This document shows, one piece after another, positions 1-64,000 of a stretch of DNA of 64,000 nucleotides; positions within the stretch are counted from its first letter, which is position 1, and every line of letters begins with the position of its first letter. A program made the translations under genes and the position numbers. Origin of the DNA: a virus; IMG/VR virus record IMGVR_UViG_3300032287_003559, positions 64,001 through 128,000 of that record; one strand, written 5' to 3'. A model generated the notes under the pieces. That model had not been told where the DNA came from. It saw only the letters and a list, made by a program, of their open reading frames with translations, and made no database searches.

Positions 1-700
1 GGTAAATGATCTATATGAACCTCTGGTGAACTTCTGGCAACAACTCCAGATGTTTGGTCCTGAACTTAAGGATCATCTTCTACATTTTAAGAGTGCTTGC
101 CCTGATCCTTTGTCTGCACGGGGATTGTTTGATATTTCAAAAACTATTCTGGAAGATCCTAATACTGGGGATTTTGAAAGAGCGGTAAGATTTTATATTG
201 TAAATAAGTGTTCTTTTAGTGGTCTGACTGCAAGTTCTTCTTTCTCACCTCAGGCATCTAATTCTAACTTTAGTGTTCGTGGAATTGAAAAACTCCCCGA
301 GTATGCTAAGTTAATTGAAAAGTGGCGTATAACTAATTACTCTTACGATTACTTGATGGATGGAGACAAGAGTGCTTTTATGTATCTCGATCCTCCCTAT
401 GATATTAAGGATAATCTCTATGGGAACAAGGGATCAATGCATAAAGGATTTGATCACGATAAGTTTGCTGCCGATTGTGATTCCAACAATATGGATATGT
501 TGGTGAGTTATAATTCTGACCAACTGGTAAAGGATAGGTTTAAGAATTGGAACGCTGCTGAGTTTGATCTCACTTATACGATGCGTTCTGTTGGTGAATA
601 TATGCGAGAGCAAAGACAACGTAAAGAACTGCTGCTGTTTAATTATGGAATTGAAGGACTGGTTAAACTCGATCAATCAGACAAAACAGAATCTAATTGA
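1..700 (+). CDS. dam: DNA adenine methyltransferase (Dam/D12 family), 5'-truncated
   Basis: YLDPPY catalytic motif; frame open to window edge (VNDLYEPLVNFW). Confidence 0.9.
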   Translation, partial: VNDLYEPLVNFWQQLQMFGPELKDHLLHFKSACPDPLSARGLFDISKTILEDPNTGDFERAVRFYIVNKCSFSGLTASSSFSPQASNSNFSVRGIEKLPEYAKLIEKWRITNYSYDYLMDGDKSAFMYLDPPYDIKDNLYGNKGSMHKGFDHDKFAADCDSNNMDMLVSYNSDQLVKDRFKNWNAAEFDLTYTMRSVGEYMREQRQRKELLLFNYGIEGLVKLDQSDKTESN

Positions 701-1025
701 TGAGAATCCATCAGTAGAGAAGGAATACGCACCATATATTATCAATCGCTGTCTCTCTGGGCATATTGATTGCATTATGTTTGCGAATGAAATGAATATC
801 AGTCATCATTTAGATAAAGATATGCAATATTCATTTTATCTAAATATTCTTAGGAAACGGAAGAGATTTTCTCCGTGGCTCCGTAAGGATAAAGTTGCAG
901 ACTTAGAATGTATTAAACGTTATTATGGATATAGTAATGAAAAGGCATCCCAAGCTCTGAAAATCCTAACAAAGGAACAAATAAATTTTATTAAAAAACG
1001 ACTTGAAATTGGAGGAAAAAAATGA
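645..1025 (+). CDS. gp62: Clamp loader small subunit
   Basis: MELKDWLNSIN, YAPYIINRCLS, RKRKRFSPW; upstream of regA; start moved to ATG 645. Confidence 0.9.
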   Translation: MELKDWLNSINQTKQNLIDENPSVEKEYAPYIINRCLSGHIDCIMFANEMNISHHLDKDMQYSFYLNILRKRKRFSPWLRKDKVADLECIKRYYGYSNEKASQALKILTKEQINFIKKRLEIGGKK

Positions 1026-1468
1026 CTACTGCGCATCAAACAGTAGAACCCGAAGTCCATTGGTCTCAGGACAAAATGGTAGAGGTTATTCTTAATGAAC
1101 CAGATGACTTTCTGAAAGTCCGTGAAACTTTAACCCGTATTGGAGTAGCATCCCGTAAGGAGAAAAAGCTCTATCAATCTTGCCATATTCTTCATAAGCA
1201 AGGTAGATATTATATCGTCCATTTCAAGGAGTTGTTTGCTCTGGATGGTAAACATGCAAATCTTACGATCAATGATGTACAGCGCCGCAATCGTATTGCT
1301 CGCTTACTTGCTGATTGGGGTCTTATTACGGTAGTAAAACCAGACTCTGTTGCTGATATTGCTCCACTGAATCAGATTAAGGTTCTCTCTTATAAGGATA
1401 AGGGAGACTGGGTTCTAGAACAAAAATATAATATTGGTAAGAAAGGTAAGACTCAGGAAGATGTTTAA
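1022..1468 (+). CDS. regA: Translational repressor RegA
   Basis: DDFLKVRETLTRIG, LYQSCHILHKQGRYYIVHFKELF. Confidence 0.97.
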   Translation: MTTAHQTVEPEVHWSQDKMVEVILNEPDDFLKVRETLTRIGVASRKEKKLYQSCHILHKQGRYYIVHFKELFALDGKHANLTINDVQRRNRIARLLADWGLITVVKPDSVADIAPLNQIKVLSYKDKGDWVLEQKYNIGKKGKTQEDV

Positions 1469-1596
1469 TGCAATTTGCTTATTTCTTTTAGTTATTGCTG
1501 CATATTCAAATTTATATTTAAATTTAAAATCAACTCGAAGACGATAAATAAGTATGAGACCTTTCGTGCGGTCTCTACAAAAGTCGGAACACCCTA

Positions 1597-1632
1597 AAAA
1601 GAGGTTCGGTTTTTACCGTTCCTCTTTTTTTC
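1597..1632 (+). terminator. Intrinsic terminator
   Basis: AAAAGAGG...CCTCTTTT inverted repeat plus T-run. Confidence 0.6.
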
Positions 1633-1747
1633 GTTTCTTGTATAATTAGTAATGATGAGGTGAGGTTCTTTGAATCCCTCATTCGCTAAAGCGGAGTCTT
1701 CGGATCCGTAATGTTAAACAAACACTCGCTTTTTAAGGAGAACTAAA

Positions 1748-2188
1748 ATGTACTCGACAATTGCAAAGTATAACACTGGAAATATTGAAAAATTTCTAAA
1801 TGACGTAGAAAAGCATTTTATTGGTGGTGATGAATGGTTACACCGTTTTGGAACAACCCACGAATCTTCAGTAAATTATCCCCCATATAATCTAGTTAAA
1901 GAAAGCAGCACAAACTTTAGACTAGAAATCGCACTTGCTGGTTACAAGAGAGAAGATATTGAAGTATCTTCTGAGTGGAATAAACTTTTTGTGGAAGCAA
2001 AGAAAGTAGATGACTCTGTTGATGAATATGTTCATCACGGACTTGCAAAGAGAGCATTTACTCGCACTTGGACACTTTCTGACGACGTAGTTGTTGGTGA
2101 TGTTTCTTTTGAGGATGGATTGCTCACCATCAAACTAAATAGAGTTATTCCAGAACATCAAAAGAGAAAAGTATATGAAATCATTTGA
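1748..2188 (+). CDS. hsp20: Small heat-shock protein (Hsp20/IbpA)
   Basis: NYPPYNL, LEIALAGY, RAFTRTWTL, DGLLTI; SD AAGGAG. Confidence 0.95.
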   Translation: MYSTIAKYNTGNIEKFLNDVEKHFIGGDEWLHRFGTTHESSVNYPPYNLVKESSTNFRLEIALAGYKREDIEVSSEWNKLFVEAKKVDDSVDEYVHHGLAKRAFTRTWTLSDDVVVGDVSFEDGLLTIKLNRVIPEHQKRKVYEII

Positions 2189-2330
2189 TGAATTTAAAAC
2201 AATCGCCTATAAAGGAGCAGTCCCGCATACTGTTTATTCTGGCGAAAAGGAAAAGCGCATTCCAAAAGGAAAAGCAGTTCGCATAAGAAGCCATTCGAGT
2301 GCTGGTGGTGATGGTGACGGTGGAGAATAA
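2175..2330 (+). CDS. 51-aa small protein MKSFDEFKTIAYKG...GGDGDGGE (not in ORF track)
   Basis: Translated by hand; overlaps hsp20 end; MKSF.EF N-terminus typical of T4-like small proteins. Confidence 0.55.
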   Translation: MKSFDEFKTIAYKGAVPHTVYSGEKEKRIPKGKAVRIRSHSSAGGDGDGGE

Positions 2331-2355
2331 ATAAAGACGACTATCGTCGGCGTAA

Positions 2356-2408
2356 GAGGAGCACCTGGTCAAAACCAGGTTGACTCCTCCTTTTTTTCTT
2401 GGTATAAT
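2356..2408 (+). promoter_or_regulatory. Terminator hairpin overlapping a sigma70 promoter
   Basis: GAGGAG..ACCTGGT-CAAA-ACCAGGT..CTCCTC + T-run; TTGACT(2380)-17 bp-TATAAT(2403). Confidence 0.7.
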
Positions 2409-2429
2409 ATCAGAAGGTATATAGAAGTT

Positions 2430-2807
2430 ATGACTATTAAATTAATGTTACTTAAATCTGGAGAAGATTTAATTGCGGATGTTTCTGAAATGGTTATTGG
2501 TGAAAACGAAAATACTAGAGTAGTTGGATATTATTTGACTAAACCTTGTTTGATTAGGATGAGAAACCCTAGTTTGGTTGAAAATTCCGAAACAAATAAA
2601 AAAACTGGATTTGAGGTCTCTCTTTGTCCTTGGATACCGCTTTCATCTGATGAAAAAATTCCAGTTCCGGCAGATTGGTTGGTAACTCTAGTAGAACCAA
2701 CAGCTAAGCTAAAAGAAATGTATATTGAGGATGTTTTGAACTATGGAAAAGAAAATGATAAAAATAATAGCACTGATGAACAATCAGATATTAATCAGTC
2801 AGATTGA
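2430..2807 (+). CDS. Conserved cyanophage hypothetical protein
   Basis: MTIKLMLLKSGEDLIADV; usual position before gp43. Confidence 0.75.
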   Translation: MTIKLMLLKSGEDLIADVSEMVIGENENTRVVGYYLTKPCLIRMRNPSLVENSETNKKTGFEVSLCPWIPLSSDEKIPVPADWLVTLVEPTAKLKEMYIEDVLNYGKENDKNNSTDEQSDINQSD

Positions 2808-3024
2808 AGAAGTTGGTGCTGATATTGGAGAGCCTGATTGTAAATTAATTAATCCTTTCATGGTTAATGATAATCCAATCTCAAGTCAACAAAAAACTTT
2901 AGAACCATTTCTTGTTGGATATACAAAACAGGATACATTTATGATAAGTTCTGACAAGATTCTTACTCTTGCAGATCCAACGCCAACACTTCTTGAAAAA
3001 TACGAGGACCTAATTAAAGAATGA
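2743..3024 (+). CDS. Conserved cyanophage hypothetical protein
   Basis: IGEPDCKLINPF; ATGA overlap with gp43. Confidence 0.75.
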   Translation: MEKKMIKIIALMNNQILISQIEEVGADIGEPDCKLINPFMVNDNPISSQQKTLEPFLVGYTKQDTFMISSDKILTLADPTPTLLEKYEDLIKE

Positions 3025-5522
3025 GTCTACGCTTCTACACTAATGTTCAGTTGATTGGAAACCAGTTTTTGGTACGTGGGGTTGAAAATGGAAAAAGATT
3101 TGAAACTAGAGACGAGTTCTTCCCAACTCTCTTTGTAAAAACTAAAAAAGAATCAAAATATAAAACATTAAGTGGAGAATCTGTCGAAGCTGTAAAACCA
3201 GGAACAGTCAGAGATTGTCGTGAATTTTATAGTAAGTATGAAAATGTAGATGGATTTGAAATTTACGGAAACGATCGATACATCTATCAATACATTTCTG
3301 AAAAATATCCAGAAGATGAAATTAAGTTTGATATTAATAAGATCAAACTCATAACTCTGGATATCGAAGTTGCCTCGGAAGAAGGATTTCCTGATGTTGA
3401 ATCTTGCTCCGAAGAAATCCTTGCTATCACAATTCAAGACTACACAACTAAAAAAATTATTAGTTGGGGCGTCAAACCATTCAAAAATACGCGCAGTGAT
3501 GTAACATATCACTATTGCCCTTCAGAATACGAACTTTTAAATCATTTTATTAATTATTGGATGTCTGATGTTCCAGATGTAGTTACTGGATGGAATATTC
3601 AGATGTATGATATTCCCTATATTTGCAAACGTCTTAATAGAGTTCTTGGTGAAAAACTAATGAAACGTTTTTCTAACTGGGGACTCGTTACTGAAGGTGA
3701 AGTTTTTATTAATGGACGTAAGCACACTACTTTTGATGTAGGTGGATTAACTCAACTTGATTATTTGGACCTTTATAAGAAATTTACTTACAAAGCTCAG
3801 GAATCATACCGTCTTGATTATATTGCCGAAGTTGAATTAGGGCAGAAAAAACTAGACCACTCTGAGTTTGATACTTTCAAAGATTTCTATAGTAAAGGAT
3901 GGCAGAAGTTTATTGAATACAACATTGTTGACGTAGAACTTGTTGACCGTCTGGAAGACAAGATGAAACTGATCGAACTTGCTTTGACTATGGCTTATGA
4001 CGCTAAAGTCAATTATGCTGATGTATTTTATCAAGTTCGTATGTGGGATAATATTATTTACAATTATCTCAAGAAGCGTGATATTGTTATTCCACCAAGA
4101 AACAGGTCTCAAAAGAATGAAAAGTATGCTGGTGCCTATGTAAAAGAACCAAAACCAGGCAAATATGATTGGGTTGTGAACTTTGACTTGAACTCTCTGT
4201 ATCCACACTTGATTATGCAATATAATATCTCTCCAGAAACTCTTCTGGAAGAGAAGCATCCTACTGTGAATGTAGATAAAATTCTAAATCAATCTATTAG
4301 TTTTGAGATGTATAAGGATTATGCTGTCTGTGCAAATGGTGCAATGTTCCGCAAAGATGTTCGCGGATTTCTTCCTGAACTGATGGAGAAAATGTATCAG
4401 GACCGTGTAATCTTCAAAAAGAAGATGATTGAGGCAAAGAAGCAGTATGAAAAAACTAAATCTAAAGAACTGGAGAAAGAAATCGCTAGGTGTAATAATA
4501 TCCAGATGGCAAAGAAAATTTCACTTAACTCTGCTTATGGGGCCATTGGAAATCAGTACTTTCGTTACTATAAACTTGAGAATGCGGAAGCCATTACTCT
4601 TAGTGGACAGGTTTCAATCCGATGGATTGAAAGTAAGATGAACGCTTATCTAAATAAACTTCTTAAAACTGAGGATGTTGATTATGTTATTGCTTCTGAT
4701 ACTGATTCCATTTATCTCAATATGGGTCCTGTGGTTGAAACTATATTCAAGGGAAGAGAGAAAACTACTCAAAGCATTGTCTCGTTCCTTGATAAGGTCT
4801 CTAGTATGGAACTTGAAAAATATATTGAAAGTTCTTACCAAGAATTGGCGAACTATGTGAATGCATATGATCAAAAGATGCAGATGAAGCGTGAGAATAT
4901 TGCTGATCGCGGAATCTGGACTGCTAAGAAGCGTTATATCCTAAATGTTTGGGATAGTGAAGGTGTTCGTTATGAAGAACCTAAACTGAAGATGATGGGG
5001 ATTGAAGCAGTTAAATCTTCTACTCCAGCTCCTTGTCGTAAGATGATCAAGGATGCCCTAAAATTGATGATGAGTGGAACTGAAGATGAAGTAATTGATT
5101 TTATCGAGAATGCTCGCAAAGAGTTTAAGAAACTTCCGCCCGAACAGATTTCATTCCCTCGTTCAGCATCTGATGTTCAAAAGTATTCTTCTTCATCTAT
5201 GATTTATGAAAAGGGTACTCCAATTCATATTCGTGGGGCACTTCTCTTTAATCATTACATTAAACAAAATAAACTAACTAATAAGTATTCTCTCATACAA
5301 AATGGAGAAAAGATTAAGTTCATTTATCTCAAGAAGCCCAATAGTATTCATGAGAATATTATTTCATTTATTCAAGAGTTTCCTAAAGAACTTAATCTTG
5401 ACAGATACATTGATTATGACTTACAATTTGAAAAAGCGTTTCTAGAACCTCTCAAAATCATTCTTGATTCTATTGGGTGGAATGTAGAAAAAACTGTAAA
5501 CCTTGAATCATTTTTTACTTAA
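3021..5522 (+). CDS. gp43: Family B DNA polymerase
   Basis: Exo [24 protein letters not shown]. Confidence 0.98.
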
Positions 5523-6526
5523 TGGACTTCCTTAAAGATATTGTAAAAGAAATTGGTGGTGAATATACACAACTTGCCGCAGAGATTGATGAAACTGAAC
5601 GTTATGTTGATACAGGTTCGTACATTTTTAATGCACTGGTTTCAGGTAGCATATTTGGCGGTGTATCTGGCAATAAGATTACTGCTATTGCTGGAGAGTC
5701 TTCTACTGGAAAGACTTTCTTCTCTCTCGCCGTTGTTAAGAATTTTCTTGATACCCATCCCAATGGGTATTGTCTCTATTTTGATACTGAAGCTGCTATT
5801 ACCAAATCACTCTTAGAAAGTCGAGGAGTTGATACTTCTCGTTTGGTTGTTGTAAATGTAGTGACTGTTGAAGAGTTTCGTGGAAAGGCACTTAAGGCAG
5901 TAGATCTCTACATGAAAAAACCTGAAGGAGAGCGCAATCCTTGCATGTTTGTGCTAGACTCTCTGGGTATGCTTTCAACGAGTAAAGAGATTAATGATGC
6001 GCTAAATGATAAAGAAGTGCGTGATATGACCAAATCACAACTGATTAAAGGTGCATTCCGTATGCTTACTTTGAAACTTGGTCAAGCAAATATTCCAATG
6101 ATCGTTACTAATCACACCTATGATGTTATCGGAGCTTACGTACCAACTAAGGAAATGGGTGGAGGTAGCGGACTCAAGTACGCAGCGTCTACGATCATTT
6201 ATCTCAGCAAAAAGAAAGAAAAGGATGGAACAGAAGTGGTCGGAAATATTATCAAGGCTAAGACTGCTAAATCGCGTTTGAGTAAGGAAAATAAAGACGT
6301 TGAGGTTCGTTTGTATTATGATGAGCGTGGTCTTGATCGATACTATGGTCTACTTGAACTTGGAGAACTTGGTGGACTTTGGAAAAATGTAGCAGGTCGT
6401 TATGAAATGGATGGGAAGAAAATCTACGCAAAACAAATTCTTGCAAATCCTGAAGAGTACTTTACTGAAGAAGTAATGAATAAACTTGATGAAATTGCTA
6501 AAGATGAATTTAGTTATGGTACATGA
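5522..6526 (+). CDS. uvsX: RecA-like recombinase
   Basis: [22 protein letters not shown]. Confidence 0.96.
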
Positions 6527-7089
6527 AAAACATCAAAATTATTAAAACTAATATTGATGTTTCTAAAATTCAAAAACAACTAGAAAAGCATCCAGAAGAT
6601 TGGGGATCGCAAAAAGGACTTAAAAATGTAGAACTTAAAGATCCACATACTCATATAACATCAGTAGATGTCCTTCAACTTGTTATGGGGGGAATAGAAT
6701 CCCAAGGGCAACAAGTTGGGGACACTCAAATTTGTATTAAAACTCCCGCATATAAAAATCACACTGAGGTAAGAAAATTTCTAAAAAAAAATTTTTACAC
6801 ATTTGATCGTTGTGGATTTTTAGCACTTCCAATAGATGAAATTGTTGGTGCTCATATTGATGAAGGAGTATATTATTTGACCAGAGATAGGTATCATCTT
6901 TCTATTCAAGGTAGATATCAGTACTTTGTTGGAAATGAAACTGCTATAATAGAACCTGGAACACTATTTTGGTTTAATAATAAAATGCCTCACGGCACAG
7001 TAAATATTGGAGATGAAGTTAGAATTACTTTTGTATTCGATGTTCCACATTCTCCAAGTAACCCACAGCATAAGATAAGTGATGGATAA
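6523..7089 (+). CDS. Asp/Asn beta-hydroxylase-like 2OG-Fe(II) oxygenase
   Basis: HID...WFNNKMPH...R jelly-roll motif. Confidence 0.75.
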
Positions 7090-8458
7090 AGTTGAGTTTT
7101 TGATTTTAAGGAATTTGCTTTATAATGAAGATTATATTAGAAAAGTAATACCTTTTCTTAAATCTGAATATTTTGAAGATCAAAATCAAAAGATCGTTTT
7201 TGAAGAAATATTAGATTTTATTTCGGAATATAATCAACCAGCAACCAAAGAAGTTCTTTGTATTGAAGTAGAAAAACGCAAAGATATTAATGATACATCC
7301 TTTAAAGAAATTCTTCAATTAATTTCTTGTTTAGATGATGTTCCAACAGAGTTTAATTGGTTAGTTTCCACTACGGAAAAGTGGTGTCGTGATAGAGCAA
7401 TTTATCTTGCTCTAATGGAATCTATTTACATTGCTGACGGTAAAGATGAAAAGAAAAATAGAGATAGTATTCCTTCTATTCTTTCTGATGCTCTTGCTGT
7501 AAGTTTTGATAATCATGTTGGTCATGATTACTTGCAGGATTACGAACAAAGATACGAATCATATCACAAAAAGGAGGATAAAATTGAATTTGATCTTGAA
7601 TACTTTAACAAAATTACCAAAGGCGGTCTCCCTAACAAAACTCTTAATATCGCTCTTGCTGGTACGGGCGTCGGGAAGTCTCTATTCATGTGCCATGTTG
7701 CTAGCTCCGTCTTGCTCCAAGGACGGAACGTTTTGTACATTACGCTGGAAATGGCAGAAGAGCGCATTGCTGAAAGAATTGATGCGAATCTCTTGAATGT
7801 TCCAATCCAGGACATTGTGGATCTTCCAAAACAAATGTTTGAAAGTAAGATCACAAATCTTGCTAAAAAAACTCAAGGTACTCTTATAATTAAAGAATAT
7901 CCAACGGCATCAGCACATGCAGGTCATTTTAAGTCACTTCTTAATGAACTTGCACTTAAGAAGTCATTTAGACCTGATATTATTTTTATTGATTACCTTA
8001 ATATTTGTTCTTCCAGCAGGTATAAAGGAAACAGCAATATCAATTCTTATACATTTGTCAAAGCAATTGCTGAGGAACTTAGGGGACTCGCCGTTGAGTT
8101 TAATGTCCCGATTGTCTCCGCTACTCAGACCACTCGTTCAGGTTATGGTAGTTCTGATGTTGAACTTACTGATACTTCTGAATCCTTTGGTCTCCCTGCT
8201 ACTGCTGACCTTATGTTTGCCCTTATTAGTACAGAAGAGTTGGAGGGGTTGGGACAGATATTAGTAAAACAACTTAAGAATCGTTATAATGACCCTACCA
8301 TTCATAAGCGTTTTGTGATTGGTATTGACCGTGCTAAAATGCGTCTTTATGATTGCGAACAATCAGCACAGCAAGATATACTTGACTCTGGAAAAGAAGA
8401 GGAGTATGATTATGAAGAAAAGAAACCTAAAAAATCATTTGAGGGATTTAAGTTTTGA
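7082..8458 (+). CDS. gp41: Replicative helicase
   Basis: AGTGVGKS, ITLEM, IDYLNI, SATQTTR. Confidence 0.97.
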   Translation: MDKVEFLILRNLLYNEDYIRKVIPFLKSEYFEDQNQKIVFEEILDFISEYNQPATKEVLCIEVEKRKDINDTSFKEILQLISCLDDVPTEFNWLVSTTEKWCRDRAIYLALMESIYIADGKDEKKNRDSIPSILSDALAVSFDNHVGHDYLQDYEQRYESYHKKEDKIEFDLEYFNKITKGGLPNKTLNIALAGTGVGKSLFMCHVASSVLLQGRNVLYITLEMAEERIAERIDANLLNVPIQDIVDLPKQMFESKITNLAKKTQGTLIIKEYPTASAHAGHFKSLLNELALKKSFRPDIIFIDYLNICSSSRYKGNSNINSYTFVKAIAEELRGLAVEFNVPIVSATQTTRSGYGSSDVELTDTSESFGLPATADLMFALISTEELEGLGQILVKQLKNRYNDPTIHKRFVIGIDRAKMRLYDCEQSAQQDILDSGKEEEYDYEEKKPKKSFEGFKF

Positions 8459-8505
8459 TTAATATTGAAAAACAAACCCTTTCTAACGGATATACTAAAT
8501 TTACT

Positions 8506-8925
8506 ATGACTGATAATAAAGTAATCGATACAAACAAATATATTGAATTTGTTCGTCAAACTACAAGTCCTGCTAGTAGTGATTTTGCTCAACTTCTTGC
8601 TCGTATGACTGAACTTGAAGCATCTAATGATGCCGATGTTCCTCGTCTTCTTACTGCTGCACTTGGTATGAGTGCCGAGGCGGGTGAGTTTACTGAAGTT
8701 GTTAAAAAGATTTTCCTTCAGGGTAAACCTTATAATGAAGAAAATGTTTTTCACTTGAAGCGTGAACTTGGAGATATCTGTTGGTATCTTTCTCAAGCAT
8801 TTATGGCTCTTGATACTAACTTCGAAGAGATTCTTAAAATGAACTATGAGAAGTTGAGTGCTCGTTATCCTGAGGGAACTTTTGATGTTTATCGTTCTGA
8901 AAACCGTGTGGAGGGAGACCTATGA
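8506..8925 (+). CDS. mazG: MazG-like pyrophosphohydrolase
   Basis: EAGEFTE..KK, ELGDICWY, NYEKLSARY. Confidence 0.9.
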   Translation: MTDNKVIDTNKYIEFVRQTTSPASSDFAQLLARMTELEASNDADVPRLLTAALGMSAEAGEFTEVVKKIFLQGKPYNEENVFHLKRELGDICWYLSQAFMALDTNFEEILKMNYEKLSARYPEGTFDVYRSENRVEGDL

Positions 8926-9107
8926 CTAAAGAAAAGCAAGTAACAATCAAAATGGATGCTCGCGCCGCTGCAGCAGTTCGTCAAGTTCTATTTGATTCTC
9001 AAAAAGGATATACTTATAATGAAGTAAGTGTTCCTCCTCGTATTGCTGATATTCGTGGAGTTATTCAACAACTTGATGATAGTATTGGTGCTGTTCTTGG
9101 TATTTGA
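8922..9107 (+). CDS. Hypothetical protein
   Basis: ATGA overlap with mazG; followed by terminator. Confidence 0.7.
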   Translation: MTKEKQVTIKMDARAAAAVRQVLFDSQKGYTYNEVSVPPRIADIRGVIQQLDDSIGAVLGI

Positions 9108-9111
9108 TTGT

Positions 9112-9143
9112 GACCTCCTTCGGGAGGTCTTTTTTTATAAATA
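9112..9143 (+). terminator. UUCG terminator running into T4-type late promoter
   Basis: GACCTCC-TTCG-GGAGGTC-T7; TATAAATA at 9136-9143. Confidence 0.85.
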
Positions 9144-9164
9144 ACTAAAAAAGTATTTCTAACC

Positions 9165-10085
9165 ATGGAAGGCAAGCACATAAAAGATTTGATGGAAGCA
9201 TATTTGCAAATGTATGCTCCTAAAGAAGAAATTGAAGAAGGCAAATCTTCCAGACCACGCTATCCTGGTGGTAGAGGTGTATTAGACCAGGAAAGAAGAG
9301 ATGAAAAGAGAGAAGCATCTGCCGAAAACATGCGCGGTCATACTGCAGGTGCTGGTACAGTAACAAAAAATCCAAAGAAACTCCGTAAGCAAAAGGCTAT
9401 GGGAGAACTTGGCGAAGCAGTAAAGGGTGCTGACCCAGAAATGAGAAAGGCAGCATCTGCAGAAAGAAGAGCGGGTGATAAACCTCTTTCTAAAAAAGTT
9501 GGTGATGCACACGCTGCTAATATGGCAAGAAAGATTAGATTTTCTGATAAAGTTACCAAAGCAAAGGGTCATATTCCTGGATATGCTTATGCTGAAGAAG
9601 TAGATATCTTTGATGTTGTCCTTGAGTTCCTCCAAGTAGAAGGTATTGCAGATACTCTAGAAGAAGCAGCATGGGTAATGGCAAATCTTATTGATGAAGA
9701 GATTGTTTCTGATATTCTTGATGAAGCATCATACTCTGCAAAAGCAGCAAGAGCAGGTAAGGATATTGGTAAACCTGGTAAAGCATTTGCAAAGATTGCT
9801 GCTTCTGCCGCTAAGCGTTATGGATCTAAAGAGCGTGGTGAAAAGGTAGCAGGTGCAGTTCTTGCAAAACTTCGTAAGGAAGAAATAGAACTACTTGACG
9901 AGGTATTAGATACTCCTGAAAAAGCAAATGAATATGCCAAGAAGAATGTAAAATCTATGCTTGGTGCTTTCGCTAAAGGTGTTGTGAATAAAGATATGAG
10001 TCAAATGAAAACTATTAAGAAAAGAACTGAAGGTGCAAAGATGGCAAAAAGAAAGGCAGAAAGAAAGGCAGCAGAAGAAAACTAA
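9165..10085 (+). CDS. Late K/A/E-rich protein, possible internal head protein
   Basis: Late promoter upstream; alternating basic/acidic blocks with I/L-x-E junctions. Confidence 0.55.
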   Translation: MEGKHIKDLMEAYLQMYAPKEEIEEGKSSRPRYPGGRGVLDQERRDEKREASAENMRGHTAGAGTVTKNPKKLRKQKAMGELGEAVKGADPEMRKAASAERRAGDKPLSKKVGDAHAANMARKIRFSDKVTKAKGHIPGYAYAEEVDIFDVVLEFLQVEGIADTLEEAAWVMANLIDEEIVSDILDEASYSAKAARAGKDIGKPGKAFAKIAASAAKRYGSKERGEKVAGAVLAKLRKEEIELLDEVLDTPEKANEYAKKNVKSMLGAFAKGVVNKDMSQMKTIKKRTEGAKMAKRKAERKAAEEN

Positions 10086-10112
10086 ATAACCACGGAAGGT
10101 TGCTCCAACCCC

Positions 10113-10141
10113 TTGACTTTTTAGTTGGGGGGTTTTATAAT
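10113..10141 (+). promoter_or_regulatory. Sigma70 promoter for tRNA-Ala
   Basis: TTGACT-17 bp-TATAAT. Confidence 0.75.
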
Positions 10142-10151
10142 ATCTGTACTC

Positions 10152-10224
10152 GGGGAATTAGCTCATTTGGTAGAGCACTGCCTTTGCACGGCAGGGGTGA
10201 CCGGTTCGAGTCCGGTATTCTCCA
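10152..10224 (+). tRNA. tRNA-Ala(UGC)
   Basis: GGGGAAT/ATTCTCC acceptor; CTGCC-TTTGCAC-GGCAG; TTCGAG. Confidence 0.95.
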
Positions 10225-10254
10225 CTTCTAAATACTTAAAAAAGTATTGTATAA

Positions 10255-11262
10255 ATGGCGGTTTTATCGGGAAAAACTACAGCAGGTGAAAGTGCCTTTG
10301 ATAAGTATATAAAAAATAATCCAAAATGGAAAGATTTGGATTTATTAGTTGAAGAAAAAATGGAGGCAGTTTTTTATAAAGAAAATAAAAAAGATATCCA
10401 TAGTATGCTTTCATCTGGAACAAAACTTGAACTAGTTTCAAATCAACAAATTTCAATAGGAAATTTAAAATTAGCTCATGTAAAAGTTGGTACTAAAAGA
10501 GGTTATGTTCCTATCAATAAAATTAGAAAACCAACAAAAACAAATGTTTTGGCTGCAGAAGAGGCAGCCATGAGAGATTTGAATAATCTTATCCAAAAAC
10601 TTGTTACCCAAATTGGACCTATTAAAATATGCACGCCTGTTGGAACTTATGAAGGTATAACGGGAGTCCGGAATATTACCGAAAAAGTTCTTGGTAGAGA
10701 AGCAAAAGCAGACTTTGCTTTAGTCGCAAATGGTAAAGATAAAATATTCATTTCCCATAAAAAAAGTGGAGGTCCTGCAGCATATCAACAATATGGTGGA
10801 GTTTCTCCAAAGTCTGGATCACAATCTAAACCAACATTAATATATGATAATAAAGAGGTGCAAGATTTTTTGATGAAAGTTACCTCTTATATTGAGAATG
10901 ATAAGTTAGTTCATCCAGTGTATTCTTCTGTACTAAGTGATCAATTGATTAATCAATCTGTTTTTGGTCCTTCGTATGGAGGAAATTTTGGAATAGATAA
11001 TGTTCAATGTATCGGACAAGGGGATCCAATTCTTAAACCAAAAAGAAATGAAGAATCTTGTTTTACTTTAGATTTTTCAGATCATGTTTCTTGGAATGGG
11101 GATACTTCTTATTTTAAAACAGGTCAATATAAAGCTGTTTTTGCTGCTACTTTTAGAGCCGGAAGAGGATTTGATGTTGGTGGGATAAGATATAATGGAG
11201 CTAGAGTCGCTATTTATCCAATAGCCTTGGTTCAGAATAGAAGTGGCGCTAAAGAGATTTAA
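10255..11262 (+). CDS. Putative PD-(D/E)XK-type endonuclease
   Basis: AEE...KADFALV...IFISHKK pattern. Confidence 0.45.
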   Translation: MAVLSGKTTAGESAFDKYIKNNPKWKDLDLLVEEKMEAVFYKENKKDIHSMLSSGTKLELVSNQQISIGNLKLAHVKVGTKRGYVPINKIRKPTKTNVLAAEEAAMRDLNNLIQKLVTQIGPIKICTPVGTYEGITGVRNITEKVLGREAKADFALVANGKDKIFISHKKSGGPAAYQQYGGVSPKSGSQSKPTLIYDNKEVQDFLMKVTSYIENDKLVHPVYSSVLSDQLINQSVFGPSYGGNFGIDNVQCIGQGDPILKPKRNEESCFTLDFSDHVSWNGDTSYFKTGQYKAVFAATFRAGRGFDVGGIRYNGARVAIYPIALVQNRSGAKEI

Positions 11263-11288
11263 TAAATATAAGTATATCAACACAAAAT

Positions 11289-12563
11289 ATGAAAAGTTTC
11301 CTTAATTTTCTAACTGAAGCAAAAGAATCGCAGGCAGCAATGCAAGCGAAAAAACTTGGATATACTGGAGACGGTCATGGCGGATGGTTAGATCGTTCCG
11401 GTAAACTTGTTGCAAGAACAGATAAAGGAAAACTTAAGTATATTGATGGACGCCAACCAAAAGGCGCAGAACAACCCGCAGGACAAGCACCTACAGGAGC
11501 AGCAGCATCCTCTCCCCAACCAACTGCAGCAGCACAAGCACCTGCACCACAACCTCAAGCAGCGCCAGGACAAGCACCAGAAGAGCAACCTGCAGAAGAA
11601 CTCCCACCACTTACTGTTGTCTTTGGTCGATTCAATCCACCAACAGTAGGACACGAAAAACTTCTCAAGTCCGCAAAGAGAATTTCTGCTGGTGGAGATA
11701 TTAAGATATATCCTTCAAGAACTCAAGATCCAAAGAAGAATCCTTTAGATCCAAATTCTAAAGTTTCATACATGAAAAAAATGTTCCCTGAGTTTGAGGA
11801 GAACATTATTAATGATGATGATATGAAAACAATTTTCGATGTTCTTGTAAATGCTAATGAAGATGGATATACAAATGTAAATATTGTAGTTGGTTCAGAT
11901 CGTCAAGCAGAATTCGAAAACCTAGCACAAAAGTATAATGGAGATCTTTATACCTTTGACCAGATCCGCGTAATCTCTGCTGGAGTAAGAGATGCTGATG
12001 CTGAAGGTGTTGAAGGAATGTCAGCATCTAAGATGAGACAGGCAGTGATGGATGATGACTTTAAATCATTCCGCAGAGGAACTCCAAAAACACTTGATGA
12101 TGGAGAAACTCAAGCACTTTTCAATGCTGTTCGTCAAGGAATGAATGTTAAGAAATCAAAAGTCAAGAAAGAATCATACTCTTTATGGGAGATTGCTCCA
12201 AAGTATGATATGAGAAATCTTCGTGAGAATTATGTAAGAGGAAAAATATTTAATATTGGTGATAAGGTCGAGAACTTAAATACTGGATTGGTTGGTGAAG
12301 TAATGCGTAGAGGAACTAATCATTTAATTTGTGTAACTGAAGAGGGTTATATGTTTAAGTCTTGGATTAAAGATGTGATGGAAGCATACCAAGAAAAAAA
12401 AGTCGATTCTATTCAAAGAGTTTCTGGAAAACCTAATACTTTGGTTGGAACTGAAGGATTCAGAAAACTTGCGATGAAGATGGCTTCCACAAAAAGGATT
12501 ACTAATTTTAATGTTGAGCAATTCATAAATAAGTATAAGGCAAAGAAAGTAAGTACTTATTAA
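11289..12563 (+). CDS. Cytidylyltransferase-like protein
   Basis: FGRFNPPTVGHEKL, VVGSDR, MSASKMR. Confidence 0.85.
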   Translation: MKSFLNFLTEAKESQAAMQAKKLGYTGDGHGGWLDRSGKLVARTDKGKLKYIDGRQPKGAEQPAGQAPTGAAASSPQPTAAAQAPAPQPQAAPGQAPEEQPAEELPPLTVVFGRFNPPTVGHEKLLKSAKRISAGGDIKIYPSRTQDPKKNPLDPNSKVSYMKKMFPEFEENIINDDDMKTIFDVLVNANEDGYTNVNIVVGSDRQAEFENLAQKYNGDLYTFDQIRVISAGVRDADAEGVEGMSASKMRQAVMDDDFKSFRRGTPKTLDDGETQALFNAVRQGMNVKKSKVKKESYSLWEIAPKYDMRNLRENYVRGKIFNIGDKVENLNTGLVGEVMRRGTNHLICVTEEGYMFKSWIKDVMEAYQEKKVDSIQRVSGKPNTLVGTEGFRKLAMKMASTKRITNFNVEQFINKYKAKKVSTY

Positions 12564-12564
12564 G

Positions 12565-14070
12565 ATGTCAATCAATCCACTGAACGATATATCAAAAATT
12601 TATTTGGAAAGTGTTTCTAAGTCTTCTTATCTTGAAACTGATATGAAGAAGAGACAATCTGAAAACGAGAAAGCTATTGCTGATATGAAAAAAACAGCCG
12701 CATACAAAAGTATGGCGGCTGCTGCGGCAAAGAAATTTGATGAAGGATTGGATCCTGTAGGAAAGGAAGATTCTGATGTTGATAATGATGGTAAGAAAAA
12801 TACAAAATCAGACAAATATCTTTTAAATCGCAGAAAGCAAATCAATAAAGCAATTGAAACGCAAGAAGAAGCAAAAAGATGGTGGGATGATGATGGTGAT
12901 GGAAAGGGGTGGGAAAAGGGAGAAGTTTCTGGTAAGTTTAAGAAAAATAAAAAAGTGACTAAAGAAGGATTTTCAAATTGGAGACAAGATCTTTCTGAAG
13001 TAATGACTGATACTGAATTTGGTAAAAAAATAAAAGAGAAAAAAATTAAAAATAAAATTAAAATTAACCCTTCAATATCAGAAACAGTTGAAAATCTTGG
13101 TGGTACTCTGATAGAAATGGTTGAAATTGATGAAGTAGAATTTGTTGTTGAAAGTGTTTATGATGAACTTTTGGAGGAGGGATATGATGAGGATGATATT
13201 GAAGAAGCAATTGAGTATGCTTTAACCGAAGCGACAGTTACTTATGGACATGATACTGATAAACCTCATCAAAAGAAAAGTGGTGCAGGTCATCTAGTTA
13301 AAGCAGTCGGTAGACTTGCAAGACAAAAACTTGCAAGTAAAGTTAGTGGTGCTAAAAAAGCAGCTGCTGGTGCAGTTGCAAAAGGAGCAAGAAAGGTTGC
13401 TAAAGGTGCATTAGGTGTTGCTCGCAAAATGGAAGGTGGCGATAAAAAACCAAGCACAGCACATACTAAGACAAGAACTGCATCAACCTATCGTGGTGCT
13501 GGTGTGGGGCAAAAAGAAAAAGTAAGTAGTGGTTCTTATACTGGACCTGCTAAAAAGAAAGCAGAACCAGTTGCTGATCCTTGGGAAGGAAGTGCAGTAA
13601 CTCCAACAAAGGCAAAGGCAAAAACTAAAAAAGCAGCAGCACCAAAAGCAAAGGCACCTGCAGCAGCTGCTCCAAAGAGAAAGAGAAAGTCTAAGTTAGA
13701 TTCTCTGCTTGCTGATATTAGAAGTGAGCAAGTTCATATTGATGAAAAAACTTTGACTGCCGCAGAAACAAAGGAAAAGGAAAGAATTGTAAAGTCAATG
13801 AAGGATAAAGCGGCAGATTTTGAAAAAAGATATCCTGGTCGCGGAAAAGAAGTTATGTATGCTACTGCCACTAAAATGGCAAAGAAAATGGCAGAACAGG
13901 CAATGGAACTGCAACCAAAAACGCAACAAACCGGCAGTCCACAGCAGGATGCAAAAACAAGATCTGCTGCACAAAAAGCCAAGCAAACTGCAATAAGTAT
14001 TAAACAAAAAGAACTTCAAGCACTTAGATCAACCCCAGCAGGAACTCCTGTTTCTGGATTTGGTGGTTGA
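12565..14070 (+). CDS. Late K/A-rich protein, probably virion-associated
   Basis: GLDPVGKEDSDVDNDG, WWDDDGDG; low complexity. Confidence 0.55.
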   Translation: MSINPLNDISKIYLESVSKSSYLETDMKKRQSENEKAIADMKKTAAYKSMAAAAAKKFDEGLDPVGKEDSDVDNDGKKNTKSDKYLLNRRKQINKAIETQEEAKRWWDDDGDGKGWEKGEVSGKFKKNKKVTKEGFSNWRQDLSEVMTDTEFGKKIKEKKIKNKIKINPSISETVENLGGTLIEMVEIDEVEFVVESVYDELLEEGYDEDDIEEAIEYALTEATVTYGHDTDKPHQKKSGAGHLVKAVGRLARQKLASKVSGAKKAAAGAVAKGARKVAKGALGVARKMEGGDKKPSTAHTKTRTASTYRGAGVGQKEKVSSGSYTGPAKKKAEPVADPWEGSAVTPTKAKAKTKKAAAPKAKAPAAAAPKRKRKSKLDSLLADIRSEQVHIDEKTLTAAETKEKERIVKSMKDKAADFEKRYPGRGKEVMYATATKMAKKMAEQAMELQPKTQQTGSPQQDAKTRSAAQKAKQTAISIKQKELQALRSTPAGTPVSGFGG

Positions 14071-14112
14071 ATTAATAAATAGGTTAGGATAAATCTTAAC
14101 AAGGAGGTTATT

Positions 14113-14301
14113 ATGTTAACTAGCACGCTATTATTAACGATCGTTAAAGGAATTAGTGTAGCAAACGTTCAACTTATTCTTGGTATTCTTCTTGCTATTT
14201 CGGAAGTTCTTGGTGCTGATCCAAGAGTAAAATCAAATGGAATCGTTTCATTTATTCTACTTCAAGCACAAAATTTCTTAAAGGCAAAAAAAGGAGAGTG
14301 A
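14113..14301 (+). CDS. Small membrane protein
   Basis: SD AAGGAGG; hydrophobic segments. Confidence 0.65.
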   Translation: MLTSTLLLTIVKGISVANVQLILGILLAISEVLGADPRVKSNGIVSFILLQAQNFLKAKKGE

Positions 14302-14327
14302 ATTAAGACAAAATAAAATAATTATAA

Positions 14328-14363
14328 ACAGAGGCTGGTATCAGTCTCTGTTTTTTATAAATA
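14328..14363 (+). terminator. Terminator plus late promoter
   Basis: CAGAGGCTG..CAGTCTCTG-T6; TATAAATA at 14356. Confidence 0.75.
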
Positions 14364-14397
14364 TTTCTACGAATTAAAATTAGTAAAGGTAAAAAGA

Positions 14398-15174
14398 ATG
14401 GCACTCTGGGGCATCTCAACAACCACTGAAACAGCAGCAAATAATTATGCGCTTCCAAAGCACATGTCTGAAAATGATAGAAATAATACTCCTTGGAATT
14501 GCTTTGCAGACGTTCGTGGGTGGATTTATAGAAGATATCATTCTAGCGAACAATCTGGTCTTTCAACCGATTACTATGATGAAGTAATTGTTCCAGTTGT
14601 TGGACTGAACACTGGAAATGATTCTCCAGGAAATGGTGCAAATAATACTGGTATTGGAAGTGCAACTCCTGTCGCAGTATTCTTCGAAGATCCAAATAGA
14701 TCTTCAAGAATTTCCGTAGGTGGAGGAGCAACTTCTGGATTCTCTACAACTGGAACTGCATATGTTCATGTTGTATGGAATGAAAATGTTTATTGTAGTG
14801 CTGGAGCAACTGTTTTACTTGGACAGTTTAACGCTGCTGGTGTTTCAATAGGTACAACTGTTGCGACTGCTGCTTCAGTAGCACCAAACTGTGCAGTTTC
14901 TGCATATGCTAATGATGCTGGTTATCTTCTTTATAATAATTTTAATGGACAAATTTCAAACCGAGTAGCATTTGCATTTACTGCATCTGGTGCTGGAATT
15001 GGTACAGTGTTTAGAATTGTTCTTACTCCTGGAGTTGTAGGTACAATTACAGATTTCTCTGGTGGTGGAACGGCAAATAAATCCTTCCCCGCTGATATTT
15101 TGAGAAATGTTGGTGGCGCAGGGACAACTGGATCTGTAGGCATTGGAACAACTACTCTAACAATTACTGCTTGA
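14398..15174 (+). CDS. Putative virion structural protein
   Basis: MALWG N-terminus, G/T/A-rich with GIGT motifs, late promoter. Confidence 0.65.
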   Translation: MALWGISTTTETAANNYALPKHMSENDRNNTPWNCFADVRGWIYRRYHSSEQSGLSTDYYDEVIVPVVGLNTGNDSPGNGANNTGIGSATPVAVFFEDPNRSSRISVGGGATSGFSTTGTAYVHVVWNENVYCSAGATVLLGQFNAAGVSIGTTVATAASVAPNCAVSAYANDAGYLLYNNFNGQISNRVAFAFTASGAGIGTVFRIVLTPGVVGTITDFSGGGTANKSFPADILRNVGGAGTTGSVGIGTTTLTITA

Positions 15175-15180
15175 TATTAA

Positions 15181-15573
15181 ATGATTTTTAATGAATTGAA
15201 TGAAGATAATTTTTTATTATTTGCTATTAAAAATTATGAAAATCCTCAGGCTGTAACCAGAGAAGATTTTGAAAAAGATCTTAATCATTTTAAATATATC
15301 AAAAGACTCTTAAAAAGATATAAGAATACTGGTGAGCTAAAAACTCACCTTCTTCTTAATCATTTTATTGTTCTTTATAATATCTTTGGTGAAGCAACAA
15401 CACCAATGCTATTTTTTAAAATTGAAAAAGATCTTTGGTCTTCAATGAAAAGTTTTATTATTTTTCTAGGTAGACTACCAGAATATCCAAAATCTACAAT
15501 TCATGATATTAAAGTTGATTTTAATTGTTTAGAAGAACTTTACAAAATCTACAATGGATCGCAAGAAAATTGA
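15181..15573 (+). CDS. Conserved T4-like hypothetical protein
   Basis: FAIKNYENP...FKYIKRLL...LLLNH. Confidence 0.8.
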   Translation: MIFNELNEDNFLLFAIKNYENPQAVTREDFEKDLNHFKYIKRLLKRYKNTGELKTHLLLNHFIVLYNIFGEATTPMLFFKIEKDLWSSMKSFIIFLGRLPEYPKSTIHDIKVDFNCLEELYKIYNGSQEN

Positions 15574-15757
15574 CTGGATTATTTCACTAATAAGAGAAGA
15601 AATGGTAACTTCTTCGCCAACAAATAATGTTGGTTCTGGAAAAATTGCAGGAACTCCTCAAGCAGATCCTGGAAATCCTCCAGTGTTTGGAAAGAGGAAG
15701 AAAAATATATATCTCGGAATTGGTTCTCGTAAAAAGTGGATGAAACCAAAAAACTAA
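15554..15757 (+). CDS. Hypothetical protein
   Basis: IREE...PTNNVGSGKIAG motif. Confidence 0.65.
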   Translation: MDRKKIDWIISLIREEMVTSSPTNNVGSGKIAGTPQADPGNPPVFGKRKKNIYLGIGSRKKWMKPKN

Positions 15758-15820
15758 ATAATTTTAATACTACTTGGGGTATTTGTTTCGTAGTAAAGAA
15801 ATAATATCTTTAATTAGAAA

Positions 15821-16252
15821 ATGTTCAATCAGAATACTACGGCAGATACCAAAATAGCTGTTTTAGAAGAAAGGCTTTCGTCATACGAACTTATGATGAA
15901 AAAAATAGACGAGGCCATTCAAATAATGGGTAAGACGAGTCAAAATATTAGCAAAATGCTTGCTGTTCATGAAGAAAGAATAGAACAGTGTGGTAAAGCT
16001 GATGATTTACTTACTAAAATGATCTATGAGATGAAAGAAGAAGGTGAAGAGCATTGTAGTAAAGTTTCTAATAGAATTGATAAGATAGAAGCTGATATAA
16101 AAGAAATTGTTAAATTTAGATGGATGGTTGCTGGTAGTGGAATTGTAGTCGCCATTATTATTACAACAGTTACAACCCTTGCTTCTGGATGGTGGGACCC
16201 AATGCAAAATGAAATGCATCACCAACCTAGTCAGCAACAAGTAACCAAATAA
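15821..16252 (+). CDS. Coiled-coil protein with C-terminal TM helix
   Basis: KMLAVHEERI; hydrophobic C-terminus. Confidence 0.7.
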   Translation: MFNQNTTADTKIAVLEERLSSYELMMKKIDEAIQIMGKTSQNISKMLAVHEERIEQCGKADDLLTKMIYEMKEEGEEHCSKVSNRIDKIEADIKEIVKFRWMVAGSGIVVAIIITTVTTLASGWWDPMQNEMHHQPSQQQVTK

Positions 16253-16422
16253 ATAATAGAGTGTTGGCATAAGATGCCAATGAAAACTAAAAACAAAACG
16301 ACTCTCTATTCGCTTCAAAAGATTACAAATTCGGTTGTGAAATGGACTGGATTCATGACTGCTTTGTATCTTGACAAGACGCGATAATCTGGTATAGTAG
16401 ATGAACCTGGTATAACTTCATT

Positions 16423-17391
16423 ATGGATTTCGTTGATGTAAAGTACATCAATTTGCTTTCTTCGCGTTTTCAGAAATTTAAGAAAGTAAAACATAATCTC
16501 TACAATTTTCGCTGTCCAATTTGCGGAGACTCGCAGAAGAATAAAAATAAAGCAAGGGGATATCTTTATCAAGTAAAAAACAATACTAACTTTAAATGCC
16601 ATAATTGTGGACTTAATATATCTTTCAATAATTTTTTAAAGCAACTTGATCCAACAATCTATAAACAATATTCTTTTGAAAAATTTAAGGAAGGTAATAC
16701 TGGTAAAAACTTTACAGTACAGGAACCAGTATTTAAATTCGAAGCACCAAAGTTTAAACCTAAGTTAGAATTGCCTAAAGCATCATCAAATCCTAACGCA
16801 AAATTATATCTTGAAAATAGAAAATTAAATCCGGATAAATTCTATTACGCAGATAAATTTAAATCTTGGACCAATTCTATAAAAGAGGTCTTCGATGATA
16901 TTTCTAAAGATGAACCTAGGATTATTATTCCTTTGTTCTATCAAAATATTCTTATTGGATTTCAGGGCAGAGCACTAGGACCCAGTAAGATTAAATACAT
17001 TACTGTAATGCTTAACGATGACGCACCAAAAATCTACGGTCTTGATGAAATACAAAAAAGTGAAACTGTATACATCACAGAAGGTCCATTTGATTCAACC
17101 TTCATTCCAAACTCAATTGCTCTTTGCGGAGCTGATGGTGATGTTAGTAGGTGGGGTATTAACAATCCTGTGTGGATATATGATAACGAACCACGTAATA
17201 CAGAAATCCTATCAAGAATTTCCCGTATTATCGAAACTGGACAAAAAGTTGTTATCTGGCCTTCAACAATAAAGGAAAAGGACATTAATGAAATGGTATT
17301 GTCTGGACTGGATGTTCAGTCTGTGATAGAATTAAATACTTATTCTGGATTAGAAGCAAAACTTAAATTTACTACCTGGAAGAAAATATGA
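16423..17391 (+). CDS. gp61: DNA primase
   Basis: RCPICGDS, KCHNC, TEGPFDS, YDNEPRN. Confidence 0.96.
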   Translation: MDFVDVKYINLLSSRFQKFKKVKHNLYNFRCPICGDSQKNKNKARGYLYQVKNNTNFKCHNCGLNISFNNFLKQLDPTIYKQYSFEKFKEGNTGKNFTVQEPVFKFEAPKFKPKLELPKASSNPNAKLYLENRKLNPDKFYYADKFKSWTNSIKEVFDDISKDEPRIIIPLFYQNILIGFQGRALGPSKIKYITVMLNDDAPKIYGLDEIQKSETVYITEGPFDSTFIPNSIALCGADGDVSRWGINNPVWIYDNEPRNTEILSRISRIIETGQKVVIWPSTIKEKDINEMVLSGLDVQSVIELNTYSGLEAKLKFTTWKKI

Positions 17392-19685
17392 GCAACGGTA
17401 CAAAGGTTAAAAAGCGTGATGGTCGAATTGAATCTCTTGACCTAGACAAAATGCACTTGATGGTTGAAGAGGCGTGCAAGGGTCTTGCAGGAGTCTCTGC
17501 TAGTCAAGTTGAGATGACTTCTGGTATTCAATTCTATAACGGGATTACGACAGCAGAAATTCAAGAAATTTTGATTCGTTCTGCTAGTGATTTGATTGAT
17601 CTAGATCATCCAAATTATCAGTATGTTGCTGCTCGTCTACTTCTTTTTGCTGTTCGTAAGCAACTTTATGGAAAAATGAAAGAACTTCCTACGCTTGAAC
17701 AGCACATTTATGTGTGTGTTAATAAAGAAGTTTATGATAATGATATCTTCAGCAAATACTCAAAAGAGGAAATTGATAAAGCTGATTCTTATATCGATCA
17801 TGACCGTGACTATCTGTTTACTTATGCAGGTCTACGTCAAGTAGTTGATAAGTATCTTGTGCAAGACAGAAGTGGCGGCGGCGTATATGAAACTCCCCAA
17901 TTCATGTATATGATGATTGCTCTGACTATTTTTGCAGAGTATCCAAAAGAAACTAGAATGTCATATGTAAAGAGGTATTATGACGCAATCTCAAAGCACA
18001 AAATCAACATTCCCACACCTATCATGGCGGGAGTGCGAACTCCACTTCGACAATTCGCTAGCTGTGTTCTTGTTGATGTTGATGACACCCTCGATTCTAT
18101 CTTTAGTAGCGATATGGCTATTGGCAGATATGTTGCACAAAGAGCGGGAATCGGTATCAACGCAGGTAGAATCCGTGGTATCAACAGTAAAATTAGAGGT
18201 GGAGAAGTTCAGCACACAGGTGTTGTCCCATTCCTCAAAAAGTTTGAAGCAACTGTCCGATGCTGCACTCAAAATGGCATACGTGGTGGATCAGCAACTG
18301 TCCACTTCCCAATCTGGCACCAAGAAATAGAAGACATTCTAGTTCTTAAGAATAACAAGGGAACCGAAGATAATCGTGTCCGTAAACTTGATTATTCCAT
18401 TCAAATTAGTAAGTTGTTTTATGAAAGGTTTATTAAAGATGAAGAGATTACTCTCTTCAGTCCCCACGACGTACCTGGACTTTATGATTCTTTCGGAACA
18501 GATCGTTTTGACAGTCTCTATGTTTCGTATGAAGAAGATTCGTCCATTCCGAAAAAAACTATCAAGGCACAGGAACTTATTCTTAACCTCCTTAAAGAGC
18601 GTGCGGAAACAGGTCGTATCTATATTATGAATATTGACCACTGCAATTCTCATTCATCTTTTAAGGACAAAGTTAATATGAGTAATCTCTGCCAAGAAAT
18701 TACTCTTCCGACTGATCCCATTCACCATATTGATGATGATATGGGTGAAATTGCTCTCTGCATTTTATCTGCAATTAATGTTGGTAAAGTAAAGTCTGAT
18801 GAAGAACTTGAAGAACTTTGCGACCTTTCTGTTCGTGGTCTGGATGAGTTGATCGATTATCAGAAATACCCCGTAAAAGCAGCTGAGATCGCCACTAAAG
18901 CACGTCGTTCTCTTGGTGTAGGGTTTATTGGGTTGGCTCACTATTTGGCGAAACTTGGTTTTAAATACGAATCTCAGGAAGCATGGGATGCAGTTCATGG
19001 ACTTTCAGAGTCTTTCCAGTATTACCTTCTGAAAGCATCTAATCAACTTGCTAAAGAAAAGGGATACTGCGAATATTTTGGACGTACTAAGTATGCTGAT
19101 GGTATTCTTCCTATCGATACTTATAAGCAAGATGTAGACGAAATTTCTTCTATTGAATACCAACATGACTGGGAATCTCTTAGAGCATCTATTCTCGAAT
19201 ATGGACTTCGACATTCAACGTTGTCCGCACAGATGCCATCGGAGAGCAGTTCCGTTGTGTCAAATGCAACAAATGGGATCGAACCACCACGCGGTTTCCT
19301 GTCCATTAAAAAATCCAAGAAAGGACCACTTAAGCAAATTGTTCCACAGTACCACACACTTAAGAACAATTATACGCTTCTTTGGGATATGTCTGGGAAC
19401 ACTGGGTATATTAATATTGTTGCAGTTATGCAAAAGTTCTTTGATCAAGCAATTTCTGGAAACTGGTCATATAACCCAGAGCATTATGAAAATAATGAAG
19501 TTCCTGTTTCAGTAATGGCAAATGATTTTCTGACTACATACAAGTACGGGTGGAAGACTTCCTATTATCAAAATACCTATGATATTAAAACCGATGAGGT
19601 GGTGGAAGAAAAACCCAATCTTCAAGATTTAATTAATGAGTTAAGTACAGTAGAGGAGGGAGAGTGTGAATCCTGTGCAGTTTAA
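17388..19685 (+). CDS. nrdA: Class Ia ribonucleotide reductase alpha
   Basis: ATP-cone VKKRDG, ASCVL, SNLCQEI, TSYY, CESC; no intein. Confidence 0.98.
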   Translation: MSNGTKVKKRDGRIESLDLDKMHLMVEEACKGLAGVSASQVEMTSGIQFYNGITTAEIQEILIRSASDLIDLDHPNYQYVAARLLLFAVRKQLYGKMKELPTLEQHIYVCVNKEVYDNDIFSKYSKEEIDKADSYIDHDRDYLFTYAGLRQVVDKYLVQDRSGGGVYETPQFMYMMIALTIFAEYPKETRMSYVKRYYDAISKHKINIPTPIMAGVRTPLRQFASCVLVDVDDTLDSIFSSDMAIGRYVAQRAGIGINAGRIRGINSKIRGGEVQHTGVVPFLKKFEATVRCCTQNGIRGGSATVHFPIWHQEIEDILVLKNNKGTEDNRVRKLDYSIQISKLFYERFIKDEEITLFSPHDVPGLYDSFGTDRFDSLYVSYEEDSSIPKKTIKAQELILNLLKERAETGRIYIMNIDHCNSHSSFKDKVNMSNLCQEITLPTDPIHHIDDDMGEIALCILSAINVGKVKSDEELEELCDLSVRGLDELIDYQKYPVKAAEIATKARRSLGVGFIGLAHYLAKLGFKYESQEAWDAVHGLSESFQYYLLKASNQLAKEKGYCEYFGRTKYADGILPIDTYKQDVDEISSIEYQHDWESLRASILEYGLRHSTLSAQMPSESSSVVSNATNGIEPPRGFLSIKKSKKGPLKQIVPQYHTLKNNYTLLWDMSGNTGYINIVAVMQKFFDQAISGNWSYNPEHYENNEVPVSVMANDFLTTYKYGWKTSYYQNTYDIKTDEVVEEKPNLQDLINELSTVEEGECESCAV

Positions 19686-20853
19686 AATTTCTTCAACAGA
19701 AGAATCTAGAAATATTAAAGGAATGACCGTTTTTAATACTGAAAAAGTTGATACCAAAAAGCAACCAATGTTTTTTGGTAAACCTCTTGGAGTTCAGAGA
19801 TATGATTCATACAAATATCCAATCTTTGACAAACTGACTACTCAACAACTTGGATACTTCTGGAGACCCGAAGAGGTTTCTCTCCAGAAGGATCGTGGTG
19901 ATTATCAAACACTGCGTCCTGAGCAGAAGCACATTTATACTTCAAATCTGAAGTATCAGATCATGCTTGATTCTGTTCAGGGTCGTGGTCCTGGTATGGC
20001 TTTTATTCCATACTGCTCACTTCCCGAACTTGAGGCATGTATGGAGGTATGGGGATTTATGGAGATGATCCATAGTCGTTCATATACCTACATCATTAAG
20101 AATATCTATTCAGACCCTTCTGAGGTGTTTGATACTATTATTGGCGATGAACGTATTCTGGAACGTGCTAAGAGCGTTACAGAGTCTTATGATGACTTCA
20201 TTCAATCGGCACAATTTTATGGAACTTCCGATCAATGGAAGCATCAACTTGAAGGAGTCACATACGCAAAGGAATCACTCAATGACGTTAAAAGAAAACT
20301 CTATAGAGCAGTCGCAAACGTTAATATTCTTGAAGGTATTCGCTTCTACGTTAGTTTTGCTTGCAGTTTCGCCTTTGGTGAACTTAAGCTTATGGAAGGA
20401 TCAGCTAAGATCATCTCTCTTATCGCAAGAGACGAAAACCAACACCTAGCACTTACTCAGAACATTCTGAATAAGTGGAGGGAAGGTGATGATCCTGAAA
20501 TGAAACAGATTGCTAAGGAAGAAGAAGAGTGGGTTTATAAGATGTTCGATCGTGCTGTAAACGAAGAAAAGAAATGGGCAGATTATCTGTTCAAAGATGG
20601 AAGCATGATTGGATTGAATGATAAACTCCTTCAGCAATATGTTGAGTGGATTGCAAATCGTAGACTGAAAGCAATCGGTCTCAAACCACAATATGACATT
20701 TCAGCAAACAATAATCCACTTCCTTGGACACAGCACTGGATTTCTTCCAAAGGTCTTCAGGTTGCTCCCCAGGAAACAGAGGTAGAATCTTATGTTGTAG
20801 GGGGAATTAAGCAAGATGTTACCAAAAATACTTTCGCAGGATTCCAATTATGA
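19666..20853 (+). CDS. nrdB: Ribonucleotide reductase beta
   Basis: FWRPEEV, EMIHSRSY, EGIRFYVSF, RDENQH. Confidence 0.97.
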   Translation: MNPVQFKISSTEESRNIKGMTVFNTEKVDTKKQPMFFGKPLGVQRYDSYKYPIFDKLTTQQLGYFWRPEEVSLQKDRGDYQTLRPEQKHIYTSNLKYQIMLDSVQGRGPGMAFIPYCSLPELEACMEVWGFMEMIHSRSYTYIIKNIYSDPSEVFDTIIGDERILERAKSVTESYDDFIQSAQFYGTSDQWKHQLEGVTYAKESLNDVKRKLYRAVANVNILEGIRFYVSFACSFAFGELKLMEGSAKIISLIARDENQHLALTQNILNKWREGDDPEMKQIAKEEEEWVYKMFDRAVNEEKKWADYLFKDGSMIGLNDKLLQQYVEWIANRRLKAIGLKPQYDISANNNPLPWTQHWISSKGLQVAPQETEVESYVVGGIKQDVTKNTFAGFQL

Positions 20854-21140
20854 TGAATGGTGCGAACAGGAAATCCTGAATGCATACAAAGAAGCAGCAG
20901 AATGTGATGAGTTTATGTTTGGAGATTATAACTATTGTGAAGAATGGTTAGGTAAAACTAGTAATGATGTTGCATAGATAGGGGAGGTTATCTCCTCTTT
21001 TTTTATGGTACACATTACAGACATTTACGAACTAAAAGCAAGACTTGATGGTCTTAAGCACCAACTTGAGAATGAAAATTTGCCTTGGCATGAGAAACAA
21101 CTAGCTCATAAATATCTGAACAAGGCAATGGATTATGTGA

Positions 21141-21578
21141 ATGAGTTGCAGTTATATTAATCCCTGGTATTATGGTAACAAGTCTTTTGAATCTGAAGAT
21201 ATAGAAGATTATTATGGGTTTGTTTATTTGATCGAGAATAAACTAAATGGTAGAAAATATATCGGAAGAAAATATTTTTGGCAGTTTAGAACTCCAAAAG
21301 GTAAAAAAAGAAAAGTAAAATCTGAATCTAATTGGAAGGATTACTATGGGTCTTGTCCGGAACTTAAAGAAGACATTGACAAATTTGGCAGAGAAAATTT
21401 TAGTAGAACTATCTTATCATTACATAAAACAAAGGGCAAAACAAACTTTGAGGAGACCAGACGACTCTTCAACCACAATGTTCTCACAGAATCCCTTGAC
21501 GGTGGAGTCCCAGCGTTCTACAATAGCAACATCCTCAACAGGTACTTCCGAAAAGATTATTATGGAAACAACGACTGA
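21141..21578 (+). CDS. GIY-YIG (Seg-like) endonuclease-domain protein
   Basis: GFVYLIEN...KYIGRK...YYGS. Confidence 0.75.
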   Translation: MSCSYINPWYYGNKSFESEDIEDYYGFVYLIENKLNGRKYIGRKYFWQFRTPKGKKRKVKSESNWKDYYGSCPELKEDIDKFGRENFSRTILSLHKTKGKTNFEETRRLFNHNVLTESLDGGVPAFYNSNILNRYFRKDYYGNND

Positions 21579-21735
21579 AGATATTGTTGCGCATGTGAGG
21601 AACTGGTCTCTTGACCGTGCTGCAGATATGACTATTCATAAAGAGGATGCTCGTGCAATTCTTGCAGAATTTTATGAATGGATTGAGCCTGAAGGTGATG
21701 AACTTGAAATTGTTTCTCTAGAACCGGAAGATTGA
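21562..21735 (+). CDS. Hypothetical protein (57 aa)
   Basis: ATG 21562; overlaps the upstream stop. Confidence 0.55.
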   Translation: METTTEDIVAHVRNWSLDRAADMTIHKEDARAILAEFYEWIEPEGDELEIVSLEPED

Positions 21736-21890
21736 CAAATTCTAAATAAAAACTTATTATGTAAAAATCCCTGTTATGAGCAGGGTTTTTTATTATGAGA
21801 CTTTGATAGTGATTTAGAGCCGTGGGGATTGCCCTCTGAGAGGGGGGAAGTGCGCTTTCCTTATACGGATGTAGAGTTCAATTAAACTTA

Positions 21891-22517
21891 ATGCAAAACT
21901 TCTTTACTGTAGCCCTCTTGCCTCTTCTGGCAACGGTTACAACCACAACGGCAACACTGCCATCATCTGCTATTTCTCCTTCATATTCTATTATTAAGGA
22001 GTTTGAGTCAGAGAAGACAGCAATCCGCGAGGTTGCTCCCGAAAAGCCAAAAGAGAAAAGGCTAATTTGTAAAGGGTGTAATGAACATGAAAATGTTACC
22101 CTGGCTTATTTTCAGGACATTGGAATTAAAGACAGAAACGCCCTTGCTACCATCATGGGTAATATTCGTCAGGAATCAACTTTTGTTCCTAACATTTGTG
22201 AAGGTGGTAGTAGAACCAGTTACTATAGCTGCGGTCGCGGTTATGGTCTGATTCAATGGACATCTGCCGATAGGTATTATGGATTGGGTGATTTTGCTAG
22301 AAAAGTTGGTGGAAATCCATCATCTATTCGAACGCAACTTGGTTATCTAACAACTGAGGTTCAATGGCAACGAATTGTAGATAGAATGAAAGTTCCTGGT
22401 AAATCTATCAATCGTTACATGGACTATGCGTATAGTTGGATTGGTTGGGGGCATCATGGTGCCCGTACATCTTATGCCTATGATTATGCTTCCCGACTGA
22501 TTCCGGTAGAAGTTTGA
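21891..22517 (+). CDS. Phage tail-type lysozyme-like protein with signal-peptide-like N-terminus
   Basis: IMGNIRQES, GYGLIQWT. Confidence 0.75.
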   Translation: MQNFFTVALLPLLATVTTTTATLPSSAISPSYSIIKEFESEKTAIREVAPEKPKEKRLICKGCNEHENVTLAYFQDIGIKDRNALATIMGNIRQESTFVPNICEGGSRTSYYSCGRGYGLIQWTSADRYYGLGDFARKVGGNPSSIRTQLGYLTTEVQWQRIVDRMKVPGKSINRYMDYAYSWIGWGHHGARTSYAYDYASRLIPVEV

Positions 22518-22562
22518 TACAATAGAATAATAAATAGAGGGAGTCGTATGACTCCTTTTTTT

Positions 22563-22982
22563 ATGCTTAATTTCAACTTCGGAAACAAGAGACCTGATAA
22601 GAAGCAAATCGTCCTTGTAAGCGTCGTATTAAGCACGATAGTAGCAACTCTCTCCCAATGCACTGGAGCGCCCTCAGAGCGCCTCTGGGACCTCTTAGAC
22701 GAGGTTCAGAGGAGGTTCTTCCCCCAGACCATAATTAACGATGTTCTCCTTAAAGATCCTGGAGTTGTTAAAAGAAGAGCGAAAAGAGATGTTGATCAAG
22801 CTATATGGGATTATGAACGCTTGACTGGATATTCAAATGAGCCTAGAATACCTTTGCCGAGGTTGATAGAGAAATCTCCAGAAGCTTCTAAGTGTTATAC
22901 TGAAGAGTGTAAAAAACTTGGAGGAGAAATGAGACTTTGCTCTCCATGGCTTGACGATTGCGTTAAAGAACCTGTACAATAG
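22563..22982 (+). CDS. Hypothetical membrane-anchored, Cys-containing protein
   Basis: N-terminal TM; CYTEEC...RLCSPW. Confidence 0.65.
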   Translation: MLNFNFGNKRPDKKQIVLVSVVLSTIVATLSQCTGAPSERLWDLLDEVQRRFFPQTIINDVLLKDPGVVKRRAKRDVDQAIWDYERLTGYSNEPRIPLPRLIEKSPEASKCYTEECKKLGGEMRLCSPWLDDCVKEPVQ

Positions 22983-22989
22983 AAACATC

Positions 22990-23071
22990 GGGTAGGTGTC
23001 CGAGTGGTTAATGGAGGCGGACTGTAAATCCGCTGGCTCTGCCTACGGGGGTTCAAATCCCTCCCTGCCCA
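22990..23071 (+). tRNA. tRNA-Tyr(GUA)
   Basis: GCGGA-CTGTAAA-TCCGC; long variable arm. Confidence 0.95.
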
Positions 23072-23187
23072 CCTTGACGATCTGATTCTTAAGTGGTATG
23101 ATTGTCTTATGAGCGGTGAGGGTCCAAACCTCACATAAGTCTCACCCCTCCTATGCCTCTCAACGATGCACAAACCAGGAGGGCTCT

Positions 23188-23261
23188 GTTTCGGTAGCTC
23201 AGTTGGATAGAGCATCTGCCTTCTAAGCAGTTGGTCACAGGTTCAAGTCCTGTCCGAAACG
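23188..23261 (+). tRNA. tRNA-Arg(UCU)
   Basis: GTTTCGG/CCGAAAC; CTGC-CTTCTAA-GCAG. Confidence 0.93.
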
Positions 23262-23446
23262 CTTGGAGTCTTTGATTCCATATATAAAAGCGATAGAGGG
23301 TAAGTCCCTGTTATATCCTTATGAGGTATATCACACTTACTCCATCAAATCGTAGGAAGTGCAAACCCTCTCGCTGGTCATAGTATTCTGTGTCTAGATG
23401 AAGGGAAAGGTGATTCTGTCCGCACATAGAAATCCCTCCTACCATA

Positions 23447-23529
23447 GCTCTAGTGGTGGAACGGTAGACACAGCGGACTTAGAATCCGCCGCCTTAAAAA
23501 GCGTGGAAGTTCAAATCTTCTCTGGAGCA
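23447..23529 (+). tRNA. tRNA-Leu(UAG)
   Basis: GCGGA-CTTAGAA-TCCGC; long variable arm. Confidence 0.93.
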
Positions 23530-23568
23530 CTTGACAATCAAACTTAAATAGTTTATGATTGTCTTATT

Positions 23569-23640
23569 GCGAAAGTAACTCAACGGTAGAGTCCCTGCCT
23601 TCCAAGCAGGTTGTTGCGAGTTCGAATCTCGTCTTTCGCT
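23569..23640 (+). tRNA. tRNA-Gly(UCC)
   Basis: GCGAAAG/CTTTCGC; CCTGC-CTTCCAA-GCAGG. Confidence 0.93.
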
Positions 23641-23663
23641 CTTGGAGTTTATCTCCACAAATT

Positions 23664-23737
23664 CCGTTGGTAGTCTAGTGGTCAGGACAGGCAGACAATG
23701 CACTTGGAGTTCGGGTTCGATTCCCGACCAGCGGCCA
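23664..23737 (+). ncRNA. tRNA-like RNA with broken anticodon arm
   Basis: Acceptor CCGTTGG/CCAGCGG, D arm and T arm TCGGG-TTCGATT-CCCGA intact; anticodon stem unpaired. Confidence 0.65.
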
Positions 23738-23753
23738 GCAAATTTCTTTTCTT

Positions 23754-23933
23754 ATGGAAGTTGAAGTTAATTCTATTAATATCGCAAGACTTCTAAGTGA
23801 ATTAGAAGGTTGCTACATCTTCACCAAATATATGGGGTTTGAAGATGATATGAACACTCTTGATGAAATGAAGAAAAGATATTATAAACTTTACTTCAAA
23901 CTCTATAAGGAAGAAAAAAGTAATCCCCTGTAG
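23754..23933 (+). CDS. 59-aa hypothetical protein (MEVEVNSINIARLL...)
   Basis: Translated by hand; stop lies inside the 5' end of tRNA-Asn. Confidence 0.55.
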   Translation: MEVEVNSINIARLLSELEGCYIFTKYMGFEDDMNTLDEMKKRYYKLYFKLYKEEKSNPL

Positions 23934-23996
23934 TTCAGTCGGTAGAACGGAGGACTGTTAATCCTTATGTCCCTGGTTCGAGTCCAGGCGGGGGAG
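23924..23996 (+). tRNA. tRNA-Asn(GUU)
   Basis: TCCCCTG/CGGGGGA; GAGGA-CTGTTAA-TCCTT. Confidence 0.94.
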
Positions 23997-24079
23997 TTGG
24001 AAGGACTGGAAATGTCTGGGTCTTCCATTACTAAAACCTAGAGTTTTTCTAGGTCAGGGGGATGGCCATCCCCTGTTTC

Positions 24080-24152
24080 GGGCGATTAGCTCAGCGGTAG
24101 CAGCGTCTGCTTTACACGCAGAATGTCGGGGGTTCGAATCCCTCATCGCCCA
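24080..24152 (+). tRNA. tRNA-Val(UAC)
   Basis: GGGCGAT/ATCGCCC; TCTGC-TTTACAC-GCAGA. Confidence 0.94.
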
Positions 24153-24180
24153 CTTGCATAAATACTTGAAAAAAAGTATA

Positions 24181-24615
24181 ATGGAAAAACTGTATAAATT
24201 ACTCAGTGATGCACAGTCATCACTTTTTGTTTTATTCCATAAAACTTGGGCATTTCATTGGAATGTTGTAGGTTCAGATTTCACACAACTTCACCAACTC
24301 TTTGGTGGTCAGTATGAAACTATGTTTGAAGAGATTGACCGTCTCTCAGAGCATATGAGATATTTGAATGTAAAACCATTGAGTTCTCTCTCAAGAATGC
24401 TTGAGGTAACTCAAATTAAAGAGGCTGCAAGTTCTACAACAGCAAATAATATGCTTTCAGAACTTCTTGAGAATAATGAAAAGTTTTGTGAAATAATGAC
24501 CGAAATTTCTGAAGAAGCAGAAGCGCAAAAGCAATATGCAACTGCCAATCTATCTCAAGATTTAATGGAATCTCACGGCAAATTTATCTGGCAATTAAGA
24601 GCACATTTACAATGA
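24181..24615 (+). CDS. dps: Dps/ferritin-like protein
   Basis: FHWNVVG.DF..LH.LF..QY....DRLSEH ferroxidase motif. Confidence 0.92.
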   Translation: MEKLYKLLSDAQSSLFVLFHKTWAFHWNVVGSDFTQLHQLFGGQYETMFEEIDRLSEHMRYLNVKPLSSLSRMLEVTQIKEAASSTTANNMLSELLENNEKFCEIMTEISEEAEAQKQYATANLSQDLMESHGKFIWQLRAHLQ

Positions 24616-24630
24616 ATAGGATGAAAAGCA

Positions 24631-24882
24631 ATGTTATCAATAAGATGCAAAGATTGTAATAGAGAATTAACAGGACATCATTCAAAAACAGTAAGTTGTG
24701 GTTGTCCTAATATGGCAACAATTCGTGGAGATAAGATTTCAGCACTTGACTTATCTCGCATTGTTATGCTAAACTCCTTAAAAGAAAATCAAAAAACAAA
24801 TGTGTTAACCTCTCAAGATATTGCTTGGCAGGAAGCACGTCGTCAGCGTAAAGTTAGACGACTTGATTTTGAAGTCCGCTGA
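24631..24882 (+). CDS. Zn-ribbon hypothetical protein
   Basis: CKDC...CGC. Confidence 0.65.
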   Translation: MLSIRCKDCNRELTGHHSKTVSCGCPNMATIRGDKISALDLSRIVMLNSLKENQKTNVLTSQDIAWQEARRQRKVRRLDFEVR

Positions 24883-24893
24883 GGACTTATATT

Positions 24894-24978
24894 GGAAAGG
24901 TGGTCGAGTGGTTGAAGGCTCCAGTCTTGAAAACTGGCGATGTGAAAGCATCCGTGGGTTCGAATCCCACCCTTTCCG
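24894..24978 (+). tRNA. tRNA-Ser(UGA)
   Basis: GGAAAGG/CCTTTCC; CCAGT-CTTGAAA-ACTGG; long variable arm. Confidence 0.95.
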
Positions 24979-25082
24979 TTACAGATTTAACAATTTCTTC
25001 AGTAGTGTTACAGAACGAACACAAATTGTTGACGATGAAAATTTTGTGAATAGTATATAGTAGTACTATCACTTAAAAACTT

Positions 25083-25238
25083 ATGGACCAACACACCTAT
25101 AATAACTGGGTCCGTATTAAAGAGACTTTTGAGAAGTCTGGTAATACAGATAACATGTTTTATAAAAGGGCGTGTGAAATCATAAGAACAAAAAGAGATC
25201 CTCTGGCAAGTTTTTTGGAGATGAAAAATGACACCTGA
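25083..25238 (+). CDS. Small hypothetical protein (MDQHTYNNWVRIK...)
   Basis: Translated by hand, 51 aa; followed by two overlapping small hydrophobic ORFs (25228-25386, 25383-25505). Confidence 0.6.
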   Translation: MDQHTYNNWVRIKETFEKSGNTDNMFYKRACEIIRTKRDPLASFLEMKNDT

Positions 25239-25541
25239 AGAAGTTCAATCTATGATTGATGAGTCTGTTGCGAAGGCAATTGACAAACACAATAAAACTG
25301 CTACAATAATCTCAGCAACAATCGGATCGATTTTGCTTTTCTTCTATGCTCATGGTGTTATTGCTATTATAGATAGAGTACGATGAGACATTTTGTGTAT
25401 GTTATCCTGAATAATCAACTAGCATTGTTTATTATTGGATGCCTCTTGACAATCGCACCTGCTATCGGTATAATGGTAGTACATTCATCAAAGGATGAAG
25501 ATTAAATCTTATAAATAGATTTGAACTTTATTTGAAGAATA

Positions 25542-25868
25542 ATGCCAGCAAAAAACCCAAAAGAATACGCTTCGAAGCACTATCAGCAAAATAAATCTTT
25601 ATATGCTGAAAGAAGTAAAGTTGCTAGACTTAGGGTTAAAGAATGGTATAATGAACTTATGAATGATAAGTTCTGTGAAAAATGTGGTGAATCTGATACT
25701 ATTGTATTAGAATGGCATCACATAGATCCATCTAAAAAGGATATGAGCATTGCTGATATGCTTTCGAGAAGAGGAAAACAAACTATCTTAGAAGAGATAG
25801 ATAAGTGTATGTGTCTTTGTGCTAATTGTCACAGAAGATTGCATCATCAAATACGCAACGGGGTGTAG
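25542..25868 (+). CDS. HNH endonuclease
   Basis: CEKCG...LEWHHID...CMCLCANCHRRLH; late promoter TATAAATA at 25510. Confidence 0.88.
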   Translation: MPAKNPKEYASKHYQQNKSLYAERSKVARLRVKEWYNELMNDKFCEKCGESDTIVLEWHHIDPSKKDMSIADMLSRRGKQTILEEIDKCMCLCANCHRRLHHQIRNGV

Positions 25869-25933
25869 CTCAGCTTGGATAGAGCGCCGCTTTTGGGAAG
25901 CGGAAGTCGCAGATTCGAATTCTGTCACCCCGA
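25859..25933 (+). tRNA. tRNA-Pro(UGG)
   Basis: CGGGGTG/CACCCCG; CCGCT-TTTGGGA-AGCGG. Confidence 0.93.
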
Positions 25934-25950
25934 CTCATAAAACTCACTTT

Positions 25951-26181
25951 ATGAAAATGAATCAAGAAATTAACGAACTTACGACATTTACAATTGAAGA
26001 GTTTCAGAATGATTTCGATAACCTTATGAATAGAGTAGAAGGTGGAGAATCGTTCATCATATCAAGTGAGCACGGAAATGCAGTGATTGTACCATACAAC
26101 GAAGTGGTGCAGGTATTTCAAGAATCTGGTGTGAGTGATGAGATCATACGAATACACACCGATCACGAAGAAGGTTCTTGA
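25951..26181 (+). CDS. Hypothetical protein, Phd/YefM-like N-terminal pattern
   Basis: TIEEFQNDFDNLMNRVEGGESFII...AVIVP. Confidence 0.5.
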   Translation: MKMNQEINELTTFTIEEFQNDFDNLMNRVEGGESFIISSEHGNAVIVPYNEVVQVFQESGVSDEIIRIHTDHEEGS

Positions 26182-26220
26182 CAAAGAGTTCCAGGTCCTC
26201 TACACTAGATCTGGTCTTAT

Positions 26221-26292
26221 GGGACTGTCGCCTATGGGTTAAGGCCCACTGCTTATAACGGTGTGAACTGAGTTCAAGTCTCAGCAGTCCTA
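26221..26292 (+). tRNA. tRNA-Ile(UAU)
   Basis: GGGACTG/CAGTCCT; CACTG-CTTATAA-CGGTG. Confidence 0.85.
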
Positions 26293-26296
26293 CTTT

Positions 26297-26369
26297 GCAG
26301 GTTTAGCTCTCTGGCGAAAGCACCGAACTCATAATTCGGCTAAGGTGGGTTCGATCCCCACAACCTGCA
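26297..26369 (+). tRNA. tRNA-Met(CAU), elongator-type (Ile2 not excluded)
   Basis: GCAGGTT/AACCTGC; CCGAA-CTCATAA-TTCGG. Confidence 0.88.
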
Positions 26370-26445
26370 CTGGACACTTACCAAAGCGTCCTACTTGACT
26401 TTCAAACATCACTTCTCTATAATACAAAGGTCAACAATCAAAACA

Positions 26446-26661
26446 ATGACTCTCACTGCTAAATTCAAGAAAGACGTTCAAACCCTTCGTGGTGCTGCTA
26501 ACGGCGATTTCTACCTTGATGTAAAGAATCCGAAACTCTACAAAAAGGTTCGTCGTTACTATGAGCAAGAAGGTGTAGTGTTTTCTGGTGATCCTTTGGA
26601 TGATTATGAAATGCTTATGGAATATGTCGCTGCTGATCTTGAGTCTGTTGAGGTTGCATGA
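26446..26661 (+). CDS. Conserved cyanophage hypothetical protein
   Basis: LDVKNPKLYKKVRRYYE. Confidence 0.7.
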   Translation: MTLTAKFKKDVQTLRGAANGDFYLDVKNPKLYKKVRRYYEQEGVVFSGDPLDDYEMLMEYVAADLESVEVA

Positions 26662-26927
26662 ACGATCTAGATCTGAATTCGGTAAAGTCAACCAAGACTA
26701 TTATCATTCATGAACGATTTCCTTATCGCTTTGTGCAAAAAGGACATATTGAACTAAACGGCAATCCTGATTTTCGCTTACAAAAAGTGAATGAGTATAC
26801 TAAAAAATACTCTGATATTTATTTGTTTGATAATGGAGATCAAATGCTTCTTGCGATTGAAGATCCCGAATATTCTAAATGGTTAGATCCAGATCGTGTT
26901 CCTTGTTATGTAAAAGATGATGATTAA
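26658..26927 (+). CDS. Hypothetical protein
   Basis: ATGA overlap; ERFPYRFV. Confidence 0.65.
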   Translation: MNDLDLNSVKSTKTIIIHERFPYRFVQKGHIELNGNPDFRLQKVNEYTKKYSDIYLFDNGDQMLLAIEDPEYSKWLDPDRVPCYVKDDD

Positions 26928-26930
26928 ATA

Positions 26931-27330
26931 GTCTCGGTATGACTTAAAACTAGCCCTGGTCGGGAGCAAACCCCTTATGTCTAAAACAAGTATCTTACGA
27001 TATCTTGGAAACTTTCTCCTTATGATTGGATATCAAACCATGTTATGGGGAGATTTTAAATATGGTTTATTGATAAAAGTTATTGGGGGATTACTCACAG
27101 TACCTTTTGCAATCAAACTTAAACTCTGGGATGTATTATTTTTATGTGCATTCTTTGGGTTTAGTGAGTTTTCAAAACTCATTCAACTTTTCTCAGTTAG
27201 TTAAAACTGAGTGGTGGAGTCAATATGACCCTAGCTAGGTTTCTTGCTTCCTTAAAGAGCAAGTGGTGCGGATGGGACTCTCTCCCGCCTGGTTTCCAAT
27301 TTCCAGTTAAAGAATTGGTGGCGAGCCTGA
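26931..27330 (+). ncRNA. manA-like structured RNA interrupted by a small ORF
   Basis: 5' block GTCTCGGTATGACTTAAAACTAGCCCTGGTCGGGA and 3' blocks TTTCTTGCTTCC..AAAGAGCAAGTGGTGCGG / GTGGCGAGCCTG resemble the cyanophage manA motif as I recall it; terminator 27338-27366. Confidence 0.6.
26977..27204 (+). CDS. Small multi-TM protein
   Basis: 75 aa, hydrophobic helices. Confidence 0.6.
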   Translation: MSKTSILRYLGNFLLMIGYQTMLWGDFKYGLLIKVIGGLLTVPFAIKLKLWDVLFLCAFFGFSEFSKLIQLFSVS

Positions 27331-27403
27331 GTTACAAAGAGAGGTTGCATAAACCTCTCTTTTTTAGTATAATGAAAAAATATATTAATAGTAAAAATAA
27401 AAA

Positions 27404-28222
27404 ATGACTTTATCTCTTTATGGTGGAAGTGGATTTGTTGGAGGTAACTTCAAAAAACTATATTCTGATTATGTGGAGATGCAGAGGGATGAAAGAAAGC
27501 CAAAAACAAAAGATATTTTGTATTTCATTTCAACAGTAGATAACTATAATGTTCACGACAAAATTACACTTGACGTAGACACTAATCTAAAAATTCTCTG
27601 TGAAGTTCTGGATTATTGTAGATCAGAAGATATAACTTTTAATTTTATTAGTTCTTGGTTTGTATATGGCAAAACTCCATACATGCCTGCTAGTGAAGAG
27701 AGTCCATGCTTTCCCACAGGATTTTATTCTATTACAAAAAAATGTGCAGAAGATCTTTTAATTTCTTTTTGCAATACCTATAATGTAAAATATCGTATAA
27801 TGAGATTATGTAATGTTTTGGGTTCTGGTGATCAAAAAGCATCTAGAAAAAAGAATGCAATTACTTGGATGATCGATCAACTTAAGATAGATCATGACAT
27901 TTCTCTATACGACGGAGGATCAAATTGTAGAGATGTGATGCATGTTCAAGATGTTTGTAGGGCAATTAAACTCATTTGCGATAAAGGAAAAACAAACGAA
28001 ATTTATAATGTAGGGTCTGGAAAACCAACTACAATAGGAGAGATTATTTCTTTATCTAAGCATTATCTCAATTCTAAATCTAAAATCAATTATATTGATC
28101 CTCCAGAATTTCATAATAATGTTCAAACAAAAAATTTCTGGATGGACACCAAAAAACTAAAATCCCTTGGATTTGAACCAAAACTTTCTTTAGAATTTAT
28201 CATCAAAGATCTATGTCTGTAA
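27404..28222 (+). CDS. NAD-dependent sugar epimerase/dehydratase
   Basis: GGSGFVG, YSITK. Confidence 0.85.
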   Translation: MTLSLYGGSGFVGGNFKKLYSDYVEMQRDERKPKTKDILYFISTVDNYNVHDKITLDVDTNLKILCEVLDYCRSEDITFNFISSWFVYGKTPYMPASEESPCFPTGFYSITKKCAEDLLISFCNTYNVKYRIMRLCNVLGSGDQKASRKKNAITWMIDQLKIDHDISLYDGGSNCRDVMHVQDVCRAIKLICDKGKTNEIYNVGSGKPTTIGEIISLSKHYLNSKSKINYIDPPEFHNNVQTKNFWMDTKKLKSLGFEPKLSLEFIIKDLCL

Positions 28223-29529
28223 CTGAAAAAGTATCTAATTTCATTACTTCATTGCAGGAAGATGGAGAAAAATTATTTCCATATCTAGCAAATGAGAGAT
28301 GGAAACGTGGAAATAATGTTTACTATTCTGGTCCATATTGGGACCAAAAAGAAGTGTCTGCTGCAATTACGACGCTTCTAGAAGGTAAATGGCTTCCTGC
28401 AGGAGAAGAAGTAAATAAATTTGAACGACAGTTTTCTAAGAAGTTTGGATTTGATTATTCTGTAATGGTGAACTCTGGTAGTTCAGCCAATCTTGTAATG
28501 ATTTCTGCACTCAAAAAATATTTTGAGTGGAAGGATGGAGATGAAATTATTGTTTGTGTCTGTGGATTTCCAACTACAATTAATCCAATTATTCAGAATA
28601 ACTTAAAACCAGTTTTTGTTGATATAAGTTATGATGATTTAAACTGGAATCTTTCACAAATTAAAGAAAAGATTACAACTAGAACTCGCGCAGTATTCTC
28701 CTCACCAGTTCTTGGAAATCCTTATGATTATGATGCACTTCTTGATATCTGCAATCGTTATAACATTAAGTTGATTGCTGATAATTGCGATAGTCTTGGA
28801 AGTAAGTGGAAAGGTGAATATCTTACAGAACATGCTGTAGCTGCATCTTGTTCTTTTTATCCCGCACATCATATCTCTACAATTGAAGGTGGTATGGTAT
28901 CGTCTAATATTAAAGAAATTGTAGATATTGCCCGTAGTTTTGCCTGGTGGGGTAGGGATTGTTATTGCGTTGGACCACAAAATCTTCTTGAGTGTGGAGT
29001 TTGTGGTAAAAGATTTGACCACTGGCTAGATGGATATGATAAAGTTGTTGATCATAAGTATGTCTTTGGTAATATTGGATATAACTTGAAACCAGCAGAT
29101 CTTCAGGGGTCAATTGGACTTGTACAACTTGAAAAGTTTGATGAGGTCCATCAAAAACGTCGTCATAATAAAGAACGAATTCATAAAATTTTTGAGAATA
29201 TTCCTTTTTGTAGGGTCATTTCTGAAAGATCCGATGCAGAAACTAGTTGGTTTGGTGTTCCTATTGTTTTTGAGTATGATAAACCTGGATTAGTCAAATG
29301 GTTAGAAAATCATAAAATTCAAACACGTAATTATTTTGCTGGAAATATTTTAATGCATCCTGCATATAAACATATTGAACCAGCAAGTAATTATCCAAAT
29401 GCTTCTAAAGTTCTAGATAATGTATTCTTTGTCGGATGTTCTCCAACTATTACAGATGAAATGATTGATTATATCGAAGAAGTTGTAGAAGAATATAAGA
29501 AATCAAATATCCTACATCATCCAGTATAA
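28213..29529 (+). CDS. rfbH: RfbH/DdhC (E1)-like NDP-4-keto-6-deoxyhexose 3-dehydrase
   Basis: NSGSSANL, SFYPAHHIST (His in place of the Schiff-base Lys), GRDCYC...CGKRF. Confidence 0.8.
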   Translation: MSVTEKVSNFITSLQEDGEKLFPYLANERWKRGNNVYYSGPYWDQKEVSAAITTLLEGKWLPAGEEVNKFERQFSKKFGFDYSVMVNSGSSANLVMISALKKYFEWKDGDEIIVCVCGFPTTINPIIQNNLKPVFVDISYDDLNWNLSQIKEKITTRTRAVFSSPVLGNPYDYDALLDICNRYNIKLIADNCDSLGSKWKGEYLTEHAVAASCSFYPAHHISTIEGGMVSSNIKEIVDIARSFAWWGRDCYCVGPQNLLECGVCGKRFDHWLDGYDKVVDHKYVFGNIGYNLKPADLQGSIGLVQLEKFDEVHQKRRHNKERIHKIFENIPFCRVISERSDAETSWFGVPIVFEYDKPGLVKWLENHKIQTRNYFAGNILMHPAYKHIEPASNYPNASKVLDNVFFVGCSPTITDEMIDYIEEVVEEYKKSNILHHPV

Positions 29530-29584
29530 GAATACTTGCAAAAAAATATTTCCTTTAGTATAATAAAATAAACGATATTGCCAT

Positions 29585-30586
29585 ATGAAGGTTGCTTTAA
29601 TTACTGGAATAACAGGGCAAGATGGATCTTATCTTGCCGAACTCCTTTTGGAAAAAGGATATGAAGTTCATGGTATCATTCGCCGTGCATCTCAGATCAA
29701 TACTCAAAGAATTGATCATTTGTATCAAAATATTAAATTACATTACGGAGATTTAACAGATTCGACTAATATAGTTCGAGTTATTCAAAAAGTTCAACCA
29801 GATGAAATTTATAACCTTGGTGCTCAGAGTCATGTCAAAGTATCCTTTGAGATGCCTGAATACACTGCTGATGTGGATGCTTTGGGAACTCTTCGTATTC
29901 TTGAAGCAGTTCGTCTTTTGGGCATGGAAAAGAATGTTCGTATTTATCAAGCTTCTACAAGCGAACTTTACGGTCTTGTTCAAGAAATTCCTCAAAGGGA
30001 AACTACTCCTTTTTATCCTCGCTCTCCCTATGGTGTAGCAAAGATTTATGGTTATTGGATTACAAAAAATTATCGCGAATCCTATGGAATGTTTGCTTGT
30101 ACGGGCATTCTCTTTAATCACGAGTCTCCTCGTCGTGGTGAGACCTTTGTTACACGTAAAATTGTTAAAGGATTGAAAGCAATATCCGAAGGAAAACAAG
30201 ATATATTATGTCTTGGTAACTTGAATGCAAAACGTGATTGGGGACATGCTAGAGATTTTGTTGAAGCAATGTGGATGATGCTCCAACAAGATGAACCGGA
30301 TGATTATGTGGTTGCTACAGGTAAGCAATACTCGGTGCGTGAGTTTGTTGAAACAGCAGCACCATATTTTGGAATGGAAATTGTATGGGAAGGTAAGGGA
30401 CTTAATGAAGTTGGAATTGACAAACTTACTGGAAAACCCGTTATCAAAGTTGATCCTAAATATTTTCGACCTGCTGAAGTAGAGACCTTATTAGGTGATG
30501 CCACAAAGGCAAAACAAAAATTAGGGTGGGAACCTAAAATTTCATTTGAACAATTAGTTGAGGATATGTGCATCAATGACAATTGA
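29585..30586 (+). CDS. gmd: GDP-mannose 4,6-dehydratase
   Basis: [44 protein letters not shown]. Confidence 0.97.
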
Positions 30587-31826
30587 TATGTTTCATAAAA
30601 TAGAAAAATGTAGAGTTTGTGGAAATACTCATCTAGAATTAGTCTTAGATTTAGGAAATCAATACGTCTCTGGAATTTTTCCCAAGAAAGTGGACTATGA
30701 GTTGTACAACGGACCACTAAAACTTGTTAAATGTAACGAAATGAATGGTGGATGTGGTCATGTTCAATTAGAACATACCTTCGATCTTCCGACCATGTAC
30801 GGTGAGGAATATGGGTATCGTTCTGGTTTGAATTCAAGTATGGTGAAGCATCTTCAAGAAAAGCATCAAAAGATTGTAAATTTTTATGATTTGAAAGAAA
30901 ACGATATTGTAATTGATATTGCTGGAAACGATGGAACATTTCTTGGATTCTTTTCAGAAAAACTGAGACTTGTTAGCATTGATCCGACTTCTAAAAAGTT
31001 CTCAAAGTATTTCAAAGAACACGTAGATTATATTGCTGATTTCTTTACTGAAGAAACTTTTAGAAAACATTTTGGTAATCAAAAAGCAAAATTAGTAACA
31101 TCTTTTTCGATGTTCTATGATTTGGAAGATCCGTGCCAGTTTGCTAAAGAAGTAAATTCCGTTCTAGATCCTGAAGAAGGTATTTGGGTTTTGGAACAAA
31201 GTTATATGCCTGAAATGCTTCGCGTCAATTCTTTTGATACTGTATGCCATGAGCATCTTTCTTATTATGGAATGAGGCAGATCAAATATATTATGGATAA
31301 AGCAAATCTTAAAATTATTTCTTATGAATTTAATGATGTAAATGGCGGTAGCATTTCTTTGGTGGTTTCTAATAAAGATAGTAAGTATGAAGAATGTACT
31401 GAAATGTTGAGTGAAATTATTAAAGAAGAACTTGATCTTAAATTAGATACTATTGAACCATGGCAAAAATTCCAACTAAGAATTGAAGAATGTAAAAAAA
31501 GTTTCTGGAAAATTATTGAAGAGTGTAAAAAAGAAGGATTAAAAATCTGTGCTCTTGGAGCTAGTACCAAAGGAAATATAACACTTCAAACTTGGAAAAT
31601 TACTTCAGATGATATTGAAGTAATTGGTGATGTAAACCCAGATAAAGACGGATCATTTACTCCTGGAACTTGGATTCCAATTAAAAGCGAGGATGCTGTT
31701 ATAGACACTTATGATGTGTTTGTTATTCTCCCCTGGCACTTTAGAGAATTTTTTATGACTAGTGAAAAATTTAAAGGTAAGAAATTACTCTTCCCACTTC
31801 CAACTGCTGAAATTGTAACTGTTTAA
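30576..31826 (+). CDS. NDP-sugar C-methyltransferase (Zn-binding N-terminus)
   Basis: CRVCG...[31 protein letters not shown]. Confidence 0.8.
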
Positions 31827-31828
31827 TT

Positions 31829-32764
31829 ATGGAAAAAACTTCTAAAATTTTTGTCGCAGGACATAGAGGACTTGTTGGTTCTGCTATTTTAAGAACTCTC
31901 ATTGAAAGGGGTTATAGTAATATAATAACTGCAACCAGACAAGAAGTTGATTTACTTAATCAATCTCAAGTTGAGAAATTCTTTGAAAGAGAAAGACCAG
32001 AATATGTATTTGATGCAGCTGCCCGTGTCGGTGGTATTCATGCTAACAATCAATATTCTGCAGAATTTGTTTATGAGAATATCCAAATCCAAACCAATCT
32101 AATTCATTATGCTTGGAAATACGGAGTTAAAAAGTTTCTCTTTATTGGATCAGTTTGCATCTATCCTAAGTATGCTGAAGTTCCAGTAAAAGAAGAATCT
32201 CTTATGACTGGTTATCTGGAACCAACAAATGATGCATATGCTGTTGCTAAAATTTCTGGTATCAAAATGCTTCAAGCATACCATAAACAATATGGATTTA
32301 AAAGCGTATCTTTGATGCCTTCTAACATTTATGGTCCTGGTGATAATTTTCATCCAGAAAATGGACATGTTATTCCTTCAATGATTACCAAATTTAACAA
32401 CTCCGATGGAAAGAAAGTTGTTTTTTGGGGAGATGGAACTCCTATGAGAGAATTTCTTTATTCTGATGACCTCGCAGATGCTTGCCTATTCGCGATGGAT
32501 CACTTTGAAAACTCCGAATTGGTGAATGTTGGATCTGGATATAATGTCAGTATTAAAGAACTTGCACAAACAGTTGCTGGAGTTGTTGGATATAATGGAG
32601 AAATTGGTTGGGACACTTCACGTCCAAATGGAACTCCAAATCGTCCATTAGATTATTCTAAGATGACTGAACTTGGTTGGAATCCAAAACATAGTTTGCG
32701 TTCTGGTCTTGTAAAAACTTATAAATGGTTTAGTGAAGTAACCAATTATGATTCTTGCAAATAA
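31829..32764 (+). CDS. fcl: GDP-L-fucose synthase family
   Basis: AGHRGLVGSA, AARVGGI, CIYPK, YAVAK, HVIP. Confidence 0.93.
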   Translation: MEKTSKIFVAGHRGLVGSAILRTLIERGYSNIITATRQEVDLLNQSQVEKFFERERPEYVFDAAARVGGIHANNQYSAEFVYENIQIQTNLIHYAWKYGVKKFLFIGSVCIYPKYAEVPVKEESLMTGYLEPTNDAYAVAKISGIKMLQAYHKQYGFKSVSLMPSNIYGPGDNFHPENGHVIPSMITKFNNSDGKKVVFWGDGTPMREFLYSDDLADACLFAMDHFENSELVNVGSGYNVSIKELAQTVAGVVGYNGEIGWDTSRPNGTPNRPLDYSKMTELGWNPKHSLRSGLVKTYKWFSEVTNYDSCK

Positions 32765-32787
32765 ATAACCCAAATAATTTTCATAAC

Positions 32788-33468
32788 ATGTATAATAGAC
32801 TTTTAACCGAAGATGATGTTTCGGAATTTTTTGAAATAATAAAGAAGGAAAAGTATCCAGAAAAAGGATTTCAACATAAAGATTTGTGGAACATTCCTGG
32901 TGGATTTGTTAAATGGATTTCAGTTTTAGAAGAGTTTAAGACTATTGGTAAAAATAATTTAAAAGTTATCGACCTAGGATCTTCTACAGGAGTTGTACCT
33001 CATATCATTGCAAGCTGGGGAAATGATGTAACTGGAATTGATATTGAATTGTCCGATCATTGGTGCCCTAAAAATTTAATTAGAATGGTTATCGGGGATG
33101 CTTTACTTGAAATGAAAGAAATTGAAGATGAAAGCATTGATGTGGTTACTGATCTATGTGCAGTTCATGAGTTTAATACAAGTGATAATGGTAAAGTTAA
33201 GAATGTTGGACTAAAAGAAGTCTCAGAACAAATTTACCGAATATTAAAACCAGGTGGAAAATTTCTTAGTTCAACTGATGTTTCTCTTGTTTATCCTGCA
33301 GCACAGCCTGGGGGATTTATTCCTCCAGAAGATATAATTAAAATCGTAGAATCTTCTGGGTTAAAACTAACTAGTCCATACAAAAAAGAATACGAGCAAT
33401 CTGAATATAATCCAATCTATCAACCCGCAGTTGGATTGCATATTGCTACTTTTTCTTTTGAAAAATAA
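32788..33468 (+). CDS. Class I SAM-dependent methyltransferase
   Basis: VIDLGSSTG, TGIDI, RILKPGG. Confidence 0.8.
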   Translation: MYNRLLTEDDVSEFFEIIKKEKYPEKGFQHKDLWNIPGGFVKWISVLEEFKTIGKNNLKVIDLGSSTGVVPHIIASWGNDVTGIDIELSDHWCPKNLIRMVIGDALLEMKEIEDESIDVVTDLCAVHEFNTSDNGKVKNVGLKEVSEQIYRILKPGGKFLSSTDVSLVYPAAQPGGFIPPEDIIKIVESSGLKLTSPYKKEYEQSEYNPIYQPAVGLHIATFSFEK

Positions 33469-33492
33469 GTTAAATTTAAAAATTATTAAAAC

Positions 33493-34428
33493 ATGTACAA
33501 AGGAAAAAAACTAATTGCTTGCTCTCCTGTAGGAAGAAAATCTTCCATGAAGTGCCTATTCAAGCATATTTTGAATAATCGACATATTCTAGATGAATTT
33601 CATTTATGGGTTAACACTGTAAATGAAGAAGATTTGGAATATATTAATAATTTTTCAAAACAATATCCAGACTTTGTTCATTTGAAATATGGATGTGATG
33701 AATTGGACCCAGAACAAATGGGCAAATCTCATAATGTAAAAAGATTTTATAATTACTGCGTAGAACCAGATACGTTTTATTTTAAAATAGATGACGATGT
33801 TATTTTTATTGAGGATGGAACTTTTGAAAAACTATCTCAATATAAATTAGATAATCCAAGCACTTTCCTTACATTTCCTACCATAATCAATAATCCATGG
33901 TGTACTCATTTTCTTAGAGTATCTGGAATCATTGATATTCAAGAATGTCCAGTATGCACTTATACATGGAACTCTGATTTTGAAAAATGCAAAGAATTGA
34001 TTAAATCATCTCCATCTGTAATGAGTGATAATCTATATGAACCTAAACTAGAAGATTTTATTCCTGAAGATAGAGTTATAAGTAGGTTATATTGTTTTGA
34101 TCCGCATATTGCATACAATCTTCTAAATGAGTTTCACAAAAAAATCGTAGAAAATAATCTGTCTGATTTAGATTTTGAAAATATTGTTTTGGAAAATTAC
34201 GAAACTGTATGCATAAATTTTGTAATGTGGGCTGGAGAAGATTTTGCAAAGTTTGATGGTGATGTTAAATCTGTTGGAGATGAACCTTGGTTAGCAACTT
34301 TCTATCCATGCAAATTTGATTTAAAAAATGCAATAGTTGGAAATACTAGAGTCGCTCACTATGCGTTTTGGCCACAAAGACCTCACTTAAATACTACTGA
34401 TATTTTAGAAAAGTATGAAACATTATGA
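33493..34428 (+). CDS. Putative GT-A glycosyltransferase
   Basis: YFKIDDDVIF; island context. Confidence 0.5.
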   Translation: MYKGKKLIACSPVGRKSSMKCLFKHILNNRHILDEFHLWVNTVNEEDLEYINNFSKQYPDFVHLKYGCDELDPEQMGKSHNVKRFYNYCVEPDTFYFKIDDDVIFIEDGTFEKLSQYKLDNPSTFLTFPTIINNPWCTHFLRVSGIIDIQECPVCTYTWNSDFEKCKELIKSSPSVMSDNLYEPKLEDFIPEDRVISRLYCFDPHIAYNLLNEFHKKIVENNLSDLDFENIVLENYETVCINFVMWAGEDFAKFDGDVKSVGDEPWLATFYPCKFDLKNAIVGNTRVAHYAFWPQRPHLNTTDILEKYETL

Positions 34429-35518
34429 TTATCTAATCATTGGATGTGGATTATTTGGAGCAACATTTGCAAGACTTGCTACTGATAATGGTAAGTCTTG
34501 CTTAATAATTGATAAAAGAAAACATATTGGTGGAAATTGTTATACTGAAAATGTAGAAGGTATTAATGTTCATACGTATGGAGCGCATATTTTTCATACA
34601 AGTAATAAAACTGTTTGGCAATTTGTGAATAGATTTTCTGAATTTAATAATTATATCAATTCACCAAAAGCTGTATCTAATAATGGGAAGTTATATTCTC
34701 TTCCCTTTAATATGAATACTTTTTATGAATTATGGGGAACTAGATCGCCTGATCATGCTAAATCGATTATCGAAAGTCAAAAATTTAAAGGTACTCCAAC
34801 TAATCTGGAAGAGCAGGCATTATCTTTAGTTGGAAAGGATGTTTATGAAACTTTAATTAAAGACTACACTGAGAAGCAATGGGGAAGACCTGCTAAGGAA
34901 CTTCCCACCTTTATTATTAAAAGACTTCCATTAAGATTTACTTTCGATAATAATTATTTCAATGATAAGTATCAAGGTATACCGATTGGCGGTTATACTA
35001 AGATGTTTGAAAAAATGATTGATGGTATTGAAGTTAAGTTGGAATCTGATTATTTTTCTGATAAAGATTATTTTGATTCATTAGCAAGCACTGTAGTTTA
35101 TACTGGTTGTATTGATGAATTCTTTGATTATGAGTATGGAGAACTTGAATATAGATCTTTAAAATTCGTTCAGGAAATCATGGATACTGACAATTATCAG
35201 GGAAATGCAGTTATTAATTACTGTGAAAAATATCCTAAACAAACTAGAACAATAGAACATAAACATTTTGAAAGATCTAACACCAATAAGACAGTAGTTA
35301 CCTTTGAGTATCCTGAAACATATTCAAAAGAAATGATTCCATATTATCCAGTCAACGATGAAACAAATCAAAAAGTTTACAAAAAATATCAAGAAAAATC
35401 AAAAATGTTGACTAATGTTATATTTGGCGGTAGACTAACCGAATATAAGTACATGGATATGCATGTTGTAATTGAATCTGCAATGAACAAATTTAAAACA
35501 CATAACGGAGTAGTATGA
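34415..35518 (+). CDS. glf: UDP-galactopyranose mutase
   Basis: HIGGNCY, YGAHIFHT, YTEKQWG, GGRLTEYKYMDM. Confidence 0.96.
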   Translation: MKHYDYLIIGCGLFGATFARLATDNGKSCLIIDKRKHIGGNCYTENVEGINVHTYGAHIFHTSNKTVWQFVNRFSEFNNYINSPKAVSNNGKLYSLPFNMNTFYELWGTRSPDHAKSIIESQKFKGTPTNLEEQALSLVGKDVYETLIKDYTEKQWGRPAKELPTFIIKRLPLRFTFDNNYFNDKYQGIPIGGYTKMFEKMIDGIEVKLESDYFSDKDYFDSLASTVVYTGCIDEFFDYEYGELEYRSLKFVQEIMDTDNYQGNAVINYCEKYPKQTRTIEHKHFERSNTNKTVVTFEYPETYSKEMIPYYPVNDETNQKVYKKYQEKSKMLTNVIFGGRLTEYKYMDMHVVIESAMNKFKTHNGVV

Positions 35519-36255
35519 GAATAGCTTTATGTTTATCTGGGCAACCAAGATTTGTCACTGAGTGTGCCCCATACATTTTACAAAATGTTTGTGATGGATA
35601 TGATGTTGATGTTTTTGCACATACTTGGTTTGATGAAGATCTTTTGAATAGACCATATAAAGTTGAAAATAATTGGCCATCGCAAAGAATATCTCCGGAC
35701 GCAGTTAAACAGATAGAGGAGATATATAAACCGATTTCACATAAAGTGGAATCTAGTATGAACTTTAAAGATCCAAATATTGATTATTCTATCTCTTGGC
35801 CAAGATATTGTGGATGGGGAGAACAAACTGAAGAATTTTATAGATTTGTGATTAGTAATCAAATTTCATATTTTTACAGTTTGAATCAGGTTAATATGCT
35901 AAAAAAACACTATGAGTATAAAAATGGATTTAAATATGATTGGGTAGTTAAGTGTAGAACGGATTCTATTGTACAAACCAAAATCGAATTTGAAAAATAT
36001 GATCCAAATGTAATTAACTATACTGGAATTAATAATCAACCAGATGGAATGATTTGTGATTGGTTTGATTTTGGTGGATCAAAAGTTATGGATGTATTCA
36101 TGAGTGCTTTTTCTGTATATGATTTTCCACTCAAAAAATGTATTGATGAGAACAATGGTGCATTTTGTCCAGAATTAATTCATCGAAAAATGATTGATTT
36201 TTTTGGTATAGATAAACAGGCACATCCAATCTACATTTCTTTACCTAGATTCTAA
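35515..36255 (+). CDS. Glycan-island protein, GT-like (paralog of 41385)
   Basis: MRIALCLSGQPR, FAHTW, YDWVVKCRTD. Confidence 0.55.
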   Translation: MRIALCLSGQPRFVTECAPYILQNVCDGYDVDVFAHTWFDEDLLNRPYKVENNWPSQRISPDAVKQIEEIYKPISHKVESSMNFKDPNIDYSISWPRYCGWGEQTEEFYRFVISNQISYFYSLNQVNMLKKHYEYKNGFKYDWVVKCRTDSIVQTKIEFEKYDPNVINYTGINNQPDGMICDWFDFGGSKVMDVFMSAFSVYDFPLKKCIDENNGAFCPELIHRKMIDFFGIDKQAHPIYISLPRF

Positions 36256-36263
36256 TATTAAAT

Positions 36264-36977
36264 ATGAATATTCTTATACCAATGGCTGGTGAGGGAACAA
36301 GATTTCCTAGAGACACCTATAAAATCCCAAAGCCATTAATTGAAATAAATGGAGTTCCAATGATTCAAAGAGCAATAGAATCTTTGGGATTAACTGGAAC
36401 ATACCATTTTGTGATTAGAAAGGATAGTTATTATGATCAGGTATGTACGCTTTTACATTCAATCTTTCCGAATGTAAAAATTATCAGCGTAGAACAAACA
36501 ACAGAAGGTCCAGCATCAAGTTGTCTTTTGTTTAAAGATTTTATCAATAATGAAGAAGAGTTGGTCATTGCTAACTGTGATCAGATTATGTGGTGGGATG
36601 CAGATTTATTTCTTACCACTGCTAGGTATTATAAGTATGATGGTTTAGTAGTAACCTATAGTACAAATACCACAAAAAACAGTTACGCAAGAATTGATAA
36701 AAGTGGATTTGTGCAAGAAATTAAAGAAAAAGAAGTTATAAGTGATATTTCACTGAATGGAATTCATTATTGGAGAAAGGGTAAATACTTTGTGCAAAGC
36801 ACCGAAGATATGATACAATTTAATGATAGAGCACCTAATGGCGAATTTTATGTTGGACCTTCATATAATCATATGATTAAAAGAGGATTAAAAGTTGGAA
36901 TTCATCATATTCCTAACTGGCAGCATAATCCAGTAGGAGTTCCTGAAGATTTGGATTCATTTATGAAAAAACTATGA
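36264..36977 (+). CDS. Sugar-phosphate nucleotidyltransferase-like
   Basis: IPMAGEGTRF...PKPLI, ANCDQ, NGEFYV, GVPEDL. Confidence 0.8.
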   Translation: MNILIPMAGEGTRFPRDTYKIPKPLIEINGVPMIQRAIESLGLTGTYHFVIRKDSYYDQVCTLLHSIFPNVKIISVEQTTEGPASSCLLFKDFINNEEELVIANCDQIMWWDADLFLTTARYYKYDGLVVTYSTNTTKNSYARIDKSGFVQEIKEKEVISDISLNGIHYWRKGKYFVQSTEDMIQFNDRAPNGEFYVGPSYNHMIKRGLKVGIHHIPNWQHNPVGVPEDLDSFMKKL

Positions 36978-37300
36978 ATATAACTAAAATTACAGATTAT
37001 GTGCGTGGATGGTTCATTGGTAACTTTGAACCATCAGTATTGAAAACTCCAGACTTTGAAGTGGGAGTATTGACTCACAAAAAAGATGAGTATTGGGCAC
37101 CCCATTATCATAAAGAAAGTGTAGAATATAATGTTCTTATTTCTGGAAAAATGATAGTTCAGGGAAAGGAGTTAAATAGTGGAGATGTATTTGTATTTGA
37201 GAAAGGGGAAATTGCTGACCCAGTTTTCCTTGAAGATTGTACATTAGTTGTAGTTAAATCCCCATCAATTCCTTCTGATAAATTTGAGGTTGAAAAATGA
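36974..37300 (+). CDS. Cupin-fold protein
   Basis: HYHK..VEYN...GKM. Confidence 0.7.
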   Translation: MNITKITDYVRGWFIGNFEPSVLKTPDFEVGVLTHKKDEYWAPHYHKESVEYNVLISGKMIVQGKELNSGDVFVFEKGEIADPVFLEDCTLVVVKSPSIPSDKFEVEK

Positions 37301-38535
37301 AATTTTTTAGAGAACTAACTGAATACGAAAAGGATCGTTGTGTTGTTGCAACGTATTACATTGAAACATATGAGGATCTTGGAACCCTAAGAGATGCTGC
37401 CTGGAACCTTGCAATCGGGCAGAGTGTGGGTAATCCAAAGGTTCGTAATCGCTGGGAAAGCGATGAGTTGTTTGAACTTGCATCTTGCGTCATTTATGCC
37501 GATGAAGACGAACTCTCCAAAGTTAATTCTGGAGTCGTTAAAATCGGTTTCCCTAAGGTCAATACTGATTGGGAAGGTGATGGTATCTCCCATCTTCTCT
37601 GCCAACTTATGGGTGGACAATTAGATATTGATGTCTTCAAAGTCTGCCGTCTTCAGAAACTGGAGTTTCCTGCCGATGTGGAAGCACAGTTCCTTGGACC
37701 CAAGAATGGTATTGACGGTATTCGTAAGTTTGTTAATCGTTACGACAAACCACTCTCTGGTGCTATTGTGAAGCCCAAGACTGGTATTTCACCACAGACT
37801 CTTGCAGAGATGGTGAAAGAACTTCTTGATGGTGGTGTAGATTTTATCAAAGAAGATGAGATTCTTTCTAATCCTTCATTCTGCCGTCTTGAAGATCGTG
37901 TAGAACTGATTTCTAATATCGTTAATAATTGTGGAAGGAATGTAATTTATACCTTCTGCATTAACGGTGATCATCATACCATTCTTGATCGTGCTAAATT
38001 TGTTGCTGATAACGGTGGAAACGGTATTCATATTAATTTTTGGAGTGGTCTTGGCGTCTATAATTCAGTTAGAAAGATGGATCTCCCACTCTTTATTCAT
38101 TACCAGAAGAGTGGTGACAAGATTCTTACGGATAAGAGACACGCATTCGGTATAGATTGGGATGTTCTTTGTGACCTTGCTGGTCTCTGTGGTGTAGATA
38201 CTATTCACGCAGGAATGTGGGGTGGTTATCTCAGCGATGATGAGAATGAACTTCGCAAAACTATGGAGACTCTTCACAAGCGTAATGTTCTCCCAGCATT
38301 AAGCTGTGGAATGCATCCAGGGATCGTTAACACCACTGCAGAGAAGTTTGGTACAGATTTCCTTGCTAACTGTGGCGGCGCCATTCACGGGCATCCTGGG
38401 GGCACTCTAGCGGGTGCTCTGGCGATGCGTCAGGCAATTGATAAGAATCCTGGTGCAGAGTTCCGTGCCGCAATTGATAAGTGGGGTTATGAAACTGGTG
38501 GCGGTTCTTTACCTGAGTGGGTATTAGATTTTTGA
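37297..38535 (+). CDS. RuBisCO-like protein (form IV)
   Basis: FLGPKNGIDGIR, IVKPKTG, DFIKEDE, DTIHAG, LSCGM, GGAIHGHPGG..AGA.AMRQA. Confidence 0.92.
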   Translation: MKFFRELTEYEKDRCVVATYYIETYEDLGTLRDAAWNLAIGQSVGNPKVRNRWESDELFELASCVIYADEDELSKVNSGVVKIGFPKVNTDWEGDGISHLLCQLMGGQLDIDVFKVCRLQKLEFPADVEAQFLGPKNGIDGIRKFVNRYDKPLSGAIVKPKTGISPQTLAEMVKELLDGGVDFIKEDEILSNPSFCRLEDRVELISNIVNNCGRNVIYTFCINGDHHTILDRAKFVADNGGNGIHINFWSGLGVYNSVRKMDLPLFIHYQKSGDKILTDKRHAFGIDWDVLCDLAGLCGVDTIHAGMWGGYLSDDENELRKTMETLHKRNVLPALSCGMHPGIVNTTAEKFGTDFLANCGGAIHGHPGGTLAGALAMRQAIDKNPGAEFRAAIDKWGYETGGGSLPEWVLDF

Positions 38536-38536
38536 T

Positions 38537-39016
38537 ATGAAAATTATATCTCATCGTGGGAACCTAACTGGACCAAATCCCCTTAAAGAAAATAGTCCTG
38601 ATTATATCGAAGAAGCGATTGCCGAAGGTTTTGATGTTGAGGTTGATCTAAGAGTCCAAGATGGTCAATGCTATCTTGGACATGATGATCCTCAATACTT
38701 TGTAACTATGGAATGGTTGAGAAAGTATAAAGATATTCTCTGGATTCATTGTAAAAATCTAGAAGCACTTGAAAAAATATCAAGTTCTGTGGTAGAATTT
38801 AACTACTTTTGGCATGATACAGATAGATATACTTTAACGAGTAAGGGGATTGGGTGGGTATTAGTAGGACAATATCCATATTCAAAATCCGTAGTTGTTC
38901 TGCCAGAAAAGATAGATTTATATACCTTTCCTCACGGGATTGAATATATAAAAAGCAGTTATGGAATCTGTACTGATATTCCATTTAAATATAAACAAAA
39001 AATAACGGAGAATTGA
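38537..39016 (+). CDS. Minimal GDPD/PI-PLC-like phosphodiesterase
   Basis: ISHRGN...EN...GFDVEVD...GHD, WIHCKN, GICTD. Confidence 0.7.
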   Translation: MKIISHRGNLTGPNPLKENSPDYIEEAIAEGFDVEVDLRVQDGQCYLGHDDPQYFVTMEWLRKYKDILWIHCKNLEALEKISSSVVEFNYFWHDTDRYTLTSKGIGWVLVGQYPYSKSVVVLPEKIDLYTFPHGIEYIKSSYGICTDIPFKYKQKITEN

Positions 39017-39019
39017 CTA

Positions 39020-39661
39020 ATGAAATGGGAAACTGATCTGATTAAAGACATTAGAAGTAATACGCCATATGATGATACTGAGGCTGGTATAAATCATTTT
39101 CTTCATATTTGGCCTGGAATTGAGAATGATCCTGGTGTACTGAATCCATATGATGGAACTGAATGTAGTGAGTGTAATAAAGAAGCACTTCTTCAACAAT
39201 TCCTAAAAGTTCGTGATAACTGTAATGCGATTCTTGAAATTGGAATTGGTAGAAATGGAGAGAACTCCTTTGCTCACGTATTCTTTAAGAATAAAAAAGA
39301 AGAAACCAAATATATTGGTATTGATATAGAAGATCGTAGTTGGTTGGTAGATTATGGTGACAATATCTACACTATCCAAGGAAGTAGTTCCAATTATGAT
39401 GAGAATGTTGAGATTTTCAAAACCATGGGAGTAGAAAAATTTGACTTTATTTTCATTGATGGAGATCATAGCGTAAATCAAGTACTACGTGATTGGGAAT
39501 ACTCACGCCTCTTGAATGATGGTGGTATTGTTGGATTCCACGATACAAGTCATCACACTGGACCATATCTATTTGTAAGAAATCTGAACAGAGATATTTG
39601 GGATGTTATTGATAATTCTTGCCCACAAGATTACGGAATTGGATTTGCTACTAAAAAATAA
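39020..39661 (+). CDS. SAM-dependent methyltransferase (Methyltransf_24-like)
   Basis: ILEIG, FIFIDGDHS, GGIVGFHD. Confidence 0.82.
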   Translation: MKWETDLIKDIRSNTPYDDTEAGINHFLHIWPGIENDPGVLNPYDGTECSECNKEALLQQFLKVRDNCNAILEIGIGRNGENSFAHVFFKNKKEETKYIGIDIEDRSWLVDYGDNIYTIQGSSSNYDENVEIFKTMGVEKFDFIFIDGDHSVNQVLRDWEYSRLLNDGGIVGFHDTSHHTGPYLFVRNLNRDIWDVIDNSCPQDYGIGFATKK

Positions 39662-39664
39662 ATT

Positions 39665-40666
39665 ATGAATGACCTTGAAGCACTAAAATCAAAATATAAG
39701 GTTGTTGTTTGGGGATTCAAACCAGTAAACGGAGTATTTCAAAATACTATCGGTTATGTCTGGAATAGTTTTTATAGAGCTTTTCAGACATTGGGGTTCG
39801 AAACCTACTGGTTCCCTAACCAAAAGGTAGAAGGATTTGACTTCTCTAATTGTATTTTCTTAGCAGAGGGATATGATGATTCAGAAATACCTCTAAACAA
39901 AACTTCAATTTATTATGTGCATTGTGCATACAATCCACAAAAGTATGTTAACAATGTTGGTAAATTTGTTGACTTGAGGTATAACCAACTAAAGATGAAT
40001 CATCCAAATTACATGTTTGAGTTGGATAAAAAAAATACCGAAAAATTGGGGAAAAGTTGTTATTATGAACCATCTACTAATCAAGTAGTTCATTTCAAAA
40101 ATGGTAAAGTAGATTATAATATCGATGATTTTGATAAAGTTTATGTTGCTTGGGCAACTAATTTGATGCCTGATGAAATGGATGAAAATGACATCTATTT
40201 GGAAAGAGAAGATAATGTTTACTTTCTTGGAACAGTTTATTATGATGCTCCATATTCAAACGTAAGTGAAATTAGTGAGTTTGCTCAAGAATGTCAAAAA
40301 AATAACATCGGATTCATTGTGAATGAATTTGAAAGAAATCAACTTTCCGAAGAGGATTATATCCAAATTTCAAAAAAATCTCTTTTTGGATTTGATATTA
40401 GAGGTAAATCTAATGTGGAAACTGGATATCTTCCTTGTCGGGTATTTAAAAATATAAGTTATGGTCTTCTAGGTACAACAAATTCTCCTGAAATTTATAA
40501 TGAGCTTGATGGTCACTGTGTCTATAACAGTTCCCCATCTAAACTTTTTTATAGTGCAATGAAAAGAAAAGACGATATTGAATTTATTAAAGAGTGTTTT
40601 AATTATGTAAAACATAATCACACATATATCAATCGAGTTAAGAGTATTTTAAGTATTTTAAAATGA
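39665..40666 (+). CDS. Putative glycosyltransferase
   Basis: YLPCRVFK...HTYINRV C-terminal pattern. Confidence 0.5.
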   Translation: MNDLEALKSKYKVVVWGFKPVNGVFQNTIGYVWNSFYRAFQTLGFETYWFPNQKVEGFDFSNCIFLAEGYDDSEIPLNKTSIYYVHCAYNPQKYVNNVGKFVDLRYNQLKMNHPNYMFELDKKNTEKLGKSCYYEPSTNQVVHFKNGKVDYNIDDFDKVYVAWATNLMPDEMDENDIYLEREDNVYFLGTVYYDAPYSNVSEISEFAQECQKNNIGFIVNEFERNQLSEEDYIQISKKSLFGFDIRGKSNVETGYLPCRVFKNISYGLLGTTNSPEIYNELDGHCVYNSSPSKLFYSAMKRKDDIEFIKECFNYVKHNHTYINRVKSILSILK

Positions 40667-41382
40667 AGTCATCAAATTTTTTAGTTCATCATCAAGCTCA
40701 TAAAAATAAAGTTGCAACAGAGCATGTTATTAGATCATTTAGAGAATATCACCCAGATGATCCATATGTAATTTGGTCTGATTGTGGTGAAGATTATATT
40801 GATATAGCAGAAAAATATAATACAGATTATTATTATTCCGACTTTAATGTAGGATATATCTATTATGATAAAGAATCTGCATATGAATTATATAATAGAA
40901 TAAGAAAATCATGCGAATTATATAAAGATAAAACGCATGTTCTTTGGATGGAAGACGATGTAATAATCAAAGGTGAAATTTATATTCCAGATGAAGTTGA
41001 GTATTATGGAATGCCAAATATTGGAAACACTTGGCCAGAACTTCATGAATATCTTTGTGAGAAATATAAAGTAAATCCCAACTTTAACTTTTGGTCAACT
41101 GCAGGTGGCGTGATCATGCCTACAGATACTTTTGTAAATAAATTTGATATTTTAGAAAAATTTATTGACGAAGATTATGATCATGTTTACAACAATATGT
41201 GCAAAAAAATTGGTGCTGGAGATATACTAAAAATGGTATCCCAAATAATCACTGGAAAAAATTATACCGTTAATCCGCAAATAACTGATGTTAATCATCC
41301 TACAGGTGTTAGCGATGATATAATTTCAATTGTTCATGGATTCAAGGGGCATTATGTAGAACTTCCTCCTAGAGATAATTGA
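40663..41382 (+). CDS. Putative GT-A glycosyltransferase
   Basis: WMEDDV; island context. Confidence 0.5.
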   Translation: MKSSNFLVHHQAHKNKVATEHVIRSFREYHPDDPYVIWSDCGEDYIDIAEKYNTDYYYSDFNVGYIYYDKESAYELYNRIRKSCELYKDKTHVLWMEDDVIIKGEIYIPDEVEYYGMPNIGNTWPELHEYLCEKYKVNPNFNFWSTAGGVIMPTDTFVNKFDILEKFIDEDYDHVYNNMCKKIGAGDILKMVSQIITGKNYTVNPQITDVNHPTGVSDDIISIVHGFKGHYVELPPRDN

Positions 41383-41384
41383 TC

Positions 41385-42107
41385 ATGAAAGTAGCATTTT
41401 GTTTTGCTGGACAACCGAGAGATGTAAAAAATACTCTTAATAATATTAAAAAATCTTGGGGAACTCATCAGGAACTAGATTTCTTCTTTCATTCTTGGAT
41501 TCCTGATAGGGAAGGTCCATATAGAATAGACACTCCTTCTGATGTATATACGAAAGATATTAATGATTATATTTTATCTGAACTATCTCCAGTAAAATAT
41601 GAATTTGAAAATCAAATAATTTTTAAAAATTATTATAGAGACTCTATTCATTGGCCAATTCGTAGTTCTAATATTCCAAATCCTTCTCAAAATATCCAAT
41701 CATTTTTTTATTCAATTAAGAGAAGTAATGAACTAAAAAAACAGTATGAGGAAGAAAATAATTTTAAGTATGACTGCGTAATTCGTTGTAGATTTGACTA
41801 TTTGTTTACGAAGATCTATAATATTAGAGATTTTGATTTAAATTATTTGAATGTAAAAAATGATTGCAAGCATACTCCGTATGCAATCAACGATCACATT
41901 GCATTATCAAATAGTGAGAATATGGATTTGTATTCAACAGTATTTGATAATATTCAAGAACACTATAAAAACGGTATTGAATTTAATACAGAAGTTATTC
42001 TTGGATATAATGCTTTTATTAATGGATTAAAATATCACAAAACTTTAGGTGATAATAATGAATCCTATGTTTCAACACAAAAGGAAAGATCTGGAATTTA
42101 TATATGA
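41385..42107 (+). CDS. Glycan-island protein, GT-like (paralog of 35515)
   Basis: MKVAFCFAGQPR, FFHSW, YDCVIRCRFD. Confidence 0.55.
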   Translation: MKVAFCFAGQPRDVKNTLNNIKKSWGTHQELDFFFHSWIPDREGPYRIDTPSDVYTKDINDYILSELSPVKYEFENQIIFKNYYRDSIHWPIRSSNIPNPSQNIQSFFYSIKRSNELKKQYEEENNFKYDCVIRCRFDYLFTKIYNIRDFDLNYLNVKNDCKHTPYAINDHIALSNSENMDLYSTVFDNIQEHYKNGIEFNTEVILGYNAFINGLKYHKTLGDNNESYVSTQKERSGIYI

Positions 42108-43063
42108 ATATTGCATTTATAGGACCTGGTATTATGCCCATTCCCCCGAATGGATGGGGGGCAGTGGAAATGTTGATATGGGATTATGCAACAGTTCTAG
42201 GGAATTTGGGGCATACTGGTGTAATTATCAATACTCCAAATAGGTCTGAAATTATTCAAGAACTTAAAGAAGATGAATTTGATATTGTTCATCTTCATTA
42301 CGATGTTTTTCATGATATTATTCCTGAAATATTGGATACTATTAAAGGTAAATTGATTGTATCTAGTCATTATCCATATATCAATTATCCTGAGATGTGG
42401 GCGAATGATAATTATAGCCCTATAGTAAAAAGTTTTAGTAATAATAAAAATTTTAATATCTTTTCTTCTAGTCAAAAAGATATTAATACCTTTGTTAGTT
42501 ATGGTGCGGATCCTAATAACTGTTGGTTGAGTAGATTGGGTGTTCTTCCAGATTCGTATGCATTTGATGAAAATGCTACTTATGATAGAACACTTTCTTT
42601 TTCACAGATTTGTGATAGAAAGCGCCAATATCTTATCCAAGATTTTGATAATGTTGATTTTATTGGAAGACTGGAATATGGGAAGTTTAACAATAAGGCA
42701 AACTATAAGGGAGAAATGCCCAGAGTAAAATTAAATACGGAAATAACCAAGTATTCTAATTTTACTCTTTTAAGTTCCGTTGAAAATACAACTCCTTTGG
42801 TAGTTAAAGAAGCACTTATTTGTGGATTGGGTGTTGTAGTTTCTGAAGAAGTGTCTGTTGAACTAGACACAAGTTTAGATTTTATTGATGTTATTACAGA
42901 AGATAAGATCGAAGATCTTTCCTATGTTCAAAGTGTTCTGCAAAAAAATAAAGAATACTCTGTAAAAAACAGAAATAAAATTAGAGAGTATGGAATTCAA
43001 ACATTTGGTCTCTCAAATATTTTAGAATTTGAGTATGTTCCCAAAATGCAGTCATTGTTATGA
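42104..43063 (+). CDS. GT-B (GT4-like) glycosyltransferase
   Basis: IPPNGWGAVE, RKRQ, LVVKEAL. Confidence 0.75.
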   Translation: MNIAFIGPGIMPIPPNGWGAVEMLIWDYATVLGNLGHTGVIINTPNRSEIIQELKEDEFDIVHLHYDVFHDIIPEILDTIKGKLIVSSHYPYINYPEMWANDNYSPIVKSFSNNKNFNIFSSSQKDINTFVSYGADPNNCWLSRLGVLPDSYAFDENATYDRTLSFSQICDRKRQYLIQDFDNVDFIGRLEYGKFNNKANYKGEMPRVKLNTEITKYSNFTLLSSVENTTPLVVKEALICGLGVVVSEEVSVELDTSLDFIDVITEDKIEDLSYVQSVLQKNKEYSVKNRNKIREYGIQTFGLSNILEFEYVPKMQSLL

Positions 43064-44013
43064 AAATAAGTATCATCGGTCCAGCTACACAAATTCCCCC
43101 TGTAGGATGGGGAGCAGTTGAAAGTTTAATTTGGGATTATAAGATATCTCTAGAAGAGATGGACCATAAAGTTCAAATTATAAACATTGAAAATCCTAAC
43201 GAAATTATTCAGCGGATTAATCAATTTAGACCAGATTTTGTTCATATCAATTATGATGATTGGATTGTTCTCTATCCATATATTCAATATCCTTGTGCAA
43301 TAACTTCTCACTTCGGATATATTGAAAGACCTGATATGATGGGAGGATACATAAACATTTTCAACTTATTCCAAAATTATAAACCAAATATTTTTTGCTT
43401 GTCCGAAAGCATTAAAAAAGTTTATAAAGTTTTTTCTGGTATCTCTGAAGATAAATTATTTGTTACTCCTAATGGCGTAAATCTTTCTATCTTTAAAAAA
43501 GAAAGAGAACCAAAGTATCCAGATAGAAGCATTTATCTTGCAAAAATAGATTATCGCAAACGCCAACACTTATTTCAATCTATTGAAAGTCTTTGGTATG
43601 CTGGTAATATTGCTGATAGTAGATTTGATATATCCAAAAATTATCTTGGAGAATGGAATAAAACACAACTCCATAATCAGTTGACCGATTATGGTAATCT
43701 GGTATTATTGAGTGATGGTGAAGCGCATTCATTAGTATTGATGGAAGCACTTGCATCTGGTCTTGGAATTGTAATTAGCGAATTTGCAACAGCAAATCTT
43801 GATCTTGATAAAAATTTTATCGATGTTATTCCAGAAAAAAGAATAAATGATCTTGAATATGTTGAAAGTATCATTGTAAAAAACAGGGAATATTCTATTA
43901 CTCATCGTGAAGAAATTATTGAATATTCTCAAAATTTTGGATGGTCAAATATAATAAAAAATTATTATCTACCTAGTGTTCAAAAATTAATTGCAAATTA
44001 TGATAGGATTTAA
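43060..44013 (+). CDS. GT-B (GT4-like) glycosyltransferase, paralog of the previous gene
   Basis: IPPVGWGAVE, TPNGV, RKRQ, EAHSLVLMEALASGL. Confidence 0.78.
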   Translation: MKISIIGPATQIPPVGWGAVESLIWDYKISLEEMDHKVQIINIENPNEIIQRINQFRPDFVHINYDDWIVLYPYIQYPCAITSHFGYIERPDMMGGYINIFNLFQNYKPNIFCLSESIKKVYKVFSGISEDKLFVTPNGVNLSIFKKEREPKYPDRSIYLAKIDYRKRQHLFQSIESLWYAGNIADSRFDISKNYLGEWNKTQLHNQLTDYGNLVLLSDGEAHSLVLMEALASGLGIVISEFATANLDLDKNFIDVIPEKRINDLEYVESIIVKNREYSITHREEIIEYSQNFGWSNIIKNYYLPSVQKLIANYDRI

Positions 44014-44794
44014 TGCTTTGGGGCAACTTGGTAGACTTGGAAATCAAATGTTCCAGTTTGCTTCGCTTAAGGGAATCGCAAGAAACCGTGGATATGAATA
44101 TTGCTTTCCTCCCACACAAAATAAAAATGAATGGACAGACCATCAATTGTTCAATCCTTTTAAACTTAGTAGAACTAGTCAACTAAATGTTCAGTTTATT
44201 GACGCAAATAGACCTACTATTGCGGAAAGTGGATTTTCATTTGATGAAAAGTTATTTAATGAATGTCCAGATTGGGTTTGTATTCAAGGATTTTTTCAGT
44301 CTGAAAAATATTTTAAACATATTGAAAATGAAATTAGATCTGATTTTGAATTCAAAGATGAAATTCTTAATCCTTGTAAAGAGATGATTTCTCAACTGGA
44401 TTCCTCCCCAATTGCACTTCACATCCGCAGAACAGATTATATTACCAATTCTAATCATACTGTATTGGATTTGGAATATTATCAAAAAGCATTAGATGAG
44501 TTCGATAAAGAAGTTACAGTTCTTGTGTTTTCTGATGATCCTGGTTGGTGTAATCAGCAAGATATTTTCTCATCAGATAGATTTCTTATTGCCGAAGGAA
44601 ATTCTAATTATGTTGATTTGTGTTTGATGTCTCTGTGTTCTGGTCACATTATTGCCAACTCTTCATTTTCTTGGTGGGGTGCTTGGCTAGCAAACAATAA
44701 TAAAGTTGTAGCACCTTCTGGATGGTTTTCTGGGTCTAATAATGAGCACCTAGATATTAAAGATTTGATTCCCGAAACTTGGATGGTGATTTAA
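44000..44794 (+). CDS. GT11 alpha-1,2-fucosyltransferase
   Basis: GRLGNQMFQ, HIRRTDY, VFSDD, ANSSFSWWGAWL. Confidence 0.92.
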   Translation: MIGFNALGQLGRLGNQMFQFASLKGIARNRGYEYCFPPTQNKNEWTDHQLFNPFKLSRTSQLNVQFIDANRPTIAESGFSFDEKLFNECPDWVCIQGFFQSEKYFKHIENEIRSDFEFKDEILNPCKEMISQLDSSPIALHIRRTDYITNSNHTVLDLEYYQKALDEFDKEVTVLVFSDDPGWCNQQDIFSSDRFLIAEGNSNYVDLCLMSLCSGHIIANSSFSWWGAWLANNNKVVAPSGWFSGSNNEHLDIKDLIPETWMVI

Positions 44795-45510
44795 TGAAAA
44801 TTGCGATTTGTTTTATTGGTACTGGAAAGTATTTAAACTTTCTTCCAAAATATTATGAAAATATTCATGAATATTTTCTTCCCAATAGCGAAAAAACTTT
44901 TTTAGTTTTTACGGATGGTGAAGGAGATTTTCCTGAAGATGTTAAAGTATATAAACAAAAACATCTTGAATGGCCTTATATTACCTTAACAAGATTTGGA
45001 ATTATTCAAAAAGCAAAAGAAGAAATTGAAAAGAATGATTGGTTTGTTTTTATTGATGCAGACGCTTTGGTAGTCAATTCAATTACTGAAGAAGAGTTTT
45101 TTGATGATACTAAATCATTTTTTGGAGTCCATCATCCATGTCATTTTCTTCAGATGTCTCCGCATAATGAATATCCTGGAGCATTTGAAACAAATCCACA
45201 GTCTCTTTCTCATATCACTCAAACAGATGATTTGTCTACTTATTATCAAGGATGTTTATGGGGAGGAAAAGTTCCAGATGTTCTTAAGATGATTGAAGAA
45301 CTTGATTGTAGAGTAAACAAAGATCTTGAAAATGATGTGATTGCCGTATGGCATGATGAAAGTCATATCAATAAATTTTTTATTGAACAAAAGGAGTATG
45401 TGAATACTTTAGGTCCAGAGTATGCATACCCAGAAGTATTTTCTAGTTATTGCAAATTCGACCCAAAGATAGTACACTTAGCAAAAAATAACTCAAAATA
45501 TCATGTTTGA
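44794..45510 (+). CDS. GT6 glycosyltransferase
   Basis: IGTGKY, VFTD, DAD, WHDESHINK. Confidence 0.88.
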   Translation: MKIAICFIGTGKYLNFLPKYYENIHEYFLPNSEKTFLVFTDGEGDFPEDVKVYKQKHLEWPYITLTRFGIIQKAKEEIEKNDWFVFIDADALVVNSITEEEFFDDTKSFFGVHHPCHFLQMSPHNEYPGAFETNPQSLSHITQTDDLSTYYQGCLWGGKVPDVLKMIEELDCRVNKDLENDVIAVWHDESHINKFFIEQKEYVNTLGPEYAYPEVFSSYCKFDPKIVHLAKNNSKYHV

Positions 45511-46312
45511 ATTAAACGATAAAAATAAATCTACCTATAAACTCAAAGGTATTGGTCCGATCTATTATTTAAATCTTGATGGGCAACCAGAAAGAAGGAA
45601 ATATATGGAGGATCAATTTAAATATTGGGAGGTTGAAAATTATACTCGTATTTCTGCATATGATGGACGAGAAGATGATCTAAGTGATATCTTAGTTGGG
45701 CGGTATCCTGAAATGATGACCTCTGGAGAAATTGGATGTATTACTTCTCATCTAAAAGCAATTAAACATTGGTATGAAACATCCGATAGTCCATATGCAG
45801 TCATTATGGAAGATGATTGTAATTTGGATTTAGTCCGATATTGGAATTTTACCTGGGATGATTTTTATGCACATATCCCATATGATTGGGATATTGTACA
45901 AATTGCTATTATCTGTACTGGAGATCTTCATGTTAAACTTCATAAAAGATTTGTAAATGATTTCTCTACAGCTTGTTATCTGATTACTAGACATCATGCA
46001 GAAAAACTTATTAAGTTCCATACTAGAGGAGATAAGTATAAACTTGATAATGGAGTTAAACCACGTCCAGTTGCTGATGACTTGATTTATAATTCCGGAA
46101 ATACTTATTCAATTCCTCTTCTCCTCTATAGAACTGAACTTGGGTCTTCTATCCATCCAGAACACGTTGATGCATTTCATAAAGCTAATTTCAATGCACT
46201 ATCTCAATTCTGGGAACAAAACAGTTCTCAAATCGATATTAAAGATTATATGAACTATGATCCATATCTTGGTCGTATAGTTGAAAATTCTTCTGCCCAA
46301 CAAAATCCTTGA
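45503..46312 (+). CDS. GT25 glycosyltransferase
   Basis: YLNLD...ERR, GEIGCITSH, IMEDD. Confidence 0.88.
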   Translation: MFELNDKNKSTYKLKGIGPIYYLNLDGQPERRKYMEDQFKYWEVENYTRISAYDGREDDLSDILVGRYPEMMTSGEIGCITSHLKAIKHWYETSDSPYAVIMEDDCNLDLVRYWNFTWDDFYAHIPYDWDIVQIAIICTGDLHVKLHKRFVNDFSTACYLITRHHAEKLIKFHTRGDKYKLDNGVKPRPVADDLIYNSGNTYSIPLLLYRTELGSSIHPEHVDAFHKANFNALSQFWEQNSSQIDIKDYMNYDPYLGRIVENSSAQQNP

Positions 46313-46436
46313 CGGATTTGAAAAATCATATTAGAATACTTGCATCTTAAGGGTTGCTTAAGACATTCTAAATAACGAGGGTTTCTTTTTAGTTAGAAAT
46401 CTTCATATTGTCGTTTAGTACAAAATACAAATTTTT

Positions 46437-47909
46437 ATGAAACTCAAACAACTGATGCTTGCACCTGTTGCTCTTGGAATGATTGCTCCTGCTGCTGCGA
46501 ATGCGGCAGATCTGAATATGGCAGCAGTCAATCAATATTCTACGGAACAGGTCACAAGCGTCTCACAATTCTCTGATGTAAAGCCTACCGATTGGGCATA
46601 TCAGGCACTCAGCAACCTCGTAGAGCGTTATGGTTGCGTTGCTGGATATCCTAACGGCACCTTTGGTGGTGGTAAGGCAATGACCCGCTATGAGGCAGCA
46701 GCACTTCTGAATGCTTGCCTCGATCGTGTGACTGAAGTTACCGATGAACTCAAGCGTCTTCAGAATGAATTCTCACAAGAACTCGCTGTTCTTCGTGGTC
46801 GTGTTGATGCTGCTGAGGCACGTATCGGTCAACTGGAAGCAACTCAGTTCTCCACCACTACTAAACTGCGTGGTGAAGCAACCTTCGTTCTGGGTGGCGT
46901 TCCTGGTTATGATACCAAGACTGATGTAAGCACTCGTACTGCTTTCAACTATGATGTTCGTCTGAACTTTGATACTTCGTTTACTGGTAAGGATCTGCTC
47001 CGTACCCGTCTGCGTTCTTCTAACTTCAGTGCTGATCCTTTTGGTTCGTCTTCCTCCCTGTTCAAACTGGACAAGGCTGATAACACCCAATCGGAAACTG
47101 GCGATAACGTAGTGATTGATCGTCTCTACTATTCGTTCCCTGCTCTGAACAACCGTGCAACTCTGACCCTTGGTGCTAAGGTCCGTAACACCGAAATGGC
47201 TTGGTTGCCTACTGCATACAAGTCGGAAGTTCTTGACTTCTTTGCTGTTGCTGGTGCTCCTGGCGTTTATAACAAGGCAACTGGTGCTGGTTTCGGTGCT
47301 CTGTGGAGTCAAGGTAAGACTGGTTTCGTTGCTGGTGTAAACTATGTTGCTCAAAAGGGTGACGACAGCGAAACTGGTGTCTTTGATGAAACCAGCGGTC
47401 TGAACACTCTGGCACAAATCGGTTACCGTGGTAAGAACTGGGGTATCGGTGCTGGTTACCGTTATGGTACTGAAGGTACTCGTGTTCGCACCTACAACGG
47501 TCTGAATGGAGCTGGTGGTACTCTGGTTCCTGGTCAAACCTCTAATGGTTATGCCGTGAACGCATACTGGCAACCTACTAAGTCTGGTATCGTTCCTTCC
47601 ATCTCTGCTGGTTATGGTTGGAACACCGTGAGTGGTACTGCAAGTGCTGCTACCGATAGTCAGTCGTGGTTTGCTGGTCTCCAGTGGGCAGATGTACTTG
47701 CTAAGGGCAACTCTGCTGGTATTGCTATCGGTCAAGCACCTACGGGCGAAGACCTTGAGGCAGCAACGATGCTTGAAATCTTCTACAAGTATCAAGTTTC
47801 GGATAACATTAGTATCACTCCTGCGATCTTTTACGCAAGTGATAATCAACGCCTGATTGGTGATGCCTCTAAGTGGGGTGGCGTGATCCAGACCAAGTTT
47901 ACGTTCTGA
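46437..47909 (+). CDS. Cyanobacterial SLH-domain outer-membrane porin (Som/OprB type)
   Basis: Signal peptide, SDVKPTDWAYQAL..LVERYGC..GYP, FSTTTKL.GE, C-terminal F. Confidence 0.93.
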   Translation: MKLKQLMLAPVALGMIAPAAANAADLNMAAVNQYSTEQVTSVSQFSDVKPTDWAYQALSNLVERYGCVAGYPNGTFGGGKAMTRYEAAALLNACLDRVTEVTDELKRLQNEFSQELAVLRGRVDAAEARIGQLEATQFSTTTKLRGEATFVLGGVPGYDTKTDVSTRTAFNYDVRLNFDTSFTGKDLLRTRLRSSNFSADPFGSSSSLFKLDKADNTQSETGDNVVIDRLYYSFPALNNRATLTLGAKVRNTEMAWLPTAYKSEVLDFFAVAGAPGVYNKATGAGFGALWSQGKTGFVAGVNYVAQKGDDSETGVFDETSGLNTLAQIGYRGKNWGIGAGYRYGTEGTRVRTYNGLNGAGGTLVPGQTSNGYAVNAYWQPTKSGIVPSISAGYGWNTVSGTASAATDSQSWFAGLQWADVLAKGNSAGIAIGQAPTGEDLEAATMLEIFYKYQVSDNISITPAIFYASDNQRLIGDASKWGGVIQTKFTF

Positions 47910-47912
47910 TAA

Positions 47913-49220
<1,308 letters not shown>

Positions 49221-49222
49221 AC

Positions 49223-49250
49223 CTTAACCAATTCTTAGTGGACTTTAATT
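49223..49250 (+). promoter_or_regulatory. Pho-box-like repeats upstream of pstS
   Basis: CTTAACCA-att-CTTAGTGG-ac-TTTAATT, ~11-bp period. Confidence 0.5.
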
Positions 49251-49303
49251 TTTTTCTCTAGTAGAATTACTTACGAAGTCGTTACTTTTACTTCAAACTT
49301 TTT

Positions 49304-50269
49304 ATGAAACTCAAAAACTTTATTGCTATTGGTCTGGTTGCTGCTCCTGTTGGTGCTATTGCTGGACCTGCTTTGAATGGTGCAGGTGCCACCTTCCCTG
49401 CACCTCTTTATCAACGTTGGTTCCAAGATTATGCACGAACTTCTGGGAGTAGGGTTAATTATCAGTCCGTTGGTTCTGGCGCTGGTATTCGTCAATTTGT
49501 TGCAGGCACAGTTGACTTCGCAGCAAGCGACGAACCAATCAAACCCGCAGAAGCAGCAAAAGTGAAGCGTGGTGTCGTTCAGTTCCCTGCTGTGGGTGGA
49601 ACGATCGCTGTTGCTTATAATAAACCCGGTTGCACTCTGAAACTCACTCAGAAGCAGACTGTAGATATCTTTGCTGGACGCATTAAGGATTGGAACAAAC
49701 TACCTAACTGTGGTAATGGTCCCATTCGCGTTGTTCATCGTTCTGATGGTTCTGGAACCACCTTTGCTTTCACTAACTCTCTGGAAGCATTTGGTGGTTG
49801 GACTTATGGCGTTGCAAAGGCAGTCAACTGGCCTACTGGTGTTGGTGCAAAAGGTAATGAAGGTGTTTCTGGAACTATTCGTAACACTCCTGGTGCGATT
49901 GGTTATGTGAATACTGGATTTATAAAAGCAAACAAACTTCAAGCAGCAGCAATTCAAAATAAGGCAGGGCAGTTTGTTCTTCCTTCTGCTAAGTCTGGTG
50001 CTGCTGCTCTGAATAGTATTTCTCTGGATAGCAATCTTGCAGGAGAAAATCCTAATCCTGCAGGTGCTGGTGCATATCCTATCTCCACACTTACTTGGAT
50101 TCTTGCTTATAAGACTGGTAATGGTGCTGAGACAGATGACCTCCAGAAAACCTTTAACTATATTCTGAGCGGTAAGGCACAGATGATTGCTGATGATCTG
50201 GGTTATGTTCCTCTTGCAGGAAGCGTTCTAAACAAGTCTCGTATTGCTGTGAAGCGTATTGGTCAGTAA
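49304..50269 (+). CDS. pstS: Phosphate-binding protein PstS
   Basis: GAGATFPAPLY, YQSVGSGAG, HRSDGSGTT, GAKGNEGV. Confidence 0.96.
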   Translation: MKLKNFIAIGLVAAPVGAIAGPALNGAGATFPAPLYQRWFQDYARTSGSRVNYQSVGSGAGIRQFVAGTVDFAASDEPIKPAEAAKVKRGVVQFPAVGGTIAVAYNKPGCTLKLTQKQTVDIFAGRIKDWNKLPNCGNGPIRVVHRSDGSGTTFAFTNSLEAFGGWTYGVAKAVNWPTGVGAKGNEGVSGTIRNTPGAIGYVNTGFIKANKLQAAAIQNKAGQFVLPSAKSGAAALNSISLDSNLAGENPNPAGAGAYPISTLTWILAYKTGNGAETDDLQKTFNYILSGKAQMIADDLGYVPLAGSVLNKSRIAVKRIGQ

Positions 50270-50342
50270 ATGTTAACAGGAGGGGCTTGACGGTCCCTCT
50301 TTTTTTCTATATAATACTGTAACAATTCGTAATAAAACGAAA

Positions 50343-50552
50343 ATGACTGTAACAAAAAATGAATTTGGTCAAATGAATATGTGGGCAAAAGAACCCTCTA
50401 TGTATATGACAAAAGAAGATCTTGAGCGTTATGGAATTGAACCATATGCTGAAAAGGCAGAAAAAATGAATGGTCGTTGGGCAATGATGGGATTTGTTGC
50501 TGGTGTTATTTCTTATGCTATCACTGGTAACTTCTTCTTTGGTGTATTCTGA
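50343..50552 (+). CDS. hli: High-light-inducible protein
   Basis: AEKMNGRWAMMGF; TTGACG/TATAAT promoter at 50288-50315. Confidence 0.92.
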   Translation: MTVTKNEFGQMNMWAKEPSMYMTKEDLERYGIEPYAEKAEKMNGRWAMMGFVAGVISYAITGNFFFGVF

Positions 50553-50637
50553 TGACTGAGTTTATTTTCACTTTCACTGGTATTGCATTTTTGGTTCTTC
50601 TGAGTTATTCTGTAGAGAAAGTTTGCGAAACATACTA

Positions 50638-50913
50638 ATGAGTGCTGATATGCTCGGGCAATTTTCAATTGCTCTTGAAAAACTTGGATGGTCTAATGAT
50701 GATGTAATCTCAGTTGAAATTGGTGGTGTAGCAGTCACAGGAACTGCAACTCACTCAGATGCAAATCCAAAGTGGGCAAAGCCATACGGAACTGTAACTT
50801 ATCAGAATGATGCATTTATTGTCATCAAAAATAAAACCAGAAATCCTGTGGTTTCGTCCCAACCAAATCCTGAACTTAAACAACAACACCCTTATAAAGG
50901 AGAAAACAAATGA
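50638..50913 (+). CDS. Hypothetical protein
   Basis: ORF between hli genes; start uncertain. Confidence 0.6.
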   Translation: MSADMLGQFSIALEKLGWSNDDVISVEIGGVAVTGTATHSDANPKWAKPYGTVTYQNDAFIVIKNKTRNPVVSSQPNPELKQQHPYKGENK

Positions 50914-51029
50914 ACAAAATTTTTACTGAGCGCGCAGAGCGTATTAATGGATGGGCTGCAATGATCGGATTTGTTGCTGCTGCTGGTTCTTATCTGGTTA
51001 CTGGGCAAATTATTCCCGGTGTATTTTGA
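50910..51029 (+). CDS. hli: Second high-light-inducible protein (39 aa, not in ORF track)
   Basis: MNKIFTERAERINGWAAMIGFVAAAGSYLVTGQIIPGVF; SD AAGGAG. Confidence 0.92.
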   Translation: MNKIFTERAERINGWAAMIGFVAAAGSYLVTGQIIPGVF

Positions 51030-51040
51030 TGGAGGTTCCT

Positions 51041-51568
51041 ATGCGTAAAGAAGGTTATCAAATTCCTCAAGTTGAGTTTGTGTTCCGTGAAGCAGGTGAG
51101 TTTGTAACACGTACTTCTACCGAACTTTTCAATAGCAAGCGTGTTGTAATCTTCTCTCTTCCTGGTGCGTTTACTCCTACATGTAGTGCCTATCAACTTC
51201 CTGGTTTTGAGGAAAAGTTTGAAGACTTTAAAGCACTTGGTATTGATGAGATTTATTGCATCTCTGTGAATGATGGTTTTGTAATGAATGCTTGGGCACA
51301 AGATCAAAATATTCAAAACGTAAAACTAATTCCCGATGGAAATGCATATTTCACCCGTTCGATGGGTATGCTCGTCAATAAGTCGAACCTTGGGTTCGGT
51401 GAGCGTAGTTGGCGTTACGCTGCTGTGGTAAAAGACGGTATTATTGAAAAACTGTTTGTTGAACCTGGAAAGCGTGATAATTCCCCAGAAGATCCTTATG
51501 GTGAAACAACTCCAGAAAATGTTTTGAATTATATTAGATCATCTGTATTAGAGATGGAACTTGTTTGA
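51041..51568 (+). CDS. Peroxiredoxin (Prx5/type II)
   Basis: PGAFTPTCS, SVNDGFVM.AW, RSWRYA; SD GGAGG. Confidence 0.92.
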   Translation: MRKEGYQIPQVEFVFREAGEFVTRTSTELFNSKRVVIFSLPGAFTPTCSAYQLPGFEEKFEDFKALGIDEIYCISVNDGFVMNAWAQDQNIQNVKLIPDGNAYFTRSMGMLVNKSNLGFGERSWRYAAVVKDGIIEKLFVEPGKRDNSPEDPYGETTPENVLNYIRSSVLEMELV

Positions 51569-51627
51569 TTTTAAGGAGGGTTTAACCCTCCTTTTTACTA
51601 AATACATTTACTCTATGTTTGGGAAAG

Positions 51628-52323
51628 ATGAGAGTAGATCTTCATAACTTCTTTAAGCATTATGATGAAAATAATCCAAAACATGTTGCAGCAGTAGAGC
51701 AACTTGAAGTGGATCTTGCAAGTAAGAATCCAGATTTGATCGATGATGCCTCAAACTGGGTTCGCATCTATAGAACAGTTCCTGCAGTTCCGGGAATTCT
51801 TCCAGTTCCTTATTATCCACAGACAGATAACTACAGAGACGCACAAAGAACCTGTAACTCATCTTCTTGTGCGATGTGTCTAGAATACTTTAAACCAGGC
51901 ACGTTACAAGGGGCAAAGGGCGATGATGCCTATATTCAAAAGGTATTTGCTATTGGTGATACAACTGATCACTCCGTCCAGACGAAAGTTCTGGAAGGTT
52001 ATGGAGTTAAGTCACACTTCAGTTACAATCTTTCTTTCTCTGATCTTGATCGTGAGCTTGCCGCTGGGAGACCTGTCGTTATCGGGATTCTTCATAGGGG
52101 CACTTTATCTGCACCTACTGGTGGGCACATGGTTGTAGTCATCGGTAAAAAGGGTGAAGACTACGTAGTAAATGATCCGTATGGATCTTTGAATGATGGT
52201 TATACGGGAGCAGTAACCAACGGTAAAGGTGCTGTATATAAGAAATCAGATCTGATGTATCGTTGGTTAGATCATGGTAAGGATAGAACTGGTTGGGGTC
52301 GTATTTTTGATATAAAAAAGTAG
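51628..52323 (+). CDS. C39-like peptidase domain protein
   Basis: VPYYPQTDN...TCNSSSCAM, GGHMVV, VNDPYG. Confidence 0.82.
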   Translation: MRVDLHNFFKHYDENNPKHVAAVEQLEVDLASKNPDLIDDASNWVRIYRTVPAVPGILPVPYYPQTDNYRDAQRTCNSSSCAMCLEYFKPGTLQGAKGDDAYIQKVFAIGDTTDHSVQTKVLEGYGVKSHFSYNLSFSDLDRELAAGRPVVIGILHRGTLSAPTGGHMVVVIGKKGEDYVVNDPYGSLNDGYTGAVTNGKGAVYKKSDLMYRWLDHGKDRTGWGRIFDIKK

Positions 52324-52368
52324 AACCAACACCACCACCAAAAAATGACATCCCTTTGTGTGGTGTTG
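52314..52368 (+). promoter_or_regulatory. Putative -1 programmed ribosomal frameshift signal
   Basis: A AAA AAG TAG, 6-nt spacer, CAACACCAC/GTGGTGTTG stem. Confidence 0.75.
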
Positions 52369-52811
52369 AATTAATTAAATCTTTTGAGGGATGTCGTTTA
52401 AATGCATATCCTGATCCATTAACCGGAGGTCTTCCAATCACAATCGGTTGGGGGAGTACAAAAGATTTTGATCGAACTCCTTTTAAGATGGGTAAAGTGA
52501 TTACTCAAAAGTATGCAGACACTCTACTTGAGTTTGAGTTAAGAAATAGATACCTTCCTTCCCTACAAAAAATACCATATTGGGACGAAATGAATGAAAA
52601 TCAAAGAGGGGCTTTGCTTTGCTTTGCTTACAATCTTGGTGCAGATTTTTATGGTAATTCTAACTTCAGTACTATTACAAGGATCTTAAAGAATAGGGAA
52701 TGGAATAAAGTTCCTGATGCACTATACCTTTACCGTAATCCAGGAACTAAAGTTGAAGCAGGATTAGTAAGAAGAAGAGTTGCTGAAGGAAATCTTTGGT
52801 CTAGACCATAA
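52320..52811 (+). CDS. GH24 lysozyme domain, probably expressed as a frameshift fusion
   Basis: FEGCRLNAYPD...TIGWG, FAYNLG, GLVRRR.AE; no in-frame ATG before the domain. Confidence 0.85.
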   Translation, partial: VEPTPPPKNDIPLCGVELIKSFEGCRLNAYPDPLTGGLPITIGWGSTKDFDRTPFKMGKVITQKYADTLLEFELRNRYLPSLQKIPYWDEMNENQRGALLCFAYNLGADFYGNSNFSTITRILKNREWNKVPDALYLYRNPGTKVEAGLVRRRVAEGNLWSRP

Positions 52812-53142
52812 AAGGAACTGCTACACCTTCATTAATCATTCTTTCATTTACCGTGACTGGATCTCCTACAAAATAAAGAGTTCCAAGTATTCTTCCGTAC
52901 TTATCTTCTTTTGTAGTCTCAATAATCCATTCACCTTCTTTTGCGAGTTCTTTTTTTAACCATTCTTTTGCTGCAAGACCTCTTTCTTTTTCTTCTATGT
53001 CCAAAGTTCTTGTTTCTGCGGCATTAATACCTTTAAGGCGAACTCTTTGAGATAAGGTAATTCCAAATCCCAAATCAATATCAACGTCAACTGTATCACC
53101 ATCAATGATTCTTTTGATTTTCTTTATTTTGTATTGATACAT
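52801..53142 (-). CDS. Thermonuclease (SNase-like)
   Basis: IIDGDTVD, VRLKGINAAE, DKYGRILG. Confidence 0.85.
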   Translation of the reverse strand: MYQYKIKKIKRIIDGDTVDVDIDLGFGITLSQRVRLKGINAAETRTLDIEEKERGLAAKEWLKKELAKEGEWIIETTKEDKYGRILGTLYFVGDPVTVNERMINEGVAVPFMV

Positions 53143-53238
53143 TTTCTTGATTTGCAATGAGTAATATTTTATAAATGACCCAAGCGACTCCTATGAGTCC
53201 AATACCCAATAGTATATTTACACTCCAGACTACCTCTT

Positions 53239-53430
53239 TCATTTTCCCTCTTGGCGATGTATCCAAGTTTTAAGTTCATGTAAATATTGTCTAAGCATGT
53301 CTGCTTTTTGCAGATGCCAAGTATCGCCACTCTTAAAGTACTCTTGAGTGTGATTGTCTATTGCTTTAAGGATATTGTGGATGGGAGCATTCCAAGGAGC
53401 TCTTTCATCCGTGTTCCATTCTCTGGGCAT
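53239..53430 (-). CDS. Hypothetical protein
   Basis: MPREWNT...WNAPIH; part of a short minus-strand operon. Confidence 0.6.
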   Translation of the reverse strand: MPREWNTDERAPWNAPIHNILKAIDNHTQEYFKSGDTWHLQKADMLRQYLHELKTWIHRQEGK

Positions 53431-53603
53431 ATATCACTTTTTCTTACCTCCATTCTTTGCCTTTTTCGCAGTCGCATTACCTTGATTCTGCTTTGAAGGT
53501 CCTTTCTTGGACTTCTTGTTGGGCGACTTAGACATTTTAGTTTTTATATTTAAATATTTATGTTAGAATAAATATAGTAAAAGATAAGCAGATAGTATTA
53601 TAA

Positions 53604-55964
53604 GTGGCACTCAAAAAACCGTCAGACCTATTTAATAAAAAAGAATCTTCTGGAGTTTTCGATCGTTTAGAAGTATCTATGGATATTTCAGAAACTTATG
53701 ATCGTTTTCGTGATAACTTAGATAGAGTTAATGTTTTATCTGAAAAAGTAGAAGAACTATCCAACCAACTATCTCAAAAATTGGATAGAGATGATCTTGA
53801 GAATGCAATGCTATCTCAGTTGATGATTCTTGATGAAAATTTTAAATCTTTTCAGAATCAAATTAAGGGATTAAACAAAGAAGATTTAAAAGAGTTTAAA
53901 TCAACAGTTTTAAGTCTTACTGAAATTGTTGAAGAACTTTTTGAAAAAGAACTTCCAAGATACAAAAAACAAGTTACCAATACAGATATTCGTATTGGCG
54001 AAAAGTTTGATGATCTAAAAAAAGAAGTAAAAGAAAATATTATTAGCATTAAAGAAGATGTAGATTCTAAGGTAGAAAATATCGCTGAAGTAATTGATAA
54101 TAATTTAGAATATTTTAACCGACAACTTGAAGAAACATCTTTAGAAGTTAAGGAGAATATTAAAGAAACCAAGGATAGTTATCATAAACTCTATGATCTT
54201 CAGAATAAATTAGAAACATCTGTTGATTTATCTTTAGATGATTATCGTAAAGAACTTTCTGTTGCGAAGGCAGATATTCTAATTAATGATCAGCACATCA
54301 AAAATGTAGATCGATATATTCAAGAATATCATCAAGAACTTATTGAACTTAAAGAAGAAGTTTTTGATGAACTTGAAAAACTTCCAGTTGGAAATATTCA
54401 AGAAAATATTAAAAGACTTGAAAAGAAGATTGACTATATTAAAGAGACATATTCTAGAATTGAACCGGAAGTTATTGTAAAGGAAGTCATTAAGGAAGGA
54501 CTTCTTAATGAACCGCCAGAAACACAAAATACTGATTCATTAACGCCATTAAATAAAAACTTTGTTACCCTAGATCAGCTTCAGGAACACTATAGATTAT
54601 TCATTAATCGTATTCAACAGCAACTCTCTACATTAGGTGGAGGTGGTGAGACTCGTCTTGAATTTTTAGATGATGTTGATAGAAACTCTGTAAATCAAAA
54701 TGGTTATGTTCTTCAATATAATTCTGCTCAAGGAAAGTTCATTGGGACAAGTTATATTTCTGGAAGTGGAATAGGATCCTTTACTCAACTTCAAGTTGCT
54801 GGCGTATCTACCTTTACTGCTGGTCCAGTTTTAATTGGATCTGGTACTTCTACAGGAACGGCAACACAGAGACTTCAAGTTACTGGTGGTGGTTATGTTT
54901 CTGGTAATCTTGGTATTGGGACCACAAATCCAATACAAAAAGTCGAAGTTATTAGTACAGATACTGATATTGTTAGGATTAGAGGAGCAAGTTCTGGAGT
55001 TCGTTTTCAGTCCAATCCTAGTTCAATGGACATTATTTCTCATAATGGAAGTGATACTGGTACTAGGAATTTATTTATTAGACAATACTCTCAATCGGTT
55101 GGAATATTATTAGATACAAATAATAATGTTGGTATTGGGACTACAAATCCATTAGCACTTTTGCAAGTTGGTGCTGGAACATCTGCAGTTGTTGTAACTG
55201 GTATTGGATCTGTTGGTATTGGGACTACAACTCCCGGTGCAATGTTAAATGTGAATGCACCGAGTGCGTTTGTGGGGAACCTGCTGGATTTGCAGGTTAA
55301 TGGGACGAGACAGGTAAGTGCGAATAGCTCAGGCGTGATACGGTTAAAGCAATTACAGGCATCAAGTGCAGTAAGCAATGCTTGCAGCGCCGTAAACCTT
55401 GATTATTTTGGGACCGGAAACGCTGTTGGCGTTGCATTTGGCAGGGAAGACGGAACATACTACGCAGCCCTGGGCCAGTTTAGCTTTGGCGCGCCTACTT
55501 GGGCCTTTTCCAGCACCCTTCTGCTTTCGTGGACGAACGGCACGGCAACTGGGGGCACGGCCGATCTCACCATTACTCGCGACGCCGCCAACACCCTCGC
55601 CCAGCGCAACGGCACTAACGCACAAGTCTTCCGGGTCTATAACACATACACTTCAGCATCACAATACGAAAGAGCATATCTGGGTTGGAACAATAATATA
55701 TTCCAAATAGGTGTTGATACTGCTGGTATTTCTACAGCAAGACAAATGGAATTCCAGACTGATGGAATCACTAGAGTTGCTATTAGTACTATCGGTTCTG
55801 TTGGTATTGGGACTACAACACCAACATCAACACTTCAGGTAATCGGTGACGCTCGCATTGGAATCAATACCTCTCAAGGAATTATTTTAACTTCTCCAAA
55901 TGGAACAAGATATCGTTTAATAGTTGATAATAGTGGAGTTATAAGTACAGTTCTTGCGCCCTAA
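53604..55964 (+). CDS. Coiled-coil plus tail-fibre-like protein
   Basis: N-terminal heptads, LGGGGE hinge, repeated VGIGTT modules. Confidence 0.7.
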   Translation: MALKKPSDLFNKKESSGVFDRLEVSMDISETYDRFRDNLDRVNVLSEKVEELSNQLSQKLDRDDLENAMLSQLMILDENFKSFQNQIKGLNKEDLKEFKSTVLSLTEIVEELFEKELPRYKKQVTNTDIRIGEKFDDLKKEVKENIISIKEDVDSKVENIAEVIDNNLEYFNRQLEETSLEVKENIKETKDSYHKLYDLQNKLETSVDLSLDDYRKELSVAKADILINDQHIKNVDRYIQEYHQELIELKEEVFDELEKLPVGNIQENIKRLEKKIDYIKETYSRIEPEVIVKEVIKEGLLNEPPETQNTDSLTPLNKNFVTLDQLQEHYRLFINRIQQQLSTLGGGGETRLEFLDDVDRNSVNQNGYVLQYNSAQGKFIGTSYISGSGIGSFTQLQVAGVSTFTAGPVLIGSGTSTGTATQRLQVTGGGYVSGNLGIGTTNPIQKVEVISTDTDIVRIRGASSGVRFQSNPSSMDIISHNGSDTGTRNLFIRQYSQSVGILLDTNNNVGIGTTNPLALLQVGAGTSAVVVTGIGSVGIGTTTPGAMLNVNAPSAFVGNLLDLQVNGTRQVSANSSGVIRLKQLQASSAVSNACSAVNLDYFGTGNAVGVAFGREDGTYYAALGQFSFGAPTWAFSSTLLLSWTNGTATGGTADLTITRDAANTLAQRNGTNAQVFRVYNTYTSASQYERAYLGWNNNIFQIGVDTAGISTARQMEFQTDGITRVAISTIGSVGIGTTTPTSTLQVIGDARIGINTSQGIILTSPNGTRYRLIVDNSGVISTVLAP
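55209..55819 (+). repeat. 23-bp direct repeat TCTGTTGGTATTGGGACTACAAC (55209-55231, 55797-55819)
   Basis: Exact copies; partial copies at ~54911 and ~55127. Confidence 0.85.
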
Positions 55965-55969
55965 GGGGG

Positions 55970-56003
55970 TTGACAGATTCGTAAAGGACTGTTACAATAA
56001 ATA
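55970..56003 (+). promoter_or_regulatory. psbA promoter: sigma70 plus late element
   Basis: TTGACA-17 bp-TACAAT running into TAAATA. Confidence 0.75.
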
Positions 56004-56039
56004 CATCAACAAGTTAAGAAATGTAACTGTTCTTAATGT

Positions 56040-56125
56040 TGTCCTCTTCCTAACCGAGACCTATGGGGAGGTTAAACACAGTCTCTCATATCCACACTGG
56101 AGGGTGGTGTGGAGCATACTGATAC
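56040..56125 (+). ncRNA. PhotoRC-II-like psbA leader RNA
   Basis: TAACCGAGACCTATGGG...GTCTCTCATATCC..GGAGGGTG..GGA hairpins in the psbA 5' UTR; family call from memory. Confidence 0.6.
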
Positions 56126-56164
56126 CTGTTCGTCCCCCCGAACTTCTATCTAACACTCTTACAA

Positions 56165-57455
56165 ATGACTGCTTCAATTGCTCAACAACGACAACTTAAT
56201 ACTTGGGACCAGTTCTGTGACTGGGTTACTTCAACGAACAACCGACTTTATGTTGGTTGGTCGGGAACTATTATGATTCCGTGTCTTCTTGCTGCTACTG
56301 CATGTTTTATTCTTGCATTTATCGCAGCACCGCCGACAGACATTGATGGAATTAGGGAACCAGTTGCTGGTTCTCTTATGTGGGGAAACAATATTATCTC
56401 TGGTGCTGTTGTTCCTTCGTCCAATGCGATTGGACTACACTTTTATCCAATCTGGGAAGCACAATCTCTAGATGAATGGGCATATAATGGAGGTGAATAC
56501 CAACTCATTGTTTTCCACTTCCTTATTGGTATTTGGATGTATGCTATGCGAGAGTGGGAACTCTCTTATCGTCTTGGTATGCGTCCATGGATTTTTGTTG
56601 CCTATTCTGCTCCTGCTATTGCTGCAACTGCCGTATTTCTCCTTTATCCAATTGGACAAGGAAGTTTTAGTGATGGTATGCCTCTTGGTATTTCTGGAAC
56701 CTTTAACTTTATGCTTGTATTCCAAGCAGAGCACAACATCTTGATGCACCCATTTCATATGATGGGAGTTGCGGGTGTATTTGGTGGTGCCTTTGCTGGA
56801 GCAATGCACGGTTCTTTGGTTACTTCTTCACTTGTTCGTGAGACGACTGAAACTGAATCTCAAAACTATGGATATAAGTTTGGTCAGGAAGAGGAAACAT
56901 ATAATATTGTTGCTGCACACGGATATTTCGGTCGTTTGATTTTTCAATACGCATCATTTAATAACTCCCGTTCTCTGCACTTCTTTCTTGCTGCACTTCC
57001 AGTAATTGGTATTTGGTTTACTTCTCTTGGTATTGCTACTATGAGTTATAATCTTAACGGATTTAATTTTGTTCAAAGTATTACTGATCACCAGGGACGA
57101 GTAATTAAAACCTGGGCAGATGTGCTAAATGGGGCAAATCTTGGAATAGAAGTAATGCATGAGCGTAGATTTGGGTATTGCGTTCTTTAAATCGGATGAA
57201 TTGCTGGAAACCCCAAGTGGGCAATCAGCAGCCAAGTCCAAAGTACACTTTGGAAAGGTTCAGAGACTACCTGAGGAATAAAGTTTCCTTAATAACAGGC
57301 ACGAGCGTCCGACACCAGAAATGGTGATGATATAGTCCAATCCTGGTAGTAATACCAGAAAACCAAAGGAATAAAAGAATGCCCATAATTTTCCTTTGGA
57401 CCTTGCATCAGTTGAAGCAACTCCTGTTGCCTTGACTGCTCCAACCATCGGGTGA
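56165..57455 (+). CDS. psbA: Photosystem II D1, exons 56165-57166 and 57378-57455 (359 aa)
   Basis: D1 sequence through MHER, resuming at [25 protein letters not shown]. Confidence 0.97.
57167..57377 (+). mobile_element. Group I intron (211 nt, no ORF)
   Basis: Exon ends in U, intron ends in G; P1 GAGCGT/GCGTTC; P10 GGGTATT/AATGCCC; core AATTGCTGGAAA, AATCAGCAG, GTTCAGAGACTA, ATATAGTCC. Confidence 0.95.
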
Positions 57456-57521
57456 TATAATAAAGGGGAACTCTTCGGAGTTCCTTTTTTTATAAATAAT
57501 TATGCACGAAAGAAAACACGA

Positions 57522-57950
57522 ATGACTAAACTATACTCTGAACTTTATAGAACTTGTATGACCTGCGGTAAAGAAAAACTTGCTACGGATTTTTATGTGA
57601 GAAATAAAGTTTCTATGGTTCGCCATTCATCTTGTAAAGAGTGTGATAAAATAAGAGTTAAAAAAAGACATCAAGATAATCCTGAACGCACAAGAAATAA
57701 TGACCTAAAAAGGAATTATGGCATAACTCTCCAAGAACATCAGCAAATGTTTGAGGAACAAAAAGGAGTTTGTGCTATTTGTAAAGGTGAAGGTGATGGT
57801 AAGTGGAAAAAACTTTGTGTAGACCACGACCATAAAACTGGAAAGGTTCGTCAATTACTTTGTAGAAATTGTAATATGGTATTGGGTCAGGTTGGAGATA
57901 ATATAAATCTCTTAGAAGAAATGATTAAATACCTACAGAAACATCAATAA
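57522..57950 (+). CDS. Endonuclease VII-family free-standing homing endonuclease (F-CphI-like)
   Basis: YGIT...CAIC...VDHDHKTGKVRQLLCRNCN; terminator and TATAAATA (57491) upstream. Confidence 0.88.
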   Translation: MTKLYSELYRTCMTCGKEKLATDFYVRNKVSMVRHSSCKECDKIRVKKRHQDNPERTRNNDLKRNYGITLQEHQQMFEEQKGVCAICKGEGDGKWKKLCVDHDHKTGKVRQLLCRNCNMVLGQVGDNINLLEEMIKYLQKHQ

Positions 57951-58225
57951 AATGTTCTTCATCTTAACAGTTTTCATACTTTTCGGTGTCTTTATGTTTA
58001 TAATGTCTCTTACTCAAGATTTATAATATGTCTCATAATAATCAACACGAACCTATGGAACCCTGGGTCTTTTGGGCTGGTATGGGTATTATGATGTTTA
58101 CAGTTATTATTTTTGTTGTATTCACCCTTTCCATGATGTATTGGTGATAATATGTTCGATTCATAACAAAATCTCACACTTAACCAAGAACTCATTATAA
58201 TTAGCAATGAGTTCTTTCTTTTTGT

Positions 58226-58891
58226 ATGAAGATCTTTCTAGATACAGCAGACGTTTCACTTATCAGTTCAGCATACGACACGGGATTACTTGATGGAGTC
58301 ACTACAAATCCCACTCTAATCCTCAAAAGTGGCAGACAACTTCAAGAAGTTATTAATGAGATTGCAAATATATTCCCAGAGTTAGAAAGCATTTCGGCAG
58401 AAGTCGTTGCAGATACTGCAGAGGAAATGCTTACAGAAGCAAAGTATTATTACACAATTTCTCCAAGCGTTACTATCAAAGTTCCTTGTACTGTAGAAGG
58501 ACTGAAGGCATGTAAGTTCCTATCAAAGCAAGGTATTAAAACAAACGTAACCTTGGTGTTCTCAGTCGCACAGGCAATTCTTGCATCAAAAGCAGGAGCA
58601 ACATTCATCTCACCATTCGTAGGTCGTTGGATGGATAACTCAATTGATGGTATTGAGTTGATTAAAAATATTCGTAAGGTATTTGACCGTTCAGGTACAA
58701 CCACACAGATTCTTGCAGCATCTCTTCGTGATGTAAGGCAGGTAGAACAATCTGCTCTTAATGGCGCAGATGTGGTTACAATTCCTCCAGTAGTATTCTG
58801 GGCAATGTATAAGAACATTATGACTGAAAAGGGACTGGAGTTATTCCAAAGGGATTGGGAGGAAGTTCTTAAGTCTAAAGGGGAAAAATGA
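58226..58891 (+). CDS. talC: Transaldolase
   Basis: IFLDTAD, GVTTNPTL, IKVP, SPFVGR, AASLR. Confidence 0.96.
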   Translation: MKIFLDTADVSLISSAYDTGLLDGVTTNPTLILKSGRQLQEVINEIANIFPELESISAEVVADTAEEMLTEAKYYYTISPSVTIKVPCTVEGLKACKFLSKQGIKTNVTLVFSVAQAILASKAGATFISPFVGRWMDNSIDGIELIKNIRKVFDRSGTTTQILAASLRDVRQVEQSALNGADVVTIPPVVFWAMYKNIMTEKGLELFQRDWEEVLKSKGEK

Positions 58892-59388
58892 AAAAGTTTA
58901 ACGATATAGTTTTATCGGTTACGATTGGAATCATAGATTTCCTGTATCGTAATCATCCAATACAAAGATTCTGGGTGCTTGAGACTATTGCACGAGCACC
59001 ATACTTTGCATTTTTAAGTGTTCTTCATTTGAAAGAATCATTAGGATTAAGGGGAGAAGACCACTTATACCTTATGAAAGAACACTTTGCTCAGACAGTA
59101 AATGAAACTGAACATCTGGAGTATATGGAAAGCATCGGTGGTGCTGATCGTTGGGTGGATCGTTTATTCGCTTGGCACTTGGTTCTGGTCTATTACTGGA
59201 TTATGGTTGGTTACTATTTTGTTGATGCTGTGGATGCTTACCATATAAATGCAGGTATTGAACTGCACGCAACTAAAACTTATCTAAATTACCTCTGGGA
59301 ACATCCAGACGATAAAAAGATTGCTAGTATTGCCGCTGATGAAATGAATCACTATATTGAACTCACACGGGCTATGGAATTAGTTTGA
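58888..59388 (+). CDS. Plastoquinol terminal oxidase (PTOX)
   Basis: LETIARAPYF, NETEHL, ELHA, DEMNH. Confidence 0.92.
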   Translation: MKKFNDIVLSVTIGIIDFLYRNHPIQRFWVLETIARAPYFAFLSVLHLKESLGLRGEDHLYLMKEHFAQTVNETEHLEYMESIGGADRWVDRLFAWHLVLVYYWIMVGYYFVDAVDAYHINAGIELHATKTYLNYLWEHPDDKKIASIAADEMNHYIELTRAMELV

Positions 59389-60713
59389 TGAAAAATATAA
59401 TAATCTTTGGTGCAACAGGAGACCTATGCCGTAGGAAACTAATTCCTGCTCTTTATGAGCTGCATAAGAAGAATCTACTTTCAGAAGATTTTGTGATTAC
59501 TGGAGCATCCAGAACACAACACAGTAAGCAGAGTTGGTTACACACGCTTGGTTCTTATCCAGAAGATTTCATTAATCGCTTGGATTATGTTGTTTGTGAT
59601 TTGTCTGATGCAGAAAGTCTAAAGAAACTGAATATGGGAGAAGATGCAACATTCTTTCTCTCAGTTCCTCCAGAACGATATGGTGATGCAGTTCTCAGTT
59701 TGAAATCAACAGGTTTCATTGATGATCCGAAAACTAGTAGGATCATTATTGAAAAGCCTTTTGGATATAATCTACAATCTGCAGAAGAACTGCAAGTAAT
59801 TGTAGAAGAAAATCTTCGTGAAAATCAGGTTTATCGTATTGACCATTATCTTGGAAAGGATACAGTCAATAACATTCTTGCTACAAGGTTCAGTAATATT
59901 CTTCTTGAACCTCTGTGGAATCGTGATTATGTTGAGGAGGTTCAAATCTTTGCAACTGAAACGATTGGTTGTGAAGGACGAGCACAGTATTATGAAACTG
60001 CTGGTGCTGTAAGAGATATGTTACAGAACCATATGCTTCAATTGCTTGCCCTGATTGCGATGGAAGCACCTTGTAAGAATAATGCAAAGGAGATTCGTAG
60101 AGAGAAGGTCAAAGTTCTTTCTGCAGCACGTCTTGGAACTAAACTGGTCTGCGGTCAGTATTCTGGATATAAGAATGAAAGTGGTGTAGACTACAACTCC
60201 CAGACTCCTACATTCGTTGCTGGTGATATTTACATTGATAATTGGAGATGGCAGGGAGTTCCTTTCTACTTTATGACTGGTAAGAAACTACCAGTATCTT
60301 GCGTTGAGGTTGTAATCAAACTTAAAGCACCACCAGTTCGTTTATTTGGCGAACATCAATATAATGATCGTATTGTGATGAGGTTCCAACCAGATCCTCA
60401 TTTTGATATTCAGATCGATATTAAATCTCCTGGACTTGATGATAAGATTGAAACTGCTATCTTGAAACATAATTATCCTGAAGGTGCTATTGATGGATAT
60501 GTAAAACTTTTTTATGATGCGGTCAATCAAGACCAATCACATTTTGTTCATTCAGAAGAAGTGCTAGAATCCTGGAGAATTGTTGATGAACTTCTTTGTG
60601 TTGGGGATTCTTGTCCTATCAACACAAGACCTTATTCTTATTCTGGAACTTGGGGTCCAGAGAAACAAATACAAAAAATTACTAAGTGGGATTATCCACT
60701 AAAACTTGTTTAG
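59388..60713 (+). CDS. zwf: Glucose-6-phosphate dehydrogenase
   Basis: GATGDL, EKPFG, RIDHYLGK, RDMLQNH. Confidence 0.96.
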   Translation: MKNIIIFGATGDLCRRKLIPALYELHKKNLLSEDFVITGASRTQHSKQSWLHTLGSYPEDFINRLDYVVCDLSDAESLKKLNMGEDATFFLSVPPERYGDAVLSLKSTGFIDDPKTSRIIIEKPFGYNLQSAEELQVIVEENLRENQVYRIDHYLGKDTVNNILATRFSNILLEPLWNRDYVEEVQIFATETIGCEGRAQYYETAGAVRDMLQNHMLQLLALIAMEAPCKNNAKEIRREKVKVLSAARLGTKLVCGQYSGYKNESGVDYNSQTPTFVAGDIYIDNWRWQGVPFYFMTGKKLPVSCVEVVIKLKAPPVRLFGEHQYNDRIVMRFQPDPHFDIQIDIKSPGLDDKIETAILKHNYPEGAIDGYVKLFYDAVNQDQSHFVHSEEVLESWRIVDELLCVGDSCPINTRPYSYSGTWGPEKQIQKITKWDYPLKLV

Positions 60714-60722
60714 GAGAAAGTT

Positions 60723-61766
60723 ATGAGAGTAGGATTAATTGGTTTAGGGCGGATGGGAGAAGGAATGTCCCGTCGTATGATGAAAGCAGGTATCGAAGTT
60801 TGGGGATATCGAAGGAATTATGAAAAAGCAAAAGAAGCATTTGAAAACGGATATGTTAACGGTGTTGCAGATTCTATTCAAAGCCTTGTTCAAATAGTTA
60901 AACATAAACAAAGTGGCGTGTCTGATGTATATGGGTCAGGTATCTTTATGATGGTTGTACCAGCAGAAACAGTAGAGGAAACAATCGATGAGTTACTACG
61001 ATTTTGTGGTGAAGGAGATATTATTATTGATCATGGCAATAGCAATTTTAAAGACAGTCGGAAGAGAGCAGAACGTTTGGCAAAGATGGGTATCCAATAT
61101 ATTGATTGCGGTACTAGCGGTGGTGTTTATGGTCTGGATCGTGGATACTGTCTTATGGTTGGCGGTGGAAATACTGCAGTCGCCACTTGTAAAAGCATTT
61201 TTGATGCCCTCTCCCCAGATATTCACTCTGCCCCAAGGACTAACCCCTGCGACAACGTAACCTCTGCAGAGCACGGTTGGTTGCATTGTGGTGGTCCAGG
61301 AGCAGGACATTTTGTGAAGATGGTGCATAATGGTATTGAGTATGGTATTATGCAGGCATATGCTGAAGGGTTCAACATTCTAAAGAGTGCAAACAATGGA
61401 GCACAATACGTCAAAGAAGGAGATGCAGAGGTCGCACCTATGGCAGATCCAGAAAGTTACTGCTATGATATTGATGTTGCTGAAGTGGCTGAGTTATGGC
61501 GTCGCGGTAGCGTTGTTAGTAGCTGGTTACTTGACCTTACTGCTGATGTGTTGCGCAGCAGCCCAGAGCTTAAACAATTCTCTGGTGGAGTATCCGACAG
61601 TGGTGAGGGTCGCTGGACTGTTACTGCCGCTGTGGATCTGGGGGTTCCCGCTCCTGTCATCACCACTGCTCTTTATGAAAGATTTAATTCACGCAATCTG
61701 GGCACTTTCGCTGCCAAGATTCTAAATGGTATGAGATATATGTTTGGGGGACACCACGTTAGATGA
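60723..61766 (+). CDS. gnd: 6-phosphogluconate dehydrogenase (short type)
   Basis: GLGRMG, DHGNS, SGG, VKMVHNGIEYG, DSGEGRW. Confidence 0.96.
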   Translation: MRVGLIGLGRMGEGMSRRMMKAGIEVWGYRRNYEKAKEAFENGYVNGVADSIQSLVQIVKHKQSGVSDVYGSGIFMMVVPAETVEETIDELLRFCGEGDIIIDHGNSNFKDSRKRAERLAKMGIQYIDCGTSGGVYGLDRGYCLMVGGGNTAVATCKSIFDALSPDIHSAPRTNPCDNVTSAEHGWLHCGGPGAGHFVKMVHNGIEYGIMQAYAEGFNILKSANNGAQYVKEGDAEVAPMADPESYCYDIDVAEVAELWRRGSVVSSWLLDLTADVLRSSPELKQFSGGVSDSGEGRWTVTAAVDLGVPAPVITTALYERFNSRNLGTFAAKILNGMRYMFGGHHVR

Positions 61767-61891
61767 TTAGTTCGGAGACATCTTATAAACTGGCTGAGAT
61801 CATTCGTGATACTTGGCCAGGTCTTTACAGGAACTCAAAAGTATCGTATAATAAAACACCTTCCATAAATAATTTTCAAAACTTAAATCAT

Positions 61892-62131
61892 ATGAAATTC
61901 ACAGTATATTCGAAAGATGGTTGCCCCTATTGCAGTAAAATCGAACAGGTGCTACAGTTATCCAATCTTGAGCATGTAGTGTATAAGCTTGGAACTGATT
62001 TTAATCGAGATCAATTTTATGCTGAATTTGGAGAAGGATCTACATTTCCACAAGTGATTTTAAATGATCAAGAACATATTGGTGGTTGTACTGATACTGT
62101 TCAATATTTAAAGGAGCAAAATCTGGTTTAA
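61892..62131 (+). CDS. nrdC: Glutaredoxin
   Basis: CPYC, TFPQV, IGGC; likely start MKFTVYSK. Confidence 0.9.
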   Translation: MKFTVYSKDGCPYCSKIEQVLQLSNLEHVVYKLGTDFNRDQFYAEFGEGSTFPQVILNDQEHIGGCTDTVQYLKEQNLV

Positions 62132-62490
62132 TGGAAAACACTTTTCACGAAGTTTATTTTGATGTAGAAAAGGCAATTGATCTTGCCTTTAATGGACAAT
62201 TTGTTTTAAAATTTTATGATTATTTAAAAATTCGCAAAACACTTAGGCGTGAAGTAGAGGAATTTATTGAAAGTTCTACTGCATCTAATATAAGTAACGT
62301 TGTTATGGATTTGGATGAATATCTTGAAGGTGGATCAGATAATGCTCATAAACAACTTCGTGAAGGTTATGGTCATATTTCAAAACCTCAAGCAAGAAAA
62401 ATAAGAAACTATCTTTATAGTATTCTTGAAGATGCCTGGAGATACAGCGATGACAAAAGACCAGGAAGGAGAAAAAAGAAAACTAAATAA
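62131..62490 (+). CDS. Conserved cyanophage hypothetical protein
   Basis: QLREGYGHISKPQARKI. Confidence 0.75.
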   Translation: MENTFHEVYFDVEKAIDLAFNGQFVLKFYDYLKIRKTLRREVEEFIESSTASNISNVVMDLDEYLEGGSDNAHKQLREGYGHISKPQARKIRNYLYSILEDAWRYSDDKRPGRRKKKTK

Positions 62491-62674
62491 CTCAGAGCCT
62501 CAGATTAATCGAGGTGTTGAATTATTATTACGGAATAGGAGGAAGAGAGCATCAGAACCAAAAACTTTTCAAATGAAGTTTGGTAAAATGATCTCTCTAT
62601 TCCGTAGAGAGTTTCATTTCTTTATAGAATTTCATTTTGATATTAAGAAAAAATAAACTCTCTGGAGAGAACAA

Positions 62675-62908
62675 ATGGGAACAGCATATGTAATAACATT
62701 CATAGTAATGTTCACTTTGCTTTTTTTTATGGTTGGAGGTATAATTGGCTGGTTAGTTTATAGACATCTGTTAGAAAATAAACCTCCTTATTTACATCCA
62801 GAGTTTTTTGATGAGAATGGTCAGATAATACCTGACGAAATAGTATCTGTAAGATTTGAAAATAGCGATTACGATTATGAGTACGACGAAGACGAGGAAG
62901 AAGACTGA
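62675..62908 (+). CDS. Membrane-anchored hypothetical protein
   Basis: TM helix plus HPEFFDENG. Confidence 0.7.
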   Translation: MGTAYVITFIVMFTLLFFMVGGIIGWLVYRHLLENKPPYLHPEFFDENGQIIPDEIVSVRFENSDYDYEYDEDEEED

Positions 62909-63443
62909 AGATAATATCGAATCTCTTCCCACAAATCCTTTTGTGTTTGAAGTTTTAGAACTTGCTTCAAAACAAAGATCAAATGTTAAAAAGGTTGAAG
63001 TTCTTAAAGCATATGAACATGATTCTCTTAAAACAATTTTTGTTTGGAATTTTGATGAATCTGTAATCTCAATGCTTCCAGAGGGCGATGTTCCTTATGC
63101 TGATACAAATGAGCAAACAATTTATTCTGGAACTCTGTCTGAAAATTTAAAAAGAGAAACTGACGGTGGAGAGTCTGCAACAGGTCAAGATCTTGATGGG
63201 AGAGGTAAGACTTCCCTAAGAAAAGAGTATCAAAATCTCTATCATTATGTAAAGGGTGGAAATGACTCCCTTACAAATATTCGCAGGGAGATGATGTTTA
63301 TTAATCTTTTAAGAGGACTTCATTCTAAAGAAGCAGAGATTTTGATTCTAGTTAAGGATAAAAACCTTACGGATAAATATAAAATAACTCAAGAAATTGT
63401 TAAACAAGCCTACCCCGATATTACTTGGGGAGGTCGTTCGTGA
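62877..63443 (+). CDS. Conserved T4-like hypothetical protein
   Basis: WNFD...LPEGDVPY...RREMMFINLL.GLH. Confidence 0.75.
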   Translation: MSTTKTRKKTEDNIESLPTNPFVFEVLELASKQRSNVKKVEVLKAYEHDSLKTIFVWNFDESVISMLPEGDVPYADTNEQTIYSGTLSENLKRETDGGESATGQDLDGRGKTSLRKEYQNLYHYVKGGNDSLTNIRREMMFINLLRGLHSKEAEILILVKDKNLTDKYKITQEIVKQAYPDITWGGRS

Positions 63444-63484
63444 ATTCTATGAGAAGTTTAATTGATAGAGTAAAGGGAGAAAAT

Positions 63485-63793
63485 ATGACTGAATCTGACA
63501 GAAAAGAAAAGCAAGTTCTCCCTCATGAATATGGATGTCAGATTCTCTTAGAAAAAACATCAATTGAAAAAGTAAAGGATCCTTCATTTCCAAACGATGC
63601 TTATTTAATCTGGTATATTGTTGATGGTAATCAACATATGGACCTAACACGTTGTAGTAGGAAAGTAAATTTATTTGATATGTATTATGATAAGTATGGT
63701 CCAGGTGCAGTTCAAAAAATTGATTTTGGTTATGGAAGAGTGAATCCCCGACTTTGGGGATATAAACAACCTGAGAAAAAGAAAAGAAAATGA
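63485..63793 (+). CDS. Conserved cyanophage hypothetical protein
   Basis: FDMYYDKYG...GYGRVNPRLWG. Confidence 0.7.
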   Translation: MTESDRKEKQVLPHEYGCQILLEKTSIEKVKDPSFPNDAYLIWYIVDGNQHMDLTRCSRKVNLFDMYYDKYGPGAVQKIDFGYGRVNPRLWGYKQPEKKKRK

Positions 63794-64000
63794 GTGCTGG
63801 ATTTGGTGGTCAAGGAAAAGAAAATAGAATCGGTAAAGATGCTAGCATTACTATTGACCTAGATAATATAGATATTGTTCTAAAACAATATAAAAAAATT
63901 AAAAAGTATCAAAAATCATCTCTGTACGCTATCAAAACAATGGACGGAACAGAAGATATTGTGAGTTCATTGATAAAGGAAGCGGAGGAAAATCCACTGT
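63790..64000 (+). CDS. Hypothetical protein, 3'-truncated
   Basis: MSAGFGG..., open to window end. Confidence 0.55.
   Translation, partial: MSAGFGGQGKENRIGKDASITIDLDNIDIVLKQYKKIKKYQKSSLYAIKTMDGTEDIVSSLIKEAEENPL

Follow-up and report, generated by a model that had tools for sequence, protein, structure and literature searches.

In the dnaX gene of E. coli, which gives rise to tau and gamma, the slippery heptamer A_AAA_AAG is followed by a stem-loop about 6 nt downstream, and two products are made in a set ratio. In the IS3-family elements IS911 and IS150, a -1 frameshift between orfA and orfB yields the OrfAB transposase. Tailed phages carry a frameshift of the lambda G/GT type in the tail assembly chaperone, as a rule with no strong downstream hairpin. 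The uses of -1 frameshifting known to us lie in replication, in transposition, and in the assembly of tails and capsids. A previous reading of the DNA studied here, made from the sequence only, likewise held that most known phage frameshifts concern tail chaperones and capsid proteins, and this agrees with the literature we retrieved. Here, we describe a cyanophage locus at which a programmed -1 ribosomal frameshift very probably joins a peptidase to a lysozyme. Judged by its sequence elements, the signal fits the bacterial dnaX/IS-type class of -1 frameshifts, in an unusual gene context.

The window, by which we mean the whole 64,000-nt stretch of DNA that was analyzed, comes from a freshwater T4-like cyanophage. 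Its peptidase gene (Table 1) begins with an ATG, and a further TTG is located upstream at 51619. In the encoded protein, a helical domain of some 55 aa at the N terminus precedes a cysteine peptidase core with a C39-like papain fold, which spans about aa 57 to 227. It matches Peptidase_C39_2 (Pfam PF13529) with 53.6 bits against a cut-off of 24, and residues Q65, C76, H167, and D183, which make up a Cys-His-Asp triad and a Gln, are invariant across 70 distant representatives. The AlphaFold2 (AF2) model of the peptidase has a pLDDT of 94. When this model was searched with Foldseek, the best match was the C39-like peptidase 3ERV (E 4.7e-6), and the other matches included PCAT peptidase domains and PeiR; a PDB profile search with the peptidase alignment gave no match at E <= 1. 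Profile, residues, and predicted fold together assign the protein to the Peptidase_C39_2/papain-fold cysteine peptidases. In other proteins, the same core is joined to GH24, to GH108 plus PG_binding_3, or to Amidase_2. We consider it a lysin module because of these fusions, which also suggest peptidoglycan as its substrate.

The peptidase open reading frame ends in GAT ATA AAA AAG TAG (52309-52323), so that an in-phase A_AAA_AAG directly precedes the stop. The -1 frame is open from 52311 to a TAA at 52809-52811 and matches Phage_lysozyme (PF00959) with 81.4 bits against a cut-off of 22.3, over model positions 1-125. The catalytic Glu of FEG and the Asp of YPDP, both invariant in the alignment of fusions, are present in the window. 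Based on its profile match and catalytic residues, we assign the -1-frame domain to the GH24 phage lysozymes; the phage record contains no other PF00959 match. Moreover, phrog_3617 (405 positions) covers both parts collinearly, with the peptidase at 1-235 and the lysozyme part at 245-404. The lysozyme frame is free of stops in 106/106 relatives, among which differences fall mostly at the third codon position (3547, 2563, and 7188 at the first, second, and third positions). Since it combines a lack of stops with an excess of third-position differences, we conclude that this frame evolves as coding sequence. The peptidase end, heptamer, stem, and -1 frame were all found where the sequence-only reading had placed them, and the product sizes it predicted, 231 aa and 394 aa, agree with the reading frames. 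It was also right that the lysozyme has no ATG before its catalytic domain and no Shine-Dalgarno (SD) sequence: a TTG at 52356, its sole candidate start, is the only ATG, GTG, or TTG before the catalytic Glu in the window's -1 frame.

Table 1. Features of the peptidase-lysozyme junction (positions in the window)
Feature	Positions	Strand	Basis or remark
Peptidase gene, 0-frame, 231 aa, TAG-terminated	51628..52323	+	ORF list, Pfam, AF2, Foldseek
TGA that closes the -1 frame, two codons 5' of the slip site	52308..52310	+	Sequence; -1 ORF opens at 52311
Putative slippery heptamer A_AAA_AAG, in the phase of the peptidase ORF	52314..52320	+	Sequence, relatives, synonymous-site constraint
0-frame stop TAG directly 3' of the heptamer	52321..52323	+	First half of the 6-nt spacer 52321-52326
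Candidate stimulatory hairpin, 9-bp stem	52327..52368	+	Fold, shuffle control, relatives
TTG, sole conceivable independent lysozyme start	52356..52358	+	In hairpin loop
-1-frame continuation, 163 codons + TAA	52320..52811	+	Linker VEPTPPPKNDIPLC, then GH24 lysozyme domain ~52377-52787

We compared this arrangement with 151 distinct homologous junctions taken from isolates and IMG/VR contigs. An in-phase slippery heptamer followed by a stop is found in 110 of the 151, and the lysozyme is in the -1 frame in all 110. The heptamer is A_AAA_AAG in 107 of these junctions, C_CCA_AAG in two (L265 and L269), and T_TTT_TTT in one (S-CAM7); each of the three variant junctions has the stop, a 5-nt spacer, and a stem of 8-13 bp. 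In 54/110 heptamer junctions, including that of S-PM2, no ATG, GTG, or TTG occurs before the catalytic Glu, and in sets gathered irrespective of the heptamer the corresponding figure is 52/88. A GTG or TTG is present somewhere in the -1 ORF in 47/110, and in nine, including S-SRM01, the lysozyme also has its own ATG. The heptamer is retained in two in-frame fusions as well. Its presence alongside an ATG or in a fusion indicates that it can survive without being required, and such an unneeded heptamer is possibly kept for the Lys-Lys protein sequence.

Other members of the family connect the two domains differently. An ATG overlapping the stop is seen in 22 AAATGA-type junctions and in S-SRM01, and homologs with their own lysozyme ATG have no stem, most of them also having no heptamer. 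Natural in-frame fusions occur in ACG-2014f (405 aa), L240, and L238, the last of which carries A7 in place of A6 and reads ...DVKKVEN.... The forms found are thus frameshift, overlapping ATG, in-frame fusion, reversed-order fusion, and duplicated N-domain. The N-domain duplication in DSL-LC02 is real; for the N-terminal extension of the L040-class lysozymes, considered as a copy of the peptidase N-domain, BLASTP gave no similarity. An AlphaFold2 model of the L240 fusion, built from a 7-sequence alignment, was poor (pLDDT 50) and was discarded.

Codon usage around the junction points to selection on the nucleotide sequence. In all 53 junctions of an unbiased A_AAA_AAG set, the codon before the heptamer ends in A (GCA 27, GTA 24, ATA 1, GAA 1), and the residue it encodes varies among Ala, Val, Ile, and Glu. 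Elsewhere in these genes, GTA accounts for 28% of Val codons and GCA for 44% of Ala codons. Likewise, the two Lys codons appear in the order AAA AAG in 53/53, with an AAA:AAG ratio of 65:35 elsewhere, and the Gly, Arg, Ile, and Asp codons near the heptamer are unconstrained at their third positions. The stop adjoins the heptamer in 45/53 junctions and is TAG in 40/53; TAG terminates just 4 of the 62 long ORFs in the window. These patterns indicate selection on the nucleotides of the heptamer, beyond what the protein demands. A TGGGG located about 15 nt 5' of the heptamer is dictated by invariant Trp-Gly codons, and the neighboring synonymous sites vary.

The stem 3' of the heptamer is formed by a 5' arm, CAACACCAC (52327-52335), and a 3' arm, GTGGTGTTG (52360-52368), which enclose a loop at 52336-52359; it begins 6 nt after the heptamer, and its 3' arm falls within the codons for C-G-V-E at the lysozyme N terminus. 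The predicted minimum free energy (MFE) is -14 kcal/mol with a z-score of -3.2, and 0/200 shuffled sequences fold as well. A search for Rfam families around the slip site gave no match. Relatives have stems of 8-14 bp at the equivalent place, differing in sequence and mostly separated from the heptamer by 5-7 nt. Downstream of the heptamer, we counted 66 different stems with 8 bp or more, and both arms change among them (CAAC/GTTG, CGAC/GTCG, AGAC/GTCT; also AGTTC/GAACT and AGCTC/GAGCT). The listed stems are best pairings by selection, and the valid test is the shuffle control. Relative to the lysozyme codons, the stems occupy three different registers; a single covariance model of the structure was therefore unjustified, and per-locus stem searches with shuffle controls were used. 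In the class of junctions with no start codon, the median stem score is 10.5 versus 5.8 for shuffled sequences, and only 61/2600 shuffles reach the observed score. In overlapping-ATG junctions without a heptamer, the score is 5.5, which is the shuffle level, and 1160/1900 shuffles reach it. By this comparison, the stem appears specific to the frameshift arrangement and is missing from junctions at which the lysozyme starts with an ATG of its own.

Taken together, the heptamer, the stem, and the missing starts support the programmed -1 frameshift that the sequence-only reading had proposed. It had looked to homologs for conservation of the heptamer and stop, which are conserved at the nucleotide level, as the preceding codons ending in A illustrate, and for a covarying stem, which is kept through many sequences with both arms changed and far above shuffles. 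It had also pointed out that homologs might always be fused or self-starting, which is not what we found.

Based on these observations, we propose the following mechanism. On reaching A_AAA_AAG, ribosomes translating the peptidase gene would have the 0-frame TAG as the next codon, and the 9-bp hairpin, which starts 6 nt further on, would sit at their mRNA entry channel. Some of these ribosomes would shift back by one base, the tRNA-Lys in both the P site and the A site pairing anew with AAA AAA, and would read ...FDIKK-VEPTPPPKNDIPLCGVELIKSFEG... into a 394-aa protein composed of the N-domain, C39-like peptidase, linker, and GH24 muramidase. Unshifted ribosomes would stop at the TAG and yield the 231-aa peptidase alone. 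The lysozyme would be produced solely as a fusion, and its amount relative to the peptidase would be set by frameshift efficiency; where it has no usable start, it is apparently made only by ribosomes slipping back one base. We infer the slip itself and its efficiency, as well as the two products and their fixed ratio. How prone A_AAA_AAG is to shifting in a cyanobacterium depends on which tRNA-Lys species the cell has and how they are modified; among the 12 phage tRNAs of the window, none is a tRNA-Lys. The two products most likely serve in lysis, as an endolysin that acts on host peptidoglycan, with the peptidase expected to cleave its peptides and the lysozyme its glycan.

We considered whether the junction might instead separate two genes, with the lysozyme starting at the TTG at 52356, at a near-cognate codon, or by termination-reinitiation, and with the heptamer as a mere Lys-Lys pair. 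That TTG is in frame and only 33 nt past the stop, related phages do use a coupled ATG overlapping the stop, and the nine ATG-bearing junctions show that a heptamer can accompany an independent start. Some independent initiation at the TTG is possible in this particular phage, and because the window holds this codon, the argument that there is no other start rests here on its relatives. Initiation at such a codon, which the sequence-only reading had named as evidence that would count against it, cannot however be general, given the 54 related junctions with no equivalent. The TTG also sits inside the hairpin, with no purine-rich SD-like sequence upstream of it. Moreover, separate genes would leave unexplained the third-position A of a variable preceding codon, the replacement of the heptamer by C_CCA_AAG or T_TTT_TTT, and a covarying stem that is missing exactly where an ATG exists. 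We therefore regard separate genes as quite improbable.

Transcriptional slippage would produce the same fusion if the polymerase stuttered on the A6 run (T8 in S-CAM7) and an added A restored the frame. The sites in most members are indeed homopolymer runs, and the A7 in L238 yields exactly the fusion frame. However, six A are short for productive transcriptional slippage, the C_CCA_AAG variants contain no long homopolymer run, and a polymerase would not select the X_XXY_YYZ phase, the adjacent stop, or a hairpin at 5-7 nt, all of which makes slippage of this kind highly improbable. RNA runs containing the locus were looked for as well, and none was listed. We give almost no credence to a one-base assembly error in a true fusion or to a dead lysozyme remnant, even though homopolymer runs are error-prone in sequencing, relatives include in-frame fusions, and one contig has A7. 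The A6 run is bridged without a gap by Logan contigs from three other independent studies, none with the A7 that the sequence-only reading had considered as a sign of an assembly indel. The arrangement is common to more than 100 distinct contigs and to two S-PM2 records, between which the junction is identical, and a remnant is difficult to reconcile with a lysozyme frame that is intact and coding-like in all 106 relatives and encodes the only PF00959 domain of the phage record.

Programmed frameshifting at this junction, our preferred reading, would bear on how cyanophage lysins are annotated and regulated. T4-like cyanophages kill a large share of aquatic picocyanobacteria, and their lysis genes are poorly known. 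In the public S-PM2 and S-CAM7 records, only a truncated "lysin" of 72 or 90 aa is annotated, which begins at an internal Met and does not include the catalytic Glu; what these phages would actually make is a protein of about 390-400 aa with two enzyme domains, and many IMG/VR contigs share this mis-annotation problem. The frameshift mechanism is well known, but we found no annotated use of it in a lysis enzyme, nor a description of one in the full-text papers searched, among which subscription journals are sparse, so that a prior description is possible. A muramidase made only by recoding would extend the known uses of -1 frameshifting to a further class of genes, and the family offers a natural comparison series of how phages switch between ways of setting a two-enzyme ratio. 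We also speculate that the frameshift, beyond joining two domains, sets and perhaps tunes lysis: free peptidase and fusion could assemble via their shared N-terminal domain into a multi-subunit lysin of fixed composition, and the slip rate could be tied to host translation (for example, to how much tRNA-Lys is available or how it is modified when phosphate or light is limiting), coupling muramidase amount and lysis timing or success to host physiology. We think this elaboration unlikely. It is of interest because only a minority of phosphate-starved cells were reported lysed by S-PM2 (PMC2984593). The frameshift hypothesis is directly testable in S-PM2 with Synechococcus WH7803.

Among cyanophage proteins, the closest comparison is with in-frame two-domain lysins (ACG-2014f, 405 aa; the S-N03 "endolysin," 422 aa; S-CREM1; and P-SS2 ORF098), which have the same domains at 55-75% identity. 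ACG-2014f has the same domain order with a short linker, whereas in S-CREM1 the lysozyme comes first. Unlike the junction described here, these lysins involve no recoding and exist as the fusion only, with no separate peptidase. No peptide of the homologous P-SS2 ORF098 was detected when the virion proteome was analyzed (PMC2784084), an observation that speaks against a structural role for the proteins of this locus.

Among recoded genes, dnaX shares A_AAA_AAG, a stem-loop about 6 nt 3' of it, and, as we propose here, two products from one message. However, the dnaX shift soon terminates and gives the shorter product, whereas the cyanophage shift would add a whole catalytic domain. dnaX also has an upstream SD-like stimulator, to which no comparable constrained element was found at the cyanophage junctions, and the 0-frame stop directly after the heptamer in 45/53 of these junctions is a further difference from dnaX. 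IS911 and IS150 are similar in having A_AAA_AAG at the end of the upstream ORF, a start-less -1 ORF, and a 3' structure, and a fusion would be made beside the upstream product in both cases; IS911 differs in its more complex 3' structure and upstream SD, and the product there is a transposase rather than a pair of cell wall hydrolases. Finally, as in lambda G/GT, a conserved phage -1 frameshift would add a C-terminal domain and so fix a ratio, but the proteins concerned are an enzyme pair here and a virion assembly chaperone there.

The peptidase gene in the window ends in GAT ATA AAA AAG TAG (52309-52323), and the frame lying -1 relative to it encodes a phage lysozyme (Phage_lysozyme, 81.4 bits; cut-off, 22.3; entire model covered). 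A TTG at 52356 is the sole ATG, GTG or TTG in that frame ahead of the catalytic Glu of the FEG motif. The stem that follows the slippery heptamer lies in a segment with a folding energy of -14 kcal/mol (shuffle mean, -6.8; z-score, -3.2), and a fold this stable was not reached by any of 200 shuffles. We recovered heptamer, stop, stem, -1 lysozyme and TTG exactly as the sequence-only reading had described them. This junction is best read as a site where ribosomes shift by -1 on A_AAA_AAG; as they slip, the stop codon would be the next to enter the A site, and the hairpin would sit at the entry channel. Two products are predicted, the peptidase alone (231 aa) and a peptidase-lysozyme of 394 aa. 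None of the 12 phage tRNA genes of the window is a tRNA-Lys, so the slippery Lys codons would be decoded by host tRNA.

Features of the window and of homologous loci, each in the coordinates of its own sequence
Feature	Sequence	Coordinates	Strand	Remarks
Peptidase ORF	Window	ATG 51628 to TAG 52321-52323	+	Peptidase_C39_2, 53.6 bits (cut-off 24)
Heptamer A_AAA_AAG	Window	52314-52320
-1 frame	Window	TGA 52308-52310 to TAA 52809-52811		Closed by TGA, open thereafter to TAA
Stem, 5' arm CAACACCAC	Window	52327-52335		6 nt past heptamer
Stem, 3' arm GTGGTGTTG	Window	52360-52368
Staphylococcal-nuclease-like ORF	Window	52801-53157	-	PF00565, 47.5 bits; convergent with lysozyme gene, 11-nt overlap at lysozyme 3' end
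Phage tRNA genes (12)	Window	10152-26370		11 clustered at 22990-26370
Logan contig, X2 record 8	Window	52110-52700		Covers A6 run
Logan contig, X3 record 13	Window	52134-52337		Covers A6 run
Logan contig, X4 record 19	Window	52270-52441		Covers A6 run
Truncated GenBank "lysin"	L002 (S-PM2)	2454-2672
Truncated GenBank "lysin"	L282	1660-1878
Truncated GenBank "lysin"	L205 (S-CAM7)	2145-2417
Separate lysozyme	L004 (DSL-LC02)	2531-3202
Separate lysozyme	L005 (DSL-LC03)	2274-2942
Heptamer C_CCA_AAG	L265	2131-2137
Heptamer C_CCA_AAG	L269	3193-3199
A7 run	L238	about 3170-3200		In-frame fusion

Two protein-based IMG/VR scans, one DNA-pattern scan and isolates yielded 151 distinct junctions. The check proposed earlier, on conservation of heptamer and stop in homologues, comes out in favour of the frameshift: 110 junctions carry an in-phase heptamer, a stop and a -1-frame lysozyme, while 22 have an ATG overlapping the stop and no heptamer, 8 are in-frame fusions, 6 place the lysozyme upstream of the peptidase and 5 have well-separated genes. 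The heptamer type also accounts for 52 of 88 distinct junctions from the two scans made without heptamer selection. The heptamer is A_AAA_AAG in 107 cases, C_CCA_AAG in 2 and T_TTT_TTT in 1. No common start codon precedes the catalytic Glu in 54 of the 110; GTG or TTG occurs somewhere within the -1 ORF in 47, and ATG is present in 9. The frameshift state is scattered over the peptidase tree, where well-supported branches force at least nine state changes; the arrangement is therefore old and has been swapped repeatedly for other solutions.

Codon choice at 53 unbiased A_AAA_AAG junctions was constrained. The codon preceding AAA AAG is GCA (27), GTA (24), ATA (1) or GAA (1), so that its third base is invariably A despite the differing amino acid; at other positions of the same genes, GTA accounts for 28% of the codons for Val and GCA for 44% of those for Ala. 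The two Lys codons always run AAA then AAG, against an AAA:AAG usage of 65:35 elsewhere, whereas the third positions of the Gly, Arg, Ile and Asp codons immediately upstream vary freely. The stop adjoins the heptamer in 45 of the 53 and is TAG in 40 (window; L007-L086, L209-L280), a codon that ends just 4 of the window's 62 long ORFs; this suggests selection on the TAG itself or on the resulting -1 codons GTA GAA (Val-Glu).

The stem, too, recurs in homologues with matched arms. In the class lacking a start codon, stems reach a median ungapped score of 10.5 versus 5.8 in dinucleotide shuffles, and 61 of 2,600 shuffles reach the observed score; in the overlapping-ATG class without heptamer, the score is 5.5 and is reached by 1,160 of 1,900. 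In all, 66 different stems of 8 bp or longer occur. Their 3' arms fall in three registers around the codons of the lysozyme N-terminus, (C)GVELIK or GIELIK, and the 5' arm, within the linker, changes in step. Examples are CAACACCAC/GTGGTGTTG (window), CGACATCACA/TGTGGTGTCG, AGACATCACA/TGTGGTGTCT, AGTTCTATTCT/GGAATAGAACT, AGCTCTACTTC/GGAGTAGAGCT (S-PM2), GCCAACTAAC/GTTGGTTGGC and GCCAACTAAT/ATTAGTTGGC; because stems were chosen as best pairings, such pairs are descriptive, and the real test lies in the shuffle and class controls. The two C_CCA_AAG contigs (L265, L269) have a GC-rich hairpin of 11-13 bp with a 4-5 nt loop, entirely within an Ala/Pro-rich linker of ~40 aa; the remaining contigs form the 3' arm from lysozyme codons.

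Cultured phages display several arrangements. In S-PM2 the junction is GAT GCA AAA AAG TAA; its lysozyme is again in the -1 frame and lacks any ATG, GTG or TTG ahead of the catalytic Glu, and all that GenBank lists is a "putative lysin" of 72 aa that begins at an internal Met. S-CAM7 has a different slippery run, GTT TTT TTT CCA CAG TAG, followed after 5 nt by the stem GTAGAACC/GGTTCTAC; its lysozyme has no start, and its lysin is annotated as a truncated 90 aa. Each of the two truncated annotations begins at an internal Met and is missing the catalytic Glu; phrog_10457 (95 positions, "endolysin") seems to have been assembled from gene calls of this truncated kind. S-SRM01 retains the heptamer, yet an ATG overlaps its stop. 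ACG-2014f (405 aa) and S-N03 (422 aa) encode in-frame fusions, S-CREM1 has the lysozyme ahead of the peptidase, and DSL-LC02 and DSL-LC03 have two separate genes. In the latter two, the helical domain found at the N-terminus of the peptidase protein is also present, as a second copy, on the separate lysozyme (roughly 55 aa, 58% identity, E 2e-24), so this domain seems useful to both enzymes.

We considered other origins for the split. Assembly error or gene decay is contradicted on several counts. The concern that the A6 run of the heptamer might be a miscalled A7 was dispelled by Logan contigs from three independent studies, which span it with no insertion or missing letter, and the S-PM2 junction is identical between its two records. 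Moreover, the heptamer arrangement is shared across most distinct junctions, and the lysozyme frame is stop-free in 106 of 106 relatives, with differences from the window mostly at third positions (3,547, 2,563 and 7,188 at codon positions 1, 2 and 3). One IMG/VR contig, L238, does have A7 in place of A6, reading GTA AAA AAA GTA GAA, the predicted transframe sequence plus one A; its in-frame fusion is identical to the predicted transframe product, and its sister contig L244 is of the frameshift type. The extra A was either inserted naturally or introduced by faulty assembly.

Independent initiation of the lysozyme at TTG 52356 may occur in this one phage but leaves the family-wide pattern unexplained. 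Transcriptional slippage, which could also make the shift, is at odds with the C_CCA_AAG variants and with selection acting on phase, stop and hairpin. Ribosomal frameshifting remains the best reading.

A peptidase-lysozyme product is plausible judging from its homologues. The phrog_3617 family (405 positions) is collinear with it, the peptidase matching 1-235 and the -1 part 245-404, and in-frame relatives read ...GWGRIFDVKKSDSS... (contig L240) and ...FQAKVTAKKSEEGKLPSAGVELIK... (ACG-2014f) at the junction. Peptidase residues Q65, C76, H167 and D183 are invariant among 70 representatives at 36-63% identity. The structural model (pLDDT 94) comprises a small helical domain and then a papain-like fold, best matched by the C39-like peptidase 3ERV, PCAT double-glycine peptidase domains, Alr0975 and the pseudomurein endoisopeptidase PeiR; homologous cores elsewhere are fused to GH24, to GH108 plus PG_binding_3, or to Amidase_2. 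Based on these observations, we interpret the peptidase as the part of a lysin that cuts peptides, with its substrate inferred. P-SS2 ORF098, a distant homologue, has zero peptides in the virion proteome (PMC2784084), which weakly favours a role in lysis over one in the virion. Some relatives (representatives P0051 and P0035) combine the C39-like peptidase with a DUF4231/SLATT-like two-transmembrane domain, and P0051 has a lysozyme as well; such proteins may be lysins anchored in the membrane.

The source record, an IMG/VR virus (175,135 bases; estimated completeness 82%), has a single PF00959 match, the lysozyme of this locus. Its closest isolates are Kyanoviridae with Synechococcus hosts, and the surroundings (genes for a PstS-like binding protein, a high-light-inducible protein and a peroxiredoxin, and the tRNA cluster) are typical of T4-like cyanophages. 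Public annotations miss the frameshift signal, and in the full-text literature searched we found no description of such a signal in a cyanophage lysin or any endolysin. The signal in the window is itself of the classical dnaX/IS type.
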